Part shown: piece after piece, positions 1-64,000 of the stretch
Position numbering within the stretch: position 1 is the stretch's first letter
Layout: each line of letters begins with the position of its first letter
DNA from: Dehalococcoidia bacterium
Lineage (GTDB): Bacteria; Chloroflexota; Dehalococcoidia; UBA2979
Assembly (NCBI GenBank): GCA_965247925.1
Contig: CBDFIB010000004.1
Location: forward strand, 195,499 to 259,498
DNA length: 64,000 nt
Direction of reading: 5' to 3'
The notes under the pieces: model-generated
Seen by the model: the letters and a program-made list of their open reading frames with translations, nothing else
What the model was told of the DNA's origin: nothing
The model's database searches: none
Program-made: the position numbers and the translations under genes

Positions 1-970
1 GGGACGACGCGGCGAGCACGATGCCTGCGCCCATGTTGAACGTGCGGAACATCTCGCCGTCCTCGATGCCGCCCGCGCGCTGGATGTGCCCGAACAGCGG
101 CGGCGGCGTCCAGCTCGCGGTCTCGATGCGTGCGCACAAGCCGTCCGGCAGCATCCGCGGCACGTTGCCCGGCAGCCCACCGCCCGTGATGTGCGCGATG
201 CCGCGCAGGCGCGGCAGCAGCGGCCGCACGACCTCGAGGAAGGAGCCGTGCACCGCCAGCAGCGCCTCGCCGAGCGTGCCGCCGAGCTCCTCGAGGTGCT
301 CGTCCAGCAACTCGCGATCGCGCTCCTCGCCGAGGCCCTTGGCGACGCCGAAGATCTCGCGCACGAGCGAGTAGCCGTTCGTCTGCAAGCCCGTCGAGGG
401 CAGCGCGATCAGCACGTCGCCCTCCTCGATCGCCGAGCCGTCGATGATCGCCTCGCGCTCGGCGACGCCGACGATGAAGCCGGCGAGGTCGTAGTCGCCG
501 GGCGAGTAGAGGTCCGGCATGTCCGCGGTCTCGCCGCCGAGCAGCGCGACGCCGTTCTCCTCGCAGGCCGCGCCGACGCCGGCGACGACTTCGAGACGCC
601 GCTCCTGCGACAGCCCGCTGGTCGCGAGGTAGTCGAGGAAGAACAGCGGCTCGGCGCCCGCGGTGAGGATGTCGTTGACGCAGTGGTTGACGAGGTCGCG
701 CCCGACGCTCTCGTAGCGTCCGAGCGCCGCGGCGACCAGCAGCTTGGTGCCGACGCCGTCGGCGCTGGCGACCAGCACCGGGTCGCGGTAGCGCCCGGCG
801 CCGAGCTGGAACAGGCCCGCGAAGGCGCCGACGCCACCGAGTACCTCGGGGCGGCTCGTACGCGAGGCGATCAGCCGCAGGCCGGGCAGGCTCGCCTCGG
901 CCGCCGGCACGTCGACACCCGCATCGGCGTAGCGCAGCGGGGCGGACGATCGTTCTGGTGGGGCGCTCAT
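1..970 (-). CDS. purM: Phosphoribosylformylglycinamidine cyclo-ligase (AIR synthetase), 3'-truncated by window edge
   Basis: Manual reverse-complement translation from ATG at 970: MSAPPERSSAPLRYADAGVDVPAAEASLPGLRLIASRTSRPEVLGGVGAF... Matches PurM N-terminal signature (Y-x-DAGVDI, RPEVLGG). It is absent from the ORF track because there is no stop codon inside the window. Lies immediately downstream of purF on the same strand (purF-purM order). Confidence 0.85.
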   Translation of the reverse strand, partial: MSAPPERSSAPLRYADAGVDVPAAEASLPGLRLIASRTSRPEVLGGVGAFAGLFQLGAGRYRDPVLVASADGVGTKLLVAAALGRYESVGRDLVNHCVNDILTAGAEPLFFLDYLATSGLSQERRLEVVAGVGAACEENGVALLGGETADMPDLYSPGDYDLAGFIVGVAEREAIIDGSAIEEGDVLIALPSTGLQTNGYSLVREIFGVAKGLGEERDRELLDEHLEELGGTLGEALLAVHGSFLEVVRPLLPRLRGIAHITGGGLPGNVPRMLPDGLCARIETASWTPPPLFGHIQRAGGIEDGEMFRTFNMGAGIVLAASS

Positions 971-1027
971 CGCACGGATTCCGGGGGAGGCGTCGGGCCG
1001 GGCCGGGTCATGCACCGTCCCTCATGC

Positions 1028-2476
1028 TTAGTGAACGGAGCGCAGCGGGACCGCGTGGCGATCGAAGGAGCCCTCGCCCTCGAGGGCGAACTTGTCCAGT
1101 TGCAACGGCACGTCGCTCGGGTACTCGCCGGTGAAGCAGGCTGCGCAGAGCGCGTCCCGCTCCTGGCCGGTCGCGCCGACCGTCCCCTCGAGCGAGAGGT
1201 AGCCGAGCGTGTCGGCGTCGATGTGCTTGCGGATCTCCTCGATCTCGAGGTGCGCGCCGATCAGCTCGCCGCGGGTCGCCATGTCCACGCCGTAGAAGCA
1301 GGGGTGCGTGATCGGGGGCGAGGTGATGCGCATGTGCACCTCGCGCGCCCCGGCCTTGCGCAGCATCGCCACGACGCGCGGCGTCGTGGTGCCGCGCACG
1401 ATCGTGTCGTCGACGACGACGACGCGCCGGCCGCTGAGCAGCTCGGGCAGCGGGTTGAACTTCAGCTCCACGCCGCGGTCACGCAGCCGCTGGTCCGGCT
1501 GGATGAAGGTGCGCCCGACGTAGCGGTTCTTGACGAGGCCCTCGACGTAGGGGATGCCGGACTCCTGCGCGTAGCCGACGGCCGCGGCGGTCGCCGAGTC
1601 CGGGATGCCGATCACGACGTCGCCCTCGGCGGGGTGCTCACGCGCGAGCTGCGCGCCCATTCGCATCCGCACGGGGTAGACCCGCTCGCCCTGGAGCATG
1701 GAGTCCGGGCGGGCGAAGTAGATGTGCTCCAGCAGGCAGAGCGCGGGGCCGGCCGAGCGCTCGCCGCTGAAGGCCCATGACTGCACACCCGATTCGTCGA
1801 TGCGCACGACCTCGCCGGGCTCGATCTCGCGCTCGAACTCCGCGCCCAGCGTGTCCAGCGCGCAGGTCTCCGAGGCGAGCACCCAACCGTCGCCGAGGCG
1901 GCCGAGGCAGAGCGGGCGGATGCCGAGCGGGTCGCGCACGCCGAACAGCGCGTCCGGCGTCAGCAGCGTCAGCGAGTAGGCCCCGGACGCGCGCCGCATC
2001 ATGTAGTTGAAGCGCTCCTGCCAGGTGAGCTCGGGCGCGGTCGCGAGCAGGTGCGCGAGCACCTCGGAGTCCGTCCCGGTGGAGAACTTGACGCCGCCCT
2101 CGATCAGGTCACTGCGCATCAGGTCGGCGTTGACGACGTTGCCGTTGTGCGCGAGCGCGAGCTCGCCCTGCGGGCCGGAGACGATGAGCGGCTGCATGTT
2201 CGCGCTGGTGCTCGACCCGGTCGTCGAGTAGCGCGTGTGGCCGATCGCGTGCGTGCCCCCGAGGCCGGAGAGCACGTCCTCGTGGAAGATCTGGGTGACG
2301 AGGCCCATCTCGGCGAAGCGCTGGATCCGCGGCTCGCCGTTCGCGGTGGCGATACCCGCCGATTCCTGTCCGCGATGCTGGAGCGAGTGCAGCCCAAAGA
2401 AGGTGAGGCGGGCTACATCCTCGCCGGGCGCGAAGATACCCATGACGCCGCAGGACTCGCGGAGGCTCGGTATCAA
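1028..2476 (-). CDS. purF: Amidophosphoribosyltransferase
   Basis: Ntn-hydrolase Cys followed by glutamine amidotransferase type-2 and PRTase domains (SCGVMGIF..., DSEVLAHL, VVVVDDTIVRGTT). The ORF track starts at GTG 2542 (30-aa propeptide). A TTG at 2476 preceded by GGAGAGGGG gives a 9-aa propeptide before the catalytic Cys, which is more typical. Confidence 0.9.
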   Translation of the reverse strand: MIPSLRESCGVMGIFAPGEDVARLTFFGLHSLQHRGQESAGIATANGEPRIQRFAEMGLVTQIFHEDVLSGLGGTHAIGHTRYSTTGSSTSANMQPLIVSGPQGELALAHNGNVVNADLMRSDLIEGGVKFSTGTDSEVLAHLLATAPELTWQERFNYMMRRASGAYSLTLLTPDALFGVRDPLGIRPLCLGRLGDGWVLASETCALDTLGAEFEREIEPGEVVRIDESGVQSWAFSGERSAGPALCLLEHIYFARPDSMLQGERVYPVRMRMGAQLAREHPAEGDVVIGIPDSATAAAVGYAQESGIPYVEGLVKNRYVGRTFIQPDQRLRDRGVELKFNPLPELLSGRRVVVVDDTIVRGTTTPRVVAMLRKAGAREVHMRITSPPITHPCFYGVDMATRGELIGAHLEIEEIRKHIDADTLGYLSLEGTVGATGQERDALCAACFTGEYPSDVPLQLDKFALEGEGSFDRHAVPLRSVH

Positions 2477-2510
2477 ACGCGCCCCTCTCCGCTCCCGGAT
2501 GGGAAGGCCG

Positions 2511-2912
2511 CTAGTGTAACTCACTCCCGGCGGCTTCGGCACGCATCCGCGCGTGATCGATCTTCGTGCAGCGGTCCATCACCACCCGCAGCCCCGCCGC
2601 GCGGGCCCGCGCCGCCGCCTGCTCGTCCACGATCGCGAGCTGCAGCCAGATCGCGCCCGCCCCCGCCTCGATCGCGTCGTCGACCACGCCCGGCACCTCC
2701 GGCACGCGGCGGAAGACATCGACGATGTCGACGCGCTCCGGCAGCTCGCCGACGCTGTCGTAGCAGCGCCGCCCGAGCGCCTCGTCGAGCAGCGGGTTCA
2801 CGAGGTAGACCCGGTACCCCACCTCGATCAGGTAGTCGGCAACCTCGTGCCAGGGGCGAGTGGTGCGATTCGAGCGCGCGACGACGGCAATCGTGCGCGC
2901 CTCGCGTAGCAA
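2511..2912 (-). CDS. CoA-binding domain protein (YccU-like)
   Basis: C-terminal 133 aa of track ORF 2511..3734 (RTIAVVARSN...YRVYLVNP...VDIVDVFRR...AGAIWLQ). The upstream part of that ORF is Arg-rich antisense junk. Probable TTG start at 2912 with GGAG 6 nt upstream. Confidence 0.7.
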   Translation of the reverse strand: MLREARTIAVVARSNRTTRPWHEVADYLIEVGYRVYLVNPLLDEALGRRCYDSVGELPERVDIVDVFRRVPEVPGVVDDAIEAGAGAIWLQLAIVDEQAAARARAAGLRVVMDRCTKIDHARMRAEAAGSELH

Positions 2913-2962
2913 GCGATGCTCCAGCGGCTCCTCGCTCCCAGGCCTCCCGGCGCTCGCTGCGC

Positions 2963-3646
2963 TCACTCTTCGGTCTCCGGCGGGCGCGACCCGGCGCGGA
3001 CCAGCCGGCGGCGGCGTCTCGGTCGCTCCGCGGGTGGCGGCTCGGCCGCATCGCCTGAGGCGTCTGGCTCGTCCGGCAGCGCGGCCAGGCGCGCCTCGGA
3101 GCCGCTGCGCTCGGCGATGGCCTCGGCGAGGCGATTGGCGCGCGCGAGGCCCTCGGCGGCGAGCGGGCGCGCCGCGACGACGGTGCCGATCTCGAGCCGC
3201 TTGCCGTTGTCCTTGACCAGCTCGACGTCCCAGCTCACGAGGTCCTGGCGCTCGCCTCCGGCCAACTCGGCCTCGTAGTCGCCCTCGACGGCGATGTGGT
3301 CGATGCGCCAGAAGGGCACGAGTTCGTCGGTCCCGAGGCCGAGGCCGAGCAGCCCCTGCTGCCAGCGCACGGACTGCTTCTCGCGCTCCAGCAGCACGGA
3401 GCGGCCGATCACGTTGTAGACCAGCCCGAGCGTCGCGATCGGCCCCATCAGCAGCGCGACCCCGAGCAGCACGACGAGCAGCGCCAGCGGCAGCACCTCG
3501 AGGAACACGACGATCAGCGCGACAGCCCCGCCGGCGAGGGCGAGCTGGATCAGCGGCGCGAGCAGCTGGGCGCGCGAGCGCCGGATCGCGACGCTGTCGT
3601 CGCCGATCACGGCGACGGCGCGCTGCAGCGGGATCCGCTCTGCCAT
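2963..3646 (-). CDS. Hypothetical membrane protein (two TM helices followed by a PH-like soluble domain; possibly bPH/YdbS-like)
   Basis: ORF 2963..3646. Two long hydrophobic segments (LIQLALAGGAVALIVVFLEVLPLALLVVLLGVALLMGPIATLGL), then a soluble domain with an acidic/Pro-rich tail. Codon usage is consistent with the genome. Confidence 0.55.
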   Translation of the reverse strand: MAERIPLQRAVAVIGDDSVAIRRSRAQLLAPLIQLALAGGAVALIVVFLEVLPLALLVVLLGVALLMGPIATLGLVYNVIGRSVLLEREKQSVRWQQGLLGLGLGTDELVPFWRIDHIAVEGDYEAELAGGERQDLVSWDVELVKDNGKRLEIGTVVAARPLAAEGLARANRLAEAIAERSGSEARLAALPDEPDASGDAAEPPPAERPRRRRRLVRAGSRPPETEE

Positions 3647-3780
3647 GGCGCCGCTCCACCCCTCGCGCTCCCCGGATGTCCGAGTCTAGCCAGGCCGCCG
3701 GACGGCGGCCAGCAGCGCCCGCCGGACGCAGCACCTATCATTGGATGCCGCCAGGCCACGGTCCGCGCCACGGAGGCTCG

Positions 3781-3999
3781 ATGCGTCCCGACCTGATGGA
3801 GATCCTCGTCTGCCCCGTCTGCAAGGGCGAACTGACGCTGAGCGTGGAGCAGACGGCGACCGACTCGCACGGCCGCGAGGAGATCTTGCGCGGCGAGCTG
3901 CACTGCGCGGCCTGCGACCACCGCTACCGCATCGACGACGGCATTCCCAACCTGCTGCCGCCGGAACTGGCCGAGGCGCCCGGGAACAGCCCCGCATGA
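3781..3999 (+). CDS. Trm112-family protein (UPF0434)
   Basis: MRPDLMEILVCPVCKGEL...LHCAACDHRYRIDDGIPNLL is the classic Trm112 zinc-ribbon pattern. Internal ATG at 3781 of track ORF 3676..3999. Confidence 0.8.
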   Translation: MRPDLMEILVCPVCKGELTLSVEQTATDSHGREEILRGELHCAACDHRYRIDDGIPNLLPPELAEAPGNSPA

Positions 4000-4217
4000 C
4001 CGGCGGCGAGCGCTCGCGGACAATCGGCCTGCTGCTGATGGCCGGGGCCGCGCTGCAGCTGCTCGTCTTCTTCGCTGCCGCCTCGCGGCGCTCCTACGCC
4101 GCGCTGGCGCTGCCCGTCGGCGCGGGCCTCGCCGCGATCTCGGCGCTCGCCTTCTGGATCGGCTGCACGATGGCCTACGCGGAGTGGGACGACGGCGATC
4201 CCCCCGCGGGCGCCTAG
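3996..4217 (+). CDS. Small membrane protein (2 TM), translationally coupled to the Trm112 gene
   Basis: ATGA overlap at 3996-3999 (ATG of this ORF overlaps the TGA of Trm112). MTGGERSRTIGLLLMAGAALQLLVFFAAAS...LPVGAGLAAISALAFWIGC. Confidence 0.45.
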   Translation: MTGGERSRTIGLLLMAGAALQLLVFFAAASRRSYAALALPVGAGLAAISALAFWIGCTMAYAEWDDGDPPAGA

Positions 4218-4230
4218 CCGTGCTGCCGAC

Positions 4231-4998
4231 ATGACCAACCCAACGGGAGCCTACGAGCGCCGCATCGAGCTTGAGGGGGTGCGGAACTTCCGCGACCTCG
4301 GCGGCTACGAGACCGGCGACGGCGCGCGCCTGCGCTGGCGCACCGTCTACCGCTCCAGCACGCTCTGCGAGGCGACGCCCGCCGACGTGCAGCGCCTACT
4401 CGACCTCGACCTCACGCTCGTGCTCGACCTGCGCTCCGACGACGAACTCGAACGGACCGGCATCTCCACGCTGCACGAGCACGGCGTCGAACACCGCCAC
4501 GTGCCCTACCGGCGCAGCCTCACGACCTCGGCCGACCGCCTTGCGATGCGCGACCGCTCCGGGACGGGCCTCGACTACCTGCCCGGCATCGAGAGGTGCA
4601 TGCCGGCGGTCGGCGAGGTCTTCGCGGCGATCGCCGAGGTCGACGACGGGCAGGCGATCGCCTTCAACTGCGAGGGCGGCAAGGACCGCACCGGCGTGAC
4701 GGCCGCGCTGCTGCTGCGCGTGCTTGGCGTCCCCGACGAGACGATCGTCCAGGACTACGTGCTCACCCGCGAGTACCTGACGATGTGGCGTGACCTCAGC
4801 GACGAGCAGATCGCGGCGAGGGGTGAGCGGTGGGGCCTCGAGCTGACGCGCGCCATGCTCGACTCCACGCCCGACACGATGGAGGCGCTGCTGCGCGGGA
4901 TCGACGAGCGCTTCGGCTCCACCGCCGCGCTGCTCGCCCTCGGCGGCGTCGACACGTCCCTGATCGAGCGGCTGCGGGAGCGGCTGCTCGAGCGCTAA
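4231..4998 (+). CDS. Protein-tyrosine phosphatase (Tyr_Phos_2 family)
   Basis: CX5R P-loop ([10 protein letters not shown]), RNFRDLGG N-terminal motif. 255 aa. Confidence 0.8.
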
Positions 4999-5531
4999 CC
5001 GGACTCCCAGCCCGCAGCTGCGAGCGGTTCGACCCCCTCGAGGCCGACGTCGTCGCGCAGCTCGGCGACGCTGCGCCCCAGCAGCGGGTGCACGAGCTGC
5101 GGCGCGATCTCCGCGAGCGGGACGAGAACGAAGGAACGCTCGTGCATCCTCGGATGCGGGAGCTGCAGCTCCGCGCTCTCGATCCGCAGCTCGCCGGCAA
5201 GCAGCAAGTCGAGGTCCAGCGGGCGCGGGCTGTTGCGCGGCGCGTCGAGGTCGCGGCCCGCGGCGACCTCGATGCGCTTGCAGAGGCGCAGCAGCTCGAG
5301 GGGTTCGAGCGCGGTGCGCACACAGGCCGCCGCGTTCGCGTAGGGCGGCGCGGGCGCCAGGCAGGCCGGCGAGCCCCACGGCTCCGTCTCGTAGAGCGGG
5401 GACACCGCCTCGACGGTCACACCCGCCTCCGCCAGCCTCGCGAGCCCCGTGCGCAGCGCGGCGATCCGATCGCCGAGGTTGCCGCCGATCCCGAGGTAGA
5501 CGCGCTGCTCCGTGCCCTCGGCGGCTGTCAC
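4995..5531 (-). CDS. folK: 2-amino-4-hydroxy-6-hydroxymethyldihydropteridine pyrophosphokinase (HPPK)
   Basis: [12 protein letters not shown]...PLYETEPWG...RPLDLDLL motifs. 4-nt overlap with folP upstream. Confidence 0.9.
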
Positions 5532-6400
5532 GGCGATTCCGCCCGGCGGCCACCGTGCACGATCGCGTCGGTCACCCTCGCGACATCGGCCATCTCGCGG
5601 ACATCGTGGACGCGCACGATGTCGGCTCCGGCGGCGATGGCGAGCACGACGGTCGCGGCGCCTCCGGCGACGCGCGAGGCGGGCGGCTCCTGCTCGCGCC
5701 CAAGCGCCCAGCCGATCGCGGACTTGCGCGAGCTGCCGAGCAGCAGCGGCCGCCCGAGCGCGCGCAGCTCGCCGAACCGGCGCACGAGCTCGAGACTCTG
5801 CTCCGGCCCGAAGCCGAAACCGAAGCCCGGATCGAGAATCAGCTGCTCACGCGACACGCCCGCCGCCTCCGCGATCGCGAGCGATTCCTCGAGGCCCGCT
5901 CGCACGTCGGCGATCACGTCGCCAGAGGACGGGCGGCCACGCTGGTTGTGCATCAGCACCGCCGGCAGCCCGCGCGCGGCGAGCAGCGGCGCGAGCGCCG
6001 GATCGGCGCGCAGGGCCTGCACATCGTTGAGCGCGTCGGCGCCCGCCTCGAAGGCTCGCCCGGCGACGTACGCCTTCGAGGTGTCGACGCTGATCGGCGC
6101 CGCGACGGCGTCGCGCACGGCGCGCAGCACGGGCGCGAGGCGCGCCCACTCGCCGGGCCCGTCGAGGGGATCGTGGCCGGGGCGCGTGGATTCCGCGCCG
6201 ACGTCGATCAGGTCCGCGCCGTCCTCGATCATCCGCGCGGCCTGCTCGGCGGCGACGGCCGGATCGAGCACGCCGTCGCCGGAGAAGGAGTCCGGCGTGG
6301 CGTTGACGATGCCCATCACGTAGCTGCGCCGCCCCCACTCGAAGCAGCGCCCGCCGATCACGATCGGCGCGGGAGGCGCGGCGGACGGCTCGGACGTCAT
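5528..6400 (-). CDS. folP: Dihydropteroate synthase
   Basis: [16 protein letters not shown]..., [10 protein letters not shown], pterin-binding TIM-barrel motifs. Confidence 0.9.
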
Positions 6401-6419
6401 CGAGGGCGCCCCGGCGCGA

Positions 6420-6851
6420 TCAGACGATCTCGGCCGGGATCTCCTCGATCACGCCGCCCTGGTGAATGTAGTAGGCGTGCAGCGGAGGAGGTTCCCCGGC
6501 GAGCGAGACGAGCAGGTAGATGGTTCCCGGATAGGCCGGCTCGCGATCCGTCTCGCCGGGCGGGAAGAACGCCATCCGCACGTCCGTCTGCGAGGGGTAT
6601 GCGGGCGAGGCGACGTGCGAGTGATAGATCGCGAACAGCGCCTCGCCTCGTTCGTCGCGCTGCTGCTCCAGCCGCATCTGCTCCATGCCGTGCATCTCGA
6701 AGCGGTAGGGGCTGGCGGCGACGTTGGTCACGGGGTGCACGGAGACGGCCTCGCCGTCCTGGGCGTGCACCAGGCCGCAGGCCTCGTTCGGCAGATCCTC
6801 GCGGGCGTGCGCGATGATCGCATCGGCGAGGGCGCGCGGGATCCGTGGCAT
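6420..6851 (-). CDS. mec: Mec-like JAMM/MPN+ metalloprotease (CysO/MoaD-type sulfur-carrier deconjugase)
   Basis: EACG...HSHVASPAYPSQTD JAMM motif. Overall similarity in length and layout to mycobacterial Mec (Rv1334). Confidence 0.85.
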   Translation of the reverse strand: MPRIPRALADAIIAHAREDLPNEACGLVHAQDGEAVSVHPVTNVAASPYRFEMHGMEQMRLEQQRDERGEALFAIYHSHVASPAYPSQTDVRMAFFPPGETDREPAYPGTIYLLVSLAGEPPPLHAYYIHQGGVIEEIPAEIV

Positions 6852-6878
6852 CGTTCCTCCGAAGCGGTTCTTGCGCGG

Positions 6879-7268
6879 CTACCAGGCCGTCGGCTCGCCG
6901 TCGTCGATGCAGGCGTTCCCGCTGAGGCGCATCAGCGCGAAGTTGGCGCTCGACGGCGGCGCCGCGAGGTGCTCGAGCCAGTGCGCGCGTTCGGACTCGG
7001 GCAGGCGCTCGGCGAAGTCCGAGGCGAACACCTCGATCTCCTCCTCGCCGGGCGCGATCCCGGCGTCGATCGACCAGCCACGCACGATCGCGATGCGGCC
7101 GACGCTGCGCGTGCGCAGCAGCCGCGCGTCAGCCCGCTCGCGGTAGCGGTCGAGGACGGAGGCGCGGAAGCGCAGCGGGAGCAGGCCGTAGTCGCCGCGC
7201 GCGACCGCGCGCTCGACCAGCGCGCGCTGCGATCCCCGCGCCCCGCCGTCGCTGTCCTCAGCGGCCAT
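6879..7268 (-). CDS. Hypothetical protein, 129 aa (possibly an SseC/DUF1416-like partner of the rhodanese; family assignment from memory only)
   Basis: ORF between the rhodanese and mec on the same strand, with genome-typical codon usage and no recognisable catalytic motif. Confidence 0.45.
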   Translation of the reverse strand: MAAEDSDGGARGSQRALVERAVARGDYGLLPLRFRASVLDRYRERADARLLRTRSVGRIAIVRGWSIDAGIAPGEEEIEVFASDFAERLPESERAHWLEHLAAPPSSANFALMRLSGNACIDDGEPTAW

Positions 7269-7274
7269 CGGCTC

Positions 7275-8099
7275 CTACGTCTCGATCGGCACGCCGATCA
7301 GCGAGCCGTACTCGGTCCACGAGCCGTCGTAGTTCTTCACGTCGTCGTGGCCGAGCAGGTACTTGAGCACGAACCAGGTGTGCGAGGAGCGCTCGCCGAT
7401 GCGGCAGTAGGCGATTGCCGGCTCGTCCTCGACGACGCCCGCGCCGCCGTAGATCTCGCGCAGATCGTCGGCGCTGCGGAAGGTGCCGTCCTCGTTGACG
7501 GCGCGCGCCCAGGGCACGTTGATCGCGCCGGGGATGTGGCCGCCGCGCTGCGCCGTCTCCGGCAGGCCAGGCGGCGCGATGATCTCGCCGACGAACTCGG
7601 CCGGGCTGCGCACGTCCACCAGCTGCGGCGCCTGCGCCGCGACAGCCGCGAGGATCTCGTCGCGCTGGGCGCGCAGGCTGGCGTCCTGCTCCTGCGCCGT
7701 GTAGCTGGCGCGTCCAATCGAGGGCGCGTCGGTCGTGACCTCGCGCCCGTCGGCGATCCACTTCACGCGGCCGCCGTCCATCAGCGAAACCTGCTCGTGG
7801 CCGTGAAGCTCCAGCAGCCACAGCGCGTAGGCCGCGAACCAGTTGTTGTTGTCGCCGTAGAGCACCACGTGCGTGTCGTTGCTGATGCCAGAAGACGCCA
7901 GCAGGTCCTCAAGGTCGTCCTTCGCGATCACGTCGCGGCGCACCTGGTCCTGCAGCTGCGTCGCCCAGTTCCAGCCGGCGGCGCCCGCGATGTGGCCCTC
8001 GTCGTAGGCGCCGGTGTCGACGTCGACCTCGACGAGGCGCACGTTCGAGTCGCTTCCGTGTTCGGCTACCCAGTCCGCCGTCACAAGCTTGTCCGTCAT
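7275..8099 (-). CDS. sseA: Thiosulfate/3-mercaptopyruvate sulfurtransferase (tandem rhodanese domains)
   Basis: Two rhodanese domains; active-site CRIGERSS loop. Start taken at MTDKLVTADWV (ATG 8099) rather than the track's 8153. Confidence 0.85.
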   Translation of the reverse strand: MTDKLVTADWVAEHGSDSNVRLVEVDVDTGAYDEGHIAGAAGWNWATQLQDQVRRDVIAKDDLEDLLASSGISNDTHVVLYGDNNNWFAAYALWLLELHGHEQVSLMDGGRVKWIADGREVTTDAPSIGRASYTAQEQDASLRAQRDEILAAVAAQAPQLVDVRSPAEFVGEIIAPPGLPETAQRGGHIPGAINVPWARAVNEDGTFRSADDLREIYGGAGVVEDEPAIAYCRIGERSSHTWFVLKYLLGHDDVKNYDGSWTEYGSLIGVPIET

Positions 8100-8208
8100 G
8101 GTCCGTTCCCCTCTCGGGCGGCAGGGCCGCACCAAACTCGACTTTGTTGGCAAAGATTATCAACATCAGCGCCGCAGCACAACCGCCGGCGACGCATCGC
8201 CGCTCCGG

Positions 8209-9165
8209 CTACCACCAGAGCGTCGTGTTCACGTCCTCCTCGATCGCGTCGTAGTCCTGCGTCCAGAGGCCCGAGGACAGGTACTTCCAGCCGCTGTCCG
8301 CGAGCAGGCAGACGACCTTGCCGCTGCGCATCCGCTCCGCCGCGCGCTGCGCGGCGCGCACCGCCGCCCCGCTGGAGACGCCGGCGAAGATGCCCGTGCG
8401 CTCGGTCAGCTCCCGCGTCAGCCGGAACGAGGTCGCCGAGTCGACGACGATCCGCCCGTCGAGCACGGACTCGTCGAGGACGGGCGGGATGTAGCCCTCC
8501 TCGAGGCTGCGCAGGCCCTGCACCAGGTCGCCCGGATGCGGGGCCGCGGCGACGATGCGCACGGCCGGGTTGTGCTCCTTCAGCCGCCGCCCGACGCCGG
8601 TCAGCGTCCCGCCGGTTCCGAGGCCGGCGACGAAGACGTCGGTGTCCGGCAGGTCCGCGATGATCTCCGGGGCCGTGCTCTCGTAGTGGGCGCGCGGGTT
8701 GTCCTCGTTGTCGTACTGGAAGGGCATGAACCACTCGGGGTGCTCGGCGTGGATCCGCTGCGCCTCGCGCACCGAGCCGTTGGTGCCGAGGTCGCCCGGC
8801 GAGTAGAGGATCTCCGCGCCGAAGCTCTCGAGCAGCTCGACGCGCTCGCGGGTGACGGCGTCCGGCATCACCACCTTCACTGGGTAGCCACGCAGGCGGC
8901 CGATCATCGCCAGCGAGATGCCGGTGTTGCCGGAGGTCGGCTCGAGGATCGTCTGGCCGGGCTCTAGGCGGCCGTCGCGCTCGGCGGCGGAGACCATCCA
9001 CCAGGCGATGCGGTCCTTGACGGAGCCGGTCGGGTTCTCACCCTCCAGCTTCGCGTAGATGCTCACCTCGGGGTTGGGCGACATCACGGAGATGTCGACC
9101 AGCGGCGTGCCGCCGATGCGGTCGAGCAGGCTGCCGGCGGGCGTCCGTCCCGTCGCCTTAGCCAC
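8209..9165 (-). CDS. cysM: Cysteine synthase B-type (CysO-thiocarboxylate / O-phosphoserine dependent), PLP enzyme
   Basis: PTGSVKDR lysine motif and GNTG loop. Sits immediately downstream of a MoaD-like GG carrier, as in mec-cysO-cysM loci. Confidence 0.85.
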   Translation of the reverse strand: MAKATGRTPAGSLLDRIGGTPLVDISVMSPNPEVSIYAKLEGENPTGSVKDRIAWWMVSAAERDGRLEPGQTILEPTSGNTGISLAMIGRLRGYPVKVVMPDAVTRERVELLESFGAEILYSPGDLGTNGSVREAQRIHAEHPEWFMPFQYDNEDNPRAHYESTAPEIIADLPDTDVFVAGLGTGGTLTGVGRRLKEHNPAVRIVAAAPHPGDLVQGLRSLEEGYIPPVLDESVLDGRIVVDSATSFRLTRELTERTGIFAGVSSGAAVRAAQRAAERMRSGKVVCLLADSGWKYLSSGLWTQDYDAIEEDVNTTLWW

Positions 9166-9180
9166 GAGGGCCCCCCGCCG

Positions 9181-9456
9181 CTAGCCGCCGGCCAGCGCGG
9201 GCAGGATCGACACCTCGTCGCCCTCGCTCAGCGCGGTCTCGGCGCCCTGCAGGAAGCGCACGTCCTCGTCGTTGAGGTAGACGTTGACGAAGCGGTGCAG
9301 TTGCCCGCCCTCGTCGACGAGTTGCGAGCGGAAGCCCGGATAGCGCCGCTCGATGTCGTCGATCAGCTCCGCGACGGTGCCGCCCTCGGCGGTCAGTGCG
9401 CGCTGACCGCCGACGGTCTTCTGGATCACCGAGGTCATGTTGACCTGCACCAGCAA
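9181..9456 (-). CDS. cysO: MoaD/ThiS/CysO-family sulfur-carrier protein (beta-grasp, C-terminal Gly-Gly)
   Basis: 91 aa ending ...SILPALAGG, MoaD-like pattern. 15 nt upstream of cysM. Confidence 0.8.
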   Translation of the reverse strand: MLVQVNMTSVIQKTVGGQRALTAEGGTVAELIDDIERRYPGFRSQLVDEGGQLHRFVNVYLNDEDVRFLQGAETALSEGDEVSILPALAGG

Positions 9457-9498
9457 GGCGGTTCCCCTCCCCTGTCGCTCGCGGACGCGCGGTGCGCT

Positions 9499-10617
9499 CT
9501 AGTGCCCGCCGCCGTTGGCCGTCAGGGCCTCGAGCGGTGGGGCGCCGCAGAACGCGTCGTAGTCGATGAGCTCCGTCACGGTCGGCTCGTCACCGCAGAG
9601 CGGGCAAGCCGGATCGCGCCGCAGCTTCATCTCGCGGAACTCCATGGTCAAGGCGTCGATGAGCAGCAGCCGCCCGACGAGCGGCCGGCCGACGTCGAGC
9701 ACCTGTTTGAACACCTCGGTCGCCTGGATCGAGCCGACGATGCCGGTAATCGAGCCCAGCACGCCCGCCTCGGCGCAGGAGGGCACCAGGCCCGGCGGCG
9801 GCGGCGCGGGGTAGAGGCAGCGGTAGCAGCCCTGGCCCGGCTTGAAGACGGTGGCCTGCCCGTCGAAGAGCAGGATCGAGCCGTCCACCAGCGTCTTGCC
9901 CAGCAGGTAGGCGGCGTCGTTGACCAGGTAGCGCGTCGCGAAGTTGTCCGCGCCGTTCACCACGATCTCGTAGTCCGCGAGGATCTCCATCGCGTTCTCC
10001 GAGTGCAGCGGCGCCGGGTGCGTCACAACCCGCACGTGCGGGTTGTAGGCGTGCAGCGTGTCCACCGCCGAGTCGAGCTTCGTGCGCCCGACGTCCTCGG
10101 TCTGGTGCAGCAACTGGCGCTGCAGGTTGGAGAGGTCCACCACGTCGAAGTCGACGAGCCCGATCGTGCCGACGCCGGCGAGCGCGAGGTAGATCGCGAC
10201 CGGGGAGCCGAGGCCGCCCGCGCCCACGATCAGCACCTTCGCGTTGCGCAACTGGCGCTGCCCGATCGAGCCCACCTGCGACATGACGATGTGCCTCGAG
10301 TAGCGCATCGCCTCGTCCGGGGTGAGCGCCGCGCTCGGCGCGGCGCCGCCCGCGAGGGCGGGGATGACCGCGACCTGGTCGCCGTCTCCGACGGCGGTCG
10401 CGACGCCGTCGAGCTCGTGGATCTCCTGGTTGTTGACGTAGATGTTGATGTGCGCGGGCACCCGGCGCTCGCGGTCGTAGACGAGCATGTCGAAGCCCGG
10501 GTAGCGCGCGTTCACCGCGTCGAGGACGCCCGCCACGTCGCCGCCGTCCACCTCGACGTACTCGCGATTGGCCGTGAACTTGCGGAATGGCTGTGGGATG
10601 TAGACGCTGACCGCCAT
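9499..10617 (-). CDS. Fusion protein: N-terminal MoaD/CysO-like ubiquitin-like domain (ends ...IPALAGG) + MoeB/ThiF-type E1 adenylyltransferase with C-terminal CxxC...CPLC zinc motif; no rhodanese domain
   Basis: Residues 1-91 from ATG 10617 (MAVSVYIPQPF...VIPALAGG) resemble the two stand-alone carriers. These are followed by MRYSRHIVM...LIVGAGGLGSP (ATP-binding GxGxxG)...CYRC...CPLCG. The track start at 10746 would overlap cysK, so the internal ATG at 10617 (or 10650) is preferred. Confidence 0.85.
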   Translation of the reverse strand: MAVSVYIPQPFRKFTANREYVEVDGGDVAGVLDAVNARYPGFDMLVYDRERRVPAHINIYVNNQEIHELDGVATAVGDGDQVAVIPALAGGAAPSAALTPDEAMRYSRHIVMSQVGSIGQRQLRNAKVLIVGAGGLGSPVAIYLALAGVGTIGLVDFDVVDLSNLQRQLLHQTEDVGRTKLDSAVDTLHAYNPHVRVVTHPAPLHSENAMEILADYEIVVNGADNFATRYLVNDAAYLLGKTLVDGSILLFDGQATVFKPGQGCYRCLYPAPPPPGLVPSCAEAGVLGSITGIVGSIQATEVFKQVLDVGRPLVGRLLLIDALTMEFREMKLRRDPACPLCGDEPTVTELIDYDAFCGAPPLEALTANGGGH

Positions 10618-10682
10618 CTCCGATCGCCGTCCTTCCTGCCGATCTGCCATGTGCTCCTGATCCGTTCCCTGTCCCCTGTTGC

Positions 10683-11636
10683 TCATGAGAGCGCCACGCT
10701 CAGGTAGCGCTCGCCCGTGTCGCAGAGCATCGTCACCACGCGACACCCCGGACCGAGCCGCTTGCCAACCTCGATCGAGGCCCAGACGTTGCTGCCGGAG
10801 GAGATGCCGACGAGCAGGCCTTCCTCGCGGCTGAGCCGCTCCGTTATCCGGAAGGCGTCCTCGTCGCGGACGCTGATCACCTCGTCGTAGATCTCGCGGT
10901 TGAGTACGCCCGGCACGAACGAGGCGCCGATGCCCTGGATGCCGTGCAGCCCCGCCCGCCCGCCCTGCAGCACCGGCGAGCGCGCCGGCTCGACGGCGAC
11001 GATGCGCACGTCCGCGGCGGCCTCGCGCAGCACCTCGCCGATGCCGGTGATCGAGCCGCCGGTGCCGACGCCGGCCACGAACGCGTCCAGCTCGCCGCCG
11101 GTCGCCTCGAGGATCTCGGGCCCCGTCGTCTCGCGGTGGATGCGCGGGTTGGCGAGGTTGTCGAACTGCTGCGGCATGAAGTAGCCGTGCTGCTCGGAGA
11201 GCTCGCGGGCGGCGTAGACCGCGCCCGTCATGCCCTCGATCGCCGGGGTCAGCCGCAGCTCCGCGCCGAAGCGCTCCAGCAGGCGGCGCCGCTCGACGCT
11301 CATGTCCTCCGGCATCGTCAGGATCAGCCGGTAGCCCTTGCGCGCGCAGACCATCGCGAGGCCGATGCCGGTGTTGCCGGAGGTCGGCTCGACGATCGTG
11401 TCGCCTAGCTCGATCAGTCCCTCGCGCTCGGCGTCCTCGATCATGCTGAGCGCGATCCGGTCCTTGACGGAGCCGGCCGGATTGCGCGATTCGAGCTTGC
11501 CGAGGATCTCGGCGCAGCCCTCGGGCACGACGCGGCCGAGCCGCACCAGCGGCGTGTCGCCGATCAGATCGAGCACGGTGTCGGCGATCGCCGGCTGGGC
11601 GCGACGACCCTCGGTGGTCGGCGCGGTGGTCGTCAT
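10683..11636 (-). CDS. cysK: Cysteine synthase A (O-acetylserine sulfhydrylase)
   Basis: GSVKDR, TSGNTG, typical CysK. Start at MTTTAP (ATG 11636), overlapping by 1 nt the TGA of the upstream Rrf2 gene. Confidence 0.85.
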   Translation of the reverse strand: MTTTAPTTEGRRAQPAIADTVLDLIGDTPLVRLGRVVPEGCAEILGKLESRNPAGSVKDRIALSMIEDAEREGLIELGDTIVEPTSGNTGIGLAMVCARKGYRLILTMPEDMSVERRRLLERFGAELRLTPAIEGMTGAVYAARELSEQHGYFMPQQFDNLANPRIHRETTGPEILEATGGELDAFVAGVGTGGSITGIGEVLREAAADVRIVAVEPARSPVLQGGRAGLHGIQGIGASFVPGVLNREIYDEVISVRDEDAFRITERLSREEGLLVGISSGSNVWASIEVGKRLGPGCRVVTMLCDTGERYLSVALS

Positions 11637-12082
11637 CAGATCGAGTAGTTCGCCGCGCGTGCGTGCTGCTTCGCCCGCGCGCGCTCCGCGAGGTCGGCGA
11701 TGCTCACCGCGCCGAGGCGGCTGCGCATGTCCTCGTAGATCTCCTCCCAGACGGTGCGCTGGGCGCAAAGACCGCATTCGAACGAGCACTCCTCACCGTC
11801 CTCGATGCAACTGATCGGCGCGACCGAGCCCTCGAGCGTCTCGATCACGTGCAGCAGGCACATCTCCTCGGGCTTGCGAGTGAGCAGGTGGCCGCCTCCG
11901 GGGCCGCGCACGCTGCGCACGAAGCCGCCGCGCCGCAGCAGGGCGAGCAGGTGGTCGAGGTAGGACTCCGGGATCTCCTGGCGACCGGCGATTCCCGCGC
12001 GCTGGACCGGCCCCTCGCCGTCGTGGAGCGCGAGGTCAATGAGCGCGCGAACGCCGTAATCGCCCTTCCTGCTCAGCCACAT
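11636..12082 (-). CDS. Rrf2-family transcriptional regulator (CymR/IscR-like)
   Basis: MWLSRKGDYGVRALIDLA... wHTH, plus three Cys in CIEDGEECSFECGLC (possible Fe-S ligands). Start at internal ATG 12082. Confidence 0.8.
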   Translation of the reverse strand: MWLSRKGDYGVRALIDLALHDGEGPVQRAGIAGRQEIPESYLDHLLALLRRGGFVRSVRGPGGGHLLTRKPEEMCLLHVIETLEGSVAPISCIEDGEECSFECGLCAQRTVWEEIYEDMRSRLGAVSIADLAERARAKQHARAANYSI

Positions 12083-12085
12083 TTT

Positions 12086-12140
12086 CCCGACCGCCGCTAA
12101 TGTCGAGTAAGTTGACCAACATTCTAGCACAAGGGTCGGT
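12086..12140 (-). promoter_or_regulatory. Candidate promoter/operator of the Rrf2-cysK... operon
   Basis: On the coding strand: ...TTGTGCTAGAATGTTGGTCAACTTACTCGACATT then ATG. Extended -10 (TGcTAGAAT) followed by an imperfect palindrome GTTGgtCAAC overlapping the predicted transcription start region. Confidence 0.3.
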
Positions 12141-12200
12141 TGGGCCAAGCACTCGGGGATCGGGGCAGGTCAGCGTCCACGGGCGTCACTCGGGATTCGA

Positions 12201-13286
12201 TCAGCTCACCTGATACTGTTTGATGGCGTCCTGGTCGAACTCGAGGCCCAGACCCGGCTTGTCCGGCACCACAATCTGCCCGTCCTCAATGACCGGGGTT
12301 TCTTCAAACAGCCGTAGCGTCCAGGGCATGTACTCCACCGTCAGTCCGTTTGGAATGGCGGCAATGTTGTGCACCTGAATCTCGGGTAGCAGGTGGCTGA
12401 CCACCGGCAGATTGAATGCCTCAGCCATGCCCGCCACCTTTCGGAACTGGGTTATCCCGCCCACCCGCAGCAGGTCGATCATCACAATATCCATCGAGCG
12501 GTGCTCCAGCATGTGCCGGAAGGGACGGATGCCATACACGTACTCTCCGGCGGCGATGGGCGTGGTGAGCGAGTCCGCCACTCGGGCCAATCCCTGGTAG
12601 TCGTCCCGGGCCACCACGTCTTCCAGCCAGAACAGGTGGTACTCCTCCACACGTGACCCAATATCGATGGCCTGGTTCACGTCCCAGAGTTGGTTGATGT
12701 CGCACATCAGATCAATGTCCGGGCCGATGGCGTCGCGCAGGGTGCGGATGCGAGCCACCTCGCGCCGAGCGGTAGGTTCGGCGCCCATCTGGGTCTTCAT
12801 CTGCCTGAAGCCCAGCTCCACCAGGCGAGGACCGGCCTCGGCCAGATACTCCAGATCCATGGGACGCCCCAGTGCGCCGCTGGCGTAGGTAACGACCCGG
12901 TCGCGGTGACCACCCAGCAGGGAGCACACCGTCTGGTTCAGGGCCTTTCCCTTGATGTCCCACAGAGCGATGTCGATGGCCGATATCGCCAGGCTGAATA
13001 TGCCCTCCGGGCCGGAACCGCCCGCCGCGAGTCGCAACCTGTCGGTTACCGCCTCCACCTGCAGCGGGTCTTCGCCCACCGTCAGTTCACAGAGATTGTC
13101 GACCGCAGTGCGCAGGGCCGGGGTGAGCGGGCCACCGAAGAACGTAATGCCGATGCCCTGCACGCCTTCGTCGGTGTCCAGTTCCAGAGTGACGAACTCC
13201 CGGGTGCCAGGCTCGTCGATGCCCACCACCAGGGGATTGTCGGCCGGGGTTTGCAACACACGGGTGGTCCAGCTGCTTACTTTCAT
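12201..13286 (-). CDS. Mandelate racemase / muconate lactonizing enzyme family protein (enolase superfamily)
   Basis: N-terminal capping domain plus TIM barrel (KALNQTVCSLLGG, MCDINQLWD, EDVVARDD). Start at MKVSSWTT (ATG 13286). Confidence 0.8.
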   Translation of the reverse strand: MKVSSWTTRVLQTPADNPLVVGIDEPGTREFVTLELDTDEGVQGIGITFFGGPLTPALRTAVDNLCELTVGEDPLQVEAVTDRLRLAAGGSGPEGIFSLAISAIDIALWDIKGKALNQTVCSLLGGHRDRVVTYASGALGRPMDLEYLAEAGPRLVELGFRQMKTQMGAEPTARREVARIRTLRDAIGPDIDLMCDINQLWDVNQAIDIGSRVEEYHLFWLEDVVARDDYQGLARVADSLTTPIAAGEYVYGIRPFRHMLEHRSMDIVMIDLLRVGGITQFRKVAGMAEAFNLPVVSHLLPEIQVHNIAAIPNGLTVEYMPWTLRLFEETPVIEDGQIVVPDKPGLGLEFDQDAIKQYQVS

Positions 13287-13580
13287 GTGACTGCCCCCGG
13301 AATTGCTCCTTGATTCATAAGCCCTCACCCCAACCCTCTCCCTCAGGGAGAGGGGGCCGGAGCGGTCAGTCCCCGATTGTGCGCGGGGGGAAATCCCTGG
13401 CCGGGTGCGCCGCGAGCACTGCTTCATCGAGGTCGATGCCGAGGCCCGGCGCGGTGGGGAGGGCGATGTGGCTGTCCTCGACCTCGAAGGCCGGCGTCGC
13501 GGCTTCCCGGCCCCACGGCTCGAAGTTCACGAAGCAACCGGTGATGATGAAGCTGGGCATCATCACCGGCGGCAGTATGC
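13225..13580. repeat. Direct repeat copy A (~350 bp, ~90% identical to 15100-15450)
   Basis: By-eye alignment of 13262-13580 with 15127-15450. It covers the 5' end of the MR gene at 12201, a conserved palindrome ccctctccctcagggagaggg (13334-13354), and a 3' fragment of a paralog of the MR gene at 15240. Confidence 0.8.
13366..13566 (-). pseudogene. C-terminal fragment (about 66 aa) of an MR-family paralog (a copy of the 3' end of gene 15240..16376)
   Basis: ...FIITGCFVNFEPWGREAATPAFEVEDSHIALPTAPGLGIDLDEAVLAAHPARDFPPRTIGD is nearly identical to the C-terminus of the intact gene at 15240, but has no upstream body. Confidence 0.6.
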
Positions 13581-13635
13581 GCGACTTTGTGAACGAGCAG
13601 AAGGCTCGCCAGGAACGCGGCGAGGCAACCGACTG

Positions 13636-15033
13636 CTAGAGCTCCGGGTTGCGCATGAAGTCCGTCGCCTGCTCGTAGGCGTAGCCGGCCCGGCAGAGCG
13701 CCTGTTCGCTGCCCAGCGGACCGACGAGCTGCAGCGCGATCGGCATGCCCCGCTCGCTCCAGCCGTTGGGCAGAGTCAGCGTCGGGGCGCGGTTCATGTC
13801 CCAGGGGACCGTGTACTGCAGCCGCCGCCACTGGAATTCTCCCGGCCTGTCATCGTACATCATGTCCTCGGTCACCCGGTGCGGCAACGTGCCCTGGGCC
13901 GGACAGGCCAGCATGTCGATGTCGGCGAAGACCCGAGCCAGTAGGCCGCGCAGTTCTTCGCGGCGGATGCAGGCGTCGGCGTACTCGGTCGCGCTGACAG
14001 ACGACCCCAGCTCCAACCAGGCGCCGAACCAGTTGCCGTAGTCGCCGGCCCGGTTCGGATAGTTATCGAGATGCGCGTGTAGAGCCTCAACCGAGCAGAG
14101 CGTCGGCAAATCGGCCATGTAAGGCATGAAGTCGGGTAGTTGGACCAAGACGATCTCCGCGCCCAGCGATGCCAGGGTTTCGACCGATGCGGCGACGGCC
14201 TCGGCGATTGGCGGGATTACGTCTTCGGTCGCATAGCGCTCGTCATAGCCGATCCGCATACCCGCAACGCCGCCGTCGATCCCGTCAAGCATGGCCGGAG
14301 CCGGCTCGGGCAGCGTGGTCGGATCGTTGGGGTCGTCGCCCGCGATCACTTCGAGCGTGACGGCGCAGTCCCAGGTCGAGCGGCACATCGGGCCGACGTG
14401 GTCGAGCGACTGCGCCAGGTCGAGCACGCCATAGCGGCTCACGCGTCCCCAGGTCGGCTTCAGACCGACGATGCCGCAGGCTGCGGACGGGGTACGGATA
14501 GAGCCGCCGGTGTCGCTGCCCAACGACGCGTAGCAAAGCCCGGCCGCTGTCGCCACAGCGGAGCCGCTGGAGGAGACGCCGGCCCAGCGTCCGGCGTCCC
14601 AGGGGTTAACCGGCACCTGCCGCGCGCGGTTGTATCCGGCCATCGCGCCCTCGGTCATGTTGAGCTTGCCCAGCATCACCGCGCCGGCGTCTTTGAATCG
14701 GGCGACGACCGTGGAGTCGAAGTCAGGAACGAGGTCCTCGAGCACCTTCGTCCCGCCCATCGTGCGGACGCCCGCCGTGTAGCAGAGGTCCTTGACCGCG
14801 ATCGGAACCCCGTGCAGCGGACCGCGATAGTTGCCGGCGGCGATCTCGTCCGCGGCCTGCTGCGCTTTCGCCAGCGCCGAATCGGCCATCACAGTCGCGT
14901 AACTCTTGAGCCGACCGTCGTGCGCCTCGATGCGGTCCAACTGGGCCTGCGTCAGCGCGACCGGCGACAGCTCTCCTGAGGCGATCCGCGGGGCGAGCTC
15001 TTCGATCGTTGCGTAAGCGAGGTCATCGGTCAT
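13636..15033 (-). CDS. Amidase (amidase-signature family)
   Basis: GGSSSGSAVATAAG AS-family signature, catalytic K (AVKD) and S-cisS-S residues. 465 aa. Confidence 0.85.
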   Translation of the reverse strand: MTDDLAYATIEELAPRIASGELSPVALTQAQLDRIEAHDGRLKSYATVMADSALAKAQQAADEIAAGNYRGPLHGVPIAVKDLCYTAGVRTMGGTKVLEDLVPDFDSTVVARFKDAGAVMLGKLNMTEGAMAGYNRARQVPVNPWDAGRWAGVSSSGSAVATAAGLCYASLGSDTGGSIRTPSAACGIVGLKPTWGRVSRYGVLDLAQSLDHVGPMCRSTWDCAVTLEVIAGDDPNDPTTLPEPAPAMLDGIDGGVAGMRIGYDERYATEDVIPPIAEAVAASVETLASLGAEIVLVQLPDFMPYMADLPTLCSVEALHAHLDNYPNRAGDYGNWFGAWLELGSSVSATEYADACIRREELRGLLARVFADIDMLACPAQGTLPHRVTEDMMYDDRPGEFQWRRLQYTVPWDMNRAPTLTLPNGWSERGMPIALQLVGPLGSEQALCRAGYAYEQATDFMRNPEL

Positions 15034-15064
15034 TGGTCAGCTCCGTCCGAATCGGTCGTTTCCC

Positions 15065-15160
15065 AGTCCCGGCTCGGGGGTCGGGCTGATCGACGCCGAC
15101 GATGAGGGGATTAACGTCCGGGGTCTGCAGCACACGGGTGGTCCAGTTGCTTACTCTCAT
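15065..15160 (-). pseudogene. N-terminal fragment (about 30 codons) of a paralog of MR gene 12201..13286
   Basis: MRVSNWTTRVLQTPDVNPLIVGVDQPDPRAG matches MKVSSWTTRVLQTPADNPLVVGIDEPGTREF, then diverges and runs into the amidase start. Confidence 0.5.
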
Positions 15161-15450
15161 GTGACTGCCCCTGGAATTGCTCCTTGATTCATACGCCCTC
15201 ACCCCAACCCTCTCCCTCAGGGAGAGGGGGCCGGAGCGGTCAGTCGCCGATTGTACGCGCGGGGAAGTCCCTCGCTGGATGAGCCTCGAGGACTGCTTCA
15301 TCGAGGTCGATGCCGAGGCCCGGCGCGGTGGGGAGGGCGATGTGGCTGTCCTCGACCTCGAAGGCCGGCGTCGCGGCCTCCTGGCCCCACGGCTCGAAGT
15401 TCACGAAGTACTCCGTGATGATGAAGTTCGGCATCGTCGCCGCGGCCTGC
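15100..15450. repeat. Direct repeat copy B (partner of 13225-13580)
   Basis: See copy A. Contains the same palindrome at 15208-15228. Confidence 0.8.
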
Positions 15451-16376
15451 AGCGTCGCGGCCAGCGCCACGGTCGTCGAGTTGTAGTTGTGCGGAGCGAC
15501 CGCGACGAAGTACGCCTCGGCCATCGCGGCGATCTCCGTCAGTTCCTTGATGCCGCCCACGTTCGCCACGTCGGGATTGATGATGTCCGCCGCGCGCTGC
15601 TCGAAGACCTCGCGGAACTCGAACTTCGTGTAGAGTTCCTCGCCCGTGACGGTGGGGATGTTGATCTGCGCCGTCGCGGCGGCCAGGGCGGTCACGTTCT
15701 CGGCCCAGACCGGCTCCTCGAACCAGAACGGCTCGTACTCCTCGACCATCTTCGCGAGGCGCACCGCGTTCGAGGGACTCAGCCGGCGGTGGACCTCGAC
15801 CAGCACGTCGACGTCGGGGCCGACCGCCTCGCGAACCGCGCGCACGCGATCGGCGGCGACGCGCAGCTCCTTCATGCCCACGTAGCTGCGCCACTTGCCC
15901 GGCACCGGATCGAACTTGAGCCCGGTGAACCCGCGCTCGACCATCGCGCGCGCTCGCGCCTGCAGCTCCTCGAGGTCGTCCATCCTCGCCCAGCCGTTGG
16001 CGTAGACGCGCAGCCGATCGCGCACCGCGCCGCCGAGCAGCTGGTGCACGGGCATCCCCGCACGCTTGCCCGCGAGGTCCCACATCGCCTGTTCCACACC
16101 GGAGATCGCCGCGTACAGGTCCATCGCGCCGCGCCGGTTGCCGAAGTCGTTGTGGATGGCGTCGGTCCAGGGCTTAATCCGCGCCGAGTCCCAACCCACG
16201 ATGTAGCGCCGCAGCGCCTCGAGGTGCGCCGTGATCTGGATGTCGCGGTCCGACTGCGTGTAGCACTCGCCCCAGCCGTGCAGCCCGTCGGCCGTCTCCA
16301 GCCGGACGAAGCAGAGGTTCTTGCCCGCGATGTAGCGATCCGGCTGCCCCGTGTCGGGCGGCGTGGGGTGGACCAG
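15240..16376 (-). CDS. Mandelate racemase / muconate lactonizing enzyme family protein, start codon non-canonical or unresolved
   Basis: TIM-barrel part in track ORF 15240..16199 (KFDP..., EEP, PDV). The N-terminal capping domain (...KNLCFVRLETADGLHGWGECYTQSDRD...) continues in frame upstream to a TGA at 16401-16403 with no ATG/GTG/TTG. The only candidate start is CTG 16376. Confidence 0.65.
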   Translation of the reverse strand: MVHPTPPDTGQPDRYIAGKNLCFVRLETADGLHGWGECYTQSDRDIQITAHLEALRRYIVGWDSARIKPWTDAIHNDFGNRRGAMDLYAAISGVEQAMWDLAGKRAGMPVHQLLGGAVRDRLRVYANGWARMDDLEELQARARAMVERGFTGLKFDPVPGKWRSYVGMKELRVAADRVRAVREAVGPDVDVLVEVHRRLSPSNAVRLAKMVEEYEPFWFEEPVWAENVTALAAATAQINIPTVTGEELYTKFEFREVFEQRAADIINPDVANVGGIKELTEIAAMAEAYFVAVAPHNYNSTTVALAATLQAAATMPNFIITEYFVNFEPWGQEAATPAFEVEDSHIALPTAPGLGIDLDEAVLEAHPARDFPARTIGD

Positions 16377-16487
16377 GTGTAGCGAAGGTGAGTGGAGCGG
16401 TCAAGGTCTCCCGATTCGCCGATCGCAACGAGAGGCCGGCGATCATTCGCCTACCCCTCCAGCGTTGCGTGGACTGCCGACGGCGCG

Positions 16488-16763
16488 CTAGCCTCCGGCG
16501 ACCGCCGGGACGATCGAGACCTCGTCGCCCTCGGCCAGCTCGCTGGCGAGGCCGGAGAGGAAGCGCACGTCCTCGCCGTTGACGAAGACGTTCACGAAGC
16601 GGCGCAGTTCGCCGTCTTCCTCGCAGAGCCGCTCGCGCATCCCGGGGTAGGACGCCTCGAGGTTCTGAACCACGTCGCCGAGGGTTGCGCCCTCGAGGCT
16701 GACCAGCTCCTGGTCCCCGGTCAGGGTGCGGAGCGGGGCGGGGATTCGCACGTTCACTGCCAT
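16488..16763 (-). CDS. MoaD/ThiS/CysO-like sulfur-carrier protein (C-terminal Gly-Gly), paralog of 9181..9456
   Basis: 91 aa ending ...SIVPAVAGG. RRFVNVFVNGEDVRFLSG...EGDEVSI is near-identical in pattern to the cysO-like protein. Confidence 0.8.
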   Translation of the reverse strand: MAVNVRIPAPLRTLTGDQELVSLEGATLGDVVQNLEASYPGMRERLCEEDGELRRFVNVFVNGEDVRFLSGLASELAEGDEVSIVPAVAGG

Positions 16764-16818
16764 CGCAGCGGTCCTCTCGATGCCGGGCCCGGCGGGGCCG
16801 GGCGGGATTGCAGCCGGG

Positions 16819-17067
16819 TTAGCCCTCGACGATGTCGCCGAGGGTGGCCTGATCGACGCGCACGCCCTTCGCCTGGGCCCAGGCGATCGCGCGGTCGATC
16901 TCGTCGGGTTCGCCCTCGAGCTCGAGCACGACCCAGCCGACGCGCTCGTCGACGTCCGCCATGCGGATGTTGGTGACGACCTCGAACTCGCGGCCGATCA
17001 GGTAGATCAGCGGCTCCTTGATCAGTTCGGGCGAGAAGGTGAAGCGGACCGGTCTGCTCGCCATCAT
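16819..17067 (-). CDS. NIL-domain protein (MetN C-terminal-like ferredoxin fold), 82 aa
   Basis: Only the last 82 codons of track ORF 16819..18291 are plausible: MMASRPVRFTFSPELIKEPLIYLIGREFEVVTNIRMADVDERVGWVVLELEGEPDEIDRAIAWAQAKGVRVD. The ATG at 17067 overlaps the TGA of the upstream ThrC-like gene (ATGA). Confidence 0.75.
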   Translation of the reverse strand: MMASRPVRFTFSPELIKEPLIYLIGREFEVVTNIRMADVDERVGWVVLELEGEPDEIDRAIAWAQAKGVRVDQATLGDIVEG

Positions 17068-18323
17068 GCGCCTCCTGCCGCGGCCGCGGCGGGCGCCCGC
17101 CGCGCCTCGTAGGCCTCGAAGAATGCGTCGCTGCGGGCGGGCACGTGCAGCGGGCTGGAGAGGCCGCCCTGCAGCGCCTCGGTGGTCTTGAGGCCGCCGC
17201 CGGTGATGAAGGCGACGGTCTCCTCGCCGGGCGCGATCTGGCCGCGTTCGGCCATGTGCTTGAGGCAGGCGATCGTGGTGCCGCCCGCCGTCTCGGCGAA
17301 GATGCCCTCGGTCTCCGCGAGCAGCTTCATGCCCTCGACGATCTCCGCGTCCGTGGCCATCGCCGCGACGCCGTTCGTCTCCTCCAGCGTCTTGAGCGCA
17401 TAGTACCCGTCCGCCGGGTTGCCGATCGCGATCGAGCGCGCGATCGTGTTCGGCTTCTGCGGCCGGAAGTTGAGCGTGCCCTCCTCGAAGGCGGTCGCGA
17501 TCGGCGAGCAGCCGGTCGCCTGCGCGCCCGACATGCGCGTCCGCGGCTCGTCGATCAGGCCGACCTGGTGCAGCTCCTTGAAGCCCTTCCAGATCTTCGT
17601 GAAGAGCGAGCCCGAGGCCATCGGCACCACGCAGTGGTCCGGTGTGCGCCAGCCGAGCTGCTCGGCCACCTCGAAGGCGAGCGTGCGCGAGCCCTCGGCG
17701 TAGTAGGGCCGCACGTTGATGTTGACGAAGGCCCACGGCTTGGACTGCGCGACCTCGGTGCAGAGCCGGTTCACGTCGTCGTAGGAGCCCTCGACCATCA
17801 CGAGGGTCGGGTTGTAGACGCCGCTGCCGACGACCTTGCCCTCCTCGAGGTCTTGCGGGATGAAGACGATCGTCTCCATGCCGGCGCGCGCGCCGTGCGC
17901 GGCGACGGAGTTGGCGAGGTTGCCGGTGCTGGCGCAGGCGATGCCCGTGTAGCCGAACTCGCGCGCCTTCGCGATCGCGACGGCGACGACGCGGTCCTTG
18001 AACGACCACGTCGGGTTGACGGTGTCGTTCTTGATCCAGAGCCGCTCGATGCCCAGCGCGTCCGCCAGGCGGTCGGCGCGGAGCAGCGGCGTGAACCCCG
18101 CTGCGAGGTCTACGCGGTACTCGGGATCGGAGGGCAGCAGATCGGCGTAGCGCCAGAGCGTGGCCGGGCCGGCGGCGATCGACTCGCGGGAGATCGCGTT
18201 GGCGATGCCCTCGTAGTCGTAGTCGACCTCGAGGGGGCCGAAGCAGAACTCGCAGAAGAAGATCGGTTTGAGCGGGAACTCGCGACCGCACTCGCGGCAG
18301 CGCAGGGATTGTTCGAAGGACAT
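17064..18323 (-). CDS. Threonine synthase-family PLP enzyme with N-terminal zinc ribbon (candidate O-phosphohomoserine sulfhydrylase / homocysteine synthase rather than canonical ThrC)
   Basis: CRECGREF...CEFCFG zinc ribbon. SFKDR PLP-lysine motif and the ThrC fold. Operon context with NIL + MoaD-like carrier. Confidence 0.85.
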   Translation of the reverse strand: MSFEQSLRCRECGREFPLKPIFFCEFCFGPLEVDYDYEGIANAISRESIAAGPATLWRYADLLPSDPEYRVDLAAGFTPLLRADRLADALGIERLWIKNDTVNPTWSFKDRVVAVAIAKAREFGYTGIACASTGNLANSVAAHGARAGMETIVFIPQDLEEGKVVGSGVYNPTLVMVEGSYDDVNRLCTEVAQSKPWAFVNINVRPYYAEGSRTLAFEVAEQLGWRTPDHCVVPMASGSLFTKIWKGFKELHQVGLIDEPRTRMSGAQATGCSPIATAFEEGTLNFRPQKPNTIARSIAIGNPADGYYALKTLEETNGVAAMATDAEIVEGMKLLAETEGIFAETAGGTTIACLKHMAERGQIAPGEETVAFITGGGLKTTEALQGGLSSPLHVPARSDAFFEAYEARRAPAAAAAGGA

Positions 18324-18545
18324 GGCAGGAATGCTCCGGGCTGCGGTAGGGGTGACGCGAGGGGCGCCCGCCTGACCCCGCCGCTGGCGGGGCGAGCGGG
18401 CTAGCGCATCACCATGGAGCCCCGGTCGTACCGGTGCACCGCGGCAGCGTCGAGGAGCAAGAGCTGTCGTTCGCTCATCGTGTCCGCTTCCGCGCCGTGC
18501 GCTCGCGCCGCTGGCCGCGCACGGGGCGCGGGCCGTGCGTCGAGG

Positions 18546-18830
18546 CTATGAACGCCTCCTGTTGCTGTCAACAGCACACGTCGCCGCCATCATCGCACGC
18601 CGCACCGCGCCGGCGTCGATGCGGCCCTCGCTGACCTCGCAGCCGTCGACGGCGATGACGGGCACGCGATCGCCGTAGCGGGCGGCCAGCGCCGCGTCGG
18701 CGTCCACGTCGCGCTCGCGCAGATCGAAGGCGAACTCGCGGCCGAGGCGGCGCAGTGCGTCGCGGGCGTGCGCGCAGGGGCCGCAGCCCTCGCGGCCGTA
18801 GAGCACGACCTGCGGCGCGGCCTCGGTCAC
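18546..18830 (-). CDS. Glutaredoxin-like protein (CGPC active site)
   Basis: VVLYGREGCGPCAHARDALRR...VPVIAVDG. GTG start at 18830 overlaps the lgt stop (GTGA). Confidence 0.7.
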   Translation of the reverse strand: MTEAAPQVVLYGREGCGPCAHARDALRRLGREFAFDLRERDVDADAALAARYGDRVPVIAVDGCEVSEGRIDAGAVRRAMMAATCAVDSNRRRS

Positions 18831-19693
18831 CGCCGGGCGGCGAGCATCCGCCCGACCAGCGGCAGGCGCTCGAGCGGCGCGGGCCCATCGATCGGCGGGC
18901 GGGTCGCGAAGTACCAGACGGCCGGCAGCGAGGCGAGCACGGCGAGCAGCGAGACCAGCTGCGGGACGCGCAGATCGAGCAGGAACGTCTCGCTGGAGTC
19001 GACACGCAGGTAGGTGAGGAAGAAGCGCATCACCGCGTAGCCGATCAGGTAGGCGCAGAAGGTCAGCCCCGGCCGCCGCCAGAGCGCGCCGAACATCAGC
19101 ACGAACAGCGCCCCGAGGATCACGAGGTCGCCGATCAGCTCGTACGTCGTCGCCGGGTGGTGCGGCCCGACGGCGAGCGAGTGCACGAAGGCCGGCGAGT
19201 CCAGGTGCGTGTAGAAGACGGCCCATGGCAGGTCGCTCGCGTTCGCGAGGTGCTCGCCGTTGACGAGGTCGCCAAGGCGCCCGGTCGCCTGCCCGAGGAT
19301 GATCCCGAAGCTGGCGATGTCCAGGCCTCGGGCAATCGGGTAGCCCTTCCAGAGTCCGAAGGCCAGCGCGCCGCCGACACCACCGAGGATCGCACCCCAG
19401 ATCGAGATGCCGCCCTCGGTGATGCGGATCATCGCGACGGGGTCGCCGCTGAACCGCGACCAGTGCTCGATCACGAAGAGCGCCCGCGCCCCGACGATCC
19501 CGCTCGGCACGCCGACGAGGGCGAGCGTGTAGGCGTCGTCATAGTCGTAGTCGACGACCTTCGCGAGCATCAGCGAGAGCCGCACGCCGGCGAAGATCCC
19601 GATCGCGGTGAAGAGCCCGTGCCAGGTCAGCAGCAGCCCGCCGATCTTCGTGATGCTCGGATCCCACGGGATCTCGATCGAGAGGATCGGCAT
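18827..19693 (-). CDS. lgt: Prolipoprotein diacylglyceryl transferase
   Basis: Lgt signature G...GGxxG...RLGDLVNGEH, multi-TM. Confidence 0.9.
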   Translation of the reverse strand: MPILSIEIPWDPSITKIGGLLLTWHGLFTAIGIFAGVRLSLMLAKVVDYDYDDAYTLALVGVPSGIVGARALFVIEHWSRFSGDPVAMIRITEGGISIWGAILGGVGGALAFGLWKGYPIARGLDIASFGIILGQATGRLGDLVNGEHLANASDLPWAVFYTHLDSPAFVHSLAVGPHHPATTYELIGDLVILGALFVLMFGALWRRPGLTFCAYLIGYAVMRFFLTYLRVDSSETFLLDLRVPQLVSLLAVLASLPAVWYFATRPPIDGPAPLERLPLVGRMLAARR

Positions 19694-19773
19694 CGCGCCC
19701 CCTTCGCCTGGCTGCGCTCCGGCTGCCCGCGGCAGTGTACGGCCCGGCGGCCTCGTCAGCCTCCCGAGGCGGA

Positions 19774-20667
19774 TCAGTTCCCGTCGAGGCCGAACAGCTT
19801 CAGATAGAGCACCCGCACCTCAGTGGGTGGCAGCCCGTCGCCGAGGAAGGAGTCGTCGATCCGCACCTCGGCGTGGAGGTGCAGCTCCGTGCCCGGCGCG
19901 GTGATCGCCTCCGGCGTGCCGGACTCCCCGACGCCGCCGATCACCTGGTCCTGCTCGACCTCGACGCCCTCCTCGATGCCCTCGGCGATCTCGCGGAGGT
20001 GCGCGTAGCGGGTGACGACGCCGTTGCCGTGGTCGATCCAGATCTGGCGTCCGCGGTAGATGTCGAGGGTCGGCTCGTCGGTGTAGCCCTGCTCCGCGGT
20101 GCGCCTCGAGAACTCGTTGATCTGCTCGATCGTGATCTCGACGTAGTCGAGGTCGGCGCGGATCACGATGCCCCGGTGCATCGCCATCACCGGCGTGCCC
20201 CCGGTGACGTGCGCGCAGGCGAGGCCACCGTACCAGTCGATGCCCTCGTGGAAGCCGTTGCGGTACTCGCGCGGCGCGTTCGGCATCAGCCGGTCCGAGG
20301 CGGGCAGACAGCCGCCCTCGACCGGGACGGCGAAGCCGCGCAGATCCTCCGGGTCGAGCGTCGAGGGGTACGGCGTCGGCGTAACGGGGGTCGGATCCGG
20401 CGTGGGCGTGGGCGTGGGCGTGGGCGTCGCGGTAGCGGTCGACGTGGGCCTCGGCGTGAGCGTGGGCGTCGCGGTTGGGTTCAGCGTCGGCGTCGCTGTC
20501 TCCGTCGGCGCAGGCGTGGGCGTGGGCGTCGCGCTGGCGGCCACGGGCGGCTCGTCATCCGGGCGCAACCGGGAGCAGGCGACGATCAGCGCGCCACCGA
20601 GCAGCACGCCGAGGAACGTGCGCCTCGAAAGGCTGCGGCTCGATCGATTGGAACCCGTCGCTGTCAC
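19774..20667 (-). CDS. Secreted M23-family peptidase lipoprotein with Pro/Thr-rich linker
   Basis: GTG 20667 with GGAGG 8 nt upstream. RRTFLGVLLGGALIVACS lipobox signal, PT-rich linker, M23 motifs (HEGIDW...HGNG...HLHAEV). Confidence 0.75.
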   Translation of the reverse strand: MTATGSNRSSRSLSRRTFLGVLLGGALIVACSRLRPDDEPPVAASATPTPTPAPTETATPTLNPTATPTLTPRPTSTATATPTPTPTPTPDPTPVTPTPYPSTLDPEDLRGFAVPVEGGCLPASDRLMPNAPREYRNGFHEGIDWYGGLACAHVTGGTPVMAMHRGIVIRADLDYVEITIEQINEFSRRTAEQGYTDEPTLDIYRGRQIWIDHGNGVVTRYAHLREIAEGIEEGVEVEQDQVIGGVGESGTPEAITAPGTELHLHAEVRIDDSFLGDGLPPTEVRVLYLKLFGLDGN

Positions 20668-20726
20668 GGGCCGCGCCTCCGTACGGCCCCCGCCGTCTAC
20701 AGGATCGGGCGCTGGCGAGGAGCGCG

Positions 20727-21506
20727 TCAAACGCCGCCCGCGCGCCGGCTGCGCCGTCGGGCAACCGCCGCGGCCGTCCGATGCGCGCGCTCCGCGTACG
20801 GGTCCGCGATCTCGGGCAGCGAAGGCTCCTCGCCGTAGCGGTGGCGCAGGGCGGCGCGGATCAGGTGATCCGTGAGCGCCGGGTTGCGAGGCAACAGCGA
20901 GCCGTGCAGGTAGGTGCCGATCGCCTCGCGCACGCGCGCGCCCTCGACGCCGTCCGCGCCGTTGTTGCCGTAGCCGAACTCGACGTGCGCGAACGGCTCG
21001 GCGGCCGGACCGAGGTAGGAACGGCCACCGTGGTTCTCGAAGCCGACGACCTCGCCAACGCCCTCCACCGTCGAGCGCGCGAGCACGTCGCCGATGCAGC
21101 GATCCTCGTCGCGCGGCGGCGCGACGGTGGTGACGTCGAAGACGCCGACACCGGGCAGCTCCTCGCCCTCGGCGGTGCGGTACCAGCGACCGAAGAGCTG
21201 GAAGCCGCCGCAGACCGCGAGCATGGCGGCGTCCTCGTCGACCCAGGCGCGCAGCGTGCCGGCGTGACGCGCGAGGTCGGGCGCGGCACGGCGCTGCTCG
21301 CGGTCCTGGCCGCCGCCGATCAGCACCAGGTCCGCCTCCTCGGGCAGCGGGTCGCCGAGCGTGACGCGGGTGACCTCGCAGCCCACGCCGAGCGCGGCGC
21401 AGCGCGCCTCGAGCGCGATCACGTTGCCGCGATCGGCGTAGACGTTCATCAGCTCCGGGTAGAGCCAGACCACGCGGATCGCCCGGCGCTCCGCCTCGGC
21501 GCTCAT
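20727..21506 (-). CDS. gatD: Lipid II isoglutaminyl synthase, glutaminase subunit (GATase1-like)
   Basis: CobB/CobQ-like class-I glutamine amidotransferase (AVCGGFQLFG catalytic Cys). ATGA overlap with murT upstream. Confidence 0.8.
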   Translation of the reverse strand: MSAEAERRAIRVVWLYPELMNVYADRGNVIALEARCAALGVGCEVTRVTLGDPLPEEADLVLIGGGQDREQRRAAPDLARHAGTLRAWVDEDAAMLAVCGGFQLFGRWYRTAEGEELPGVGVFDVTTVAPPRDEDRCIGDVLARSTVEGVGEVVGFENHGGRSYLGPAAEPFAHVEFGYGNNGADGVEGARVREAIGTYLHGSLLPRNPALTDHLIRAALRHRYGEEPSLPEIADPYAERAHRTAAAVARRRSRRAGGV

Positions 21507-22972
21507 CGCTCCCGCTCCGCTGCCCAGTAGGGCGCGATCCCGCTGCCGGCGGCGATGATCTCACGCAACTCGATCATCGCCGTGTACGTCGGCACTACCT
21601 CCAGGCGCGCCCCGGTTGGCAGCCGTCGCAGCGCCTCGTCGAGCGCGGTCGCGCGATGCGGCTGCACGAGGTCCACCGGCACGCCGGCGAGCCGCAGGCG
21701 CAGCGCGAGGTCGTCGGCGCGGTCGCCGCTGACGACGACGCTCGCGGCGTGGCCGGCGAGCAGCTCGAAGTCGGCGTCGTAGATCCACGACACGTCGCGC
21801 CCGTCCTGGATGCCGTCGTTCAGCGCGGCGAGGATGTGCAGCCGCGGCTCCGGCCCGGCTTCCGGGACGAGCCCGGAAGCCGTGAGGGCGCGCAGCACGG
21901 CGTTCATCCCGGCGGGGTTCTTCGCCAGCCAGAGCCGCACCTCGCGGCCGCGCAGGTCGAAGCGCTCCTGCCGTCCGAAGGCCGGGCCCGCAGCCGCGAG
22001 CGCCCTCGCGACCACGGCGGCAGGCAGTCCGAGCGCATGCGCCGCCGCGGCAGCGCCGAGCGCGTTGTAGATCGGATACAGCCCCTGCAACGGGAGCTCG
22101 ACGGCCAGCCGCTCGCCCGCGAGATCGAGGACGAAGCGCGAGCCGTCCTCGAACTCCTCGATCTCGTGCGCCGCGACGAGCGGGCGCGGGCGCGTCCGGC
22201 CGCACGAGTCGCAGCGCCAGCGCCCGGCGTGGGCCACGAAGATCGCGTCGTAGCGGAAGGCCGCGCCGCAGCGGCAGAAGCGCGCGTCCGAGGCGTGGTC
22301 GGGGCCGCCGCGGGCGACGCCCTGGTCCTCGATGCCGAACGTCACCAGCTCGCCCCGCCCGGCATCGGCCAGCGGCGCGATCGAGGGGTCGTCCGCGTTC
22401 AGCACGAGCGTCGCGCCCGAGGTGTCGGCGATCAGCATCCGCTCCCAACCCTCGGCGACAGAGTCGACCTCGCCGTAGCGATCGAGCTGATCGCGGAAGA
22501 GGTTGAGGAAGACAATCGCGCGCGGGCGGAGCGCGGGCAGCAGCGGCGGCAGCGCCGCCTCGTCCACCTCGAGTACGCCGAGGCGCCCTCGGACCCCGTT
22601 GCTCCGCTCTGCGAGGAACGCGGAAACAATGCCGCGTTCGAGGTTGGAGCCGGAGCGGTTGGCGATCACGTCGATGCCGGCCGCGCGCGCAATCCCGGCC
22701 AGCAGGTGCGAGGTGGTGGTCTTGCCGTTGGTGCCGGTGACGACCACCGTGCCCGCCCCGGCGCGGCGCACGAGTTGCGCGGTGATGTCGGGCGCGATCG
22801 TCGCGGCGACCAGGCCGGGCAGCGCCGTGCCGCCGCCGCGCCCGAGGCGTCGTGAGGCCTCGGCGGCCGCGGCCCCGGCGAGCAGCGCCACGCCCGTCCG
22901 CAGCCTGTTGGTCACCCTTCCGAGCGTCGCCATCTCACTCCGGGGGTCGTCGCGACCCGCGATCTGCAGCAT
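21503..22972 (-). CDS. murT: Lipid II isoglutaminyl synthase, Mur-ligase-family subunit (with Cys-rich insert and DUF1727-like C-terminus)
   Basis: GTNGKTTT P-loop. CRCG...CDSCG zinc ribbon typical of MurT. Coupled to gatD. The start may be ATG 22933 instead. Confidence 0.85.
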   Translation of the reverse strand: MLQIAGRDDPRSEMATLGRVTNRLRTGVALLAGAAAAEASRRLGRGGGTALPGLVAATIAPDITAQLVRRAGAGTVVVTGTNGKTTTSHLLAGIARAAGIDVIANRSGSNLERGIVSAFLAERSNGVRGRLGVLEVDEAALPPLLPALRPRAIVFLNLFRDQLDRYGEVDSVAEGWERMLIADTSGATLVLNADDPSIAPLADAGRGELVTFGIEDQGVARGGPDHASDARFCRCGAAFRYDAIFVAHAGRWRCDSCGRTRPRPLVAAHEIEEFEDGSRFVLDLAGERLAVELPLQGLYPIYNALGAAAAAHALGLPAAVVARALAAAGPAFGRQERFDLRGREVRLWLAKNPAGMNAVLRALTASGLVPEAGPEPRLHILAALNDGIQDGRDVSWIYDADFELLAGHAASVVVSGDRADDLALRLRLAGVPVDLVQPHRATALDEALRRLPTGARLEVVPTYTAMIELREIIAAGSGIAPYWAAERER

Positions 22973-23021
22973 GCGCTGCGTCAGCCCTGCTACGTCGATG
23001 GTACGAAACCGGAGCGGCCGG

Positions 23022-23046
23022 ACAAGCGAAAGCCCGGCACACTTCC
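23022..23046 (-). terminator. Putative intrinsic terminator after tatA
   Basis: On the coding strand: GCCCGGC-GCGGAAGUGU-GCCGGGC followed by UUUCGCUUGUC. Confidence 0.45.
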
Positions 23047-23088
23047 GCGCCGGGCCTGTTGTTCGCGCTCAGCCTCGCTGCCGCGAGG

Positions 23089-23331
23089 TCAGCCCGAAGA
23101 TTCCTTCTCGGTCGCTGCGGCGTTGGACTCATCGTCTGCCGCATCGCTGCTCGCTGCGTCCGCCGGCGCGTCGTCCTCGGACTCGCTGTCCGGACTCGAC
23201 GCTTCCTGCCGGAACTCGCGAATGCCGCGCCCGAGCGCGCCGCCGAGGTCGGCGACGCGGCTCGCCCCGAAGATCAGAGCGACGATCACGAGCACGATCA
23301 GCAATTCCTGCCAGCCCAGACCACCGATCAT
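23089..23331 (-). CDS. tatA: Twin-arginine translocase subunit TatA/E
   Basis: MIGGLGWQELLIVLVIVALIFGASRV..., acidic C-terminal tail. Confidence 0.85.
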   Translation of the reverse strand: MIGGLGWQELLIVLVIVALIFGASRVADLGGALGRGIREFRQEASSPDSESEDDAPADAASSDAADDESNAAATEKESSG

Positions 23332-23412
23332 CGATCAGCCCCCTCCGACGCCCGCGTCCGCCACCGTGCAGGTGGACGCCGACAGGCGAATCGTACCACG
23401 CAGATGCCGCGG

Positions 23413-23730
23413 CTAGTCCGCGATCCTCTCGATGAATACGTCCATGATGCCGCCACAGATCTTGTCGTCGCCCTCGACGTCCTCGGTGAGGTCGACGGTG
23501 ACGACGCGCGGGCGGCCGTCGGCCATCGTCTCCATCGCTTCCTGCCAGACCTCGGCCTCGCCGCAGCCGCCGCCGATGGTGCCGCGGAAGCTGCCGTCCG
23601 GGCGCAGCAGCAGCTGCGCTCCGGGGCTGCGAGGCGTCGAGCCGCGCGCGTCGGCGACGGTCGCCAGCACGCGGCGCTCCCCACGCTCCTGCGCTTCACG
23701 AATCTCGGCGTACAGCTCCGCGTCGGCCAT
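23413..23730 (-). CDS. XdhC/CoxI N-terminal-domain-only protein
   Basis: MADAELYAEIREAQERGERRVLATV...GTIGGGCGEAEV matches the XdhC_CoxI N-domain only. About 105 aa from ATG 23730. Confidence 0.6.
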   Translation of the reverse strand: MADAELYAEIREAQERGERRVLATVADARGSTPRSPGAQLLLRPDGSFRGTIGGGCGEAEVWQEAMETMADGRPRVVTVDLTEDVEGDDKICGGIMDVFIERIAD

Positions 23731-23809
23731 CGTTGCGTCGTCCCGTCCGGCTTCCCGCCCTGTCGTACCGACCCAGTCTAGCAGCGCGAGCGCCACGCAG
23801 TCCTCGGCG

Positions 23810-24679
23810 CTACGTCCCCTGCGCGGGCGCGCGGCCCTTGACCTGGCGCATCGGCAGGCCTGTCCCGCCGCGCTGCAGCATCACCATCTCCGCGAGGATG
23901 GCGAGCGCGATCTCCTCCGGCGTCTCCGCGCCGATGTCCAGCCCGATCGGCGTGCGCACCGCCTCGAGGTCCTCACGCGGCAAGCCCTCGTCGATCAGAT
24001 GCTGAACCACGGTGCTGGTGCGGCGGCGGCTGCCGATCATGCCGACGTAGGCCGCGCCGCGCCCGATCGTGCGGCGCAGCGCGAGCTCGTCGACCTGGTG
24101 GCCGCGCGAGACCATCACGGCGTACGTCCGCCCGTCGATCGCGAGGGTGTCGAGCACCTCGTCGACCTCGCCGGCGATCACCTCGCTGGCCATCGGGAAA
24201 CGCTCGCTGTTCGCGAACTCCTCGCGGTCGTCGACGACCGTGACCTGGAAGCCGAGCGTCGAGCCGATGGTGGCGAGCGCGAGGCCGACGTGCCCGCCAC
24301 CGACGATCAGCAGCCGGCCGGGCGCCTCGAAGACCTCGAGCATGACGCGGCCGTCGCCGGCCCGCGCACGTGAGCGGCGCGTGACGAGGTCGCCGTCCGC
24401 GCGCACGTAGACGGTCTGCGCCTCGATGCGTGGGCGGGCGGAGAGCGCCGCGCGTCCCGCCGCGGCGACCGCGTCATCGATCGCGGCTGGACCGAGGGCG
24501 CCAAGCGTCGAGCCGCCGGCGCGCACGAGCAGCTTCGCCCCGAGCCGCAGGCCATCCTGCTCGCCGGGGTCGATCACCGTCGCGACGGCAACGGCGGGGC
24601 CACCGGCCAGAGCGGCCTCGATCTCCGCGACGAACCGCGCCCTCACGTCCTCGTGCTCTGCTGCCTGTGAATCGCTCAT
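23810..24679 (-). CDS. xdhC: XdhC-family molybdoenzyme maturation factor (XdhC_CoxI + Rossmann XdhC_C)
   Basis: N-domain VAVATVIDPGEQ...; C-domain LLIVGGGHVGLALA. Confidence 0.75.
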   Translation of the reverse strand: MSDSQAAEHEDVRARFVAEIEAALAGGPAVAVATVIDPGEQDGLRLGAKLLVRAGGSTLGALGPAAIDDAVAAAGRAALSARPRIEAQTVYVRADGDLVTRRSRARAGDGRVMLEVFEAPGRLLIVGGGHVGLALATIGSTLGFQVTVVDDREEFANSERFPMASEVIAGEVDEVLDTLAIDGRTYAVMVSRGHQVDELALRRTIGRGAAYVGMIGSRRRTSTVVQHLIDEGLPREDLEAVRTPIGLDIGAETPEEIALAILAEMVMLQRGGTGLPMRQVKGRAPAQGT

Positions 24680-24735
24680 CGCTGCCTCATGGTCGCGATC
24701 ATATCGCCGCGCGTCGTGATGCGCGCACGGCCTGC

Positions 24736-25827
24736 CTAGATGTTGAAGAGCACGTGCAGCACGTCGCCGTCCTGCACCACGTAGTCGCGGCCCTCGGTGT
24801 GCAGGCGGCCGAGGCGGCGCAGTTGCGCCTCGCTGCCCGCCTCGAGCAGCTCGTCCCAGCGCGAAACCTCGGCGCGGATGAAGCCGCGCTCGATATCGCT
24901 GTGGATGCGCCCCGCCGCCTCCAGGGCCGTGCCGCCGCGGCGCAGCGTCCAGGCGCGCGCCTCGTGATCGCCAACCGTGAGGAAGGAGTGCACGCCCAGC
25001 AGCTCGTAGACCTCGTGGATCACGCGGTCGAGCGGCGAGAGCTCCGGCAGGCCCAGTTCGAGGCGGAACGCGGCCGCCTCGTCCGGCTCCATCTGCGCCA
25101 GCTCGGCCTCGATGCGCGCGCTGAGCGCGACGACGGCGACGCCAGGCGCCGCGTGCCGCGCCGCGTACTCCGCCTCGATCTCCTCGAGCCTCGGCAGATC
25201 GTCCTCGTCGACGTTGACGAGGATCAGCAGCGGCCGGCGCGTCGCGAACTGGTAGCGGGCGAGCAGTCGCCGCTCGCCCGCGCTGAGGTCGAGTGCGCGC
25301 AGCGCGCCGCCGGCCTCGAGGGCCACGCGCAGGTGCAGCAGCAGCGCCCGATCCTGCTCCAGCGGCCCGCGCTCGCCGGCGGGGAGGGAACGCAGCTCCG
25401 GCTCGATCCGCTCGATGCGGCGCTCGATCAGCGCGAGGTCGGCGTAGGTCAGCTCGAGCTGCATCGCCTCGATGTCGCGGTCGGCATCGACGCCGCCCTC
25501 GGGCGCGGGCACGGCGGGATTCCCGAAGGCGCGAGCGACGAGGACGAGCGCGTCCATCTGCGCCAGGTCCTGGAGCCGCTGCGCGTCCACCCCGGCCGTG
25601 TCGAAGGCGGCGGCCGGGTAGTCCGCGAGACGCAGCTCGGCGTAGGTGATGCGTTTCGAGCCCTCCTGCTCCGCGAGGCGGTCGAGCCGCTCGTCGGGCA
25701 CGCCCACCACGCCGAGCTTCGGCTCCAGGCGCGAGCTGTAGGCCCCGACCTCCGCCGCGCCGCGCGTAAGCGCGTTGAAGAGCGAGGTCTTGCCCGAACC
25801 CGGCAGCCCGACGATTGCGATGTCCAT
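24736..25827 (-). CDS. ychF: Ribosome-binding ATPase YchF (Obg-like)
   Basis: GLPGSGKTSLFNALT G1 motif. TGS-like C-terminus ...GDVLHVLFNI. Confidence 0.9.
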   Translation of the reverse strand: MDIAIVGLPGSGKTSLFNALTRGAAEVGAYSSRLEPKLGVVGVPDERLDRLAEQEGSKRITYAELRLADYPAAAFDTAGVDAQRLQDLAQMDALVLVARAFGNPAVPAPEGGVDADRDIEAMQLELTYADLALIERRIERIEPELRSLPAGERGPLEQDRALLLHLRVALEAGGALRALDLSAGERRLLARYQFATRRPLLILVNVDEDDLPRLEEIEAEYAARHAAPGVAVVALSARIEAELAQMEPDEAAAFRLELGLPELSPLDRVIHEVYELLGVHSFLTVGDHEARAWTLRRGGTALEAAGRIHSDIERGFIRAEVSRWDELLEAGSEAQLRRLGRLHTEGRDYVVQDGDVLHVLFNI

Positions 25828-25920
25828 GCCGCCAGCGTCGGACGGGCCGCGGGCTGGCGCAACGGCTAGCGGCGTTCGCCTTCCGCGCCGAGCGCGAGCA
25901 CGCGGAGCGTCTCCACGCGC

Positions 25921-26373
25921 TCAGCCCTGCGCCCAGTCCGGCAGCGTTGCCCCGGGCTCGGAGTCGTAGACGGCGATGTAGGGCTTGATGTCGAGCACCG
26001 GCGTGCCGTCGATGAGATCGAGGCCCTGCACCTCGACGGTCGCGTCGCGGACCGAACGCAGGCGGCAGACGGTGACGGCGAGCGGGTTTGGGCGCGCGCC
26101 CCCGCGCAGCGCCAGCGCGCCGAGCAAGGGCAGCCGCTCGTCGCCGCCGGGGTGCGCCTGCCGCCGCTCGCGCAGCTCCGGCGGGATGCGATCGAGCCAG
26201 CCGACGACGATGACATGGGAGAATCCCTCGAGACCGTCGAGCGCCGGCGCCAGATCGGGCTGCAGCTCGATGCGGCTGCGGACGCGCGACCAGTCCTGCC
26301 GCGCGGGGTCGCGCTCGCCGTTGCGCACGACGCCGATCGGGGTGAGCGAGATCGGGTCGGAAGGCTCCGCCAT
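25921..26373 (-). CDS. tsaA: tRNA (adenine37-N6)-methyltransferase TsaA/TrmO (YaeB family)
   Basis: PIGVVRN...SHVIVVGWLDR...DGTPVLDIKPY TsaA fold motifs. Confidence 0.8.
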   Translation of the reverse strand: MAEPSDPISLTPIGVVRNGERDPARQDWSRVRSRIELQPDLAPALDGLEGFSHVIVVGWLDRIPPELRERRQAHPGGDERLPLLGALALRGGARPNPLAVTVCRLRSVRDATVEVQGLDLIDGTPVLDIKPYIAVYDSEPGATLPDWAQG

Positions 26374-26634
26374 GGCAGCGATTTCCCGTCGTGCGCGCGC
26401 GCCTCGGACGGCTGCTCAGCCGCCGCGCCAGGCCACCGTCGGAGAGCGCCGAAGGCTCGTATCCGCTATACTATGCATGTGCTGGTGAGAGTAGGTCCCT
26501 CGTCGTCGTTCCCCTGCGCCGCCAACCCGCGAGAGACCTCCTTGCCTGACGCGGACCCCACCTCCCCGGCAAGCACGAACGAGGCGCGTTTCGGCCTCCA
26601 GCGCGTCCGATTCCGCGCACCCCGCGCGGGCTGA

Positions 26635-28683
<2,049 letters not shown>

Positions 28684-28700
28684 CGACCCCGAGACCGGGC

Positions 28701-29183
28701 ATGACCAGCAGCGACGACTCCCCGCCGCCCCTCCACGTCGAGTTCGACGCTGCCGAGGCGTGCCCGATCGCGTTCGACGGCGACCCGTCCGTGGTGCTGT
28801 ACTTCGCCTCGTGGGCGTTCTCGCTGCGCTTCGGGGCGCAGCACGAGCTGGCGCAGGCCGCGCGCCGCATCGAGACGCTCCACAAGGTGGCGTTGCGCCC
28901 GCTGCTGCGTTACGCCGACCGCCGCGTCGAGGACCAGGCGGACCGCCTCGAGCTCGAGCGGATGTGGCAGGATCCCGCGCCGCTCGCCGAATGCTGCCGC
29001 GCCGTCGCCGCAGCGACCACCGCCGGCGACCGTCAGCTCGACGAGCTGATCGAGGGCTACGAGGACCTCGCGCCGCGGCTCCAGGAGCTGGCGGCGATGT
29101 GCGACTGGGCCGCCTCGCAGGGCGCGCGCGTGCGGCTCTCGTTCGACCTCGGCGACCCGGGCCCGTCTGCCGGCGGCGTTTGA
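28701..29183 (+). CDS. Hypothetical protein (160 aa)
   Basis: ORF immediately after gyrB with genome-typical codon usage and no recognisable motif. Confidence 0.45.
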
Positions 29184-29214
29184 GCACCGATCGCCGGCGT
29201 GTCACGATTCACGC

Positions 29215-29907
29215 ATGACCTTTGAGCGGGCGCGCCTCGACGAATACGAACGCCTGTTGAGCCACCGGGGGCTGGCCGCGACGGGGCTGCGCTGGGTGCT
29301 CGGCCCGCAGGGCGCGTTCGTGATGAACGGGCCGCTGCTGCGGCTGCCCGACGAGCTGAGCATGGAGCCGAGCCTGCGCGTGCTCGATATCGGCTGCGGG
29401 CGCGCCTCGGTGCTGCGCTTCATGGACGGGCGCGTGCGCTTCGACCGCCAGCCCGTCGGCGTCGACTTCTCGCGCACGATCCTGCGGCACGCGCAGCGCG
29501 ACGCGGCGGGGACGGCGCGCCCGCCCGCGCTCGTGCAGGGCTCGGCGACGAGCCTGCCGATCGCCTCGGGCTCCTTCGACCTCGTGCTCTGCGGCTACGT
29601 CGTGAAGCACCTCGACGACGACGGCCTGCGCGATCTGCTCGACGAGATCTGGCGCGTGCTCGCGCCGGGCGGACTGGCGCTGATCTGGGAGTTCGCACCA
29701 ACAGGGCGGCGCTTCCTCGATGCCTGGAACCGGCGCTGGATGGGCCGCCACGTGCGCTCGCCGCAACTGCGCTCCGGCCGCACGCTGCTGCGCTTCGCGC
29801 AGGCTGCCGGCTTCCCGTTCGCCATCGAGGCGGGACTGCGCCCCTTCCTGCTGCCGCCGGTCCCGCGCGCCTCGATCCTGACCGGCCGCCCGCCCGACGA
29901 GGAGTGA
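29215..29907 (+). CDS. Class I SAM-dependent methyltransferase
   Basis: VLDIGCGRAS motif I. DLVLCGYVVKHL, VLAPGG post-II/III motifs. Confidence 0.75.
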   Translation: MTFERARLDEYERLLSHRGLAATGLRWVLGPQGAFVMNGPLLRLPDELSMEPSLRVLDIGCGRASVLRFMDGRVRFDRQPVGVDFSRTILRHAQRDAAGTARPPALVQGSATSLPIASGSFDLVLCGYVVKHLDDDGLRDLLDEIWRVLAPGGLALIWEFAPTGRRFLDAWNRRWMGRHVRSPQLRSGRTLLRFAQAAGFPFAIEAGLRPFLLPPVPRASILTGRPPDEE

Positions 29908-29917
29908 CGGCGGCCGG

Positions 29918-30532
29918 TCAGGCCCCGTAAAGCCTGAGGCTGGCGATGCGCTGCCGCACGGCGGCTGGCAGCACCGGCGCGGTCGGCTCGCCCTCGCGCA
30001 GCCGGCGGCGCAACTCCGAGGCCGAGACATCGAGGCGCGGGATTGGTACGCGATCAACACGCGTGGACAGGCCGGGGAACGCCTCCACCGCCGCTGGGGG
30101 CAAGGCTGTCCCGCCCGCGCCGGCCTCGTCGCCGCGCTGCGCGAGCGCCAGGCGCGCCAGCTCGAGGATGCGCTCCGGCTCGCGCCAGTTCGGCAGGTCG
30201 GCGAGGGCGTCCCAACCGAGGATGAACCACCACTCCTGGCCCGGCGCCTCGGCCCGCAACTCCTCCAGCGTCTCGGCCGTGTAGCTCGGGCCGGACCGCC
30301 GCACCTCGATGTCGCTCACCTCGGCCCAGGGCAGCACGTCTTCGACGGCGGCGCGGGTCAGCGCGAGGCGGTCGGCCGCCGGCGAAACGTTGCTGTCCGC
30401 CTTGCGCCAGGGGTCGCCCGCCGACGCCAGCAGCACGCGGTCGAGGGCGAGCGCCTGCCTCGCGGCTGCGGCCAGCACCAGGTGCGCGAGGTGTGGCGGA
30501 TCGAAGGTGCCGCCGAGGATGCCAATGCGCAC
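29918..30532 (-). CDS. nadD: Nicotinate-nucleotide adenylyltransferase
   Basis: GILGGTFDPPHLAH (H/T-x-GH nucleotidyltransferase motif). Confidence 0.85.
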   Translation of the reverse strand: MRIGILGGTFDPPHLAHLVLAAAARQALALDRVLLASAGDPWRKADSNVSPAADRLALTRAAVEDVLPWAEVSDIEVRRSGPSYTAETLEELRAEAPGQEWWFILGWDALADLPNWREPERILELARLALAQRGDEAGAGGTALPPAAVEAFPGLSTRVDRVPIPRLDVSASELRRRLREGEPTAPVLPAAVRQRIASLRLYGA

Positions 30533-30537
30533 CGCCG

Positions 30538-31836
30538 CTACTCCCAGACCAGTGCCGTCTCGCCGACGCGGATCGTCGTGCCGGGCGTCACGCCCGCGCG
30601 CGAGAGCGCCCGCGCCAGGCCAAGCCGGCGCAGCCGGTCAAGCAGCTCCTGACGCGCCTCTTCATCATCGAGGTCGAACGTCGCGGCCAGCCACTCCGGA
30701 GTGCGCCCGCGCACGATGACCCGCCCTCCCTCGTCGCGTTCGATGCGGAAGCGCTCGCGCCGCACCTCGCGCGGTTCGACCAGTGGCGGCGGCTCCTCCT
30801 CGGCCTGCGCACTCATGAGCTGCTCCCGCAGCAGCTGGAAGGCGCGCTCGGCGAGTTGCCGCGTGCCCTCGTGCGCAGCGGCCGATATCGCGAGCCACGG
30901 CGTCTCCTGCGCCTCCAACTGCTCTTCGAGCAACTCGACGTGCATCCGCGCGTCCGGGTCGTCGATCTTGTTGAGCGCGAGCAGTTGCGGCTTCTCGGCG
31001 AGGCCGTGCCCGAACGTCGCCAGCTCGCGGTCGATCAGCTCGCGGTCGGCGAGCGGGTCGTTGCGCGTCATGTCGAGGACGTGCACGAGCACACGCGTGC
31101 GCTCGATGTGCCGCAGGAACTCGTGTCCGAGGCCGACGCCCTGACTTGCGCCCTCGATGAGCCCCGGCATGTCCGCCGCGACGAACGAGTCATAGCCGAG
31201 CTCGACGACGCCGAGCTCAGGCTCGAGCGTGGTGAACGGGTAGGCCGCCACCTTCGGGTGCGCGGCCGACCACGCGCCCAGCAGCGTCGACTTGCCCGCG
31301 TTCGGCAGCCCGACGAGGCCGACGTCCGCGAGCAGCTTCAGCTCCAGGAGCAGGCGGCGCCGCTCGCCCGACATGCCCCGCTGCGAGAAGCGCGGCGTAC
31401 GGCGGGTCGCGGTCGCGAAGCGCTTGTTGCCCCAGCCGCCGCGGCCACCCCTCGCGACGATCGCCTGCGCGCCCTCGAACACGAGGTCGGCGAACGGGCT
31501 GGCGCTCTCCGCACGAGACACCTCGTCCACTTCCTCGCCGGAGCCGAGGTCCCAGACCACGCAGCCGACCGGAACGGGCAGCCATAAGTCCTCGCCCGCC
31601 GCACCCTTGCGCTGCGAGAAACTGCCCGGCTGCCCGTGCTGCGCCGCCCGCGTTCTGCCATCCCGGTAGGCGCCGAGGCCGTTCACCGTGCGGTTGGCTA
31701 CAAGCCCCACGGCGCCACCCCGGCCGCCGTCGCCACCATCCGGGCCGCCGTGCGGCACGAACTTCTCGCGACGGAACGAGACGATGCCGTCGCCGCCCTT
31801 GCCAGCTGCTACTTCGATCTCCACTTGGTCAATCAC
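30538..31836 (-). CDS. obg: GTPase Obg/CgtA
   Basis: Gly-rich Obg fold N-domain and GTPase motifs (GLPNAGKST, DMPGLIEGA, NKID). GTG start at 31836 with GGAG 8 nt upstream. Confidence 0.9.
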   Translation of the reverse strand: MIDQVEIEVAAGKGGDGIVSFRREKFVPHGGPDGGDGGRGGAVGLVANRTVNGLGAYRDGRTRAAQHGQPGSFSQRKGAAGEDLWLPVPVGCVVWDLGSGEEVDEVSRAESASPFADLVFEGAQAIVARGGRGGWGNKRFATATRRTPRFSQRGMSGERRRLLLELKLLADVGLVGLPNAGKSTLLGAWSAAHPKVAAYPFTTLEPELGVVELGYDSFVAADMPGLIEGASQGVGLGHEFLRHIERTRVLVHVLDMTRNDPLADRELIDRELATFGHGLAEKPQLLALNKIDDPDARMHVELLEEQLEAQETPWLAISAAAHEGTRQLAERAFQLLREQLMSAQAEEEPPPLVEPREVRRERFRIERDEGGRVIVRGRTPEWLAATFDLDDEEARQELLDRLRRLGLARALSRAGVTPGTTIRVGETALVWE

Positions 31837-32071
31837 GGGATCTACTCCACACCGGAACGAGGAGATTTGTCCACGAGCGGGTAGGAATCGGGGAATAGTG
31901 GGATGGTTGGGAGTTGTAGTAGTAGGACTGTGGGCCCCGTGGAGATCCCGAGGAACCGCAGGCGCGGGCGCGAGAGTGGCGTCCGGGCGTGTGTGGGGTC
32001 GGGCGGGAGCGGTGCGGGCGGGTCGTGGCTAACTGGCGGGCCGTTGTGGATGGCCGCCCGCCGCGGCCCGG

Positions 32072-32092
32072 GGATATGCGGGCCGCATATCC
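32072..32092. promoter_or_regulatory. Perfect 21-bp palindrome GGATATGCGG-g-CCGCATATCC (candidate dimeric-regulator operator, or hairpin)
   Basis: Read directly from the sequence. It lies in the 340-bp non-coding gap between coaBC and obg. It has an AT-rich core in a GC-rich background. Confidence 0.35.
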
Positions 32093-32174
32093 GGAGGGGC
32101 GGGGGTTACCCGGAACCCGTACACGGCGTGAGCCGGGGTTACCCACAGCGTGTCCGAGGGCTATGGATGCGGCC

Positions 32175-33398
32175 TCAGCCGGTGGGCGCGCTCGCCAGCA
32201 GCGCGGCGACGCGGTCAAGGATGTGCAGTGAGCAGTCGTACTTGGAGAGTAGCGGCAGCGCCTCGCGTCCGCCCTCGCGATCGAGGATCACGATGCGGTT
32301 CGTGTCCACCGCGAAGCCGGCGTCCGGGGCGCTCACGTCGTTGGCGACGATCAGCTGCGCGCCCTTCGCCTCCAGCTTGAGGGCGGCGTTCTCGATCACG
32401 TCGTCGGTCTCGGCGGCGAAGGCAACCTTGATCAGGCCCTCGCCCGCTATCGAGGCGATCAGGTCAGGGTTGCGCTCCAGTTCGAGCGACCAGTGTTCGA
32501 GGCCGCCGCGCTTCTGCTTGCGATCCAGGGCCTCGCTCGGGCGGTAGTCGGCGACGGCGGCAGCCATGATTAGCGCGTCGCAGCGAGGCACGTGCAGCTG
32601 CAGCGCGGCGAGCATCTCCTGCGCGGTCTCGACATGGACGACCTCGGTAGCCTCGGGAGGGGCGAGTTCGGCGCTGGTGATCAGCACGACGTGGGCGCCG
32701 CGGTCGCGCGCCGCCTCGGCGACGGCGTGGCCCATCTTGCCGGTCGAGCGGTTGCCGATGAAGCGCACGGGGTCGGCCGGCTCGCGGGTGCCGCCGGCGG
32801 TGACCGCGATGCGCACGCCGGCGAGGTCGCCGTACTCGCGCCCAATGCGTGTCTTCACATGGGCCACGATCGCGGCCGGTTCCATCAGCCGCCCCGCGCC
32901 CACCTCGCCGGAAGCGAGCCGGCCCTCGACGGGCCCGAGGAACTCGATGCCGCGCGAGCGGAGCGTCGCGGCGTTCTGCTGAGTCGCGGCATTCGCCCAC
33001 ATCTGTGCATCCATTGCGGGCGCAATCAGCACGGGCCCGCGCATCGCCAGCGCCGTCAGCGAGACGAAGTCGTCGGCGATCCCGTGCGCGATCCGCGCAA
33101 TCGTCGAGGCGCTCGCGGGCACGATCAGGTAGAGGTCGGCGCTGCGGCCGAGCGCGACATGCGGCTCGGCGTGCGGCCCGGCCGTCGCCCAGAGGTCGAC
33201 GAAGGGCGCATTCCCCGTGATGCCGCGGAAGGTCAGTGGTCCGACGAACCTGGTGGCGGCCTCGGTCATCACGACCTCGACGGTCGCCGCCGCCTGCACG
33301 AGGCGGCTTGTGACCTCGATGGACTTGTAGGCGGCGATCGAGCCGCTCACCCCGAGGACGATCGTGCGTCCGGCCAGCGGCCCCGGCAGCGCGCTCAC
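32175..33398 (-). CDS. coaBC: Bifunctional phosphopantothenoylcysteine decarboxylase / synthetase
   Basis: Flavoprotein domain (IVLGVSGSIAAYK) plus DFP domain. GTG start at 33398 overlaps the coaX stop (GTGA). The 180-codon upstream extension in the track is Arg-rich junk. Confidence 0.85.
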   Translation of the reverse strand: MSALPGPLAGRTIVLGVSGSIAAYKSIEVTSRLVQAAATVEVVMTEAATRFVGPLTFRGITGNAPFVDLWATAGPHAEPHVALGRSADLYLIVPASASTIARIAHGIADDFVSLTALAMRGPVLIAPAMDAQMWANAATQQNAATLRSRGIEFLGPVEGRLASGEVGAGRLMEPAAIVAHVKTRIGREYGDLAGVRIAVTAGGTREPADPVRFIGNRSTGKMGHAVAEAARDRGAHVVLITSAELAPPEATEVVHVETAQEMLAALQLHVPRCDALIMAAAVADYRPSEALDRKQKRGGLEHWSLELERNPDLIASIAGEGLIKVAFAAETDDVIENAALKLEAKGAQLIVANDVSAPDAGFAVDTNRIVILDREGGREALPLLSKYDCSLHILDRVAALLASAPTG

Positions 33399-34165
33399 CG
33401 GTTCGCCTCGTAGACCAGGCGCAGGCCCTCGAGGTTGAGATCGTCCTCGATGGCATCGATGCAGCAGGCCGCGTCGGCGATCACATGGGCGTAGCCGCCG
33501 GTAGCGATCACTTTGGCGTGGGCGCCGATCTCGGCCTTGAGACGCCGCACCATGCCGCAGACCATCTCGGCGTAGCCGTAGACGATGCCCGACTGCATGG
33601 AGTGCCTGGTGTTGCGGCCGATCACGCCCTCCATTCGCGGACGCTCGATGCGGACACAGGGCAGCTTCGCCGCGCGCGCGAACAGCGCGTCCGAGGCGAT
33701 GCCGATGCCGGGCGCGATCGTCCCGCCCAGGTAGTCGCCCTCGGCCGAGACCGCGTCGAGGACGAGCGCCGTGCCGAGATCGACGACGATCAGCGGGGGC
33801 GAATGCCGGGCGAGCGCCGCGACGGCGTGCAGGATGCGATCCGCCCCGACCTCGTGCGGGTCGTCGCAGTGGATCGGGATTCCGGCCTGCATGTCCGCGC
33901 CGACGACGAGCGGCTCGCAGCCGAAGCTGTCGCGGCACACTGAGCCGAAGACGGCATCGAGGACGGGGACGGTGGAGGAGATGGCTGCGCCGCTAATCTG
34001 CTGCGGCTCGACGCCGTGGTGACACAGTTGGTCGGCGAGATCGCGCGCATACTCGGCGGCGGGGCGGTCGGCATCCGTGGCCATGCGCAGCCGCGAGGAG
34101 AGGACCGGCCCGTCGTAGACGCCGATCGTGATGCTCGTGTTGCCGATGTCGATGGCGAGAAGCAG
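33395..34165 (-). CDS. coaX: Type III pantothenate kinase
   Basis: N-terminus LLLAIDIGNTSITIGVYDG (CoaX DxGNT motif) lies in frame upstream of the track ATG at 34084. A TAG sits at 34199-34201 with no ATG/GTG/TTG between, so a CTG start at 34165 is proposed. Confidence 0.8.
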   Translation of the reverse strand: MLLAIDIGNTSITIGVYDGPVLSSRLRMATDADRPAAEYARDLADQLCHHGVEPQQISGAAISSTVPVLDAVFGSVCRDSFGCEPLVVGADMQAGIPIHCDDPHEVGADRILHAVAALARHSPPLIVVDLGTALVLDAVSAEGDYLGGTIAPGIGIASDALFARAAKLPCVRIERPRMEGVIGRNTRHSMQSGIVYGYAEMVCGMVRRLKAEIGAHAKVIATGGYAHVIADAACCIDAIEDDLNLEGLRLVYEANR

Positions 34166-34594
34166 GGTGGAACTCCAGGGGCTGGTCCGGAGGGACCGCT
34201 ACGGGAGGTGGCGGGTCGCGATGCGGCGCTGCCCGTCGGGGTGGGTTCGTGAGGTTGCGAGCGCGCGGATTGTACACAGTTCATCCCAAGATCGCCCTGT
34301 GATGGCAACGGTGGTGGGAAAAGCGGCTCAGTGCCCACATAACAGGCTTGTGCGGCGGGCTGTGGATTCGCTAGCCTCCCGTCTGCCAAGGGCATCGACA
34401 TCGCTGTGGGGCACCTTCGGAGCGGATAGCGGGGCGAGGGGGCGGCTGGCCCTCAGTAGGCAGAATCGTGCGTCCGGTGGCGTGCGCGTGTTACCAACAC
34501 GTGTGCATTGGTCGTTGACATCCACGCCAGGAGTCGGTTTCCGGCGCGCTCACCCCGAGCCGGCGGGCGGCGAGAGCGCCGGAAGGGTACAAGG

Positions 34595-35944
34595 GTGCAG
34601 CAAGACCCGGCCCAGCTCTGGCAGTCCGCACTCCGCTACCTCCGGCAGCACGTTTCCGAGGCCAACTACCAGACCTGGCTCGCCGATACCGAGGGAGTCC
34701 GCCTCGACGGCTACACGCTGATCATCGGCACGCGCTCCGAGTTCGTTACGGAGTGGCTGCAGCAACGCCTCCGGCCCTTGATGCTGCGGACGCTCACGGA
34801 CCTCGCCGATCGCCCGATCGAAGTCGCGTTCGAGCCGTTGCGCCCTCCGGCGGACGACTCGCCGCTGCTGCAGCGGTCGGGCCCGACCGACCGCGGGAGG
34901 CCGGCCTACCCGCGCCCGAGGCTGCACGCTCGCTACGTCTTCGACAACTTCATCGTCGGGCCGGGCAACAGGCTGGCCTTCGCGGCGGCCGAGGGCGTCG
35001 CCGATTCTCCAGGCACGCTGCACAACCCGCTCTTCCTCTACGGCGCGGTCGGCCTCGGCAAGACGCACCTCCTGCAGGGCATCGGTCACCGCCTGGTCAA
35101 GGAGCGGCGGCAGATCACCTACATCTCCGCCGAGCAGTTCACGAACGACCTGGTCACCGCGATTCAGCAACGCACGCAAGAGGAATTCCGCACGCGCTAC
35201 CGCTCCACCGACGCGCTGCTGATCGACGATATCCAGTTCGTCAGGGGCAAGGAGGCCACGCAGGAGGAGCTGTTCCATACCTTCAACAGCCTCTACGAGG
35301 CCGAGAGCCAGATCGTCATCACCTCCGACAAGAGCCCGGTGCTGATCCCGGACCTCGAGGAGCGCCTGCGCTCGCGCTTCGAGTGGGGAATGATCGCGGA
35401 CATCCAGGCGCCAGACCTGGAGACGAGGGTCGCGATCCTGCGCTCGAAGGCCGAGGAGCAGCGCCTGCGGATCGACGATGACGCCCTGCACGTCATCGCG
35501 CGGCGCTTCACCAGCAACATCCGCGAGCTCGAGGGCTCCCTGACGCGCGTCCTCGCCTACTCGCGGCTGACCGGCGAGCGGATTGAGCCCGCGCTCGTGC
35601 AGTCCGCGCTCGCCTCGCTCGACCCGACGGAGCCACGGCTGCCGCCGTCGCCGGAGGCGATCCTCGACGTCGTCTGCCGCTACTTCGAGATTGACCGGGA
35701 GGCGCTGCTCTCGAAGAGCCGCGAGAAGCGCGTCGCCTACCCGCGCCAGCTGGCGATGTACCTGATGCGGGAGCTCGCGCACCGCTCGCTCGCCGAGATC
35801 GGACAGACCCTCGGCGGCCGCGACCACTCCACGGTCCACCATGGCTGGAGCAAGATGGAGCGCTCCGTCAAGGTCGACCCCGAGACGAAGCGCGACATCG
35901 GTACGCTGCGCGAGCTGGTCGAGCGCGCCCGCGAGGTCGCGTAG
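34595..35944 (+). CDS. dnaA: Chromosomal replication initiator protein
   Basis: Domain I (LWQ...L), AAA+ ([19 protein letters not shown]), domain IV HTH ([13 protein letters not shown]). GTG 34595 with GGAAGGG upstream is preferred over ATG 34508. Confidence 0.9.
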
Positions 35945-36125
35945 CCGGCGCACACCCGTCCTGCGCTGCCCGCCGATACGGCCGAACGATCGGAGCGCAG
36001 CCACAGCGCGTACCGCCAGCGGCAGCGATGTGCTGGCGCACGACTGACGCAGGCGGGGCGCTAGCAGGGTGATGAAAAAGTCCGCGGCGGCGCTTTTGGG
36101 CTGAAATCGCGCTGGTCGCGACATC

Positions 36126-36147
36126 AAAAACCCCAATGTTTCTGGGC
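36126..36147 (-). terminator. Possible terminator hairpin for the Eis-like gene (CCCAG-AAACA-UUGGG + GUUUUU)
   Basis: Weak stem, U-tract on the minus strand. Convergent gap between dnaA and the Eis-like gene. Confidence 0.25.
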
Positions 36148-36215
36148 TCTACGCCAGCCCACCGAATGGCCAGTGAGACCTTACGGCTCAGGATCAGGAG
36201 TTTTTCAGCAGCCTG

Positions 36216-37457
36216 CTAGAACTGATCCGCGCACCAGGGGGCGGTGTGCCAGGCGAAGAGCGCGTCGGCGAGGCGCAGGGCCTCGGGGGAGCCTTCGATG
36301 CGGCCCGCCCGGGCGAGCTCCGTGGGTGAGACCCCGCCGAGGTAGACCGCCGCGAGGTCCCCGGCGCCGAGGGTGAGATCGCCCGGGGCGTCGCTGGGAC
36401 GGCAACGCCCGGTGCCGTCCTCCACGTCGATCTCAACGCGGCCGGCGGCCCAGGGACCGAAGGGGTCGCGCACATCAAGGACGAGGCGGCCGTCGGCCAG
36501 GTAGCTGGGCCCTTCGAGGGCCGCGGGCACGTCGAGGATGCGGAGCCAGAGGTTGTCGAGGCGCAGGCGGCGGAGGCGGCGGAGGCGGCGCGGGTCGGCC
36601 AGCATCCACGGGAGCGGGTCGTCGGGCGGGCGGTTGTGGGCCTCGATCGCCTCGACGAGGTCGACACCGAAGACGTAGCGCCAGAGGGCGGTCTCGGCTG
36701 CAGGGTTCGTCGCGACGAGCTCGTGGAGGCGGAGCGATCCGCGGGCAATACCCTCCGCCGAGCCGGCCCTGACGGCGTAGCTGGCGTAGCCCTCGAGGCC
36801 GGAGTGGCCGCTGTATTCGACGTACTGGCGCCTGGTGAAGCCGTCCTCGGGCTTCTCGCTGCGGGGGACGACGAAGGCGCCCCACCAGGCCGGGGTGCGG
36901 GCGATCATCCCGGGCCGGGCTTCGCGCAGGCGCTCGTAGAGGGGCGGCCAGCGCTCGCGTGCGGCCTCCGGGGCGACGAACCGGATCTCACCACCCGGAG
37001 CGGCGGGAGCCGCGGGAACGAAGTCGGTGTGGCGCCGGTCGATACTCACGCGGTCGGCTTGCGCCGCCATGCCGTAACCGAAGCGGCCGTAGATGAGGCT
37101 TTCGGACGCCGTGAGGGCGGCGAGCGGTTCGCCTCGCTCGCGGATGGCATCGAGCTGGCGGCGTGTGAGCTCCGTGAGGATGCCTCGCCGCCGGTGCGTG
37201 GGCGAGACGGTGACGGCGGTGACGCCGGCCGTCGGCAGGTCGCCGCCGGGGACGCTCATGGACAACGAGATGGCGTGCGTCTTCCCGACCAGCTCGTCGC
37301 CTTCGACGGCGCCGAGGCAGCGGTCGAACTCGATCTCGGATCGGACCTGCTCGCCCTCCTCGGCGGCGACCCCGACATCTTCGAGGAAGCCTCGGGCGTT
37401 GCTGACGACCCAGTCGCCCCAGTCGTCCTCGCTGAGCGTGCGATAGCTGATCGTCAC
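36216..37457 (-). CDS. Eis-like GNAT N-acetyltransferase (GNAT + SCP2-like C-terminal domain)
   Basis: 413 aa. GNAT motif A (RRRGILTEL). Length and architecture resemble the Eis family. Confidence 0.7.
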   Translation of the reverse strand: MTISYRTLSEDDWGDWVVSNARGFLEDVGVAAEEGEQVRSEIEFDRCLGAVEGDELVGKTHAISLSMSVPGGDLPTAGVTAVTVSPTHRRRGILTELTRRQLDAIRERGEPLAALTASESLIYGRFGYGMAAQADRVSIDRRHTDFVPAAPAAPGGEIRFVAPEAARERWPPLYERLREARPGMIARTPAWWGAFVVPRSEKPEDGFTRRQYVEYSGHSGLEGYASYAVRAGSAEGIARGSLRLHELVATNPAAETALWRYVFGVDLVEAIEAHNRPPDDPLPWMLADPRRLRRLRRLRLDNLWLRILDVPAALEGPSYLADGRLVLDVRDPFGPWAAGRVEIDVEDGTGRCRPSDAPGDLTLGAGDLAAVYLGGVSPTELARAGRIEGSPEALRLADALFAWHTAPWCADQF

Positions 37458-37524
37458 ATCACGACTATCGGCGGGTGACGGACAACGGGCCAGACGGAGC
37501 GCGGGCAGCGCGCCCCGCCCGCAC

Positions 37525-39027
37525 TTAGCGCGCGCGCCCGAGGGCGTAGTGAACGAGCGTGCGCGCTGTCGCGCCGGCGTTGCCCTTGACCAGCACCCCG
37601 CGGTCGCGGGCCGCGTCCATCACGCCGGCGATGTCGAGGTGCGCCCAGGGCGTGTCTCCGGCGAAGCGCTCGAGGAACTTCGCGGCAGTGATCGACCCGG
37701 CATTGCGGCCGCCCGTGTTCTTGATGTCGGCCACGTCGGAGCGGATCTGCTCGTCGTACTCGTCGTCCAGCGGGAAGCGCCAGAGCTTCTCGCCGGACGC
37801 CGCCGCGGCGCGCTCGAGGTCGGCGTAGAGCCGGTCGTTGTTCGCGAAGACGCCGATCCGCACGTTGCCGAGCGCGACGGCCATCGCCCCGGTCAGCGTC
37901 GCCACGTCGACGAGCGGCGTGCAGCCCTGGGACTTCGCGTAGGCGAGCGCGTCGGCGAGCACGAGGCGGCCCTCGGCGTCGGTGTTGATCACCTCGATCG
38001 ACTGGCCGTCCATCGCGTAGAAGACGTCGCCGGGTTTGGTCGCCGAGCCGCCGGGCATGTTCTCCGTGCAGGGGGCGATCGCGGTCACGTTGATGGCGGG
38101 CTCGAGGCGGGCGATCGCGCCGATCGCTCCGATCACGGCCGCCGCGCCGCTCATGTCGCCCTTCATCCGCTCCATGCCCGCCGGCGGCTTGAGCGAGATG
38201 CCGCCCGTGTCGAAGGTGATGCCCTTGCCGACGAGGCCGATGCTGCGCCGGCCGCGCCCGCCGCGATAGCGCAGCACGATGAACTTCGGCGGCTGCTGCG
38301 ACCCCTGGGCGACCGAGAGGTAGGAGTTCATCCCGAGCCGCTCGGCCGCCGCCCGCTCGATCACCTCGCACTCGATGCCGAGCTCGTCGGCGCGGGCCTG
38401 GGCCTGCTCGGCGACATCGCTGGGGGTCATCAGGTTGGCGGGCGAGTTGGCGAGGTCGCGCGTGAAGTTCTGCGCCTCGGCGAGGATGGCGCCCCGCTCC
38501 GCGCCTCGGGCCGCCGCGCCTGCCCGCCGCTCCGAGGTCTCGACGATGGTCAGCCCCGCCACCGATCCGCGCGGCTTGTCCTGCGCGCGGGTGCGGTACC
38601 GGTCGTAGCGGTAGAGGCCGAGCTCGAAGGCCTCGGCGAGGATGCGTCCGGTCGCCTCGGCGTCGCGGTCCGCGAGGGCGGCGCCCTGCGCCGAGAGCGC
38701 GACGTTGCCGGCGTCCAGGCCGCGCAGGGCGCGCGCCAGGCCGGCCGTCTGGTTGCGCAGCCGGTCCGGCGTCAGCTGGTCGCGTTTGCCGAGTCCCTGC
38801 ACCACGACGCGCGCGGCGGGAATGCGTCCGCCGGTGGCCAGCGGAGTTACCTCGTTCGCGCGGCCGGGCGCCAGGCCGGAGCGCAGCAGCGCGGTGATCG
38901 CGCCGTCCAGCGCCCGGTCGAGCGCGGCCGCCGCGCCGCTCAGGCGCCGTGTCTCCTCCGGCAGCGCGACGACGATCGTGTCTGCTTGCTGGGCCGCCAG
39001 TTCCCCGCTCACGACATCGATTTGCAT
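37525..39027 (-). CDS. pepA: Leucyl aminopeptidase (M17)
   Basis: NTDAEGRL, M17 catalytic region VGKGITFDTGG. Confidence 0.85.
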   Translation of the reverse strand: MQIDVVSGELAAQQADTIVVALPEETRRLSGAAAALDRALDGAITALLRSGLAPGRANEVTPLATGGRIPAARVVVQGLGKRDQLTPDRLRNQTAGLARALRGLDAGNVALSAQGAALADRDAEATGRILAEAFELGLYRYDRYRTRAQDKPRGSVAGLTIVETSERRAGAAARGAERGAILAEAQNFTRDLANSPANLMTPSDVAEQAQARADELGIECEVIERAAAERLGMNSYLSVAQGSQQPPKFIVLRYRGGRGRRSIGLVGKGITFDTGGISLKPPAGMERMKGDMSGAAAVIGAIGAIARLEPAINVTAIAPCTENMPGGSATKPGDVFYAMDGQSIEVINTDAEGRLVLADALAYAKSQGCTPLVDVATLTGAMAVALGNVRIGVFANNDRLYADLERAAAASGEKLWRFPLDDEYDEQIRSDVADIKNTGGRNAGSITAAKFLERFAGDTPWAHLDIAGVMDAARDRGVLVKGNAGATARTLVHYALGRAR

Positions 39028-39162
39028 CGGGGGTTCCTTTCGTAGCCTTGGGACATCCGGGTGACGCTCGAAGGCGAGCGTACGCTATCATTAGCGAACG
39101 GCCCGGCTCCGGGAACGGCGCCCGGTCAGGGCGAACACAGACGCTACGGTGCAGGGGTTGCG

Positions 39163-40029
39163 ATGAAGACGTTGCGAGCGCGTCTTGCGCGCTATCTCTT
39201 CCTTTCGACCGATCCGCGACGCCGCGGCCTGAGCTGGTGGGACGCCTCGGAGCTGGGGCTCGTCGCCCTGGGGTTCCTGCTGTACTTCCTCGTACGCGGC
39301 GCGGTGGTGGATCGCACGGCGGACGCCTTCGCGAACGCGCACTGGATCGTGAACCTGCAGTTCACGTACGGGCTGTTCGTGGAGCCGGCCTTCCAGGCCT
39401 GGGTGCTGGAGTACGAGCTGCTGCGGCGCGGGCTCAACTTCGTCTACTTCTGGATGGACTTCCCGCTGATCGTCGCGGTTGCGATGGTGATGTTCTGGAA
39501 GCGCCGCCACGCCTACACGCTGACGCGCGACTCGATCCTGATCTCTGGTGGGCTCGCGCTCGTCGTCTACTGGCTCTACCCGGTTGCCCCGCCGCGCTTC
39601 CTCAAAGAATGGGGCTTCATCGACACGCTCGAGGTCTACGACAACCTCTCGTATCAGGCGCAGTCGCTTCAGCCGTTCGTGAACCCGTTTGCGGCGGTGC
39701 CCTCACTGCATGTCGGCTGGGCGCTGCTGCTGGCCGTCGGGGTGTTCGCGGCGACACGCAACCCGTGGCTGCGCGGGGCGTCGCTGCTGACCTTCGTGCT
39801 GCAGTCGATCGCCGTGGTGGGAACCGGGAATCACTACATCTTCGACGGCCTCGCCGGTCTCGCCGTCTGCGGCATTGCGCTGGGCCTGACGCTGGTGCTG
39901 CACCGCGGCGGCTATCCGCGGCTCCGGAGAGGGCTGGAGGCGTGGGCCGGGATGGCGCCATCACGCTCGTCGCTACGCCGGCCCTCGCGTCCGTCGCCCC
40001 GCGGACTGCGCCCGGGGGCGTCGTCGTAG
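39163..40029 (+). CDS. PAP2-superfamily membrane protein (PAP2_3-like)
   Basis: Multi-TM; PSLHVGWA acid phosphatase motif. Start at ATG 39163. Confidence 0.65.
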   Translation: MKTLRARLARYLFLSTDPRRRGLSWWDASELGLVALGFLLYFLVRGAVVDRTADAFANAHWIVNLQFTYGLFVEPAFQAWVLEYELLRRGLNFVYFWMDFPLIVAVAMVMFWKRRHAYTLTRDSILISGGLALVVYWLYPVAPPRFLKEWGFIDTLEVYDNLSYQAQSLQPFVNPFAAVPSLHVGWALLLAVGVFAATRNPWLRGASLLTFVLQSIAVVGTGNHYIFDGLAGLAVCGIALGLTLVLHRGGYPRLRRGLEAWAGMAPSRSSLRRPSRPSPRGLRPGASS

Positions 40030-40249
40030 CCGGGACGCAAGCAAGCCTCGACGCGCGGTCGCGCCGCATTGCCCCTCGCGGAAATGCCGTGGTAGCGTGG
40101 TGCAGTAGTCGCGGGCGCATGGAAGCGCCCGGCCTGAGGGCGGTCGCCAGGGAGCGACAGCGGCTATCGCCCGGTCGGGGAAGACCGGAGCGGGTGTGTG
40201 CAGGCGGCGTGGACATAGAAGCAGAACAGGACCAGATCAGAACCACCGC

Positions 40250-40516
40250 ATGAAATCCGTAGAGCGCAAGCTCGAACTCATTGCCGAGTACCAGACGCAC
40301 GAGGGTGACACCGGGTCCCCCGAGGTGCAGGTCGCACTACTCACCGAGCGCATCAAGCATCTGACGGGTCACCTCCGCACGCATACGCACGACTACGACA
40401 CGCGGCGCGGCCTGCTCAAGCTCGTCGGCCAGCGCCGCCGTCAGCTCCGCTACCTCAGCAAGAAGGATGTGGGGCGTTACCGCACGCTCATTGGCAGACT
40501 GGGGCTGCGCCGCTAG
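40250..40516 (+). CDS. rpsO: 30S ribosomal protein S15
   Basis: [35 protein letters not shown]..., 88 aa. Confidence 0.9.
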
Positions 40517-40685
40517 CGCGCTCCTCGCTGCTCCTTCCCCGTTCCGGCGTCATTCATTGCACGCGATACGTGTGGCCTCGCGCACGCGCTTCGGGAGAGG
40601 GAGCGAGACAGATCAGAGCACGAATCCACCAGCAGCTACGGCACAACGGGGCGCCAGCACACGCGCGCGCCCGAGGAAGGAGCGC

Positions 40686-43172
40686 ATGACCAGCGCCCAG
40701 CGACTTGAGATCGAAGAACGAACCTTCAGCACGGAGATCGAGGGCAAGCCCTTCACCGTCGGCGTCGGGCTGCTGGCCCTCAACGCCGCCGCCTCCTGCA
40801 CCATCCGCTACGGCGACACGATGATCCTGTCCACCGTCGCCGAGGACGACGCCCGCGAGGGCATCGACTTCTTCCCGCTCACCATCGACTTCGAGGAGCG
40901 GATGTACGCGATCGGGAAGATCCCCGGCTCGTTCTTCCGCCGCGAGGGCCGGCCCGGCAACGAGGCGATCCTCGCCGCACGCATGACGGATCGGCCGATC
41001 CGCCCGCTCTTCCCCAAGGGCTTCCGGCGCGAGATCCAGGTGGTGCTGACCACCCTCTCCGCCGACCGCGAGCACCCCGCCGACGTCTTCGGCACGACGG
41101 CCGCCTCGATGGTGCTCGGTATGTCCAGCATCCCGTTCGAGGGCCCGGTCTCGTCGGTGCGCGTCGCGCGCGTCGACGGGAGCTTCAAGGCGCTCCCCAC
41201 CTACGAAGAGATCGCCGAGTCCGACATCGACCTGATCGTGGCCGGCACCGAAGACTCGATCGTGATGATCGAGGCGGGCGCCAACGAGGTGCCCGAGGCC
41301 GAGGTGATCGAGGCGATCGAGTACGCCCAGGGCGCGATCGCGCAGCTGAACGCGCTGCAGCGCGAGATCTTCGCCGAGCTCGGCAAGGAGAAGGCCTCGT
41401 TCGATCTGCCCACTCCGGACACGGAGATGAAAGAGAAGGTCCGTGAGGCCCTCGTGGGCCGCGAGGAGGAGATGCTGGCCGCCGTCCAGGGCGAAGGCTG
41501 GCGCGGCGTCGACGCCCTCGGCAAGGAGGCCTACGCCGCGATCGGCGACGACACGCTGAACGCCCGCGCCGTGCGCAACGCCGTCGAGGACGAGATCAAG
41601 GTGCTGGTGAGGCGGCGCATCCTGGAGGAGGGCCTGCGGCCCGACGATCGCGAGATCGACCAGGTGCGCGGCCTGCACTCCTCGGTCGGCCTGCTGCCGC
41701 GCGCACACGGCAGCGGCCTCTTCCGCCGCGGCGGCACGCAGATCCTCTCGGTCGCGACGCTCGGCTCGCTCGGCGAACGCCAGCGCCTCGACACGCTCGC
41801 GCCGACGCAGTTCAAGCGCTACATGCACCACTACAACTTCCCGCCGTATTCGGTCGGCGAGGCGCGCTTCATGCGCGGCCCCGGCCGCCGCGAGATCGGC
41901 CACGGCCTGCTCGCCGAGCGCGCGCTGGAGCCGGTCCTGCCGGACAGCGATGAGTTCCCCTACGCGCTGCGCGTCGTCTCCGATGCGCTGATGTCGAATG
42001 GTTCGACCTCGATGGGGTCGGTCTGTGGGTCGACGCTGGCGCTGATGGACGCGGGCGTGCCGATCACGGCGCCGGTGGCCGGCATCGCGATGGGCCTGAT
42101 CACCGGCGAGGGCGACGACTACCGCGTGCTCACCGACATCGCCGGCATCGAGGACGGCCTCGGTGACATGGACTTCAAGGTCGCCGGCACCGAGCGCGGC
42201 GTGACCGCGATGCAGATGGACACCAAGCTGCAATCGCTGCCGGATGGGCTGCTCGAAACGGTCTTCGTCCGCGCCCGCGAGGCGCGGATGACGATCCTCG
42301 AGGTGATGCTCGACGCGATCCCGGAGCCGCGTGACGAGATGTCGGAGTACGCGCCGCGCGTCGAGTTGATCCAGATCGACCGCGAGAAGATCGGCGCGGT
42401 GATCGGGCCCGGCGGCCGCGTCATCAACGCCATCCAGGAAGAGACCGGCTCGAAGATCACCGTCGAGGACGACGGCACCGTGCTGGTCGCCGGCACCGAC
42501 GCAGACGGCGTCCGCAGGGCGCTCGACACGATCCGCGGCCTGACCAAGGAGGTCGAGATCGGCGAGGTCTACGAGGGTTCGGTCAGCCGCATCATGGCCT
42601 TCGGCGCCTTCGTCGAGATCCTGCCGGGCAAGGACGGCCTGGTGCACATCTCCGACCTCGCCGACTACCACGTCAACCGCGTGGAGGACGAGGTCTCCGA
42701 GGGCGAAGTGCTGCGCGTGCAGGTGATCGAGATCGACAACCTCGGGCGCATCAACCTCACGCGCCTGCGTGACGGCGACGACGGCAGTGAGCGCGTCGGC
42801 CTCGCCGACGGCGCCGACGAGCCGCAGCGCGAGCCCGCCTTCAGCGGCGGCGGCGGAGGCCGTGGCGGTCCCGGCGGCGGAGGTCGTGGCGGTCCCGTCC
42901 CGGCGGCGGAGGTCGTGGTGGTCCCGGCGGCGGAGGCCGTGGTGGCCCCGGCGGCGGAGGCCGTGGTGGCCCCGGCGGCGGAGGTCGTGGTGGTCCCGGC
43001 GGCGGAGGTCGTGGTGGTCCCGGCGGCGGAGGTCGTGGTGGTCCCGGCGGAGGCCGTGGTGGTCCCGGCGGCGGAGGCCGTGGTGGTCCCGCCGGAGGCC
43101 GTGGTGGTCCCGGCGGCGGCGGCGGCAACCCGGCGGCGGCGGTGGCGGTGGCGAGCGCGGCGGTGGTGGTAG
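40686..43172 (+). CDS. pnp: Polyribonucleotide nucleotidyltransferase (PNPase); C-terminal low-complexity tail is out of frame as sequenced
   Basis: Two RNase PH domains, KH and S1 (GKDGLVHISDL). After the S1 domain the ORF enters a 24/27-nt repeat. It reads GGGGGRGGPGGGGRGGP, then shifts to PAAEVVVV... at a 'gtccc' duplication (42896-42900). Confidence 0.9.
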   Translation: MTSAQRLEIEERTFSTEIEGKPFTVGVGLLALNAAASCTIRYGDTMILSTVAEDDAREGIDFFPLTIDFEERMYAIGKIPGSFFRREGRPGNEAILAARMTDRPIRPLFPKGFRREIQVVLTTLSADREHPADVFGTTAASMVLGMSSIPFEGPVSSVRVARVDGSFKALPTYEEIAESDIDLIVAGTEDSIVMIEAGANEVPEAEVIEAIEYAQGAIAQLNALQREIFAELGKEKASFDLPTPDTEMKEKVREALVGREEEMLAAVQGEGWRGVDALGKEAYAAIGDDTLNARAVRNAVEDEIKVLVRRRILEEGLRPDDREIDQVRGLHSSVGLLPRAHGSGLFRRGGTQILSVATLGSLGERQRLDTLAPTQFKRYMHHYNFPPYSVGEARFMRGPGRREIGHGLLAERALEPVLPDSDEFPYALRVVSDALMSNGSTSMGSVCGSTLALMDAGVPITAPVAGIAMGLITGEGDDYRVLTDIAGIEDGLGDMDFKVAGTERGVTAMQMDTKLQSLPDGLLETVFVRAREARMTILEVMLDAIPEPRDEMSEYAPRVELIQIDREKIGAVIGPGGRVINAIQEETGSKITVEDDGTVLVAGTDADGVRRALDTIRGLTKEVEIGEVYEGSVSRIMAFGAFVEILPGKDGLVHISDLADYHVNRVEDEVSEGEVLRVQVIEIDNLGRINLTRLRDGDDGSERVGLADGADEPQREPAFSGGGGGRGGPGGGGRGGPVPAAEVVVVPAAEAVVAPAAEAVVAPAAEVVVVPAAEVVVVPAAEVVVVPAEAVVVPAAEAVVVPPEAVVVPAAAAATRRRRWRWRARRWW
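42846..43150 (+). repeat. Tandem 24/27-nt GC-rich repeat (about 11 units, ggc ggc gga ggy cgt ggy ggy ccc) encoding (GGGGRGGP)n
   Basis: Read directly. It lies within the 3' end of pnp and contains two frame-breaking indels. Confidence 0.85.
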
Positions 43173-43231
43173 TGGCGGCGACGGCGGTCGCCGCTGGTAG
43201 CCCCGAGGCCGTGAACTGAGTCGCTACACTT

Positions 43232-43257
43232 GCGCCCCGCCCCACCAGGCGGGGCGC
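43232..43257 (+). terminator. Putative terminator hairpin after pnp (GCGCCCCGC-cccaccag-GCGGGGCGC)
   Basis: Perfect 9-bp GC stem. Weak U-tract, as is common in GC-rich genomes. Confidence 0.45.
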
Positions 43258-43295
43258 AGTCGTTGCGGGCGCGCAGTGCGGACAGGGGGCGCCGG

Positions 43296-44087
43296 ATGAT
43301 TCGGGCAGTGGTCAGCGGAAGCGGCAACATGGGTGCTCAGGTCCTCGCCACGCTCGAGGCCGCCGAGGACATCGAGCCGGTGGGCGTCGTCGAGCCGCTC
43401 GCCGGAGAGACGGGCGAGCTTGAGGCAGCGAGCGGGGCGACGTACCCGCTCTCCTCGGATCCCGCTGCGCTGTTCGCGCAGTTGAGCCCGGACGTGGTGG
43501 TGGACTTCACGAACGCCGCCTTCACGCCGACGCTCGCCGAGGCCTGCCTGGCGCACGGTGTGCGTCCGGTGATCGGCACCTCGGGCCAGCCGGACGAGTT
43601 CGTAGCGACGCTGCGCGAGCGCCTCGCGGAGCGCGCGCTGGGCGGCGTGGTCGCGCCCAACTTCGCCCTCGGCGCGGTGCTGTTGATGCACCTCGCGACG
43701 CTCGCCTCCCCGCACTTCGACGCGGTCGAGGTGATCGAGCTGCACCACGACGGCAAGGTGGACTCGCCCTCGGGCACGGCCGTCGCGACCGCGCAGCTGA
43801 TGCGCGAGGCGAGAGGTCGCGACTTCGACCACCGCAGCTCGGACCTCGAGGCGATCGCGGGCGCGCGAGGCGCGGAGCTGGGCGGCGTCGCGCTGCACTC
43901 GGTGCGGCTGCCGGGGCTGGTGGCGCATCAGGAGGTGATCTTCGGCGGCACGGGCCAGACGCTGACCCTGCGCCACGACTCGACGGGCCGGGACTCGTTC
44001 ATGCCGGGCGTGCTGCTCGCCGTCCGCGAGGTGATGCAGCGCGAGAGCCTCGTCTACGGCCTCGACGCGCTGATCGGGTTGGGTTAG
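43296..44087 (+). CDS. dapB: 4-hydroxy-tetrahydrodipicolinate reductase
   Basis: MIRAVVSGSGNMG NAD(P)-binding N-terminus. HHDGKVDSPSGTA motif. Confidence 0.9.
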   Translation: MIRAVVSGSGNMGAQVLATLEAAEDIEPVGVVEPLAGETGELEAASGATYPLSSDPAALFAQLSPDVVVDFTNAAFTPTLAEACLAHGVRPVIGTSGQPDEFVATLRERLAERALGGVVAPNFALGAVLLMHLATLASPHFDAVEVIELHHDGKVDSPSGTAVATAQLMREARGRDFDHRSSDLEAIAGARGAELGGVALHSVRLPGLVAHQEVIFGGTGQTLTLRHDSTGRDSFMPGVLLAVREVMQRESLVYGLDALIGLG

Positions 44088-44090
44088 GGC

Positions 44091-44267
44091 TCAGTCTCGC
44101 TGCGTGCTCCCGGCAGCCCGGGTCCGAGATTCGGTGGGCTGGGTTGACCCTCGCTCCGCCTCGAACCGTTCGAGCACGCGGTCCGCGGCGCGAACGACCT
44201 GCTCGAAGGGGATCCTGCCTTGCTCGTACTCCCGGTAGAGGTCACGGATGCGCGGCGTGGCGGTCAT
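44091..44267 (-). CDS. Hypothetical small protein (58 aa), translationally coupled to 44264..44548
   Basis: MTATPRIRDLYREYEQGRIPFEQVVRAADRVLERFEAERG... ATG at 44267. Confidence 0.35.
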   Translation of the reverse strand: MTATPRIRDLYREYEQGRIPFEQVVRAADRVLERFEAERGSTQPTESRTRAAGSTQRD

Positions 44268-44548
44268 TGGCGGACTCCCCTCAGGGAGATTCGGATGTTC
44301 GGCTCGTACCACATCGCCCAGAACCAGTGGCGTGGTTCAAGGTGGTGCACCGGGCCAGGCTCGATGCCCGCTGCCGAGACCGCGAGCGAGCGCAATGGCA
44401 GCGATTCGGCCTCGGACAGATCCTCGATGAGCCAGGCCGTCGCAACATTCGTCCGGCCATGCTCGTAACCGCAGTCTAGTTCGTGTGCGACGGCGTGCCT
44501 GCAGACATCGCATGCCTCCACGATCGGCTCGGCGTGGAACTCGATCAC
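44264..44548 (-). CDS. Hypothetical small protein (94 aa, Cys/His-rich N-terminus) in a lower-GC islet
   Basis: MIEFHAEPIVEACDVCRHAVAHELDCGYEHG... Codon third positions are less GC-biased than in neighbouring genes. Its stop overlaps the ATG of the next small ORF (ATGA). Confidence 0.4.
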   Translation of the reverse strand: MIEFHAEPIVEACDVCRHAVAHELDCGYEHGRTNVATAWLIEDLSEAESLPLRSLAVSAAGIEPGPVHHLEPRHWFWAMWYEPNIRISLRGVRQ

Positions 44549-44696
44549 ACGGAACCTGCGCCCTCATAGAGAATGACACGCTTGTGTGCGCACTTTAGCA
44601 CATCAGTACAGCTCGCGCCGACTGCCGAGGGCGTTCCGGGGGCCGCGGACGCCCCGATCGTCGCATAGGCCGCACGCCACGCGATATGATCGAGCC

Positions 44697-45722
44697 ATGA
44701 GCAACTCCGAAGGACTCGATGTCGCCGTGATCGGCGCGACGGGCGCGGTCGGGGCCGTGTTCCTCGATGTCGCGGCCGAGCGTAATTTCCCGATCGCGAA
44801 CCTGCGGCTGCTTGCGACCTCGCGCTCGGCCGGGCGGGAGCTGCGCTTCCGCGACGAGATGATCACCGTGCTGGAGACCAGCGAGGAGTCGTTGGCCGGC
44901 GCGGACCTTGTCTTCTGCTCGGCCACGGCCGCGGCCTCGCGACACTGGGGGCCGCGGATCGCCGCCGCCGGGGGCGTGCTGATCGACGACGGCTCGGCGT
45001 TCCGCATGGAGCCGAACGTCCCGCTCGTCATTCCCGAGGTCAACGGCGACGACCTCGAGTGGCACGGGGGCATCATCTCGATCCCCAACTGCACGACGAC
45101 CCCGCTCGCCCTCGCGCTGCACGCGATGCGCGAGGTGGCCGCGCTGCGGCGCGTCACCGCCGCGACGTACCAGGCCGTCTCCGGCAGCGGCACCGCCGCC
45201 GTCGAGGAGCTGGCGCTGCAGCTCCGCGCCTACGGGCGGGGCGGGCCCGTGCCCGAGCCGCAGGAGTACCCGCACCAGATCGCCCTCAACGTGTTGCCGC
45301 ACGTCGATGACTTCACCGAGGACGGCTACACCCGCGAAGAGCTGAAGATGCGCAACGAGACGCGCAAGATCCTGCACCTGCCGGAGCTGGCGTTCTCCTC
45401 GACCTGCGTGCGCGTGCCGACGATGGTCGGGCACGCCGAGGCGGTGCACGCGGAGTTCGACGGCCCGGTGCCGCTGGAGGCGCTGCGCGAGGCGATCGAG
45501 GCGCAGGACGGCCTCGAGCTGCTCGACGAGCCCGCCGAGGCGCGCTACCCGACGCCGCTCAACACCGAGGGCGACGACCGCACCTTCGTCGGGCGGCTGC
45601 GCACGGACTCCTCGGTCGAGCACGGCGTCGCCTTCTGGTGCGTGACGGACAACCTGCGCAAGGGCGCCGCGACCAACGCGATCCAGATCGCCGAGGAGTT
45701 GATCCGCCGGGGCAAACTGTAG
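44697..45722 (+). CDS. asd: Aspartate-semialdehyde dehydrogenase
   Basis: VAVIGATGAVG, catalytic Cys (IPNCTTT). Start at ATG 44697. Confidence 0.9.
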   Translation: MSNSEGLDVAVIGATGAVGAVFLDVAAERNFPIANLRLLATSRSAGRELRFRDEMITVLETSEESLAGADLVFCSATAAASRHWGPRIAAAGGVLIDDGSAFRMEPNVPLVIPEVNGDDLEWHGGIISIPNCTTTPLALALHAMREVAALRRVTAATYQAVSGSGTAAVEELALQLRAYGRGGPVPEPQEYPHQIALNVLPHVDDFTEDGYTREELKMRNETRKILHLPELAFSSTCVRVPTMVGHAEAVHAEFDGPVPLEALREAIEAQDGLELLDEPAEARYPTPLNTEGDDRTFVGRLRTDSSVEHGVAFWCVTDNLRKGAATNAIQIAEELIRRGKL

Positions 45723-45798
45723 GCCAGAGGGCTATAAGAGACCGACAGGCGGACGGGCTGCGTCCATCCAGACAGGCAGAACCCGGCGGAGGTGTGCC

Positions 45799-46695
45799 AT
45801 GACAAACGAGATCGGACGCGTGCTCACGGCCATGGTCACGCCCTTCGGCGCGGATGGTGTCGACGAGGAAGCGCTGGGCCGCCTCGCGCGGGCGCTCCTG
45901 TCCTCGGGGTCGGACGGCCTCGTGATCACCGGCACCACGGGCGAGGCGCCCTCGCTGAGCATGGAGGAGCAGGTCGCCGTCTGGCGCGCGGTGCGCGCGG
46001 CCGTCGGGCCGGATGCGGCCCTGGTGGCGGGAGCCTCGACGAACTCGACCGCCGAGTCGCTGCAGCTCGTCGAGCAGGGCGCGGAGGCGGGCATGGACGC
46101 GCTGATGCTGACCGTGCCGTACTACAACAAGCCGCCCCAGGAGGGCCTGGTGCGGCACTTCACGACGCTCGCCGAGGCGACGCCGCTGCCCTGCATCCTC
46201 TACAACGTGCCCTCGCGCACCTCGCTCAACATGGCCGCGGAGACGACGCTGCGGCTGGCCGAGGCGCCGAACATCATCGGGGTGAAGGAGGCGTCGGGCG
46301 ACTTCGACCAGATCGCCGCGATCCTCGAGGGCGCGCCCGAGGGCTTCCGGATGTGGTCGGGGAACGACGGCGACACGGCGCAGATGGTCGAGATGGGTGG
46401 CTACGGGGTGATCTCGGTGGCCTCGCACCTCGTCGGCGATCAGATCCACGAGATGGTCGCGGCGGCGGCGGACGGCCGTCACGACGACGCGCAGGCGCTC
46501 CATGAGCGGCTGCTGCCGCTGGTGGACATCCTCTTCATCGAGTCGAACCCGATCCCGGTCAAGTTCGCGCTCAACGAGGTGGGCGTGACGGCCGGCGAGC
46601 CGCGGCTGCCGCTGATCCCGGCCTCGGAGGCCGCGCAGGCCGCGATCCGCGCGGAACTCGCGAAGCACCGCATCGACGTGACGGCGGCGGTGTAG
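45799..46695 (+). CDS. dapA: 4-hydroxy-tetrahydrodipicolinate synthase
   Basis: VTPF...GTTGE, Schiff-base lysine region (IIGVKEASGD). Confidence 0.9.
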   Translation: MTNEIGRVLTAMVTPFGADGVDEEALGRLARALLSSGSDGLVITGTTGEAPSLSMEEQVAVWRAVRAAVGPDAALVAGASTNSTAESLQLVEQGAEAGMDALMLTVPYYNKPPQEGLVRHFTTLAEATPLPCILYNVPSRTSLNMAAETTLRLAEAPNIIGVKEASGDFDQIAAILEGAPEGFRMWSGNDGDTAQMVEMGGYGVISVASHLVGDQIHEMVAAAADGRHDDAQALHERLLPLVDILFIESNPIPVKFALNEVGVTAGEPRLPLIPASEAAQAAIRAELAKHRIDVTAAV

Positions 46696-46704
46696 GCGCG
46701 GCCC

Positions 46705-47229
46705 TCAGGAGCGCCCGCGCCGCGGCCGTGCGCGCTGCACGCGGGGCCCGCCGCCGGAGCCCAGCTGTTGCTGGAGCAGTCGGGCGACCTCCGGTCGAGT
46801 GAAGGCGGAGTACTTCGTGGCGCCGCGTGAGCGGCGATTGCGCGCCCGTCCGAGGTCGATGAGCGCGACCCGGTCGTCGCTGAGGTGGCGGCTCCACTCG
46901 TCGTATGCGTCGACGAGATATCTGCCGAGCCTCGCGATCAAGCTCGGTCCGCTGGCGCTCCCGAGGCGACTCGGCGAGATGCGGAGCAGCCGCCCCGTGC
47001 CTTCGGCGATGAGCGTGTATACCTCCGGCCATACTCCCACCTGGCGGTGCTGATCCAGCGTGGCGAGGTAGTCGCAGTCCAGATCCCCGAGCATGCGCAG
47101 GAGGTCGCCGTCAGCCCGGCTGCGGATCCGCAGCCGGGGGTCGAGGACATGCAGTGGATCATGACCGAGCGCCTCGAAGATCAGCGCGAGTTCCGGCGGG
47201 AGATGCTCGTCGAGCAGGATGCGCGCTAT
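46705..47229 (-). CDS. PIN-like domain protein (DUF5615-like), putative toxin; start unresolved
   Basis: C-terminal ~170 codons of track ORF 46705..47646: (I)ARILLDEHLPPELALIFEALGHDP... The reading frame abuts the stop of the upstream HTH gene. No ATG/GTG/TTG is available at the expected N-terminus. Confidence 0.45.
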   Translation of the reverse strand: MARILLDEHLPPELALIFEALGHDPLHVLDPRLRIRSRADGDLLRMLGDLDCDYLATLDQHRQVGVWPEVYTLIAEGTGRLLRISPSRLGSASGPSLIARLGRYLVDAYDEWSRHLSDDRVALIDLGRARNRRSRGATKYSAFTRPEVARLLQQQLGSGGGPRVQRARPRRGRS

Positions 47230-47888
47230 CGGATCGCGTCCTCGAACTGCCGGGCACGCTCGATCATCCGCCGCTCGATCCGGAAGGTCTCCGCGAACGC
47301 GTCCGCGCCCATGTCCGCAGCCATGCCGACGACGAATTGAGTCTCGAGCGCGGTGTTCGCCACGGTGGGTTGCGCGAGGTTCATGCGGGGGCTCATGTAC
47401 ACAGCGTCGCGGAAGTGGCTGAGTTCGCCGAGCGATTCCCTCGCCCCGATCTCCGTCAGGACCCGTTCGGTCGCGGCCCCGAGGTCGCGGCAGTCGTCCG
47501 GCCAATCGAGGGCGAACGGCCCTCCCCCGTTCGCCGCCGCATCCGGGCCGGCGGCCGCGAGGCGCCCCCGTGCTCCGGCGGCAAGCGGGTCCGCGATGTC
47601 CCACCATTCGCCGCTGCGCTCGTCGAGGAGGCGGATCGCCTCGCAAACGCGCCCCGCGGGTACGCCCTCCGCGTCGAGACTCGCAGCCAGCCGCAGGCGC
47701 AGGTAGTCGACCCAGTTGTAGAGCCGCGGCGTGCCCGGTCCGCGGTTCTGTGGGCCGCTGTCAAGCAGGCCGTGCTCGCCCCAGTAGCGGATGCGCGAAG
47801 CAGACAGCCCGGTCAACCGGCTGACGAGGCGTGTGCGCAACCCGGCCATTCGCGCTTGCGTGAGCGCCGGACGCGTCTCGATCGCCAT
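47226..47888 (-). CDS. MerR-family HTH protein with C-terminal extension (putative antitoxin/regulator partner of the PIN-like gene)
   Basis: MAGLRTRLVSRLTGLSASRIRYWGEHGLLD is a MerR-type HTH. Start at internal ATG 47888. Confidence 0.55.
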   Translation of the reverse strand: MAIETRPALTQARMAGLRTRLVSRLTGLSASRIRYWGEHGLLDSGPQNRGPGTPRLYNWVDYLRLRLAASLDAEGVPAGRVCEAIRLLDERSGEWWDIADPLAAGARGRLAAAGPDAAANGGGPFALDWPDDCRDLGAATERVLTEIGARESLGELSHFRDAVYMSPRMNLAQPTVANTALETQFVVGMAADMGADAFAETFRIERRMIERARQFEDAIR

Positions 47889-47917
47889 GCTCGCCTCGCC
47901 TGTCCTCGAACCCCAGT

Positions 47918-48430
47918 CTACCCCGCGTCGCGCTCCGCCAGCCATGCCGCCCACTGCGCGCGCAGCGCGCGGCGGGCGCGCTCGAAGCCGATGCGGTCGC
48001 CGTAGTAGCCGCCGAGGACGCCCGCGAGCCCGCGCCCTCCGATCAGCAGGACGACGACGTAGACGACCGTCGCCCAGATCAGGTTTTCGCGCAGGAACGG
48101 CACGCCGAGGACCAGCCCCAACCCACCGAGGACGGCGAGGATCAGCCCGGCGTAGGCGAAGGCGTTCACGATCCGGCTCTCCGTCTGTCGCTGGGCGCGC
48201 AGCATCGCGACGACTCGCTCCGGCACGGCGCCGACGGGCTCGCGCTGGTCCGTGCCCGTGGCGCAGTGCGGGCAGACCCGCGTCCGCTCGCCGAGCGGGT
48301 GGTAGCAGTGGCCGCAGAAGCGCCCGGCGTTCGGTGAGTCGCCCCGGGTGACGGCGACGAGCAGCTCCTCGAGGCGCTCGCTGAACAACGGGCAGTCATC
48401 CTCCGGGCGGTAGCGCTGCTCCTCGCTCAC
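47918..48430 (-). CDS. Zinc-ribbon + 2-TM membrane protein, coupled to mug
   Basis: CPLF...CGHCYHPLGERTRVCPHC four-Cys ribbon followed by two hydrophobic helices. GTG 48430 overlaps the mug stop (GTGA). Confidence 0.5.
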   Translation of the reverse strand: MSEEQRYRPEDDCPLFSERLEELLVAVTRGDSPNAGRFCGHCYHPLGERTRVCPHCATGTDQREPVGAVPERVVAMLRAQRQTESRIVNAFAYAGLILAVLGGLGLVLGVPFLRENLIWATVVYVVVLLIGGRGLAGVLGGYYGDRIGFERARRALRAQWAAWLAERDAG

Positions 48431-48978
48431 GGCGCGACCCGGCCCAGCTCGATCGCCAGCTCGCGCAGCACGCGGTGGACGTGCGCCCGGTAGCCCGCCG
48501 CGCGCCCGGACGTCGAGGGCATCACCCAGACCGAGGCGCCCTCGATCGTGACGGGCTGGCGGCCCCACTGCTCGGGCTGTCGCACGCGCGGGTGCAGCAC
48601 GTCGAAGGCGCGCGTGGTGGTGAAGCAGAGCGCGCGCGGCGAGGCGTAGGCGATGCGGCGGCGGAAGGCCGGGGCGGACTCGCGCAGCTCGGTGTCGCGG
48701 ACGCGCGTGCTGTCCGTCTGCACGCGCTTGACCACGTCGGTGAATCCGATGCCGAAGCTGCCCGGCAGGCGGCGGTCGTCCTCGGGGCCCACGGGTTCGG
48801 GCACCAGGCCGCTTGCCGAGAGCGCGGGCCAGAAGGCGTTGCCGCGATGGCCGTAGTAGTGGCCGAGCCGCGCGGAGCGCTCGCCCGGGTTGATGCCGAC
48901 GAAGACGAGGTCGAGCCTGGGCCGCAGCAGATCGGGCAGCGTGCGCAGACGTGCGGGCGCCTCGGGGGCTGCGGTCAC
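48427..48978 (-). CDS. mug: G/U mismatch-specific uracil-DNA glycosylase (family 2)
   Basis: LVFVGINPG motif. 183 aa. Confidence 0.8.
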   Translation of the reverse strand: MTAAPEAPARLRTLPDLLRPRLDLVFVGINPGERSARLGHYYGHRGNAFWPALSASGLVPEPVGPEDDRRLPGSFGIGFTDVVKRVQTDSTRVRDTELRESAPAFRRRIAYASPRALCFTTTRAFDVLHPRVRQPEQWGRQPVTIEGASVWVMPSTSGRAAGYRAHVHRVLRELAIELGRVAP

Positions 48979-48979
48979 G

Positions 48980-49504
48980 CTAGCGGAGCGGCTCGTGCGA
49001 GTAGCTGTGATCGCCGAGGGCCGCGCCGAGGAAGATCAGCGCGATCGAGACCAGCACCATGATCGCCGAGAGGACGAGCGAGTTCCGGCGCGCCTGCTCC
49101 AGCTCGCCGGCGTCCATCTCGCCTGCCTGGACCGCGTCCGAGATGGCGGCGATGCGCCGCCCGAAGATGGCGCCGTGCGTGGCGATCAGCCCGAGGAGGA
49201 CTACAAACAGCGTCATCTTCGTCACGAAGACCCGGCCGAAGTGGAAGTCCGACAGGTTCTCGCGGATGTCCGGCGGGACGAAGACGTCCGTGTAGAACTG
49301 CGCGAGCCCCGTGAGCAGCAGCCCGACGAGCGAGATGCCGACGATCATGGAGAAGCGCCGCGCGACGACGAGCGTGACGCGGCGGCGCAGGCCCTCGTCC
49401 TCGATCAGCCAGGTGGAGGGCACGACGGCGAAGAAGAGCAGCACCTGCCCGCCGACGAGCAGCGCTGCGAATAGCACGTGCAATCCGGGCAACAAGTGCT
49501 CCAC
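48980..49504 (-). CDS. Hypothetical membrane protein (4 TM)
   Basis: Hydrophobic segments throughout. 174 aa. Confidence 0.5.
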   Translation of the reverse strand: MEHLLPGLHVLFAALLVGGQVLLFFAVVPSTWLIEDEGLRRRVTLVVARRFSMIVGISLVGLLLTGLAQFYTDVFVPPDIRENLSDFHFGRVFVTKMTLFVVLLGLIATHGAIFGRRIAAISDAVQAGEMDAGELEQARRNSLVLSAIMVLVSIALIFLGAALGDHSYSHEPLR

Positions 49505-49540
49505 GGTTCGCTCCTCTTCTGAATCGCTCTGGCGCCTCGC

Positions 49541-50857
49541 CTAGAGTGGGCCACCGAAGATGTCGCGCGTGACGATCGCCTGCTCGCGCGCCGGCCCGAC
49601 CGAGATCATGTCGACCGGTGCGTCGACAAGCTCCTCGATGCGCCGCACGAAGCCCCGCGCCTCCCGGGGGAGGTCCGGGAAGTGACGGACATCCGAGACC
49701 TCCTCGCGCCAGCCGGGCAGCTCCTCGTACACCGGGCGCACGGCGTTCGCCTCGTGCAGCGAGGCGGGCAGCGAGTCGATGCGCTCGCCGTTGAGCTCGT
49801 AGGCCACGCACACCTGTACCGCGTCGAACTGCGCGAGCACGTCGAGGCGTGTGAGCGCGACCGAGGTGACGCCGTTGAGCCGCGCGGTGTAGCCGGCCAG
49901 CACGCCGTCGAACCAGCCGCAGCGGCGAGGGCGTCCCGTCGTGGTGCCGTACTCGCCGGTGCCCTGGTCCAGGCCGTGATCGCGCAGCAGGCGCGCGTCG
50001 TCGTCGAACAGCTCGGTCGGGAAGGGGCCGTCGCCGACGCGCGTCTGGTAGGCCTTGTACACGCCCACCACGCGGTCCACCGCCGTCGGCCCGAGACCGA
50101 CGCCGAGACACGCCCCCGCCGCCATCGACGAGGGGATCGAGGAGGTGACGTACGGGTAGGTGCCGTTGTCGAGGTCGAGCAGGGTGCCCTGCGCGCCCTC
50201 GAGCAGGATCTGCTCGCCGCGCTGGTGCGCGTCCTGCACGAGCCGCGAGGTGTCGGTGATGTAGGGGCGGAGCAGGGGGCCGTACTCGTGGTACTCGTCG
50301 CGGATCTGCTCGTACTCCAGCGGTTCGCCGCCGTACAGCTCGGTGATGATGCGGTTCTTGTACGGCAGCACGAAGCTCAGCAGCGCCTCAAGCGACTCCG
50401 GGTGCACGAGGTCGGTCATGCGCACGCCCAGCCGGGCCGCCTTGTCGGTGAAGGCCGGGCCCGTGCCCGTGCCCGTGGTCCCGATCGCGTGCTCCCCGCG
50501 CATCTTCTCGTCGAGCTCGTCGATGGCGAGGTGCCACGGCATGACGACGTGGGCGCGGTCGCTGACGCGTACGCGCGAGGTGTCGACGCCGCGCTCGTTG
50601 AGCATCGCAAGCTCGTCGAGCAGCGAGCGTGGGTTGATGGCGACGCCATTCCCGACAATGCACGTCGTGCCGGGGTTGAAGATGCCGGCAGGCACGAGGT
50701 GCAGCCCGAAGCGTCCGAGGTCATTGACGATCGTGTGCCCGGCGTTGCTGCCGGCCGAGTAGCGGGCGATTACGGAGCAACTACGCGACAGGAAGTCGAC
50801 GACGCGGCCTTTGCCCTCGTCGCCCCACTGCCCGCCGATGATGACCGTCGCCGGCAT
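49541..50857 (-). CDS. purA: Adenylosuccinate synthetase
   Basis: QWGDEGKGRVVD P-loop, GTGPAF, TTGRPRRCGW. Start at ATG 50857. Confidence 0.9.
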   Translation of the reverse strand: MPATVIIGGQWGDEGKGRVVDFLSRSCSVIARYSAGSNAGHTIVNDLGRFGLHLVPAGIFNPGTTCIVGNGVAINPRSLLDELAMLNERGVDTSRVRVSDRAHVVMPWHLAIDELDEKMRGEHAIGTTGTGTGPAFTDKAARLGVRMTDLVHPESLEALLSFVLPYKNRIITELYGGEPLEYEQIRDEYHEYGPLLRPYITDTSRLVQDAHQRGEQILLEGAQGTLLDLDNGTYPYVTSSIPSSMAAGACLGVGLGPTAVDRVVGVYKAYQTRVGDGPFPTELFDDDARLLRDHGLDQGTGEYGTTTGRPRRCGWFDGVLAGYTARLNGVTSVALTRLDVLAQFDAVQVCVAYELNGERIDSLPASLHEANAVRPVYEELPGWREEVSDVRHFPDLPREARGFVRRIEELVDAPVDMISVGPAREQAIVTRDIFGGPL

Positions 50858-51065
50858 CGCTCGTCCTCGTACTCTGTCCGCCGCTGGATCGCGCGCCTCG
50901 CCGGGAGGCGCACAAACAGACCGCGCATCGGCGCCGGAGCCGCGCGCGGTGTCGGCTACATGATACCGCAGACCTCGCACCTGGATAATGCCTGAGCCGT
51001 ACGCGCGTTCGGCTGCGGATCGTCGAGGGGGCTATCCTCGAAGGCGGGGTGGGAGAGGATCGCCG

Positions 51066-51812
51066 ATGCTGGTCCGAGTCGCCTGCCTGCTCGTGGCCGC
51101 ACTCTTGCTCGCCGCCTGCTCCTCGGAAGACGAGCCGCCGCCGCGCAACCCGCTCGCCTCCCCGACGCCGGCCGGCCCCGCTGCGACGGCGGCGACGCCG
51201 ACTGCTGCCCCAACGGCGGCTCCGACGCTGTCCCCGACGCCGAGCGCGACCGCGGCCGGGACGCCTGCCGCGACCGGCAGCCCCGAGGGGGCATCGGACG
51301 CCCAGCAGCTCGAACTGGTGACCGGCAACGCGATCGAGCTGATGTCCGAGTGGCTCGGTGCGCCCGCCACGGACCTCAGCGTGGACCTCGCGGAGGCGGT
51401 CGTCTGGCCCGATGCCTGCCTGGGCGTTGTGCAGCCCGGCGTCGCCTGCGCGGCGGTGCTGACGCCCGGATTCCGCGTCGTGCTGCGGGACACCTTCGGC
51501 GGCCTGCATCGCATGCACGCGAGCGCCGACGGCGTAGTGCGCTGGACCGGCGAGGCGATCGTGAGCGGCACGGTCGTCGCCGTCGAGGGCGCGGCGATCG
51601 TGCTCAACGACATCGAGGGCGACCACGCAATACCCGGTATCGATCTGATCGTCGGCGAGCGCGCCACCGTCAGGGATGCGCCGGGGACCAGCTACATCGC
51701 GGTAGCCGGGCCACGTGACCTCGCCGAGGGCGTCAGAGTCGCCGTCGCGCTCGATCCCCACCCCGAGGGGGGATCGACTCCGCTGATCGCCTGGCTCGTG
51801 GTCCTCGAGTGA
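51066..51812 (+). CDS. Secreted lipoprotein with Pro/Thr/Ala-rich linker (hypothetical)
   Basis: MLVRVACLLVAALLLAACS lipobox, low-complexity linker, then a globular domain. Confidence 0.6.
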   Translation: MLVRVACLLVAALLLAACSSEDEPPPRNPLASPTPAGPAATAATPTAAPTAAPTLSPTPSATAAGTPAATGSPEGASDAQQLELVTGNAIELMSEWLGAPATDLSVDLAEAVVWPDACLGVVQPGVACAAVLTPGFRVVLRDTFGGLHRMHASADGVVRWTGEAIVSGTVVAVEGAAIVLNDIEGDHAIPGIDLIVGERATVRDAPGTSYIAVAGPRDLAEGVRVAVALDPHPEGGSTPLIAWLVVLE

Positions 51813-51849
51813 TCGGATTGCCCGCCGCGCCGTGAGCCGCCGGCGTGGC

Positions 51850-52560
51850 TCACCACTCGATGATCTCTCCGTCGACGCTGCGATACGTGCCCGCGTCGTC
51901 CGGTCCGGCGCTGAGCACGAGATCGGCCAGCCGCCGCGCCGACTCCTCGGGCGTCAGCGGCGCCGTCGAACCGCCCATCGAGGTCGAGACCCAGCCGGGG
52001 CAGGCCGAGAACGCCACGATGCCCTCGCGCCGCACGGTCGCGGCGAGTTGCTTCGTCAGCGCGTTCTGGAGCGCCTTCGCGGGCGCGTAGTAGGTCGAGC
52101 CGCTGCCCATGCCGGCGATGCTGCCGAGGCTGGAGGAGATGCTCACCGCCACCGAGCCGCGGCCCATCAGCGGCAGCAGCGCCCGCGTCACGCGCAGCAT
52201 CCCGACGCCGTGCACCTGCAGCTGATCTTCGAGCTCCTCGATCGGCGCCGTGACGATCGAACCGTCCGTACTGCCTACCCCCGCGTTGTTCACCAGCAAG
52301 CCGACCCGGTCGAGATGCGCCGCGCACCAGGCGGAGAAGGCCTCGACCGAGTGCTCCGAGGCGACGTCGAGCTCCGCCGCGAGCACGTCCGCGTCGGTCG
52401 CCGCGAGGTCGAGCAGGGCGGCGCTGGTCGCCGGATCGCGGTACGTTCCCACGACCGGCACGCAGCCGCGTGCTCGCAACTCGCGCACGAGCGCGAGGCC
52501 GATGCCGTCGGCGCGGTTCGCGCCCGTCACGACGGCCGTGCGTCCAGCCGGTGCGGTCAT
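51850..52560 (-). CDS. SDR-family oxidoreductase
   Basis: TGANRADGIG (TGxxxGxG), NNAG, YxxxK (YYAPAK). Confidence 0.8.
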   Translation of the reverse strand: MTAPAGRTAVVTGANRADGIGLALVRELRARGCVPVVGTYRDPATSAALLDLAATDADVLAAELDVASEHSVEAFSAWCAAHLDRVGLLVNNAGVGSTDGSIVTAPIEELEDQLQVHGVGMLRVTRALLPLMGRGSVAVSISSSLGSIAGMGSGSTYYAPAKALQNALTKQLAATVRREGIVAFSACPGWVSTSMGGSTAPLTPEESARRLADLVLSAGPDDAGTYRSVDGEIIEW

Positions 52561-52642
52561 CGGGGCCTCCCGATCCGTAGTCTAGCGCTGACGGATCGGG
52601 CGAGGGTTCCCCCCGGGCGCTCCCGGATGAGAGGGCAGGCGC

Positions 52643-53134
52643 GTGATTACCGAGGTCAAGCGCAAACTCGGCGGCGGCGAGGAGCGCTTCGAGACGGAGC
52701 TGATCCATCGCAGCCCGAGCCTGCTGCTGGTGCTCTACCGCATCGAGCGCGGGGCCGACTCGCTGGACTCGTACGGCTGCTTCTGGCCGCGCCGCCCGTA
52801 CGGCTGCTACCACATCGTGCGCCCGCCCGGCACACCCGACGCCGGCCGCGAGGTCCTGAGCCGCTTCGACGTGCTGACGGACCTCGAGATTGGCGGCGAC
52901 GAGGTGCGCTACCTCGACTTGCTGCTCGACCTGCTGGTGCGTGTCGGTCCGGCGGGGCGCCTCAGCATCCGCTGGGAGGACGAGGACGAGGTGGAGGCAG
53001 CGCTCGCCGGCGGGCTCCTCGATGCGGCGCGAGGCGTGTACATCGAGCGCGCCCGGCGCACGCTGGAGCGCCGTCACCGACGCGCGGTCGGCGAGATCCG
53101 CGCGCTGCTGCGGCGGCTGGGCAGGATCGAGTAG
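52643..53134 (+). CDS. Hypothetical protein (DUF402-like?)
   Basis: 163 aa. YLDLLLDLLV...EDEDE pattern reminiscent of DUF402. Weak assignment. Confidence 0.45.
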   Translation: MITEVKRKLGGGEERFETELIHRSPSLLLVLYRIERGADSLDSYGCFWPRRPYGCYHIVRPPGTPDAGREVLSRFDVLTDLEIGGDEVRYLDLLLDLLVRVGPAGRLSIRWEDEDEVEAALAGGLLDAARGVYIERARRTLERRHRRAVGEIRALLRRLGRIE

Positions 53135-53143
53135 GGACAGAGC

Positions 53144-53785
53144 TCAGGCGTCGCGGGAGAAGAGCGCGTTGAAGCCGCCGACCTCGGACTCGCCCAGCAC
53201 GTAGACGCCGCTCGCGCCGAGGGCGTGCGCCCGTGCCGCGAGCCGCGCCCGGTCGCCGGCCGCGAAGCCCATCGCAGCGACGGTCCAGGGCAGCGCCGCG
53301 GCGGAAACCGCGAGGGCGACCCGCCCCAGGATCGGCGACTGCAGCGCCTCGGCGCGCGCGTCCGGAGCGCCGAGGTCGGCGGCGACCGCCTCGATGTCGA
53401 GGCCGACGCTCGCGAGGCGGTCGACGACGGCGAGGAGCTGCGGGAGCCGCTCGATGGCGGCGGCGCTCCCGACCTCCGGGATGAGGCCGATGCTGCCCGG
53501 GTTGAGGCCGGTCCGCAGTTCGTGGCGGCGCAGTTCGACGTCGGCGTCCCGGAGATCCTGAGGGCGCGCCGTCGCGGCGAGCAGCACGCAGTCGACCGGG
53601 CCGTCGAGCGCCTCGAGCTGCGAGCGCAGCAGGCCCTCGCGCGGGTTCGCGAAGCGGACGTGGAGCGGCGCACCGGCTGCGCGCGCCTCGGCGGTCCCGT
53701 CGCTGGAGGTGGTGACGGCGTCGGCGCGCGTCGGGGCGACGGGCGAGCCGGGCAGCAGGATCAGGTTCGTGCGCGGTGCGGTCAT
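53144..53785 (-). CDS. HpcH/HpaI aldolase / citrate-lyase beta-like family protein (short, 213 aa)
   Basis: Last 213 codons of track ORF 53144..54460: LILLPGSP..., GLIPEVGSAAAIERLPQLLAVVDRL..., AVAADLGA. Start ATG 53785 overlaps the stop of the M16 peptidase gene. Confidence 0.45.
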   Translation of the reverse strand: MTAPRTNLILLPGSPVAPTRADAVTTSSDGTAEARAAGAPLHVRFANPREGLLRSQLEALDGPVDCVLLAATARPQDLRDADVELRRHELRTGLNPGSIGLIPEVGSAAAIERLPQLLAVVDRLASVGLDIEAVAADLGAPDARAEALQSPILGRVALAVSAAALPWTVAAMGFAAGDRARLAARAHALGASGVYVLGESEVGGFNALFSRDA

Positions 53786-55068
53786 CAGGCCGTGAGGATA
53801 GCGCCGAGGCGGTCGGCGGAGGCCGAGGGGCCGACGACGGCGAGGGCGTAGTCGCCGCCGAACAGGCGTTGGGCCACGGCCTGCACCTGGTCGGCCTCGA
53901 CGGCGCGGAGGCGCTCGACGGCCTCGCCGGGCAGCTCGATCTCCCCGTCTTGCAGCAGCTGCGTGCCGAAGTGCTGGCCGAGCGCCATCGGCGTCTCCAT
54001 CGAGAGCCGGAAGGTGCCGGCGGCGAAGTCCTTCGCGCGCTGCAACTCGGCCGCGCCTACGGGCTCCGCGGCGGCGCGCTGCAGCTCCGCGACGATCACT
54101 TGCAGCGCCTCCTCCTGCTGGTCGCGCGAGACGCCCGCGCTGACGACGAACGAGCCAATGTCCTGGTGCTGCGCGACCCCCGAGGACACTGAGTAGGCGA
54201 GCCCACGCCGCTCGCGCACCTCCTGGAAGAGGCGCGAGGACATGCCGCGTCCCAGCACGGTGTGCAGCAGCGCCAGCGCAAACCGCTCCGGGGCGCGGCG
54301 AGGGGGTCCCTGCACGGCGAGCCGGAGGTTGGTCTGCTCGATCGCGCGCTCCTCGATGATGATCTGCTCCTCGGGCAGGCCGTGCGCCGCCGGCGGGGGC
54401 GCGGCGGGGGTTGCGGAGCGGAGGCCGTCGAAGCAGCGCTCGGCGGTTTCGACGACCCACTCATGCGTCACGGCGCCGGCGACGGAGAGCACGGAGTTCT
54501 CCGCGCTGTAGCAGCGATCGACGTGGGAGACGAAGTCGTCGCGGGTCAGCGCCTCGACGGTCTCGATCGAGCCGGTGACGGGCCAGCCGATCGGCTGGTC
54601 GCCGTAGACGGCGCGCACCATCAGCTCGGAGGCGCGGGAGGCGGGCGCGTCGTGGCCGCGGCGGATCTCTTGCTGCACCACGGTGCGCTCGCGGTCGATC
54701 TCCTCGGCGTCGAGCAGGGAGTGCTGGATCATGTCGGCCAGCACCTCGACGCCCGTCCCGGCGCGCTCGAAGGGCATGTTGTTCCAGTAGCAGGTCAGTT
54801 CGCGGGTGGTGTAGGCGTTGAGCGCGCCTCCGGCCCCCTCGATCGCCTCGCTGATTTCGGGGGCGGTGGGGCGCGTCGAGGTGCCCTTGAAGAGCAAGTG
54901 CTCCAGGTAGTGGGAGACGCCGTTGGTGCGGCGGTCCTCGTCGCGCGAGCCGACGCCGACGAAAAAGGAGACGCTGGCGCTCTGGGCCGTGGGGACGGGC
55001 GTGGTGATGACGCGCAGGCCGTTGGGCAGCGTGCTGATCTGCGGCTGGATCGCCTCGGTCGGCGGCAT
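53785..55068 (-). CDS. M16-family zinc peptidase (insulinase-like)
   Basis: HYLEHLLFKGT (HxxEH) inverted zincin motif. 427 aa. Confidence 0.85.
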   Translation of the reverse strand: MPPTEAIQPQISTLPNGLRVITTPVPTAQSASVSFFVGVGSRDEDRRTNGVSHYLEHLLFKGTSTRPTAPEISEAIEGAGGALNAYTTRELTCYWNNMPFERAGTGVEVLADMIQHSLLDAEEIDRERTVVQQEIRRGHDAPASRASELMVRAVYGDQPIGWPVTGSIETVEALTRDDFVSHVDRCYSAENSVLSVAGAVTHEWVVETAERCFDGLRSATPAAPPPAAHGLPEEQIIIEERAIEQTNLRLAVQGPPRRAPERFALALLHTVLGRGMSSRLFQEVRERRGLAYSVSSGVAQHQDIGSFVVSAGVSRDQQEEALQVIVAELQRAAAEPVGAAELQRAKDFAAGTFRLSMETPMALGQHFGTQLLQDGEIELPGEAVERLRAVEADQVQAVAQRLFGGDYALAVVGPSASADRLGAILTA

Positions 55069-55214
55069 CCGTGCGCCTCCCCACTCGCGCTGCGCGGGGC
55101 CTCGATCGCGCTCGGCTCAGCGTACGGGGGGCGTGTCCCGCCAGCAAACGGAGACGGACGCGCGCTGTTGACAGCACACAACACCCTGTTGCATGGTGTC
55201 AACATGGCGCGAGG

Positions 55215-55449
55215 GCGGCACCCGCGAAAGGAGATCGAGGGTGCGCTCGCGGACGCGGAGGGTGCCGGCTGGATGGTCAGGCAGATGGCGTCTGGGCATC
55301 GCTGGGGAGTCATGCTCTGCGGCGAGTCCAGTCGGGCGGGATGCCAGGTCTCGATCTGGTCGACCCCGCGCAGCGCGGACAATCACGCCAGACAGCTCCG
55401 CCGTGCGTTGCAGCGTTGCCTGCACGAGTGGGATCGCGAGGAGACGTAG
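55215..55449 (+). CDS. hicA: HicA-like toxin (YcfA family), 78 aa
   Basis: Not in the ORF track as a separate ORF: MARGRHPRKEIEGALADAEGAGWMVRQMASGHRWGVMLCG...IWSTPRSADNHARQLRRALQRC fits the G-W-x-x-x-R-Q-x-x-S/G-H HicA pattern. Its TAG is followed directly by the ATG of the next gene. Confidence 0.55.
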
Positions 55450-55986
55450 ATGCCGACCTATCAGTTCACGCTGATCGTGGATGGTCCGGACCTGCAGGAC
55501 GAGGAGCGGATCGACGCGTTGTACGAGAGCGGTTGCGACGACGCTCTCGCGGGCCGCAGCCACGGAGTGCAGTATCTCGACTTCGATCGGGAGGCGCCGA
55601 GCCTCGAAGACGCCGTCCTCTCGGCTATCGCGGACGTCGAAGGACTCGATGATGTGGAAGTGGTGCGCATCGCCGATGCGGGGCTTGCCTCGATGTCGGA
55701 CATCGCTGCGCGCACGGGGCGCACGCGAGAGAGCATCCGGCTGCTCATCGAGGGCGAGCGTGGCCCGGGCGGGTTCCCCCCACCTGCCACCGACCCGCGG
55801 AGCCGCTACCGGCTCTGGCGCTGGTCCGAGGTGAGCCGCTGGTTCGAGACACAGCTCGGAAGCACATTGGACGAGGCCAACGATGGGGTGTTCACCGCCA
55901 TCAACGCGAGCCTGGAACTGCGTCGCCACAGCAGCTACGTCCGGCCGGAGAGACGAGCTGACTTGCGGCAACTCGTAGGACTGTAG
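55450..55986 (+). CDS. hicB: HicB-like antitoxin candidate with C-terminal HTH
   Basis: MPTYQFTLIVDGPD... N-domain, then MSDIAARTGRTRESIRLLIEGERG HTH-like segment. Adjacent to the hicA-like gene. Confidence 0.45.
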   Translation: MPTYQFTLIVDGPDLQDEERIDALYESGCDDALAGRSHGVQYLDFDREAPSLEDAVLSAIADVEGLDDVEVVRIADAGLASMSDIAARTGRTRESIRLLIEGERGPGGFPPPATDPRSRYRLWRWSEVSRWFETQLGSTLDEANDGVFTAINASLELRRHSSYVRPERRADLRQLVGL

Positions 55987-56094
55987 CCGACTACGCGCTC
56001 CGGCGGCGATGACCGCCGCCCGGCCCCCGATTGTTGACACCTCCGCCGCGCGCGCGGAATATGAACCGTGTCCTCCCCGACCATCCGAGGGCTA

Positions 56095-57738
56095 ATGCCG
56101 AAGTACATCTTCGTCACGGGCGGCGTCGTGAGTTCCGTCGGCAAAGGGATCGTCACCGCCTCGCTCGGCCGGATCCTGCGCGCCCGAGGGCTGCGCGTCT
56201 CCGTCCTCAAACTCGACCCCTACATCAACGTCGACCCCGGCACGATGTCGCCCTACCAGCACGGCGAGGTCTACGTCACCGACGACGGCGCCGAGACCGA
56301 CCTGGACCTCGGGCACTACGAGCGCTTCCTCGACGAGAACTTCACCCAGGCCAACTCCACCTCCTCCGGCCAGATCTACGAGGAGGTGATCCGCAAGGAG
56401 CGGAAGGGCGACTTCCTCGGCGGCACCATCCAGCAGATCCCGCACGTCACGAACGAGATCCGCCGCCGCATCCGCGAGGCGGGAAGCGCGCTCGACGCCG
56501 AGGTCGTGATCGTCGAGGTCGGCGGCACGATCGGTGACATCGAGAGCCAGCCGTTCATCGAGGCGATCGGCCAGATGCGACACACGCTCGGCGTGGACGC
56601 GACGGCCTCGATCCACGTCACGCTGTTGCCCTACATCGGCTCGACGCGCGAGCTGAAGACCAAGCCGACGCAGCACTCCGTACGCGAGCTGCGCTCGTTC
56701 GGCATCCAGCCGGACGTGATCATCGCGCGGGCCGATCAGCCGGCGCCGGAGGCGCTGCGCGAGAAGATCAGCCTCTTCTGCAACGTCGAGCGCGAGGCGG
56801 TGATCCCGCTCCAGACCGCCGACTCGATCTACGAGATCCCGTTGGTCCTTGAGGCCTGCGGGCTGGCCGACCTGGTGCTGAAGCGCATCGGCATCGAGAC
56901 CGGACCGGCCGATCTCGACGACTGGCGCGACTTCGTCGAGCGGCTGCGGCACCCGGACTCGGAAGTGCGCATCGCCGTGGTCGGCAAGTACGTGGAGCTG
57001 CACGACGCCTATCTCTCGATTCGCGAGGCGCTAATCCACGCCGCCGTCTTCCATCGCGCGCGCCCGCAGTTCCACTGGGTGCATTCGGAGGAGCTCGACA
57101 CGCGGGCGCCCGAGGACGCGATCGGCGATGTCGACGGCATCCTCGTCTGCCCGGGCTTCGGGGACCGCGGGCTGGAGGGCAAGATCGCCGCGGCGAAGTA
57201 CGCGCGTGAGCGGCGCATCCCCTTCTTCGGCGTATGCCTGGGGCTGCAGATGATGGTCTGCGAGTTCGCCCGCAACGTGGCGGGGATGCCGGAAGCGCAC
57301 ACCACGGAGGTCGATCCGCGCACGCCGTTCCCTGTGATCTCGCTGCTCTCAGAGCAGCGCGGCATCAAGGACTACGGCGGAACGATGCGCCTCGGCGGCT
57401 TCGACTGCCGGTTGGCGGAGGGCACACACGCCGCCGCCGCCTACGGGCAGGAGCGGGTGCGAGAGCGGCACCGCCACCGCTACGAGGTCAACAACAAGCT
57501 GCTGCCGGTGCTGGAGCAGCACGGCCTGATCGCATCGGGCTGCTCGCCGGACGGCGAGCTGGTCGAGATCATGGAACTGCGCGACCATCCCTGGATGCTG
57601 GGGACGCAGTTCCACCCGGAGTTCACCTCCCGGCCGCTACGGCCGCAGCCGCTCTTCCGCGACTTCGTGGGGGCGGCGTTGCAGTACCGGGACGGCGCCG
57701 CGCAGGCCGCGGGTTCGCAGGCGGCGTCCCTGCACTGA
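56095..57738 (+). CDS. pyrG: CTP synthase
   Basis: MPKYIFVTGGVVSSVGKG..., GATase with GVCLGLQ catalytic Cys. Start at ATG 56095. Confidence 0.9.
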   Translation: MPKYIFVTGGVVSSVGKGIVTASLGRILRARGLRVSVLKLDPYINVDPGTMSPYQHGEVYVTDDGAETDLDLGHYERFLDENFTQANSTSSGQIYEEVIRKERKGDFLGGTIQQIPHVTNEIRRRIREAGSALDAEVVIVEVGGTIGDIESQPFIEAIGQMRHTLGVDATASIHVTLLPYIGSTRELKTKPTQHSVRELRSFGIQPDVIIARADQPAPEALREKISLFCNVEREAVIPLQTADSIYEIPLVLEACGLADLVLKRIGIETGPADLDDWRDFVERLRHPDSEVRIAVVGKYVELHDAYLSIREALIHAAVFHRARPQFHWVHSEELDTRAPEDAIGDVDGILVCPGFGDRGLEGKIAAAKYARERRIPFFGVCLGLQMMVCEFARNVAGMPEAHTTEVDPRTPFPVISLLSEQRGIKDYGGTMRLGGFDCRLAEGTHAAAAYGQERVRERHRHRYEVNNKLLPVLEQHGLIASGCSPDGELVEIMELRDHPWMLGTQFHPEFTSRPLRPQPLFRDFVGAALQYRDGAAQAAGSQAASLH

Positions 57739-57768
57739 GACGGGCGCGTCCGGAGCCGGGAGCCGGCC

Positions 57769-58236
57769 ATGACCTTCTTCCGCTTGCTGCACGTGCTGGC
57801 GCTGTTCTGGATGATGGCCGGCCTCGGCTCGGTGATGGTCGCCGTCTGGCGCGCCTGGTCCACCTCCGACATCGACCTGCGCGCGATGCTGCTGACCGAG
57901 GCGCAGCAGAACGAGACGCGCTGGCTCCTCTCCGGCATGTTGGCGACGGGGCTGACGGGATTCGCCTGGGCAGCCTCGGAGAACACGAACCTCGTGACCA
58001 CCGGCTGGTTGCTGGCGCTGGAGTTCGTCTACGCGGTCGACGTATTCATCTTCCTGCCGCTGCTCGGCGTGGGGCTGCGGCGCGTGCGGCTGCTGGCGTT
58101 GCAGGCGAAGAAGCGCGGGGAGACCACCCAGGAACTGGAGGACGCGATCAACGATCGCGTTCCGGTGGTGTTCGGCACGCTGATGGTGGTCACCATGCCG
58201 GTGATGACCTGGCTCGCGATCTACAAGCCGTTCTAG
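57769..58236 (+). CDS. Hypothetical membrane protein (4 TM)
   Basis: 155 aa with hydrophobic helices. Confidence 0.5.
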   Translation: MTFFRLLHVLALFWMMAGLGSVMVAVWRAWSTSDIDLRAMLLTEAQQNETRWLLSGMLATGLTGFAWAASENTNLVTTGWLLALEFVYAVDVFIFLPLLGVGLRRVRLLALQAKKRGETTQELEDAINDRVPVVFGTLMVVTMPVMTWLAIYKPF

Positions 58237-58249
58237 GCAAGCACGCGGC

Positions 58250-60007
58250 TCAGCGCGGACGGTCGCCGAGCGCCTCGATCCACTCGCCGCTGCTGCCGGA
58301 CAGGTCGCCCGCCTCGACGTCGACCAGCGCCTCGCCGATCTGCCGCCGGATGGAGGGGGCATCGAGCCCGAGCACGCGCAGAACGTGGGCAGACATCTCG
58401 GCGCCGCTCCCGACTTCCTCGCAGACGACCTGGTCGGCGCCGAGGGCGAGCAGGCCCGCGCGCTCGGCAACGTAGCGCGTGCGCACGAGCAGCGGGATCT
58501 CCGGGGATGCCTTGCGCGCGGCGACGATGGCGCCCCGCGCCGCGGACGGGTCGTTGATCAGCAGCACGAGTGCGCGCGCGTGGGCGATGCGCGCGTGCGC
58601 CAGCGCCTCCGGGCTGGTGACGTCGCCGTAATAGACGTGCTCGTGCTCGCCACGCGCGGCGCGAACGGTCTCCGCGTTGAGCTCGAGCACGAGGTACGGG
58701 ATGCCTGCCCGCGCCAGCGAGCGGACAAGCATCCGCCCGGCGACGCCGAGGCCAGCAACGACGACGTGCCCGGCCAGCGCGGCGTCCTCGGGTGTTGGCT
58801 CGCCGATGCCGCGTGCGCGGAGGAGCCGCTCGAGCGGCCGCAGCAGCGTCTCGCCGGCGCGCATCTCACTTGCCCAGCGCATCAGGAGGCGGGACACGAT
58901 GATGCTGACCACGCCGGTGGTGACTATCAGGCGCACCTCGGAAGATCCGATGAGACCCTCGTTCGCGCCGAGGATCAGGACCACGTATCCGAACTCGCCG
59001 AACTGGGAGAGGTAGATGCCGGCGCGCCACGCCGCGCGAGCCGGATAGCGCATCGCCAGCGCGGCCAGCGAGGAGATCAGGGCCTTGCCGGGGACGAGGC
59101 CGAGCACGATCAGCGCGGCGAGCAGCGGCTCCTGAACGAACACCCGCCAGTCGACGAGCATCCCGAGCGAGATGAAGAAGAAGCTGGTGAAGGCATCGCG
59201 CAGCGGGATGATGTCGCTGGTTGCGCGGTGCCGGTAGTCGGTGTCGGCGAGCAGCAGACCGGCGAGGAAGGCGCCCAGCGCAACCGAGAGCCCGAGGAGA
59301 TTCATCAGCCAGGCGGAGCCGAGGGCGACCGAGATCACCATCAGCAGGAACACCTCGCGCGTCCGCGTGGCGTCGACGGCTCCGAACACTCGCGGCACCA
59401 CGAAGCGGGCGACCAGGACCATGGCCGCGATCGCGAGCGTAGCGCGCGCCAGCGCCCATCCCGCCTCGAGCACGAAGCCTCCGCCGCCTCCGTCGGCCAG
59501 CACCGGGACGAGGAGCGTCAGCGGGACGATCAGCAGATCCTGGAAGATGAGGGCGCCGATGGTGAAGCGGCCGTGTGGGGCAGCCAGTTCGCCTCGCACC
59601 GACAGCACCCGCAGGACGACGACGGTGCTCGACAGGGCCACGACGAATCCGAAGACGAGCGCCCGCTCAACGCTGTCGCCGGCGATGACAAGGATCGCGA
59701 CTGCCGCCGCCGTCGTAACGCCCACCTGCAGCGAACCGCCGAGCGCCACCGTTCGCCAGATGAAGCGCAGACGCGAGAGCGAGAACTCAAGCCCGATCGC
59801 GAAGAGCAGGAGGATCACACCGACCTCGGCGATCTGCGTGATCTGCTCGGTGTCGTCGATCAGGTGCAGGCCGTGTGGGCCGGCGACGCTGCCGGTGATC
59901 AGGAAGCCGATAGTCGCCGGCATACCGAGCCGGTGCAGGCCCAGCGCGGTCGCCACGGCGAGCAGGCCGATCACCGCCAGGTCGCCGACCAGTGCGTGCT
60001 CTTGCAT
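58250..60007 (-). CDS. kefB: CPA2-family monovalent cation:proton antiporter with C-terminal RCK/TrkA-N domain (KefB/KefC-like)
   Basis: Na_H_Exchanger TM domain plus VVVAGLGVAGRML Rossmann RCK domain. Confidence 0.85.
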   Translation of the reverse strand: MQEHALVGDLAVIGLLAVATALGLHRLGMPATIGFLITGSVAGPHGLHLIDDTEQITQIAEVGVILLLFAIGLEFSLSRLRFIWRTVALGGSLQVGVTTAAAVAILVIAGDSVERALVFGFVVALSSTVVVLRVLSVRGELAAPHGRFTIGALIFQDLLIVPLTLLVPVLADGGGGGFVLEAGWALARATLAIAAMVLVARFVVPRVFGAVDATRTREVFLLMVISVALGSAWLMNLLGLSVALGAFLAGLLLADTDYRHRATSDIIPLRDAFTSFFFISLGMLVDWRVFVQEPLLAALIVLGLVPGKALISSLAALAMRYPARAAWRAGIYLSQFGEFGYVVLILGANEGLIGSSEVRLIVTTGVVSIIVSRLLMRWASEMRAGETLLRPLERLLRARGIGEPTPEDAALAGHVVVAGLGVAGRMLVRSLARAGIPYLVLELNAETVRAARGEHEHVYYGDVTSPEALAHARIAHARALVLLINDPSAARGAIVAARKASPEIPLLVRTRYVAERAGLLALGADQVVCEEVGSGAEMSAHVLRVLGLDAPSIRRQIGEALVDVEAGDLSGSSGEWIEALGDRPR

Positions 60008-60615
60008 CGTGCGACCTCCGGCCAGGCGCCGCGCAGGTATCAGGCTACGTCGTGCGCCGCACGCTGTGCAGCTTCAGCGTCGGCAGCACGCGGGGTACGG
60101 GGTTCGGCGTCTGTGCGGGCGGCGGGCTGTGATTGGATGCGATGGCGCCGGCGGTCGTTCCTCCCGGTCCTTGCTCGCCCCCGATCCAAATCATAAGTAG
60201 GTGTCACTGAGGGGCTCATTCCAGAATCAGAACCCGTGTCCCCAAGATCTCCTCTCTCCCTTCGGCTCTTTCCCGCTCCATCGCCCTTCCTCGGCGAGGC
60301 TTGGTGCGTGTCCGCCGACGGGCACTGCGTCCAGCCAGCCCCGCCATGGCCGTTCTGTTCCATCCGTAGGGGCGAGTGGCTCGATGGTCTCCTCACACCG
60401 CTCTGACCGCTGGAGGGGCGTTCGCGGCACGCACGCCGCGTCCAGGGTGCCGGGCAGTCGGTGGAGCGGCGGAGGGCGTTCGGCAACGAGGCCGCGCCAG
60501 TGCCAGCGCGGGAACCCGTCAAGCGCCCTCGTGCGGGTAGGAGCCGCGAACGCTCGTCCCGCCGCGGCCGGCCGGAGACCCCGGCTGTCTCCGGTCACGA
60601 CGCGACCGTGACGAG

Positions 60616-61380
60616 TCACACCGTGTTGATGTAGTAGGCGAAGTGCTCGAGGGCGCGCTGGCGTTCATCGATGCGTCGCTGGAGCTCCGCCGGGTTGAGC
60701 ACCTTGGCGATGGAGGCCAGGTCCCTCTCCGTTTTGGCGTCGAGCTCCCCGGTGGCGAGCACCCGCTCATACGGTCTCTGCGGCTCGTCGTACGTGTGGA
60801 CTACCTTCGCACCCGCGCGCTTCGACCCAGTGACCTTGGCCAGCCCGTTGAAGAAGTTGTGGAAGTCAGTCATCGGCTTGTAGAAGGCAACCATGGCTTG
60901 ACGGGCGCGGGTACCGCTGTAGCGGGCGTCCCCGAGCCGCTTGCGAACGACCGTCCAGTTGCGCTGCTCCACGAAAGCTTGGTCGTTGGAGCGCCCCGGC
61001 CTTCCCCGCGTCGTTTCGATGCCGAGTTGCTCCAGCTCATCAAGAACCCGGTAGTTGAGAAACTCACTGCCGTTGTCTGAGTGAATGCTCCGGATCGGGA
61101 ACGGAAACCGCTTGATCCCGCGTGTCAGGGCGGCCACGACCTCCTGCTGTCGGAGCCGCAGCAACACCTCCACGACCGTCCAGCCGGTCCTGACGTCGAT
61201 CATCACGAGGGAGGAGAGGTGCGGACCCTTCGGCGAGCCACCGGCATGCATCACGCCGTCAATCTGGAGCGAACCGACGGAAACGTCGGCCCATTCCCCG
61301 AACGTACGGATCGGCCCCTGTGCAAGGGGCCACCCGGTGCGGTAGAATGCAGAGCGTCCACTTGTCCCCGGTTTCGGAAG
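60616..61380 (-). mobile_element. N-terminally truncated DDE transposase (rve / integrase-core, IS481/IS3-like) remnant
   Basis: Catalytic-domain motifs: LQIDGVMHAGG (D), HSDNGSEFLNY (D), AFVEQRNWTV (E), plus the C-terminal region. The upstream part of the track ORF (61380-61791) is antisense to rho and is Ser/Arg/Phe repeat junk, so the HTH region is missing. Confidence 0.65.
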
Positions 61381-61408
61381 CCGTCGAACAGGACGGCATA
61401 TAACGCGC

Positions 61409-62926
<1,518 letters not shown>

Positions 62927-63014
62927 CAACGGACGACCGCAGCAGACCGTTGGCGCCCTCGATCGTGCCTCGCCCGGAGGGCGGCTGGCGCCGCGCGTGC
63001 TAGCATTCCGCCTT

Positions 63015-63046
63015 CCGGCCGGGTAGATAGCCCGGCCGGATGGTTG
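63015..63046 (+). terminator. Putative rho-gene terminator (CCGGCCGGG-tagatag-CCCGGCCGG + AUGGUUGCGUGUU)
   Basis: Perfect 9-bp stem, U-rich tail. Confidence 0.5.
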
Positions 63047-63047
63047 C

Positions 63048-64000
63048 GTGTTCCCTCGAAGCGGCGGCGGGCGCCAGAGGGGGGCCAGTATCAGCATCAT
63101 CGATCCGGTCCTCCCCCGGGCGCGCCCGACGCGTGGCCGCGGGCTGCTGCTATCGCAGCGGCGACAGCTTGAAGCTCACACAGCGCCATGGCTTCCGGCG
63201 GCTGCGCCCGGCGTGTATGCCGCCGTCGTGGCGCTCGTGCTCCTGCTCGTGCTGGTGGCGGGGTTCTTCCCGCTGACCATCAGTGCGACGCAGCCCGGCC
63301 CGCTGTTGAGGGCCTCGCAGATCTCGCTGCCGGGCACGGCCGGCGCCGCGAGTTGGGCGCAACCAGCGGCGCCATCAGCATCGCTGCGGCGACCCATCGA
63401 GGCGCCGCTGATCAACCCGCCGCTGATCAACCCGCCGCTCTTGAACCCGCAATCGGACAGTCAGGGGCAATCCCGGTCGGCGTCGGGCGCGGTTCTGACG
63501 GGCATCACGTCCGATGTCGACCTCGAGAAGACCGTTTCCCGGGAGCCGGAGCCCGCGCCGCGTCCGCTGTTCTTTCGCTACGAGGTGCAGCCGGGCGATA
63601 CGGTCAGCGGCATCGCGGACCGCTTCGGCATGTCCTCCAGCTACATCCGCTGGAACAACGGCATCATCGACGACGCCCATGTACTGAGAGTCGGGGAGCA
63701 GATCCAGGTGCCGAGCGAGCCCGGGATCATCCACCTCGTGCGTGCCGGCGAGACGCTCTATGAGATCGCCCTGCGATACAAGGCCACCGTTGCGGAGATC
63801 ATCAGCACGAACGGCCTCAGGGCAGATGGCTTCATCCGCGCGGGCGCGACGATCTTCGTGCCGGGCGGGCGCTACGGCTTCGCCTGGCCGACCCGCGACA
63901 GGATCACGTCCTACTTCGGCCCGAGCCATCCGCTGGGGATCGATATCAGGGCGGATGTGGGGACGCCGATCAGATCGACGGGCGATGGCATCGTGACCTT
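63048..64000 (+). CDS. LysM-LysM-M23 peptidoglycan peptidase with N-terminal signal anchor; 3'-truncated by window edge; start unresolved
   Basis: Frame-0 manual translation: ...AAAPGVYAAVVALVLLLVLVAGFF (TM). PLINPPLINPPLLNP repeats. Two LysM-like segments (YEVQPGDTVSGIADRFG; HLVRAGETLYEIALRYK). M23 start (FGPSHPLGIDIRADVGTPIRSTGDG). In-frame TAG at 63024; candidate starts GTG 63048 or CTG 63144. Confidence 0.75.
   Translation, partial: MFPRSGGGRQRGASISIIDPVLPRARPTRGRGLLLSQRRQLEAHTAPWLPAAAPGVYAAVVALVLLLVLVAGFFPLTISATQPGPLLRASQISLPGTAGAASWAQPAAPSASLRRPIEAPLINPPLINPPLLNPQSDSQGQSRSASGAVLTGITSDVDLEKTVSREPEPAPRPLFFRYEVQPGDTVSGIADRFGMSSSYIRWNNGIIDDAHVLRVGEQIQVPSEPGIIHLVRAGETLYEIALRYKATVAEIISTNGLRADGFIRAGATIFVPGGRYGFAWPTRDRITSYFGPSHPLGIDIRADVGTPIRSTGDGIVT

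Follow-up and report, generated by a model that had tools for sequence, protein, structure and literature searches.

In 2006, Iyer, Burroughs and Aravind listed operons that join a ThiS/MoaD carrier, an E1 enzyme, a JAB peptidase and a cysteine synthase, with one example in Chloroflexus, and the same work described fusions of an N-terminal ubiquitin-like (Ubl) domain to ThiF (PMC1779556). Here, we analyzed a 64,000-nucleotide stretch of DNA (the window) from a Dehalococcoidia bacterium. Judging from sequence and from related loci, its region 4995-12148 (minus strand) is probably an operon, conserved in Dehalococcoidia, for cysteine synthesis that depends on a sulfur-carrier protein; the product of its first gene would repress the operon itself. 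The features are listed in Table 1.

Table 1. Positions of predicted genes and sites in the window, in the direction of transcription.
Feature	Position	Strand	Basis
MetM-like threonine-synthase homologue	17064-18323	-	
NIL-domain protein	16819-17067	-	
Third carrier, MetO-like, 91 aa, ends AVAGG	16488-16763	-	47% identical to CysO
Promoter-like site P1, upstream of the Rrf2 gene: TTGGCC, 16 nt, TG-extended TAGAAT	12121-12148	-	sigma-70-like match
Predicted operator O1, imperfect palindrome AATGTTGGTCAACTTACTCGACATT	12099-12123	-	motif and PWM match
Rrf2-family regulator, CymR-like, 148 aa	11636-12082	-	PF02082, 5.8e-35
CysK, O-acetylserine sulfhydrylase A type, 317 aa	10683-11636	-	TIGR01139, 432.7 bits (cut-off 350.95)
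Ubl1-E1 fusion, about 372 aa from ATG 10617	9499-10617	-	Pfam ThiS 6e-10 and ThiF 2.4e-78 in one ORF
Ubl domain of the fusion (GG at 10345-10350)	10345-10617	-	
MoeB/ThiF-type E1 part of the fusion	9502-10329	-	
CysO, 91-aa sulfur-carrier protein, ends ALAGG-COOH	9181-9456	-	ThiS 2.6e-17; PDB 3dwg_C, 4n6e_B
CysM, M. tuberculosis-type O-phosphoserine/CysO-thiocarboxylate-dependent cysteine synthase, 318 aa	8209-9165	-	PDB 3dwg_A, 1.6e-82
Operator-like site O2, AATCTTTGCCAACAAAGTCGAGTTT, just after a GATAAT hexamer in the CysM-to-rhodanese spacer	8134-8158	-	PWM
Two-domain thiosulfate sulfurtransferase (CysA/SseA type), 274 aa	7275-8099	-	PDB 3aax (M. tuberculosis CysA2), 7.9e-102
Hyp, unannotated, 129 aa	6879-7268	-	ORF; no match in Pfam, NCBIfam or PDB sequence searches
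Mec-like JAMM/MPN+ metallopeptidase, 143 aa	6420-6851	-	Prok-JAB, 7.1e-21
folP	5528-6400	-	TIGR01496, 259.6 bits
folK	4995-5531	-	TIGR01498, 126.6 bits

Gene Content and Organization

Eight co-directional ORFs occupy positions 6420-12082, encoding in 5'-to-3' order an Rrf2 regulator, CysK, a ThiS-ThiF fusion, CysO, a CysM of the M. tuberculosis type, a CysA-like rhodanese, the 129-aa Hyp and a JAMM peptidase. The ORFs lie where the original prediction put them, matches in Pfam, NCBIfam and the PDB bore out every domain assignment, including its conventional CysK, and the full set that it had named (carrier, E1, CysM, deconjugase, candidate persulfide donor, CysK and Rrf2 regulator) is present. 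Third-position GC was 0.90-0.97 for the ORFs scored, which is typical of real genes in this DNA; in that scan, the fusion ORF was hidden by its antisense shadow ORF. The junctions had been described as tiny gaps or overlaps, which holds for most of them. Direct reading showed the CysK start overlapping the Rrf2 stop (TGATG), the gaps from the E1 gene through folP are 42, 15, 109, 6, 27, and 19 nt, and folP and folK overlap by 4 nt; the 109-nt spacer between CysM and the rhodanese is the exception. For the E1 gene, gene callers and the alignment of relatives favor a conserved Met at 10617 (or 10650), leaving a gap of 33-65 nt after cysK, and an ATGA overlap exists only with the alternative start at 10686.

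Gene neighborhoods were compared across 79 related genome loci, nearly all from Dehalococcoidia metagenome-assembled genomes and all uncultured. The Ubl-E1 fusion was found in 74 of them, Rrf2-CysK-E1 in 68, the core five genes (Rrf2-CysK-E1-CysO-CysM) in 58, Mec downstream in 50, and the complete ten-gene order through folP-folK in 24. Recurrence in dozens of species-level genomes puts the arrangement far beyond chance, and on this comparative footing the locus is a genuine operon, widely conserved among uncultured Dehalococcoidia (Chloroflexota) and predicted to make cysteine via a ubiquitin-like sulfur-carrier protein. The genes folP and folK, originally described as neighbors, are indeed adjacent but look more like the closing part of the unit (in 36 loci, Mec-FolP-FolK form one contiguous block). 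They are probably distal genes of the cysteine operon and would ride on its transcript.

Predicted Route to Cysteine

The carrier, the synthase and the deconjugase fell into the families foreseen for them. CysO, which starts at a TTG codon preceded by a GGAGG ribosome-binding site, matched M. tuberculosis CysO (3dwg_C, 6e-24) and the A. orientalis ThiS/MoaD carrier (4n6e_B, 1.1e-24). The best PDB matches of CysM were three M. tuberculosis CysM entries (1.6e-82 to 5.9e-82), ahead of E. coli CysM (1.3e-62). The alignment to the M. tuberculosis enzyme spans residues 10-317, including the C-terminal tail with its ...TLWW; the PLP lysine lies in SVKDR (Lys50) and Arg219 aligns with the arginine that selects O-phosphoserine in M. 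tuberculosis. Mec matched 2kks (2.1e-16) and the archaeal JAMM1 5lda, and its translation contains an intact E...HxHx7Sx2D motif (Glu23, His77-x-His79-x7-Ser87-x2-Asp90). The E1 part of the fusion matched E. coli MoeB (1jw9, 2.6e-57) and has GAGGLG, two zinc motifs (CYRC and CPLC) and the cysteine in SCAEAG; its C-terminal tail, LIDYDAFCG, is conserved. It is highly likely that this E1 adenylates the C-terminal Gly of CysO, and it probably also serves the MetO-like carrier encoded upstream and a freed Ubl1. CysM would then, with good likelihood, join O-phosphoserine with CysO-COSH, and Mec would hydrolyze the CysO-Cys adduct.

In M. tuberculosis, MoeZR carries out the sulfur transfer step with a rhodanese domain fused to it (PMC3227635), whereas no rhodanese or other C-terminal domain was found on the E1 here or in any of its 67 homologues. 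The stand-alone two-domain rhodanese, confirmed with M. tuberculosis CysA2 as best match, thus becomes the candidate donor in trans; in one locus (L071), E1 and rhodanese form an isolated pair. We favor, with some reserve, a scheme in which the persulfide on its catalytic Cys232 (in CRIGERS, 7404-7406) converts the CysO acyl-adenylate to the thiocarboxylate. Both this rhodanese and Hyp are absent from many relatives that have the same E1, so the donor can differ, for example free sulfide or a desulfurase.

A Rhodanese-Linked Protein of No Known Family

Hyp is directly preceded by the CysA-like rhodanese in 27 of 29 loci. It has 55 homologues, with only 82 representatives among 1.84 billion proteins, and its AlphaFold2 model (pLDDT 83.7) gave no Foldseek match in the PDB under E = 0.3. 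Its invariant positions comprise RTxxVGR, D68/G70, PxxExxHWxxH and, near the C terminus, A-C120-I-D-D-G ... W. C120 is the only invariant Cys; it lies on a C-terminal arm that is flexible and modeled at lower confidence. Such a placement is typical of persulfide carriers such as DsrC/TusE, and we tentatively suggest that Cys120 might relay persulfide between the rhodanese and CysO. A rival reading, to which we give somewhat less than an even chance and against which this cysteine arm counts, is that Hyp does not carry sulfur and instead serves the rhodanese as an allosteric activator or as a subunit that sets its specificity, or else is a small protein that binds metal or has a regulatory role via Glu93, His96, His100, and Cys120. 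In mycobacteria, SufE(Mtb)/Rv3284 is a small, neighbor-encoded activator of the rhodanese SseA that binds its non-catalytic domain (PMC12375888), but neither sequence nor Foldseek searches detected a likeness of Hyp to SufE or any family. The conserved E-x2-H-W-x2-H with Cys and Asp residues resembles a metal site, the core domain also occurs in proteins of 305-552 aa that lack the C-terminal Cys motif, and locus L083 keeps Hyp although its rhodanese has decayed; all three favor a role other than carrier.

A Proposed Second Carrier Fused to E1

The Ubl domain of the fusion ends in IPALAGG, followed by a five-residue linker. That the fused domain may be a separate carrier with its own GG was not part of the original prediction. 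IPA[LI][AS]GG is invariant in 67 fusion homologues, with a linker of 1 to 40 aa after the GG. In one relative (L081/L082), the Ubl and E1 halves are separate genes; the Ubl gene there encodes 93 aa ending in GG-ER and CysO ends in GG-R, so that these carriers extend past the GG and need trimming. Taken together, the invariant GG, the variable linker and the separate GG-ER gene make JAMM cleavage of a carrier-E1 polyprotein likely. Among precedents, HvJAMM1 cleaves the linear fusion SAMP1-MoaE (PMC4443979), QbsD/CxnF shows JAMM cleavage of Ubl extensions (PMC5925218), and MoaX is cleaved after Gly82 by a protease that was not identified (PMC4326299); our literature search found no demonstrated case for a Ubl-E1 protein. 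We lean slightly towards Mec cutting the polyprotein after Gly-Gly and thereby releasing a second carrier.

An N-terminal Ubl that is never released, leaving free CysO as the only sulfur carrier, seems unlikely. Such a domain could be a built-in regulatory, docking or autoinhibitory module of the E1, for instance by filling the carrier site until CysO takes its place, or by bringing in CysM or CysK. Iyer et al. saw N-terminal-Ubl ThiF proteins beside solo ThiS and proposed a different role for the fused domain (PMC1779556). Pointing the same way, it is only 34% identical to CysO, the linker past the GG is merely one or two residues in several homologues, and fusion loci L036 and L063 have no JAMM gene within reach. 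However, a GG that is invariant in all 67 homologues makes little sense unless the C terminus takes part in chemistry, the short GG-ER extension of the separate gene speaks for trimming, and Ubl-MoaE fusions were experimentally inactive until cut at the GG (PMC4443979, PMC4326299).

Predicted Regulation and Unity of the Operon

The Rrf2 protein scored 93 bits against the CymR equivalog model, well below the cut-off of 195, and also under the cut-off of the IscR model. Unlike CymR, it has four clustered cysteines (Cys92/99/103/106), a possible site for an Fe-S cluster; it may therefore respond to another signal than CymR does, or to two. It ends in ...ANYSI-COOH (11639-11647), and a C-terminal Y-x-I-COOH occurs in 68 of 68 Rrf2 orthologues despite a variable linker before the tail. 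In S. aureus, structural work places the C-terminal tails of CymR (..YMFYI) and CysE (..DDYII) inside the active site of CysK (bioRxiv 10.1101/2024.09.19.614015); the Rrf2 Tyr stands at -3, as in CysE, whereas that of CymR is at -2. This putative CysK-docking tail is an addition to the original prediction.

P1 was the sole sigma-70-like match in 4500-13000 (one found, 0.3 expected), and a TGnTAnAAT element is kept upstream of Rrf2 in relatives. O1, which overlaps the final bases of the P1 -10 hexamer and the expected transcription start, was the only site in the 64 kb that fits AATGTTGAG-N7-CTCGACATT with three mismatches or fewer (0 expected) and had the best PWM score (37.8 bits; maximum in shuffles, 10.6). 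The motif occupies the same position upstream of Rrf2 in about 60 loci, and elsewhere, in other loci, it is also found ahead of genes resembling sulfite reductase and cysH. The model we find somewhat more likely than not is that Rrf2 binds this palindrome over the -10 and start of P1 to switch the operon off, with its ...YSI tail docked, in a CymR-like manner, in the active site of CysK, the translation of which is presumably coupled to that of Rrf2, and that O-acetylserine competes for the site and brings derepression.

O2 had the second-best PWM score in the whole window (22.5 bits, against the same shuffles). As a second operator-like site, it suggests that the distal genes may in addition have transcription of their own. 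Its -10 hexamer is weak and it was found only in the closest relatives (L001-L004). We nevertheless regard it as quite improbable that the locus is a row of separately expressed modules (Rrf2-CysK; Ubl-E1-CysO-CysM; rhodanese-Hyp, for general thiosulfate/persulfide handling or detoxification; Mec-folP-folK). Rhodanese-Hyp, present in only 29 of 79 loci, is clearly an insertion between CysM and Mec with an operator-like site and -10-like hexamer of its own in the window, it stands outside the operon beside an unrelated peptidase gene in L080, and Mec is displaced or CysM-Mec inverted in L038, L046, and L055. Against separate modules, the spacers are short, a motif scan of the unit found no terminator-like site ahead of folK, the E1 lacks the rhodanese domain that MoeZR needs (PMC3227635), and the E1-rhodanese pair stands alone in L071. 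Moreover, O2 matches the same operator motif, so rhodanese-Hyp would be co-regulated with the rest.

Archaeal and Thermus carriers perform both conjugation and sulfur delivery. Still, we consider it very unlikely that the Ubl/E1/JAMM trio serves chiefly for SAMPylation/TtuB-like conjugation, reversibly modifying CysK, CysM and others: against the NCBIfam SAMP1 cut-off of 60, CysO falls just short with 58.7 and the upstream carrier passes with 77.3, but the matches of E1 to the SAMP-activating UbaA model (313 bits vs. 450) and of Mec to the desampylase model (65 vs. 130) are far under the equivalog cut-offs, CysO and CysM most resemble the M. tuberculosis pair with its established complex structure and chemistry, the context is purely sulfur assimilation (CysK, rhodanese, an operator common to sulfite reductase and cysH), and the cluster lacks an E2- or E3-like gene.

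Comparison With Known Systems

A MetM/MetO-like homocysteine module (16488-18323, minus strand) lies 4 kb upstream of the operon; its third carrier and MetM-like enzyme were not part of the original prediction. The MetM-like/NIL/carrier trio is directly upstream of Rrf2 in L010-L016 and L083, and the MetM/MetO/Mec/MoeZ pathway has been summarized elsewhere (bioRxiv 10.1101/2024.10.14.618325). As to novelty, the original prediction set the locus against mycobacterial mec-cysO-cysM, which overstated the case: with such operons and Ubl-ThiF fusions catalogued in 2006, this kind of system was already known. What the locus appears to add is a fused carrier with its own GG, an Rrf2 regulator with a predicted CysK-docking tail and operator, and a rhodanese-linked protein of no known family.

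Organization of the operon

Eight co-directional genes had been proposed to form a single transcription unit, and all of these ORFs were found on the minus strand in the ORF listing. Profile searches against Pfam and NCBIfam upheld every identity assigned in the original prediction, and the 129-aa ORF, hereafter Hyp, gave no match. The junction sequences were read directly and revealed a one-base overlap (TGATG) between the stop codon of the Rrf2 gene and the start of cysK, as well as a 4-nt overlap between the folP stop and the folK start. The remaining spacers measured 42, 15, 109, 6, 27, and 19 nt. Third-position G+C content ranged from 0.90 to 0.97 for the ORFs scored, including Hyp, marking them as coding. 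The gene for the fusion protein was masked in this GC-by-position scan by an antisense ORF (470 aa, high GC1 and lower GC3), which was captured in its place. This ORF and a second long antisense ORF (733 aa) were taken as high-GC shadows in a 70% GC genome and not as genes. No riboswitch or other RNA family was found anywhere in the window using Rfam.

An ATGA overlap is also present between cysK and the fusion gene. It is probably incidental and not the true start, because gene callers predict a protein about 372 aa long, every relative has a conserved Met or Val at the MAVSVYIP position, and the more distant relatives begin at this conserved residue with their own Shine-Dalgarno sequence before the codon. 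Moreover, the 23 codons upstream of that position vary at all codon positions among relatives.

Features of the sulfur-carrier operon and its surroundings (window positions)
Feature	Position	Strand	Basis or remark
folK	4995-5531	minus	Pfam/NCBIfam
folP	5528-6400	minus	Pfam/NCBIfam
Mec (JAMM protein)	6420-6851	minus	Pfam/NCBIfam
Hyp (129-aa ORF)	6879-7268	minus	no family match
Rhodanese	7275-8099	minus	start MTDKLV...; PDB
CysM	8209-9165	minus	Pfam/NCBIfam, PDB
CysO	9181-9456	minus	Pfam/NCBIfam, PDB
ThiS-ThiF (Ubl1-E1) fusion	ends at 9499	minus	395-415 aa ORF; Pfam/NCBIfam
E1 tail	9499-9591		LIDY[DE]xFCG
CysK	10683-11636	minus	start MTTTAP...
Rrf2	11636-12148	minus	true ATG at 12082, where Pfam alignment starts
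Antisense ORF	6462-8663	plus	shadow ORF
Antisense ORF	9295-10707	plus	shadow ORF
O2, operator-like site	8134-8158	minus	weight matrix
O1, operator	12099-12123		cross-species comparison
P1, promoter-like site	12148-12121		TTGGCC-16-TG-TAGAAT
Insert	12201-16199		lower GC
Direct repeat in insert	13201-13500 and 15075-15374		300 nt, 90% identical
MetM-like module	16488-18323	minus	zinc-ribbon threonine-synthase homologue, NIL-domain protein, third carrier
Third carrier	16488-16763		91 aa, GG-ended

Conservation across related loci

Using the fusion protein as query and retaining one genome per species, we obtained 79 related loci (L numbers below denote individual loci), nearly all from metagenome-assembled genomes of Dehalococcoidia/Chloroflexota whose record titles name sponge, groundwater, and other environmental metagenomes as sources. 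Identity of the fusion protein across these loci ranged from 96% down to about 58%. Ten proteins of the window were mapped onto the 79 loci; contig ends cut many of them, so that all counts are lower bounds. The Ubl domain was fused to the E1 in at least 74 loci, and the order Rrf2-CysK-E1 was found in at least 68, of which the longer Rrf2-CysK-E1-CysO-CysM stretch could be followed in 58 or more. Mec lay downstream in at least 50 loci, Mec, FolP, and FolK were contiguous in at least 36, and the full ten-gene order was recovered in no fewer than 24. Gene-neighbourhood comparison had been suggested along with the original prediction, and the arrangement does recur. Because gene order is repeated across the 79 loci, the cluster appears to be a lineage-wide operon and no peculiarity of this window. 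In locus L083, folP and folK are fused in a single 473-aa ORF. The flanks of the window carry housekeeping genes (lgt, murT/gatD, xdhC, ychF, trmO, gyrB). Public annotation names the fusion protein simply 'MoeB', and our literature search turned up no publication that deals with this operon in Chloroflexota.

Carriers, cysteine synthase and JAMM peptidase

The assignment of CysO to the ThiS/MoaD family was borne out by a ThiS match (2.6e-17) and by its PDB matches, namely M. tuberculosis CysO (3dwg_C, 6e-24) and the A. orientalis ThiS/MoaD carrier (4n6e_B, 1.1e-24). The protein ends in ALAGG and is one of three 91-aa AGG-ended carriers in the window, the others being Ubl1, the N-terminal domain of the fusion, and the third carrier of the upstream module; CysO shares 34% identity with the former and 47% with the latter. 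The placement of Mec in the JAMM family also held (Prok-JAB, 7.1e-21), and its motif E...HxHx7Sx2D, read from the translation, is intact (Glu23, His77, His79, Ser87, Asp90). None of the three proteins compared with the archaeal-type equivalog models reached the cut-off: CysO scored 58.7 against SAMP1 (cut-off 60), the E1 313.5 against UbaA (450), and Mec 64.9 against the desampylase (130). The third carrier passes the SAMP1 model (77.3).

The second cysteine synthase likewise belongs to the CysM clade, as had been proposed. Its top three PDB matches are M. tuberculosis CysM entries at about 1e-82 (best 1.6e-82), ahead of E. coli CysM at 1e-62, and the alignment with the M. tuberculosis protein runs to the last residues, including the C-terminal tail. 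The Arg in the GLRS motif aligns with that of M. tuberculosis ALRN, Arg220, which we take to be the residue that selects O-phosphoserine. Taken from these sequence comparisons, the chemistry of the operon is predicted to be that of the CysO/CysM/Mec/MoeZR pathway of M. tuberculosis, of which the CysO/CysM/Mec chemistry has been summarized previously (PMC3227635).

The Ubl1-E1 fusion

In the fusion protein, a 91-residue beta-grasp domain ending in IPALAGG is joined through a short linker to an E1 of the MoeB/ThiF type. In the PDB search, the E1 half came closest to E. coli MoeB/ThiF and the N-terminal half to CysO. The E1 carries the nucleotide loop GAGGLG, two CxxC zinc motifs, the SCAEAG cysteine, and the tail LIDYDAFCG; the presence of both CxxC motifs makes it MoeB-like by a published criterion (PMC3227635). 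It has no C-terminal rhodanese domain, since only 30 residues follow the last CxxCG, as in all 67 homologues, and it scored 361 against the MoeZ model, below the cut-off of 647. The LIDY[DE]xFCG tail, with an invariant cysteine after the last zinc motif, was also present in 67/67 homologues. This cysteine is a possible sulfur-relay or docking residue.

The IPA[LI][AS]GG motif is invariant in the 67 homologues, and the linker behind it can be as short as one residue or extend to some 40 residues of low complexity. In one relative (L081/L082; 2619-3804), Ubl and E1 are separate genes within the same operon, the separate carrier having 93 aa and ending in GG-ER. Because of this separate GG-ER-ended gene and the invariant GG motif, the fused Ubl1 domain appears to be a genuine carrier. 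In that relative CysO ends in GG-R, and, as residues follow the GG in both carriers, both would need C-terminal trimming.

Experimental precedents exist for GG-directed processing. HvJAMM1 cleaves linear SAMP1-MoaE exactly after the GG and thereby activates it (PMC4443979), M. tuberculosis MoaX requires a cut after Gly82 by a protease that is unidentified (PMC4326299), and QbsD and CxnF have been described as removing extensions after the GG (PMC5925218). Given these precedents, we consider it the most likely reading, and slightly more probable than not, that the Mec encoded in the operon would split the Ubl1-E1 polyprotein, in addition to its established role in hydrolysing the CysO-cysteine adduct (PMC3227635).

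The rhodanese and its putative partner

The stand-alone rhodanese is closest to M. tuberculosis CysA2 among solved structures (7.9e-102), and its CRIGERS loop is intact. In M. tuberculosis MoeZR, the fused rhodanese domain converts the CysO adenylate to the thiocarboxylate (PMC3227635). Since the E1 described here lacks such a domain, the operon encodes a free rhodanese, and locus L071 (7977-9817) pairs a Ubl-less E1 with a CysA-like rhodanese as an isolated two-gene unit, with CysO, CysM, Hyp, and Mec absent from the vicinity, a functional link between E1 and stand-alone rhodanese is supported. The rhodanese is absent from 50 of the 79 loci, so other sulfur donors must also work.

Hyp lies directly 3' of the rhodanese gene in 27 of the 29 loci with a rhodanese, the exceptions being one contig end and L071. 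It also follows the rhodanese in a different neighbourhood in L080. In L083 (5538-6000 and 6926-8347, stretches that also hold the folP-folK fusion), the rhodanese has decayed, with an in-frame stop and an internal deletion, and the Hyp gene is intact. Three loci (L038, L050, L055) have a different, second-type rhodanese (30-34% identity) after CysO. A protein of about 150 aa, which by eye looks thioesterase-like and is not a relative of Hyp, comes directly after it in L050 and is separated from it by one ORF in L038 and L055.

The Hyp family is tiny: a search of 5.8 billion clusters gave 55 matches, and one of 1.84 billion proteins gave 82 representatives. Hyp had no match in Pfam, NCBIfam, or PDB sequences, Pfam scans of 24 aligned members at E-values up to 5 gave only noise (BigA_N and DUF3022, both sub-threshold), and the best Foldseek hit among PDB folds had an E-value of 0.3, that is, no match. 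Its structure is confidently predicted (pLDDT 83.7) to contain one helix, four or five strands, and additional helices; the C-terminal arm is less well ordered. Invariant residues include E93, H96, W97, and H100, together with a C-terminal A-C-I/V-D-D-G...W motif. The Hyp core (about residues 28-101, with the LPExERxHW stretch) recurs within three unannotated proteins of 305-552 aa (P0245, P0249, P0256) that lack the C-terminal Cys motif. Among the other proteins from the profile search, two apparent rhodanese-Hyp fusions (P0229, P0254) are frameshifted, Arg-rich mistranslations and were kept as evidence of adjacency only; two more (P0232, P0234) look like chimeric calls.

Our preferred guess for Hyp, tentatively held, is a persulfide relay through Cys120. 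About equally likely, Hyp is a metal-binding protein or an activator of the rhodanese, as Rv3284 is for SseA in M. tuberculosis (PMC12375888). The two systems share a layout, a two-domain rhodanese gene followed by a small partner gene; unlike the SufE-like Rv3284, Hyp resembles neither SufE nor any other described family in sequence (Pfam, NCBIfam, PDB) or fold (Foldseek). An identity with DUF1416/SseC was discarded, as no DUF1416 match was found and a partnership of this family with mycobacterial CysA was not confirmed by our literature search.

The Rrf2 regulator and its predicted operator

P1, located just upstream of Rrf2, is the only sigma-70-like promoter between positions 4500 and 13000, and the only terminator-like site in this interval is inside folK. 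Directly after the -10 element and overlapping it lies O1, AATGTTGGTCAACTTACTCGACATT, an imperfect palindrome with the half-site AATGT[TC]GAG. About 60 loci show the combination of TGnTAnAAT and palindrome upstream of Rrf2; some of the palindromes are perfect, as is ATAGTCGAG-N7-CTCGACTAT in L016. The palindrome was defined by this cross-species comparison; its arms are short and imperfect, and the repeat finder reported no inverted repeat at the promoter. The O1 pattern is unique within the window (0 expected).

When the Rrf2-upstream sites were turned into a weight matrix, the 64 kb yielded a single additional strong site, O2, which scored 22.5 bits compared with at most 10.6 in shuffles. 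O2 lies in the 109-nt spacer between CysM and rhodanese and abuts a -10-like GATAAT. Apart from the window, only the closest relatives (L001-L004) have it, and it may serve as an internal promoter under Rrf2 control. Seven other loci (L027, L036, L039, L047, L048, L058, L063) have extra copies of the motif 2-6 kb upstream of Rrf2, and these precede genes with signatures of sulfite reductase (about 590 aa) and of the PAPS/APS reductase CysH (about 243 aa). Because motif copies also precede such genes, the motif appears to mark a sulfur-assimilation regulon for the Rrf2 protein. This evidence is computational, and only the extra sites count as independent, the matrix having been trained on the Rrf2-upstream ones.

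The regulator has the Rrf2 winged-helix fold (PF02082, 5.8e-35; TIGR00738, 118 bits), and among solved structures it is closest to 4cic, a regulator of the Rrf2/BadM family. It scored below the cut-offs of both the CymR equivalog NF047409 (93.2 bits; cut-off 195) and the IscR equivalog (95.8 bits; cut-off 207.6). As four cysteines (Cys92, Cys99, Cys103, Cys106) are clustered in the window protein, an Fe-S cluster is possible; orthologues have one to four cysteines in this loop. The protein ends in ANYSI, and all 68 orthologues end in Tyr-x-Ile-COOH (YSI, YVI, YII, YYI, YAI, and others), preceded by 15 poorly conserved residues. Peptides that plug the active site of CysK characteristically end in Ile. 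Crystal structures of CysK with the tails of S. aureus CymR (EDLDGYMFYI) and CysE (NGEIQDDYII) show the Ile carboxylate in the site for O-acetylserine (bioRxiv 10.1101/2024.09.19.614015). Because of the Y-x-I tail and the one-base overlap of the two genes, the simplest reading is that Rrf2 would act as a CymR-like repressor, with the co-translated CysK as its co-repressor and O-acetylserine sensor.

The upstream module

Further upstream, a threonine-synthase homologue with an N-terminal zinc ribbon lies with a NIL-domain protein and the third carrier. This set resembles the MetM/MetO route, a thiocarboxylate pathway to homocysteine that was described recently and that likewise employs Mec and an E1 of the MoeZ type (bioRxiv 10.1101/2024.10.14.618325). 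This module probably encodes such a route. The threonine-synthase homologue scores 282.6 against the generic thrC model, above the cut-off of 167.1, and sequence models cannot separate MetM from ThrC. The trio adjoins the Rrf2 gene in L010-L016 and L083, whereas in the window a 4-kb insert parts the module from the cysteine operon. This insert has a lower GC content (0.62-0.68) and contains two or three enolase-superfamily dehydratase genes, an amidase gene, and a direct repeat. An insertion or a duplication seems to have separated the two units here. Because the trio adjoins Rrf2 in relatives and is separated here by lower-GC DNA, the ancestral state was probably one sulfur-amino-acid supercluster with one E1 and one JAMM peptidase.

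A proposed sulfur relay

That the system is real and conserved is well supported. Combining its parts, we propose a self-contained relay, which we think rather unlikely to be correct in all its components. JAMM cleavage would release a second thiocarboxylate carrier and its E1 in fixed 1:1 amounts. Hyp, as a new small cysteine-armed family, would move persulfide sulfur from the free rhodanese to the rhodanese-less E1. Rrf2 would be a repressor, possibly with an Fe-S cluster, switched by its tail plugging the co-translated CysK.

Dehalococcoidia of this type are uncultured and, judging from record titles, abundant in sponge, groundwater, and other environmental metagenomes. Because they are uncultured, their sulfur amino-acid metabolism is known only from annotation. 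If the relay and the MetM/MetO module are as proposed, this abundant lineage of marine and sponge-associated bacteria would make do with a single E1 and a single JAMM peptidase for three carriers and for both sulfur amino acids. A JAMM-processed Ubl-E1 would be a simple bacterial analogue of ubiquitin-precursor processing in which the fusion partner is the activating enzyme, and the CymR-CysK 'enzyme as co-repressor' mechanism would extend from Firmicutes to Chloroflexota. The regulator hypothesis comes with a defined operator and a candidate regulon, and Hyp is a candidate new partner protein for rhodaneses.

Comparison with known systems

The operon had been set apart from the mycobacterial mec-cysO-cysM locus. 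Its gene set is indeed larger, but both the operon class and Ubl-ThiF fusions have been known since 2006 from a computational study (Iyer, Burroughs and Aravind, 2006; PMC1779556). Class 4c of that study, which includes Chloroflexus, also encodes ThiS/MoaD, E1, JAB, and cysteine synthase together. The N-terminal Ubl-ThiF fusions described there occur mainly in thiamine operons of delta/epsilon-proteobacteria and Firmicutes, and a fused Ubl was noted to co-occur with a solo carrier, once with cysteine synthase and O-acetylhomoserine sulfhydrylase (PMC1779556). As the pathway class dates from 2005-2006, current understanding is not overturned.

Similar to the M. tuberculosis pathway with MoeZR (Rv1334-1336 and Rv3206c), the operon has a GG-ended carrier of 91-93 aa, a CysM with the O-phosphoserine-selecting Arg and the C-terminal tail, and a JAMM hydrolase. 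Unlike in M. tuberculosis, the E1 is encoded in the operon, with both CxxC zinc motifs and an N-terminal Ubl but without a rhodanese domain. A separate two-domain rhodanese and its Hyp partner are present, the regulator is Rrf2 and not AosR, and CysK and folP/folK belong to the unit.

As in MoaX, SAMP1-MoaE/HvJAMM1, QbsE/QbsD, and CxnE/CxnF, Ubl1 would have an internal or extended GG to expose before adenylation, and, as for GG-processed carriers, a JAMM peptidase is encoded alongside. Unlike in those fusions, the partner of Ubl1 would be the activating enzyme itself, with substrate and E1 on one chain.

The regulator shares with CymR of B. subtilis and S. aureus its Rrf2 family, an Ile-ended C-terminal peptide (which inserts into CysK in CymR), and operators at sulfur genes, here the palindrome before the operon and the sulfite-reductase/cysH-like genes. 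It differs in its four clustered cysteines, absent from CymR, in a tail nearer that of CysE (..DYII) than that of CymR (..MFYI), and in forming with CysK an overlapping, translationally coupled gene pair. The upstream module resembles Streptomyces MetM/MetO in having a threonine-synthase homologue beside a GG-ended carrier, and differs in the NIL-domain protein encoded between the two; in relatives, module and cysteine operon adjoin.

Set against class 4c, in which the E1 is fused to a rhodanese and whose description includes no regulator, rhodanese-Hyp pair, or folP/folK, the operon is different in that a Ubl-E1 fusion replaces the E1-rhodanese, a stand-alone rhodanese is accompanied by a new partner family, a CymR-like Rrf2 and CysK form a control module, and folP/folK are co-located.

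Follow-up and report, generated by a model that had tools for sequence, protein, structure and literature searches.

Why should a ubiquitin-like (Ubl) sulfur carrier be made in one polypeptide with the E1 that activates it, so that its Gly-Gly lies inside the chain rather than at its end? The question is raised by a gene in a 64,000-nucleotide stretch of DNA from a Dehalococcoidia bacterium (contig CBDFIB010000004.1), hereafter the window. Domain composition, conservation, synteny and intact catalytic motifs can all be read directly at this locus. From the sequences we consider it probable that the fusion is a precursor: a Mec-like JAMM protease encoded nearby would cut it after Gly91, freeing a third carrier, which would then be thiocarboxylated by the E1 together with a stand-alone rhodanese. 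The gene and its parts are as follows.

9499..10617, minus strand: Ubl-E1 fusion gene, 372 aa, 39.6 kDa (Pfam ThiS plus ThiF)
10345..10617, minus strand: beta-grasp ThiS/MoaD/CysO-type module, residues 1-91, ending IPALAGG (alignments, PDB match, AlphaFold2)
10345..10350, minus strand: Gly90-Gly91, the internal di-glycine, with the proposed scissile bond between Gly91 and Ala92 (invariance in homologs)
10327..10344, minus strand: linker, residues 92-97 (AAPSAA), variable and of low complexity, short in the source genome (homologs, AlphaFold2)
9592..10326, minus strand: E1 adenylation domain, residues 98-342 (Pfam ThiF; MoeB by sequence and fold)
9502..9591, minus strand: C-terminal tail, residues 343-372, a MoeZ-type 'ELIDYxxFCG' interdomain segment (comparison with P0126 and P0124)

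The gene is real, and the fusion is neither chance nor artefact. Its reading frame begins with an ATG and encodes 372 residues, and homologs start at the identical MAVSVYIP. The same architecture (a CysO-type module, a linker and an E1 core) is found in 119/120 of the best homolog clusters, so that at least 119 protein clusters carry the fusion, a lower bound since they were drawn from the best 120. It is present at 29 genome loci, complete chromosomes among them, and about 30 genomes of Dehalococcoidia class have it within one conserved cluster; the homologs come from many independent assemblies and the fusion is continuous and in frame.

The N-terminal part is a carrier. The preliminary description had likened the first ~91 residues to two free carriers encoded in the window, and the resemblance is borne out: residues 1-91 align end to end and without gaps with both of them (9181..9456, 34% identity, E 2e-21; 16488..16763, 34% identity, E 2e-23), and all three modules share an AGG ending at position 91. 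Pfam ThiS (PF02597) matches residues 7-91 of the fusion (E 4.9e-10, 40.2 bits, cut-off 22.5). Among solved structures the module is closest to Mycobacterium tuberculosis CysO (3DWG_C, E 1.3e-12, residues 1-91) and 4N6E_B, and the CysO-type carriers of the window are 36-57% identical to M. tuberculosis CysO. A beta-grasp fold was expected here, and AlphaFold2 (AF2) models one over residues 1-86 with pLDDT of about 80-92 (strands 2-6, 20-24, 57-61 and 81-86; helix 28-38); in the model the domain stands apart, flexibly tethered. A sequence score above threshold, the beta-grasp fold and the GG that ends the module place it in the ThiS/MoaD/CysO family; the free C-terminal carboxylate of a carrier is absent from the primary product, in which 281 residues follow the GG. 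Because purifying selection acts on the module much as it does on the free carriers (dN/dS 0.26, compared with 0.31 for CysO and 0.30 for MetO), we ruled out that it is a decaying relic.

The second part is an E1 of the MoeB/ThiF type. Pfam ThiF (PF00899) covers residues 106-339 (E 1.8e-78, 263 bits), and E. coli MoeB (1JW9_B) matches it both in sequence (E 2e-57) and in fold (superposition TM 0.89). The protein has the GxGxxG loop (GAGGLG, 132-137), the RYxR[HQ] arginine, the acidic ribose/Mg ligands and the tetracysteine zinc site (CYRC, 264-267; CPLC, 338-341). In an alignment of 101 fusion sequences GAGGLG, R105 and R108, D158, D224, the zinc ligands C264, C267, C338 and C341, and also C281 of the same domain, are all invariant. 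R108, in RYSRH, aligns with the second Arg of RYNRQ in MoeB, an arginine that extends into the ATP site of the partner subunit.

As the preliminary description had stated, this MoeB-type adenylyltransferase carries no rhodanese domain. Pfam found no Rhodanese match in the fusion, which separates it from E1s of the MoeZ/MoeBR/Uba4 type with rhodanese, and NCBIfam MoeZ (PRK07878) matches only over positions 9-283 of its 392, with a score below cut-off. Indeed, the protein stops right after ELIDYDAFCG, where the rhodanese begins in the E1-rhodanese relatives P0126 and P0124; the tail columns L350, D352, Y353, C357 and G358 are invariant in the 101-sequence alignment. A close unfused E1 (L029, 74% identical) has neither an adjacent Ubl nor an adjacent JAB gene, and split orthologs, with a Ubl ending in GG-stop directly upstream of the E1, were not found in related genomes.

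The junction of the two parts reads as first described, ...VIPALAGG followed by a short linker and the E1, in agreement with the translation and the Pfam boundaries (ThiS 7-91, ThiF 106-339). Gly90 and Gly91 fall in the alignments on the GG that ends M. tuberculosis CysO and both free carriers. None of the 101 aligned sequences departs from A89, G90 or G91; the GG is kept in 118/119 close fusions (the single exception reads AAG) and in 13/14 distant ones (41-61% identical, some of them ending in a rhodanese domain), the distant fusion P0221 having lost the GG together with the ThiS signature. The residue after the GG is A in 83 homologs, S in 13, D in 4 and Q in 1. From the GG to R105 the distance is 10-35 residues, and the variable part of the linker, rich in A, G, S, D, P and N, ranges from 2 to 27 residues. 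AF2 leaves residues 87-95 disordered (pLDDT <50), so that tail and linker are predicted to be accessible. A nearly invariant GG followed by a low-complexity stretch of varying length is what a cleavage site with a spacer would look like.

The surrounding genes are as follows.

11636..12148, minus strand: Rrf2-family regulator heading the cluster (Pfam Rrf2 E 6e-35, residues 25-155)
10683..11639, minus strand: CysK, O-acetylserine sulfhydrylase A type (NCBIfam TIGR01139, PDB OASS-A matches)
9181..9456, minus strand: free CysO-like carrier, 91 aa, ending AGG-stop (Pfam ThiS E 2.6e-17)
8209..9165, minus strand: CysM-type PLP enzyme (PALP)
7275..8153, minus strand: stand-alone two-domain rhodanese, 292 aa, CRIGERS loop (Pfam Rhodanese, two stretches)
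6879..7268, minus strand: orphan protein, 129 aa, between the rhodanese and JAMM genes (conserved position)
6420..6851, minus strand: Mec-like JAMM/MPN+ metalloprotease, 143 aa (Pfam Prok-JAB, motif, PDB matches)
17064..18323, minus strand: threonine-synthase-like PLP enzyme (PALP and thrC-family matches)
16819..17067, minus strand: NIL-domain protein, 82 aa, between the MetM-like and MetO-like genes (Pfam NIL E 1.6e-15)
16488..16763, minus strand: second free carrier, MetO-like, 91 aa, ending AGG-stop (Pfam ThiS E 2e-20)

The conserved order is Rrf2-CysK-[Ubl-E1]-CysO-CysM-rhodanese-orphan-JAMM-folP-folK, with MetM-NIL-MetO upstream. A carrier, a CysM-type sulfhydrylase, a Mec protease and an activating E1 thus occur together, as in CysO-dependent cysteine biosynthesis of the M. 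tuberculosis type, and here they share a single co-directional cluster, which is conserved at 28 loci. The true start of the Rrf2 gene is probably downstream of 12148, and the cluster has just one promoter-like site, at 12148-12121 (minus strand). The CysK protein scores 432.7 bits with TIGR01139 cysK (cut-off 350.95). The CysM-type enzyme has its best PDB matches in 3DWG_A and 3DKI_A (E about 2e-82, versus 1.7e-69 for the next cysteine synthase); by sequence, the nearest protein of known structure is the O-phosphoserine sulfhydrylase of M. tuberculosis that depends on CysO thiocarboxylate, and the window enzyme is predicted to use O-phosphoserine as substrate and a carrier thiocarboxylate as sulfur donor. 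The two free carriers are 48% (9181..9456) and 57% (16488..16763) identical to M. tuberculosis CysO. The latter adjoins the MetM-like and NIL genes, an arrangement repeated at locus L032, and the threonine-synthase-like enzyme is a candidate MetM, a carrier-thiocarboxylate-dependent homocysteine synthase. The rhodanese belongs to the cluster at 26/29 fusion-bearing loci and matches NCBIfam 3-mercaptopyruvate sulfurtransferase below cut-off (E 5e-38); it is presumably the persulfide donor that takes the place of the missing E1-fused rhodanese. The orphan has no Pfam, NCBIfam or PDB sequence match and no significant match in a PDB fold search; it has only 55 homolog clusters, and its AF2 model has a pLDDT of 87. 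Acceptors for a third carrier (MoaE, ThiG or TtuA-like) were not found elsewhere in the window, the remainder of which is housekeeping DNA near dnaA and gyrB.

A Mec-like JAMM protease had been placed some 3 kb downstream of the fusion, and the gene is indeed there: it starts 2.65 kb downstream of the fusion stop, on the same strand and in the same apparent operon. It occupies the same position in 28 loci and is the only protease-family gene of the conserved cluster. Its product matches Pfam Prok-JAB (E 7e-21, 74.7 bits against a cut-off of 25), matches NCBIfam desampylase below cut-off (E 7e-18), and aligns with 2KKS and with PfJAMM1 (5LDA). The JAMM motif (E...HSH-x7-S-x2-D), as read from the sequence, is intact, with E23 in NEACG followed by H77-S-H79-VASPAYP-S88-QT-D91. 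These features make the protein a candidate for two roles, that of the enzyme cutting between a GG and the residue after it, and that of a hydrolase of carrier-amino-acid adducts.

We infer the cleavage, the protease responsible, the sulfur donor and the downstream acceptor as follows. Residues 1-91 would form a complete CysO-type carrier, its C-terminal GG masked by the spacer and by the E1 itself. The JAMM protease would cut between Gly91 and Ala92 in the junction ...IPALAGG-AAPSAALTPDEAMR, giving a 9.9-kDa carrier that ends ...DQVAVIPALAGG with a free GG carboxylate, and a 29.8-kDa MoeB/MoeZ-type E1 that begins AAPSAALTPDEAMR. This E1 would adenylate the released carrier as well as the free CysO-like (9181..9456) and MetO-like (16488..16763) carriers. 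Because the E1 lacks a rhodanese domain of its own, the stand-alone rhodanese (7275..8153) would give the persulfide sulfur that turns the carriers into thiocarboxylates. With these, CysM would form cysteine, the reaction known from M. tuberculosis, and the MetM-like enzyme would form homocysteine; a further task of the JAMM protease, shared with Mec, would be to hydrolyse adducts of carrier and amino acid. In one respect the preliminary description went too far, in that it had the carrier released in an activated state. Cleavage would give a free GG carboxylate, and activation would still require the E1 and a sulfur donor.

Several features of the sequences favour a precursor: the full-length carrier, the kept GG with its variable spacer, purifying selection, JAB adjacency and the intact JAMM motif. 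Known JAMM proteases favour it by analogy. MoaD-MoaE of Deinococcus radiodurans is cleaved by DR0402/DRJAMM (PMC8832034, which also cites the fused MoaX of M. tuberculosis), SAMP1-MoaE is cleaved by HvJAMM1 (PMC4443979), and Mec matures MetO in Streptomyces, as a preprint summarises (GapMind 2026, doi 10.1101/2024.10.14.618325). As in MoaD-MoaE and SAMP1-MoaE, in which a JAMM protease is needed to expose the GG, the window protein consists of a ThiS/MoaD module, an internal GG and a functional partner after it. Unlike in those fusions, the partner is the activating E1 and not a sulfur-accepting synthase subunit, and cleavage, demonstrated there, is proposed here.

Related genomes bear on the same point. 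In sister genomes CysO continues after its GG with AATLGRARRG (L012), RG, A, SEG, CHLP or ACAGKAG, and MetO with ATLVQ, C, V or A; in the MetO of L032 a 164-aa CMD domain follows the GG. Because free carriers of the clade so often have residues after the GG, the clade would need a protease that cuts at this point, and these carriers resemble the Mec-matured MetO. Unlike Streptomyces MetO, both free carriers of the window end in GG-stop, and an extra NIL gene stands between the MetM-like and MetO-like genes; the GG of the fusion is therefore the only masked one in the window.

In all seven distant lineages examined (7/7), the fusion gene has a Prok-JAB neighbour that either overlaps it or is at most 20 nt away. 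In five of them tblastn of the fetched DNA detected no other carrier; in the sixth, two unassigned small ORFs were read and neither is a carrier; for the seventh, the gene table lists no free ThiS. Neighbours of distant fusions include a CysM-like PALP (at L084-L087 and at the P0131 place) and ThiG (L091), kinds of enzyme that accept a carrier's C-terminal thiocarboxylate in characterised systems. JAB adjacency is not specific to fusions, a notion ruled out by the unfused E1-rhodanese P0128 with a JAB gene 1.2 kb away. JAB also accompanies the free CysO/CysM of M. tuberculosis, and the role of the protease there is hydrolysis of the CysO-cysteine adduct. Adjacency alone is therefore no proof of precursor processing. 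We also count against a precursor the two free GG-stop carriers already in the operon, the GG loss in P0221, the one AAG close homolog, and the L029 E1 without adjacent Ubl or JAB.

In one alternative the Ubl is never released. It would act as a tethered adaptor that recruits the rhodanese, CysM, the MetM-like enzyme or the JAMM protease, or that stabilises the E1 dimer, and only the free carriers would carry sulfur; functionally, the fused Ubl would then be like the ubiquitin-fold domain of eukaryotic E1s. The two free carriers with exposed GG fit this proposal, as do the independent, flexibly tethered domain of the AF2 model and the persistence of the P0221 fusion without a GG, and Iyer et al. 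2006 inferred a different role for the fused domain where Ubl-ThiF fusions adjoin solo ThiS genes (PMC1779556). Nevertheless, we consider it unlikely. A scaffold has no need of an AGG at the domain boundary, yet the AGG is invariant and kept in fusions down to 41% identity; in the seven other lineages the fusion stands near thiocarboxylate-needing enzymes and no other carrier was found; and a spacer that varies from 2 to 27 residues preserves no fixed Ubl-E1 geometry.

Alternatively, the uncleaved Ubl might dock on the E1, in the dimer probably on the other subunit, and pass its GG and linker through the adenylation site, blocking CysO and MetO until a JAMM cut licenses the enzyme. The GG is only 14-17 residues ahead of the conserved R108 (RYSRH), its conservation could be explained by fit to the active-site channel, and the Rrf2 regulator that heads the operon suggests tight control of the pathway. 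The hypervariable spacer length argues against precise threading, however, and AF2 places the tail (residues 87-95, pLDDT <50) with low confidence, so that such a block appears quite improbable to us. Doubtful, too, is its companion idea that the released module is a by-product or competitor and no dedicated carrier: in lineages with no second carrier detected close by, the sulfur presumably has to travel on the fused Ubl. Release of a precursor and control of the E1 could also be combined, the JAMM cut freeing an E1 occupied by the tethered Ubl and so switching on the whole thiocarboxylate-dependent production of cysteine and homocysteine, while the released third carrier serves an unrecognised acceptor, for example the adjacent CysK-type enzyme, or cofactor or tRNA thiolation. 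We hold out little expectation for this combination, which, if true, would put a prokaryotic sulfur pathway under Ubl-precursor control, a mechanistic forerunner of ubiquitin precursor maturation.

The remaining alternative, that a sequencing error merged separate carrier and E1 genes or that translation truly starts at about M104 and leaves the upstream part untranslated, has a vanishingly small probability and we rule it out: although an ATG (M104) immediately precedes RYSRH, the start that the preliminary description had raised against itself, and close unfused E1 relatives are known (L029, P0005), the fusion is continuous and selected in >100 clusters (in frame in 119/120) and at 29 loci, the part upstream of M104 is under purifying selection, many homologs have D, T or N in place of M104, the conserved E1 N-terminus (ALTPDEV) reaches upstream of it, and the MAVSVYIP start is shared.

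How does a precursor cut by a JAMM protease compare with known systems? With the CysO-CysM-Mec-MoeZ route of M. tuberculosis the window shares CysO-type carriers, a CysM nearest among solved structures to M. tuberculosis CysM in complex with CysO, a Mec-like JAMM and a MoeB/MoeZ-type E1. It differs in that the E1 has lost (or never had) its rhodanese, with a separate two-domain rhodanese gene instead; in that the E1 bears an extra N-terminal carrier module; and in that the cluster adds CysK, the Rrf2 regulator and the nearby MetM/NIL/MetO set. An operon type of 'ThiS/MoaD + E1 + JAB + cysteine synthase' was listed by Iyer et al. 2006 (Table 1, row 4c; PMC1779556). The preprint cited above (doi 10.1101/2024.10.14.618325) describes a MetM/MetO/Mec/MoeZ thiocarboxylate route to homocysteine in Streptomyces; as there, the ThrC-like enzyme of the window adjoins a ThiS/MoaD carrier, and E1 and JAMM are common to the cysteine branch.

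The architecture itself is already known from comparative genomics (2006, 2010, 2024). Ubl-ThiF fusions were noted in delta/epsilon-proteobacteria and Firmicutes, with a Ubl 'distinct from ThiS' (Iyer 2006, PMC1779556), Ubl-E1 in Thaumarchaeota (Makarova and Koonin 2010, PMC2948915), and MoaD-MoeB and MoaD-MoeBR in a later survey (mSystems 2024, PMC11237513). The window protein has the same order, an N-terminal beta-grasp and then the E1, and some of the noted fusions likewise co-occur with a solo carrier gene; unlike Iyer's Ubl, its module is of the canonical CysO carrier type and conserves the GG. None of these three papers reports an experiment on a Ubl-E1 fusion. Our literature search found no experimental study of a Ubl-E1, CysO-MoeZ or MoaD-MoeB fusion, which agrees with the earlier remark that such fusions had been predicted but rarely characterised.

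Eukaryotic polyubiquitin and ubiquitin-ribosomal protein fusions also have an N-terminal Ubl, a protease cut after Gly-Gly and stoichiometric co-production with a partner. They differ from the fusion described here in their partner and in serving protein tagging rather than sulfur transfer, and no homology of arrangement is implied. If the JAMM protease releases the carrier, this would be the first characterised sulfur carrier whose precursor includes its own activating enzyme, joining MoaD-MoaE, and it would lend weight to the view that three ubiquitin hallmarks (a fusion-precursor Ubl, a GG-exposing JAMM and an E1 that then activates the Ubl) had already come together in bacterial sulfur metabolism. 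The cluster is compact and highly conserved and suits reconstitution in vitro: it comprises a single E1, a single rhodanese and a single JAMM, three carrier modules, and the enzymes that make cysteine and homocysteine.

The analysis also corrects annotation, in that proteins whose current database name is plain 'MoeB' are fusions. Whereas the 2024 survey limits bacterial MoaD-MoeB to Rokubacteria and NC10 (PMC11237513), the fusion is common across Chloroflexota, with at least 119 clusters, and extends to other lineages, among them a cluster that has a Gemmatimonadales-named member and one locus with spoIVA.

The fusion gene of this window probably encodes a precursor, in which a ubiquitin-like (Ubl) sulfur carrier is joined to its E1 and would be cut free by a neighbouring JAMM protease; sequence and gene context make this the likelier course of the whole mechanism. 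The genes concerned are:

4995..6400 (-), folP and folK
6420..6851 (-), Mec-like JAMM/JAB protease
6879..7268 (-), orphan 129-residue protein
7275..8153 (-), stand-alone two-domain rhodanese
8209..9165 (-), CysM
9181..9456 (-), free CysO-like carrier
9499..10617 (-), Ubl-E1 fusion
16488..16763 (-), free MetO-like carrier
17064..18323 (-), ThrC-like enzyme, candidate MetM

The fusion opens with an ATG, 12 nt beyond the end of a AGGAAGGA box, and encodes 372 residues. Pfam assigns residues 7-91 to ThiS (E 4.9e-10) and residues 106-339 to ThiF (E 1.8e-78), with no rhodanese domain; the top NCBIfam models are the MoeB/MoeZ equivalogs, matched only in their E1 part. Residues 1-91 align without gaps to both free 91-residue carriers (34% identity each, E 2e-21 and 2e-23), and AGG closes each of the three at position 91. 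Among solved structures, the module comes closest to M. tuberculosis CysO (3DWG_C) and the ThiS/MoaD-family chain 4N6E_B, and the remainder to E. coli MoeB (1JW9_B). AlphaFold2, given a 101-sequence alignment (mean pLDDT 80.8), predicts a beta-grasp for residues 1-86, a disordered-scoring tail and linker (residues 87-95, pLDDT <50) and a MoeB-like domain (Foldseek TM 0.89 to 1JW9_B). The preliminary description, which had likened the first ~91 residues to the free carriers and the rest to a MoeB-type E1 without rhodanese, is thus borne out; given the ATG-start ORF, the alignments and the predicted fold, we see neither a start downstream of the Ubl-like segment nor a missing beta-grasp.

By established E1 chemistry, an internal Gly-Gly cannot be adenylated. 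From the domain content, conservation and context, which we observe directly, we infer cleavage, sulfur donor and acceptors as follows. JAMM would cut between Gly91 and Ala92 to leave a carrier of 9.9 kDa and an E1 of 29.8 kDa. This E1 would adenylate the freed module as well as the two other carriers, CysO-like and MetO-like. The rhodanese, with its CRIGERS loop, would supply the sulfur, a job done in MoeZ-type enzymes by the E1-fused rhodanese. CysM, whose best solved relative is M. tuberculosis CysM in complex with CysO (E 1.6e-82), would then make cysteine and MetM homocysteine, with JAMM recycling the carriers.

We favour proteolytic release of the module on the strength of JAB adjacency, carrier extensions behind the Gly-Gly and experimental precedents. 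DR0402/DRJAMM cuts a MoaD-MoaE fusion to leave a C-terminal Gly and is required for MoaD-MoaE activity (PMC8832034); linear SAMP1 fusions are cleaved by HvJAMM1 (PMC4443979); and MetO maturation in Streptomyces requires Mec (GapMind 2026 preprint, doi 10.1101/2024.10.14.618325). Both free carriers of the window end at GG-stop, and those of sister genomes in its own clade often carry 1-10 further residues.

Residues behind GG in free carriers of related loci
CysO: AATLGRARRG (L012, L013); RG (L016); A (L020, L023, L032); SEG (L025); CHLP (L026); ACAGKAG (L031)
MetO: ATLVQ (L016); C (L020, L024); V (L023); A (L025)

Such extensions imply that the clade needs a protease cutting after Gly-Gly, and hence routine processing at this point; JAMM, its MPN+ motif intact, is the sole protease-family gene of the conserved cluster. 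A second type of Ubl fusion with a masked Gly-Gly occurs in the same gene cluster at L032:1627-2451 (+), where a MetO-like carrier with internal AGG runs into a carboxymuconolactone-decarboxylase (AhpD-like) domain with CxxC (Pfam ThiS + CMD).

The junction itself is conserved. Across 119 fused homologs the module ends in IPA[LIMV]AGG, with a single exception (AAG). Next comes a spacer in which A, G, S, D, P and N abound, and then the E1 N-terminus ALTPDEVMRYSRHIIM, which is conserved. The distance from GG to R105 is 10 to 35 residues, 2-27 of them variable, and of 101 sequences 83 have A directly behind GG, 13 have S, 4 have D and 1 has Q. The E1 landmarks R105/R108, GAGGLG, D158, D224, four zinc cysteines and C281 are invariant; the protein stops after ELIDYxxFCG, the pre-rhodanese segment of E1-rhodanese relatives. 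Codon analysis of 30 genes puts dN/dS at 0.26 in the Ubl part, 0.17-0.19 in the E1 part and 0.34 in JAMM; the Ubl value lies near those of the free carriers (CysO 0.31, MetO 0.30), which argues that the module is kept up like a functioning carrier.

Some findings speak against the precursor reading. JAB genes accompany unfused E1s too, and in M. tuberculosis the JAB protease beside free CysO hydrolyses the CysO-cysteine adduct, so JAB adjacency is not fusion-specific. Moreover, the operon already has two ready-made carriers, and no acceptor for a third is visible within the 64-kb window. Of the rival readings, an adaptor Ubl that is never cleaved we consider unlikely, and an autoinhibited E1, licensed by cleavage, seems to us rather improbable.

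That the fusion is an artefact is scarcely credible: it is a real, conserved gene. Both Pfam domains are present in 119 of the 120 best homolog clusters (68-95% identity), the named ones being Chloroflexi/Dehalococcoidia MAGs annotated merely 'MoeB', and a scan of species-representative genomes found it intact at 29 loci, every one a Chloroflexota MAG. Using tblastn with the window proteins, we recovered the co-directional order Rrf2-CysK-[Ubl-E1]-CysO-CysM-rhodanese-129aa orphan-JAMM-folP-folK, complete in 25 loci (counting those with sufficient flank), with a ThrC-like-NIL-carrier set upstream; the rhodanese beside CysM is missing in the most divergent loci (L024, L031, L032). The window's cluster genes overlap or lie 6-65 nt apart, the only promoter-like site is at the Rrf2 end, and we found no terminator-like site inside the cluster. 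An unfused 275-residue E1, 74% identical to the E1 part and followed by a rhodanese, occurs in a Dehalococcoidia MAG (UBA1123; L029:9977-10804 (+)), so both forms exist in the class; that locus contains no carrier, CysM or JAB gene.

The fusion also extends to distant lineages. Among the best 150 matches from 1.84 billion representatives, 14 further clusters carry a fusion of greater divergence (41-61% identity), and several of these bear an extra C-terminal rhodanese; 13 retain [AS]-x-[AS]-G-G at the same position and one, P0221, has lost it. A Prok-JAB gene overlaps or sits within 20 nt of the fusion gene in all seven distant fusion lineages whose genomic context we looked at.

Gene order around distant fusions
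L080: JAB-[Ubl-E1]-rhodanese
L081: [Ubl-E1-Rhd]-JAB
L082, L083: JAB-[Ubl-E1]
L084, L085: JAB-[Ubl-E1]-PALP
L086, L087: Rrf2-PALP-JAB-[Ubl-E1-Rhd]
L091 (1389-4223): JAB-[Ubl-E1-Rhd]-ThiG
P0131 place: PKS-PALP-JAB-[Ubl-E1-Rhd], PKS being KS-TE

CysM-type enzymes and ThiG that have been characterised accept the thiocarboxylate at the C-terminus of the carrier; should the neighbours in these lineages act likewise, the module would have to be released from its fusion. We found no second carrier in L080-L087 by tblastn with four carriers, neither of the two unassigned small ORFs of L091 is a carrier, and the gene table of the P0131 place lists no free ThiS. The fused module may stand in for ThiS in L091. 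L086 matches, in fused form, the known operon type 'ThiS/MoaD + E1-rhodanese + JAB + cysteine synthase' (Iyer et al. 2006, Table 1 row 4c, PMC1779556). The P0131 cluster looks like natural-product biosynthesis. At L080:8001-9453 the C-terminal part of the 377-residue fusion P0154 reads as if out of frame and a separate 113-residue rhodanese ORF overlaps its end, probably a frameshift, real or from assembly, in an otherwise Ubl-E1-rhodanese triple fusion.

Sequence analysis had already reported Ubl-ThiF adjoining solo ThiS (Iyer 2006, PMC1779556), Ubl-E1 in Thaumarchaeota, 'shared with bacteria' (Makarova and Koonin 2010, PMC2948915), and MoaD-MoeB and MoaD-MoeBR, the bacterial fusion being said to be limited to Rokubacteria and NC10 (mSystems 2024, PMC11237513); the literature searched yielded no experimental study of any of the three sets. 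The window cluster is not a new kind of system and would not surprise a specialist. It adds a large Chloroflexota clade and shows a specific configuration (an E1 without rhodanese, three carrier modules, and cysteine and homocysteine branches in one Rrf2-headed cluster); the comparative case for JAMM processing of Ubl-E1 is new. The cluster is a clean candidate for a first biochemical test of such processing.

The orphan between the rhodanese and JAMM genes has only 55 homolog clusters, no Pfam, NCBIfam or PDB match and, at an AF2 pLDDT of 87, no significant PDB fold match; its invariant H96, W97, H100, C120 and D123 suggest a metal or sulfur site. The folate genes follow JAMM after 19 nt, overlap each other, and keep their linkage to the cluster in nearly all related loci. 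At 16488..18323 (-), the ThrC-like gene, an 82-residue NIL-domain gene (16819..17067, its start overlapping the ThrC-like stop) and the carrier form a MetM/MetO-like homocysteine module, a trio also present in L032. Rrf2 and MetO-like genes adjoin in L010-L016; here ~4.3 kb separates them (12201..16400), holding two enolase-superfamily (MR/MLE) genes and a 465-residue ORF. A 300-nt direct repeat (13201-13500 and 15075-15374, 90% identical) lies on either side of that ORF; it doubles the end of one enolase-family gene and the beginning of the other. This suggests a duplication or insertion common to the closest relatives, L002-L009. Because gyrB (26644..28683) and dnaA (34508..35944) are present, the window probably lies close to the chromosomal replication origin; its remaining genes are housekeeping (obg, pnp, dapB, asd, dapA, purA, pyrG, rho).

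Follow-up and report, generated by a model that had tools for sequence, protein, structure and literature searches.

An amidase gene between direct repeats of an MR/MLE gene junction in Dehalococcoidia: a probable insertion with duplication of its target

In the stretch of DNA from an uncultured Dehalococcoidia bacterium analysed here as a whole (64 kb, the window), an amidase gene lies between two genes of the MR/MLE family, gene1 and gene2, and is enclosed by two direct repeats composed of pieces of these neighbours. The features are given below in order of position; gene1' and gene2' are truncated fragments, X is the inserted segment, ECH is enoyl-CoA hydratase, and numbers with an L denote loci compared with the window.

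12201-13286, minus strand: gene1, MR/MLE family, intact, 361 aa, G+C below that of its neighbours
13200-13569, no strand assigned: repeat copy A, 370 bp, with a 3' fragment of gene2, the spacer and the true 5' end of gene1; L003 aligns from 13573
13322-13354, minus strand: BoxC/PIT/TMECO motif of copy A, CCCTCTCCC-TGA-GGGAGAGGG-TTG-GGGTGAGGG, an exact match to the consensus
13366-13569, minus strand: gene2' fragment, the last 67 codons of gene2 and the stop, non-functional
13418-13503, no strand assigned: 86-bp tract identical to 15292-15377, a putative gene-conversion tract
13570-13639, plus strand: enoyl-CoA hydratase remnant, the last ~22 codons and stop of a convergent gene, carried with the amidase
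13570-15073, minus strand: 1504-bp insert X, copied ectopically from a native EthD-amidase-><-ECH locus
13636-15033, minus strand: amidase of the amidase-signature family (PF01425), intact, 465 aa
15023-15160, minus strand: chimeric 45-codon ORF made of the gene1 start and the leader of X, its stop overlapping the amidase ATG by 11 nt
15034-15073, minus strand: native amidase leader, 40 nt, GGAG upstream of the ATG, homologous to L004 5961-6000
15074-15160, minus strand: gene1' fragment, the first 29 codons of gene1, allele PDVNPLIVGVDQ
15074-15443, no strand assigned: repeat copy B, 370 bp, with the true 3' end of gene2, the spacer and a 5' fragment of gene1; L003 aligns to 15082
15196-15228, minus strand: BoxC/PIT/TMECO motif of copy B, identical to that of copy A
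15240-16412, minus strand: gene2, MR/MLE family, body intact and strongly constrained, start region (about 16377-16412) with deletions and an in-frame TGA

Both gene1 and gene2 matched PF02746 and PF13378 (MR_MLE_N and MR_MLE_C), which places them in the MR/MLE subgroup of the enolase superfamily. Their top NCBIfam names, talarate/galactarate and galactonate dehydratase, fell below the cut-off, and they are designated here, from their sequences, as sugar-acid-dehydratase-like genes. An earlier note on this DNA had treated them as a tandem pair of MR paralogs, but with 28-29% amino-acid identity they are distant family members and not a recent duplicate pair. Its placement of gene2 at 15240..16376 does not hold either, since that frame lacks an ATG, GTG or TTG start and the region in which the orthologs begin is damaged in the window. 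The amidase matched PF01425 over residues 27-447 (profile positions 2-445 of 445, E = 2e-106), which establishes family membership, and a GSDTGGSIR-type serine motif was read from its sequence; it is 92% identical to P0121, and no NCBIfam equivalog reached its cut-off. The chimeric ORF ahead of it may possibly provide translational coupling to the amidase. Exact-sequence look-up of the window amidase and gene1 returned no record, relatives being reached via homolog searches, and a scan of JGI metagenomes with gene1 gave nothing above 84% and no more loci of the clade.

Alignment of the two direct repeats gave 370 bp each at a spacing of 1874, with 41 mismatches and no gaps (88.9% identity), and a repeat search over the 64-kb window reported the pair as 13201-13500 / 15075-15374 (90%, spacing 1874). 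The direct repeats of ~90% identity described previously around the amidase are thus real, and their identity lies above the threshold of 70% set for them. The coordinates given previously, 13225-13580 and 15100-15450, deviate at each end by about 10-25 bp from those fixed here by alignment and comparison with outgroup loci. Each copy leads from 204 bp of the gene2 3' end through the 79-bp spacer into the initial 87 bp of gene1; gene2 is whole at copy B only and gene1 at copy A only, so that the content given before (gene2 3' end, palindrome, gene1 5' end) was correctly described. Both copies align to approximately the same positions of L003 (7732-8087), which identifies the repeats as one contiguous target segment.

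The related loci display the insert at several stages of presence, decay and loss. Locus L003 has the order ThiS-gene2-gene1-Rrf2 with a 65-nt spacer and without amidase; it provides the related genome lacking an amidase between the MR genes that had been proposed as a check. Segment X is present with an intact amidase in L089, whereas the amidase is disrupted by an IS in L001 and by a frameshift in L005. Loci L002 and L090 keep the right end of X alone, IS elements having replaced the left side, and in L006 (~89-91% identity) the amidase is deleted, leaving a scar of ~120 nt with both ends of X. L006 was rejected as an insert-free locus when the reading of its spacer showed this scar. As read from these loci, the insert has been eroded in sister lineages by deletions and IS insertions. 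Insert-free L003 is the sister of scar-bearing L006, a position that fits a precise, repeat-mediated loss of the insert; L003 has probably lost it cleanly through recombination between the repeats, or could represent a lineage or allele that never carried it.

The junctions of X bear on the number of events. Because the junction between X and gene2' has the same sequence in four loci (the window, L002, L089 and L090), the insertion is, on sequence grounds, one old event and not an assembly artefact or a transposon. The scar kept by L006 at ~89-91% identity speaks for its age. On the other side, a gene1' remnant, CAG(T)CCCGACCCCCGAG, adjoins X in L001, L005 and L089. Full copy B, with the spacer and the gene1' fragment, was found in this window only, a shorter form being present in the latter three loci. 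That the short form is the older one is disfavoured: it still has the gene1'-derived remnant, and a recent conversion from copy A as the source of the long form in the window is opposed by the gene1 allele of copy B, which differs from the genome's own gene1 in copy A. In L002, L089 and L090 the gene2' fragment is called as a 65-84 aa MR_MLE_C ORF. The two short MR-like ORFs are to be annotated as remnants and not as genes, and this may possibly apply to gene2 as well.

The origin of X can be followed to another neighbourhood. Locus L004 matched 15073-13570 with a DNA identity of 85.4%, the match being confined to X. The native context, APH-aminotransferase-EthD-amidase-><-ECH-carboxyltransferase, was found in L004, L086 and L088. 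The remnant at the left end of X translates as GSMRDFVNEQKARQERGEATDC followed by a stop, and the L004 hydratase ends in GSMRDFMNQRKAQQERGEATDY followed by a stop. Because the match includes this convergent hydratase 3' end, the amidase at the MR locus is judged to be a secondary copy. The 64-kb window does not contain a native copy from the same genome, and X may stem from duplication within the genome or from import from another one. Omega of the amidase was 0.064 against native copies and 0.4-0.6 among insert copies.

Divergence between copies A and B is a mosaic and includes the identical run of 86 bp, for which the probability of such a length was P = 0.0004. In the window, gene2 and its gene2' fragment copy have derived sites in common. 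Within one genome, the spacers of the two copies carry the same allele: both have the motif in the window, and both lack it in L089. These observations indicate that A and B have exchanged sequence by gene conversion. The earlier proposal that the repeats are a substrate for recombination finds indirect support in the same mosaic, tract, derived sites and spacer alleles, and in L003 and L006.

The 21-nt palindrome inside the repeats, CCCTCTCCCTCAGGGAGAGGG, has two occurrences in all in the 64-kb window (13334-13354 and 15208-15228), with 0 expected from 100 shuffles. It is part of an exact 33-nt match, again with 0 expected in shuffles, to an intrastrand-triplex pattern published for the BoxC/PIT/TMECO motif, 5'-CCCTCNCCC-N3-6-GGGNGAGGG-N3-GGGNGAGGG-3' (Holder et al. 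2015, PMC4666352). The motif is intergenic, beginning 11 nt past the gene2 stop codon inside the 79-bp spacer ahead of the gene1 start, and both copies in the window are owed to the duplication. Another Dehalococcoidia locus, L012, has three motif copies in 1.6 kb, and in E. coli the median number of motif-like places per genome was 16. The suggestion that the palindrome was 'REP-like' was right in spirit, as it belongs to a known dispersed motif, but not as to high copy number, the REP/REPIN hallmark: it is present twice in 64 kb, at one locus only. An exact search for the palindrome led to this one locus, and a relaxed search together with the E. coli collection led to the known dispersed motif. 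The Watson-Crick hairpin predicted for the motif has a free energy of -28 kcal/mol (z = -2.85). Rfam over 11500-17000 gave as its best match only an insignificant DUF3577 RNA (E = 0.61), and a promoter and terminator scan found no terminator-like site, the hairpin being without a T-run and thus not a canonical intrinsic terminator. The motif has been reported in 262 proteobacterial genomes, is linked to genomic instability, marking unstable loci in E. coli, and blocks DNA polymerase in vitro (PMC4666352).

Taken together, these data are best read as an insertion-with-duplication structural variant whose likeliest origin is a template switch or illegitimate recombination, a reading to which we assign a probability of about 0.75. 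The earlier idea that gene2 and gene1 were once adjacent, and that insertion of the amidase doubled their junction, is borne out by insert-free L003 and by the match of L004 at 85% over exactly 13570-15073. The ancestral operon of this Dehalococcoidia clade would have been ThiS - gene2 - spacer - gene1 - Rrf2. Into it a segment of 1504 bp would have been copied from another locus of the chromosome, comprising the 40 nt of leader, the whole amidase and the final 22 codons of the hydratase, the 370-bp target across the gene2/gene1 junction being duplicated in the same event. Because of this duplication both MR genes would have stayed whole, with the amidase becoming part of the operon between them. 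A single replication template-switch or illegitimate-recombination event could account for the arrangement, the strand leaving at gene1 codon ~29, copying the amidase locus and re-entering 370 bp back. Comparison of the recipient with the native donor suggests short G+C-rich microhomology (CCCnGAG within GTyGATC... at junction 1, GCCG(n)CG at junction 2), which is suggestive only, as the donor compared is from another species at 85% identity, 10-15% of divergence arose later, and matches of 4-8 nt are common in G+C-rich DNA. Neither a transposase nor terminal inverted repeats nor a short target duplication was found in or beside X, and it is from this lack of mobile-element signs, together with the microhomology at both junctions, that we infer a template switch or illegitimate recombination.

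The BoxC/TMECO motif lies within the duplicated segment and, speculatively, may have triggered the event, given its block of polymerase in vitro and its occurrence at unstable loci in E. coli; the link is positional only. An extended scenario, in which the motif stalled replication, a template switch captured the gene, and the resulting 1.9-kb unit loops out and re-enters related genomes by homologous recombination, seems decidedly doubtful. If it were true, the junction and amidase unit would constitute a recombinase-free gene cassette, and the long-unexplained BoxC motif would gain a role in gene capture extending beyond Proteobacteria.

Among the alternatives, a Campbell-type integration is unlikely but deserves consideration. 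A circle of ~1.9 kb, holding the amidase and a contiguous 370-bp copy of the junction, would have entered by a single homologous crossover at the chromosomal junction, which predicts exactly these direct repeats with reciprocal truncated fragments at their inner ends. Excision from another genome or transformation could have supplied such a circle. The amidase dS of about 0.03 (window against L089 or L001), when most flanking genes have higher values within 0.03-0.20, could reflect transfer of the cassette from lineage to lineage through homologous recombination, but this signal amounts to 7-11 synonymous differences only. In addition, the joints of X with gene1' and gene2' would still need one illegitimate recombination, so that the problem is merely shifted, and no circle or excision product was seen in assembled sequence.

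It is very improbable that the amidase was ancestral at this site, the present structure having arisen by tandem duplication of gene2-gene1 followed by deletions, and insert-free genomes having lost the gene. The earlier wording, 'inserted or retained', permits such a history, and L003 may indeed have lost its amidase. However, the hydratase 3' end and the leader in X belong to a different conserved neighbourhood, the fragments abut X and sum to one contiguous 370-bp segment, as a single insertion with target duplication predicts and independent deletions do not, and a full second gene2 or gene1 beside the amidase was seen in none of the eight loci of the clade.

Misassembly or strain chimerism as the source of the repeat or insert is scarcely credible. 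The window does evidently come from a metagenome-assembled Dehalococcoidia genome, it alone has the long form of copy B, and the start region of gene2 appears damaged; against this, A and B differ at 41 of 370 sites, whereas assembly duplications are normally identical, six independent assemblies from different samples agree in the position and the junction sequences of the insert or its remnants, and the gene1' fragment of copy B, which differs in its allele from the genome's own gene1, meets X at the remnant sequence found in the relatives too. Equally far-fetched is capture by a mobile element or site-specific system, that is, a transposase or integrase cassette with the palindrome as an attC-like or REP/RAYT-like recombination site: each flanking repeat does hold a palindrome and IS elements are active at the locus in relatives, but the palindromes are 122 and 215 bp away from the breakpoints, X ends in a gene remnant and a leader without inverted repeats, the IS of L001 interrupts the amidase and is missing in the window, in L089 and in L005, which makes it a later event, as are the IS elements replacing the left side in L002 and L090, and in E. 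coli no association of the motif with transposons, phages or plasmids was found (PMC4666352).

The amidase locus is an ordinary bacterial genome rearrangement, clean and datable, and not a new kind of element. It represents a well-resolved natural case of an operon gaining a gene without a mobile element, in which sequence alone gives the donor locus, the target, both breakpoints, later conversion between the repeats and a decay series in sister genomes. Moreover, an exact BoxC/TMECO motif at a rearrangement hot spot in Chloroflexota is a further, independent data point for the view that unstable loci are marked by it.

Several known systems resemble this arrangement. Composite transposons, IS26-type translocatable units and integron cassettes also bring a single gene into a new operon between direct-repeat flanks, but the repeats here are host gene sequence and not IS copies. 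No transposase ORF was found in 9-19 kb, X is not bounded by inverted repeats, the duplication measures 370 bp, and neither an integrase nor an attC site was detected at the amidase locus.

Laboratory single-crossover insertion-duplication places an insert between direct repeats, with truncated fragments inside and intact genes outside, and such an insert can be lost again through recombination between the repeats. The amidase locus has this topology, its repeats being one contiguous segment with reciprocal fragments facing the insert; it differs in that the insert is a plain chromosomal segment, without vector, plasmid or phage backbone. The FoSTeS and MMBIR models have been described chiefly for copy-number variants in humans and, in E. 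coli, for amplification under selection. In these models, and likewise at bacterial duplication join points with inserted DNA, a distant locus is copied into the site while the flank is duplicated, the joints fall in short microhomologies, and no recombinase is needed. The amidase locus would fit this pattern, although its microhomologies are suggestive only, the event is ancient, the junctions are blurred and the donor compared is the locus of another genome. As for the BoxC/PIT/TMECO motif, the published genomes are proteobacterial, whereas here the host belongs to Chloroflexota, only two copies are present and the triplex is predicted from sequence; here too, the motif is intergenic and, as at the E. 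coli motif loci, the locus is strongly rearranged among close relatives.

At the amidase locus, an ectopic copy of the amidase was inserted long ago by a non-transposon route, duplicating 370 bp of target; the arrangement centres on a BoxC/TMECO motif. A repeat search returned a direct repeat at 13201-13500 and 15075-15374 (90% identity, spacing 1874), and pairwise alignment, together with outgroup and donor loci, set the limits of both copies. All genes in the 10-19 kb region lie on the minus strand.

Features of the amidase region
12201-13286, minus strand: gene1, 361 aa, with MR_MLE_N and MR_MLE_C domains
13200-13569: repeat copy A, 370 bp
13570-15073: insert X, 1504 bp
13636-15033, minus strand: full-length amidase-signature enzyme, 465 aa
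15074-15443: repeat copy B, 370 bp

Copies A and B differed by 41 mismatches and no gaps (88.9% identity over 370 bp). In the direction of transcription, each comprises a 204-bp gene2 3' end, a 79-bp spacer and an 87-bp gene1 5' end, with the gene2 stop at 15240 in B and 13366 in A, and the gene1 ATG at 13286 in A and 15160 in B. Gene2 continues upstream from B only and gene1 downstream from A only. The bracketing of the amidase by direct repeats with reciprocal MR-gene fragments, described in an earlier note, was thereby confirmed by repeat search and alignment; the repeat coordinates proposed there were roughly right in position, each end being off by 10-25 bp. The same note had treated the flanking genes as a paralog pair. 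Gene2 also has MR_MLE_N and MR_MLE_C domains, but gene1 and gene2 shared just 28-29% amino-acid identity; they are neighbours within one superfamily and not a recent duplicate pair. Neither these genes nor the amidase reached an NCBIfam equivalog cut-off, and nearest homologs were from Dehalococcoidia/Chloroflexota metagenome-assembled genomes.

Among full-length amidase homologs the nearest, P0121 (92%), sits in locus L004, in the order aminotransferase, EthD, amidase, then convergently enoyl-CoA hydratase and carboxyltransferases, the amidase and hydratase stop codons overlapping. An identical neighbourhood was found in the loci of two more homologs (L086/L087 and L088). L004 DNA matched window positions 15073-13570 at 85.4%, a stretch that takes in 40 nt preceding the amidase start and 66 nt past its stop, with no other match in the 64 kb. 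Because of this match, and because plus-strand 13570-13639 translates to GSMRDFVNEQKARQERGEATDC followed by a stop, the C-terminus of the L004 hydratase (GSMRDFMNQRKAQQERGEATDY, stop), X is a copied piece of an unrelated conserved locus, cut within a neighbouring gene. An open frame at 13366-13635 (minus strand) runs, in the amidase frame, from the amidase stop through the hydratase remnant and the truncated gene2 copy (gene2') to the old gene2 stop. In relatives, gene callers annotate its equivalent as a 65-84 aa 'MR_MLE_C' protein; this ORF should not be read as a gene, being only a remnant.

The comparison drew on eight loci recovered from the same clade.

States of the gene2-gene1 interval in related loci
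L003: ThiS-gene2-gene1-Rrf2 with a 65-nt spacer, free of any insert sequence
L089: gene2, shortened B, intact 465-aa amidase, gene2' fragment, gene1
L001: shortened B as in L089, IS with DDE transposase within the amidase, gene2' deleted
L005: shortened B, amidase frameshifted with ~600 extra bp, gene2' decayed
L002 and L090: left side replaced by IS elements, leaving only the last bases of X, gene2' and gene1
L006: ~120-nt scar in which the X leader with the amidase ATG runs directly into the last ~17 amidase codons, the hydratase remnant and the gene2' end

The joint between X and gene2' was identical in the window, L002, L089 and L090, and the remnant CAG(T)CCCGACCCCCGAG, derived from the truncated gene1 copy, adjoins X in L001, L005 and L089. 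These common features mark a single insertion event, inherited by all. The insert-free locus L003 and the donor-type locus L004 support the main proposal of the earlier note, duplication of the ancestral gene2-gene1 junction upon amidase insertion, which holds.

Over seven flanking genes, L003 and L006 were mutual closest relatives (92-95% nucleotide identity), each being 87-94% identical to the window clade. The insert-free L003 is sister to the scar-bearing L006. The simplest history is that the insertion predates the split of all eight loci and was later cleanly lost in L003, and recombination between A and B would yield exactly the L003 product. Alternatively, L003, which bears no trace of the insert, may represent an allele that never had it.

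Donor type, target, both breakpoints, the lack of mobile-element features and a single origin can all be read from sequence. At one junction, gene1 of the recipient (GTCGATCAGCCyGGyACCCGGGAG) overlaps the native leader GTTGATCGGGATTCCCTGAGCGCCGGGAC around CCCnGAG; at the other, gene2 AGGCCGCGGCGAC overlaps the native hydratase end CTGCCGGCGCTG at GCCG(n)CG. These overlaps fit a microhomology-primed template switch or illegitimate recombination, though later divergence and the high G+C content of the sequence weaken this evidence. A strand exiting at about gene1 codon 29 and re-entering 370 bp upstream would produce B-X-A in a single step. The same topology also arises from one crossover with a circle that bears the junction and X, but both novel joints must then already have been made. 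X does not resemble a mobile element: it ends within a gene, and neither a transposase nor inverted terminal repeats nor a short target duplication were found at it. An assembly artefact is ruled out for practical purposes, since the junctions are common to independent assemblies from different samples.

Among relatives the locus is prone to IS insertion. The L001 amidase is interrupted (4957-6615) by a 1.66-kb element encoding a DDE_Tnp_1 transposase, whose flanking matches overlap by 5 bp, probably a target duplication. The replaced left side of L002 and L090 (1-7400) carries IS110-type and other transposases; in addition, L002 has an IS21-type pair there and L090 an RVT_1 reverse-transcriptase gene. 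The ~600 extra bp of L005 (9380-9980) lie between the amidase end and a stretch that partly repeats the amidase 3' end, and indels affect its gene2' fragment and gene1 start.

The 21-bp palindrome reported earlier in both repeats, and proposed there as a possible regulatory or REP-like element, was found again at 13334-13354 and 15208-15228 and nowhere else in the window (0 expected by chance). It forms the first two blocks of CCCTCTCCC-TGA-GGGAGAGGG-TTG-GGGTGAGGG, an exact match to the BoxC/PIT/TMECO intrastrand-triplex consensus (PMC4666352); no Rfam family or terminator-like site matched the motif. A further Dehalococcoidia locus, L012, had three exact consensus matches within 1.6 kb (8016-8050, 8573-8607, 9554-9588), and looser copies occurred at several other loci, including one in a Betaproteobacteria MAG. 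E. coli genomes had a median of 16 places, matching at ~93% identity, one MG1655 copy lying between hrpB and mrcB (L171). The motif was listed solely for Proteobacteria (262 genomes) in a 2015 survey, which reports that every E. coli MG1655 copy is intergenic, that the motif has no promoter or terminator activity and blocks DNA polymerase in vitro, and that its loci show far more rearrangement between E. coli strains than control sites do (PMC4666352). The window motif lies within the duplicated segment, at distances of 122 and 215 bp from the two breakpoints. Relatives show it deleted or degraded, and several later deletions end within ~40 nt of it. That the motif caused the rearrangements is a hypothesis only, because deletions near it are also simply tolerated ones.

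Mismatches between A and B were distributed as a mosaic (18/87 in the gene1 part, 2/79 in the spacer, 21/204 in the gene2 part), with an 86-bp identical run in the gene2 part (13418-13503 and 15292-15377; P = 0.0004 given random mismatch placement). The derived sites GAAGCAGT, CTCG and ACAATC were common to window gene2 and the fragment copies and absent from L001/L005 gene2. Spacer alleles agreed within genomes, both copies having the motif in the window and both lacking the hairpin in L089. Gene conversion between A and B is ongoing. The true gene1 of the window carries the allele PADNPLVVGIDE, common to L005 and more distant lineages (P0241-P0254), whereas the B fragment retains PDVNPLIVGVDQ, as do L001, L002 and L003. 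The substitutions giving PADNPLVVGIDE cluster at 13200-13260 (gene1 codons 9-29), a patch that looks like an import by recombination and would account for the high divergence at the gene1 edge. Because B keeps PDVNPLIVGVDQ while gene1 in A carries PADNPLVVGIDE, the long copy B is considerably more likely to be old than to have been copied recently from A; in that case L001, L005 and L089 would owe their short form to a later ~112-bp deletion (GAGCA|...GATCA|G).

The window amidase is intact. Against native copies its omega was 0.064-0.071 (dS 0.65-0.92), against L089 0.42 and against L001 and L005 ~0.6 (dS ~0.03 in both cases), while gene2 and gene1 gave 0.03-0.24 (dS 0.05-0.14) for the same genome pairs. 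These values, together with three independent disruptions, indicate a copy that was long kept and is now under relaxed constraint. Amidase dS against L089 and L001 (about 0.03, based on 7-11 synonymous differences) fell below the values for most flanking genes between the same genomes (0.03-0.20), and insert or flanks may have been exchanged between lineages. A 45-codon ORF runs from the old gene1 start at 15160 to 15023, overlapping the amidase ATG by 11 nt, so that translational coupling is possible.

The surroundings form a sulfur-carrier-type cluster, with PALP, NIL and ThiS upstream and Rrf2, PALP and ThiS-ThiF downstream. The G+C content of gene1 (12150-13300) was 0.60-0.65, versus about 0.70 in its neighbours, and its nearest homologs outside the clade (<=87%, loci L007-L033) lie in unrelated surroundings that lack gene2, ThiS and Rrf2; the gene2-gene1 pair therefore seems a clade-specific insertion into this cluster. 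The gene2 start region (16377-16412, minus strand) is damaged relative to L001, L003 and L089: it has lost 8 nt on balance, offers no ATG/GTG/TTG and contains an in-frame TGA. A canonical in-frame start first appears at 16199 (GTG), and the remainder of the gene is strongly constrained (omega 0.03-0.07); gene2 has either become a pseudogene very recently or been misassembled at this point. The 490-aa ORF at 16819-18291 (minus strand) does not correspond to a single gene: in relatives the region holds a 419-aa PALP gene (window 17064-18323) and, after it, an 81-aa NIL-domain gene (16819-17064), and dN exceeds dS when it is taken as a single ORF.

Overall, the locus adds a new case of established processes: insertion with target duplication, gene conversion and lineage-specific decay.
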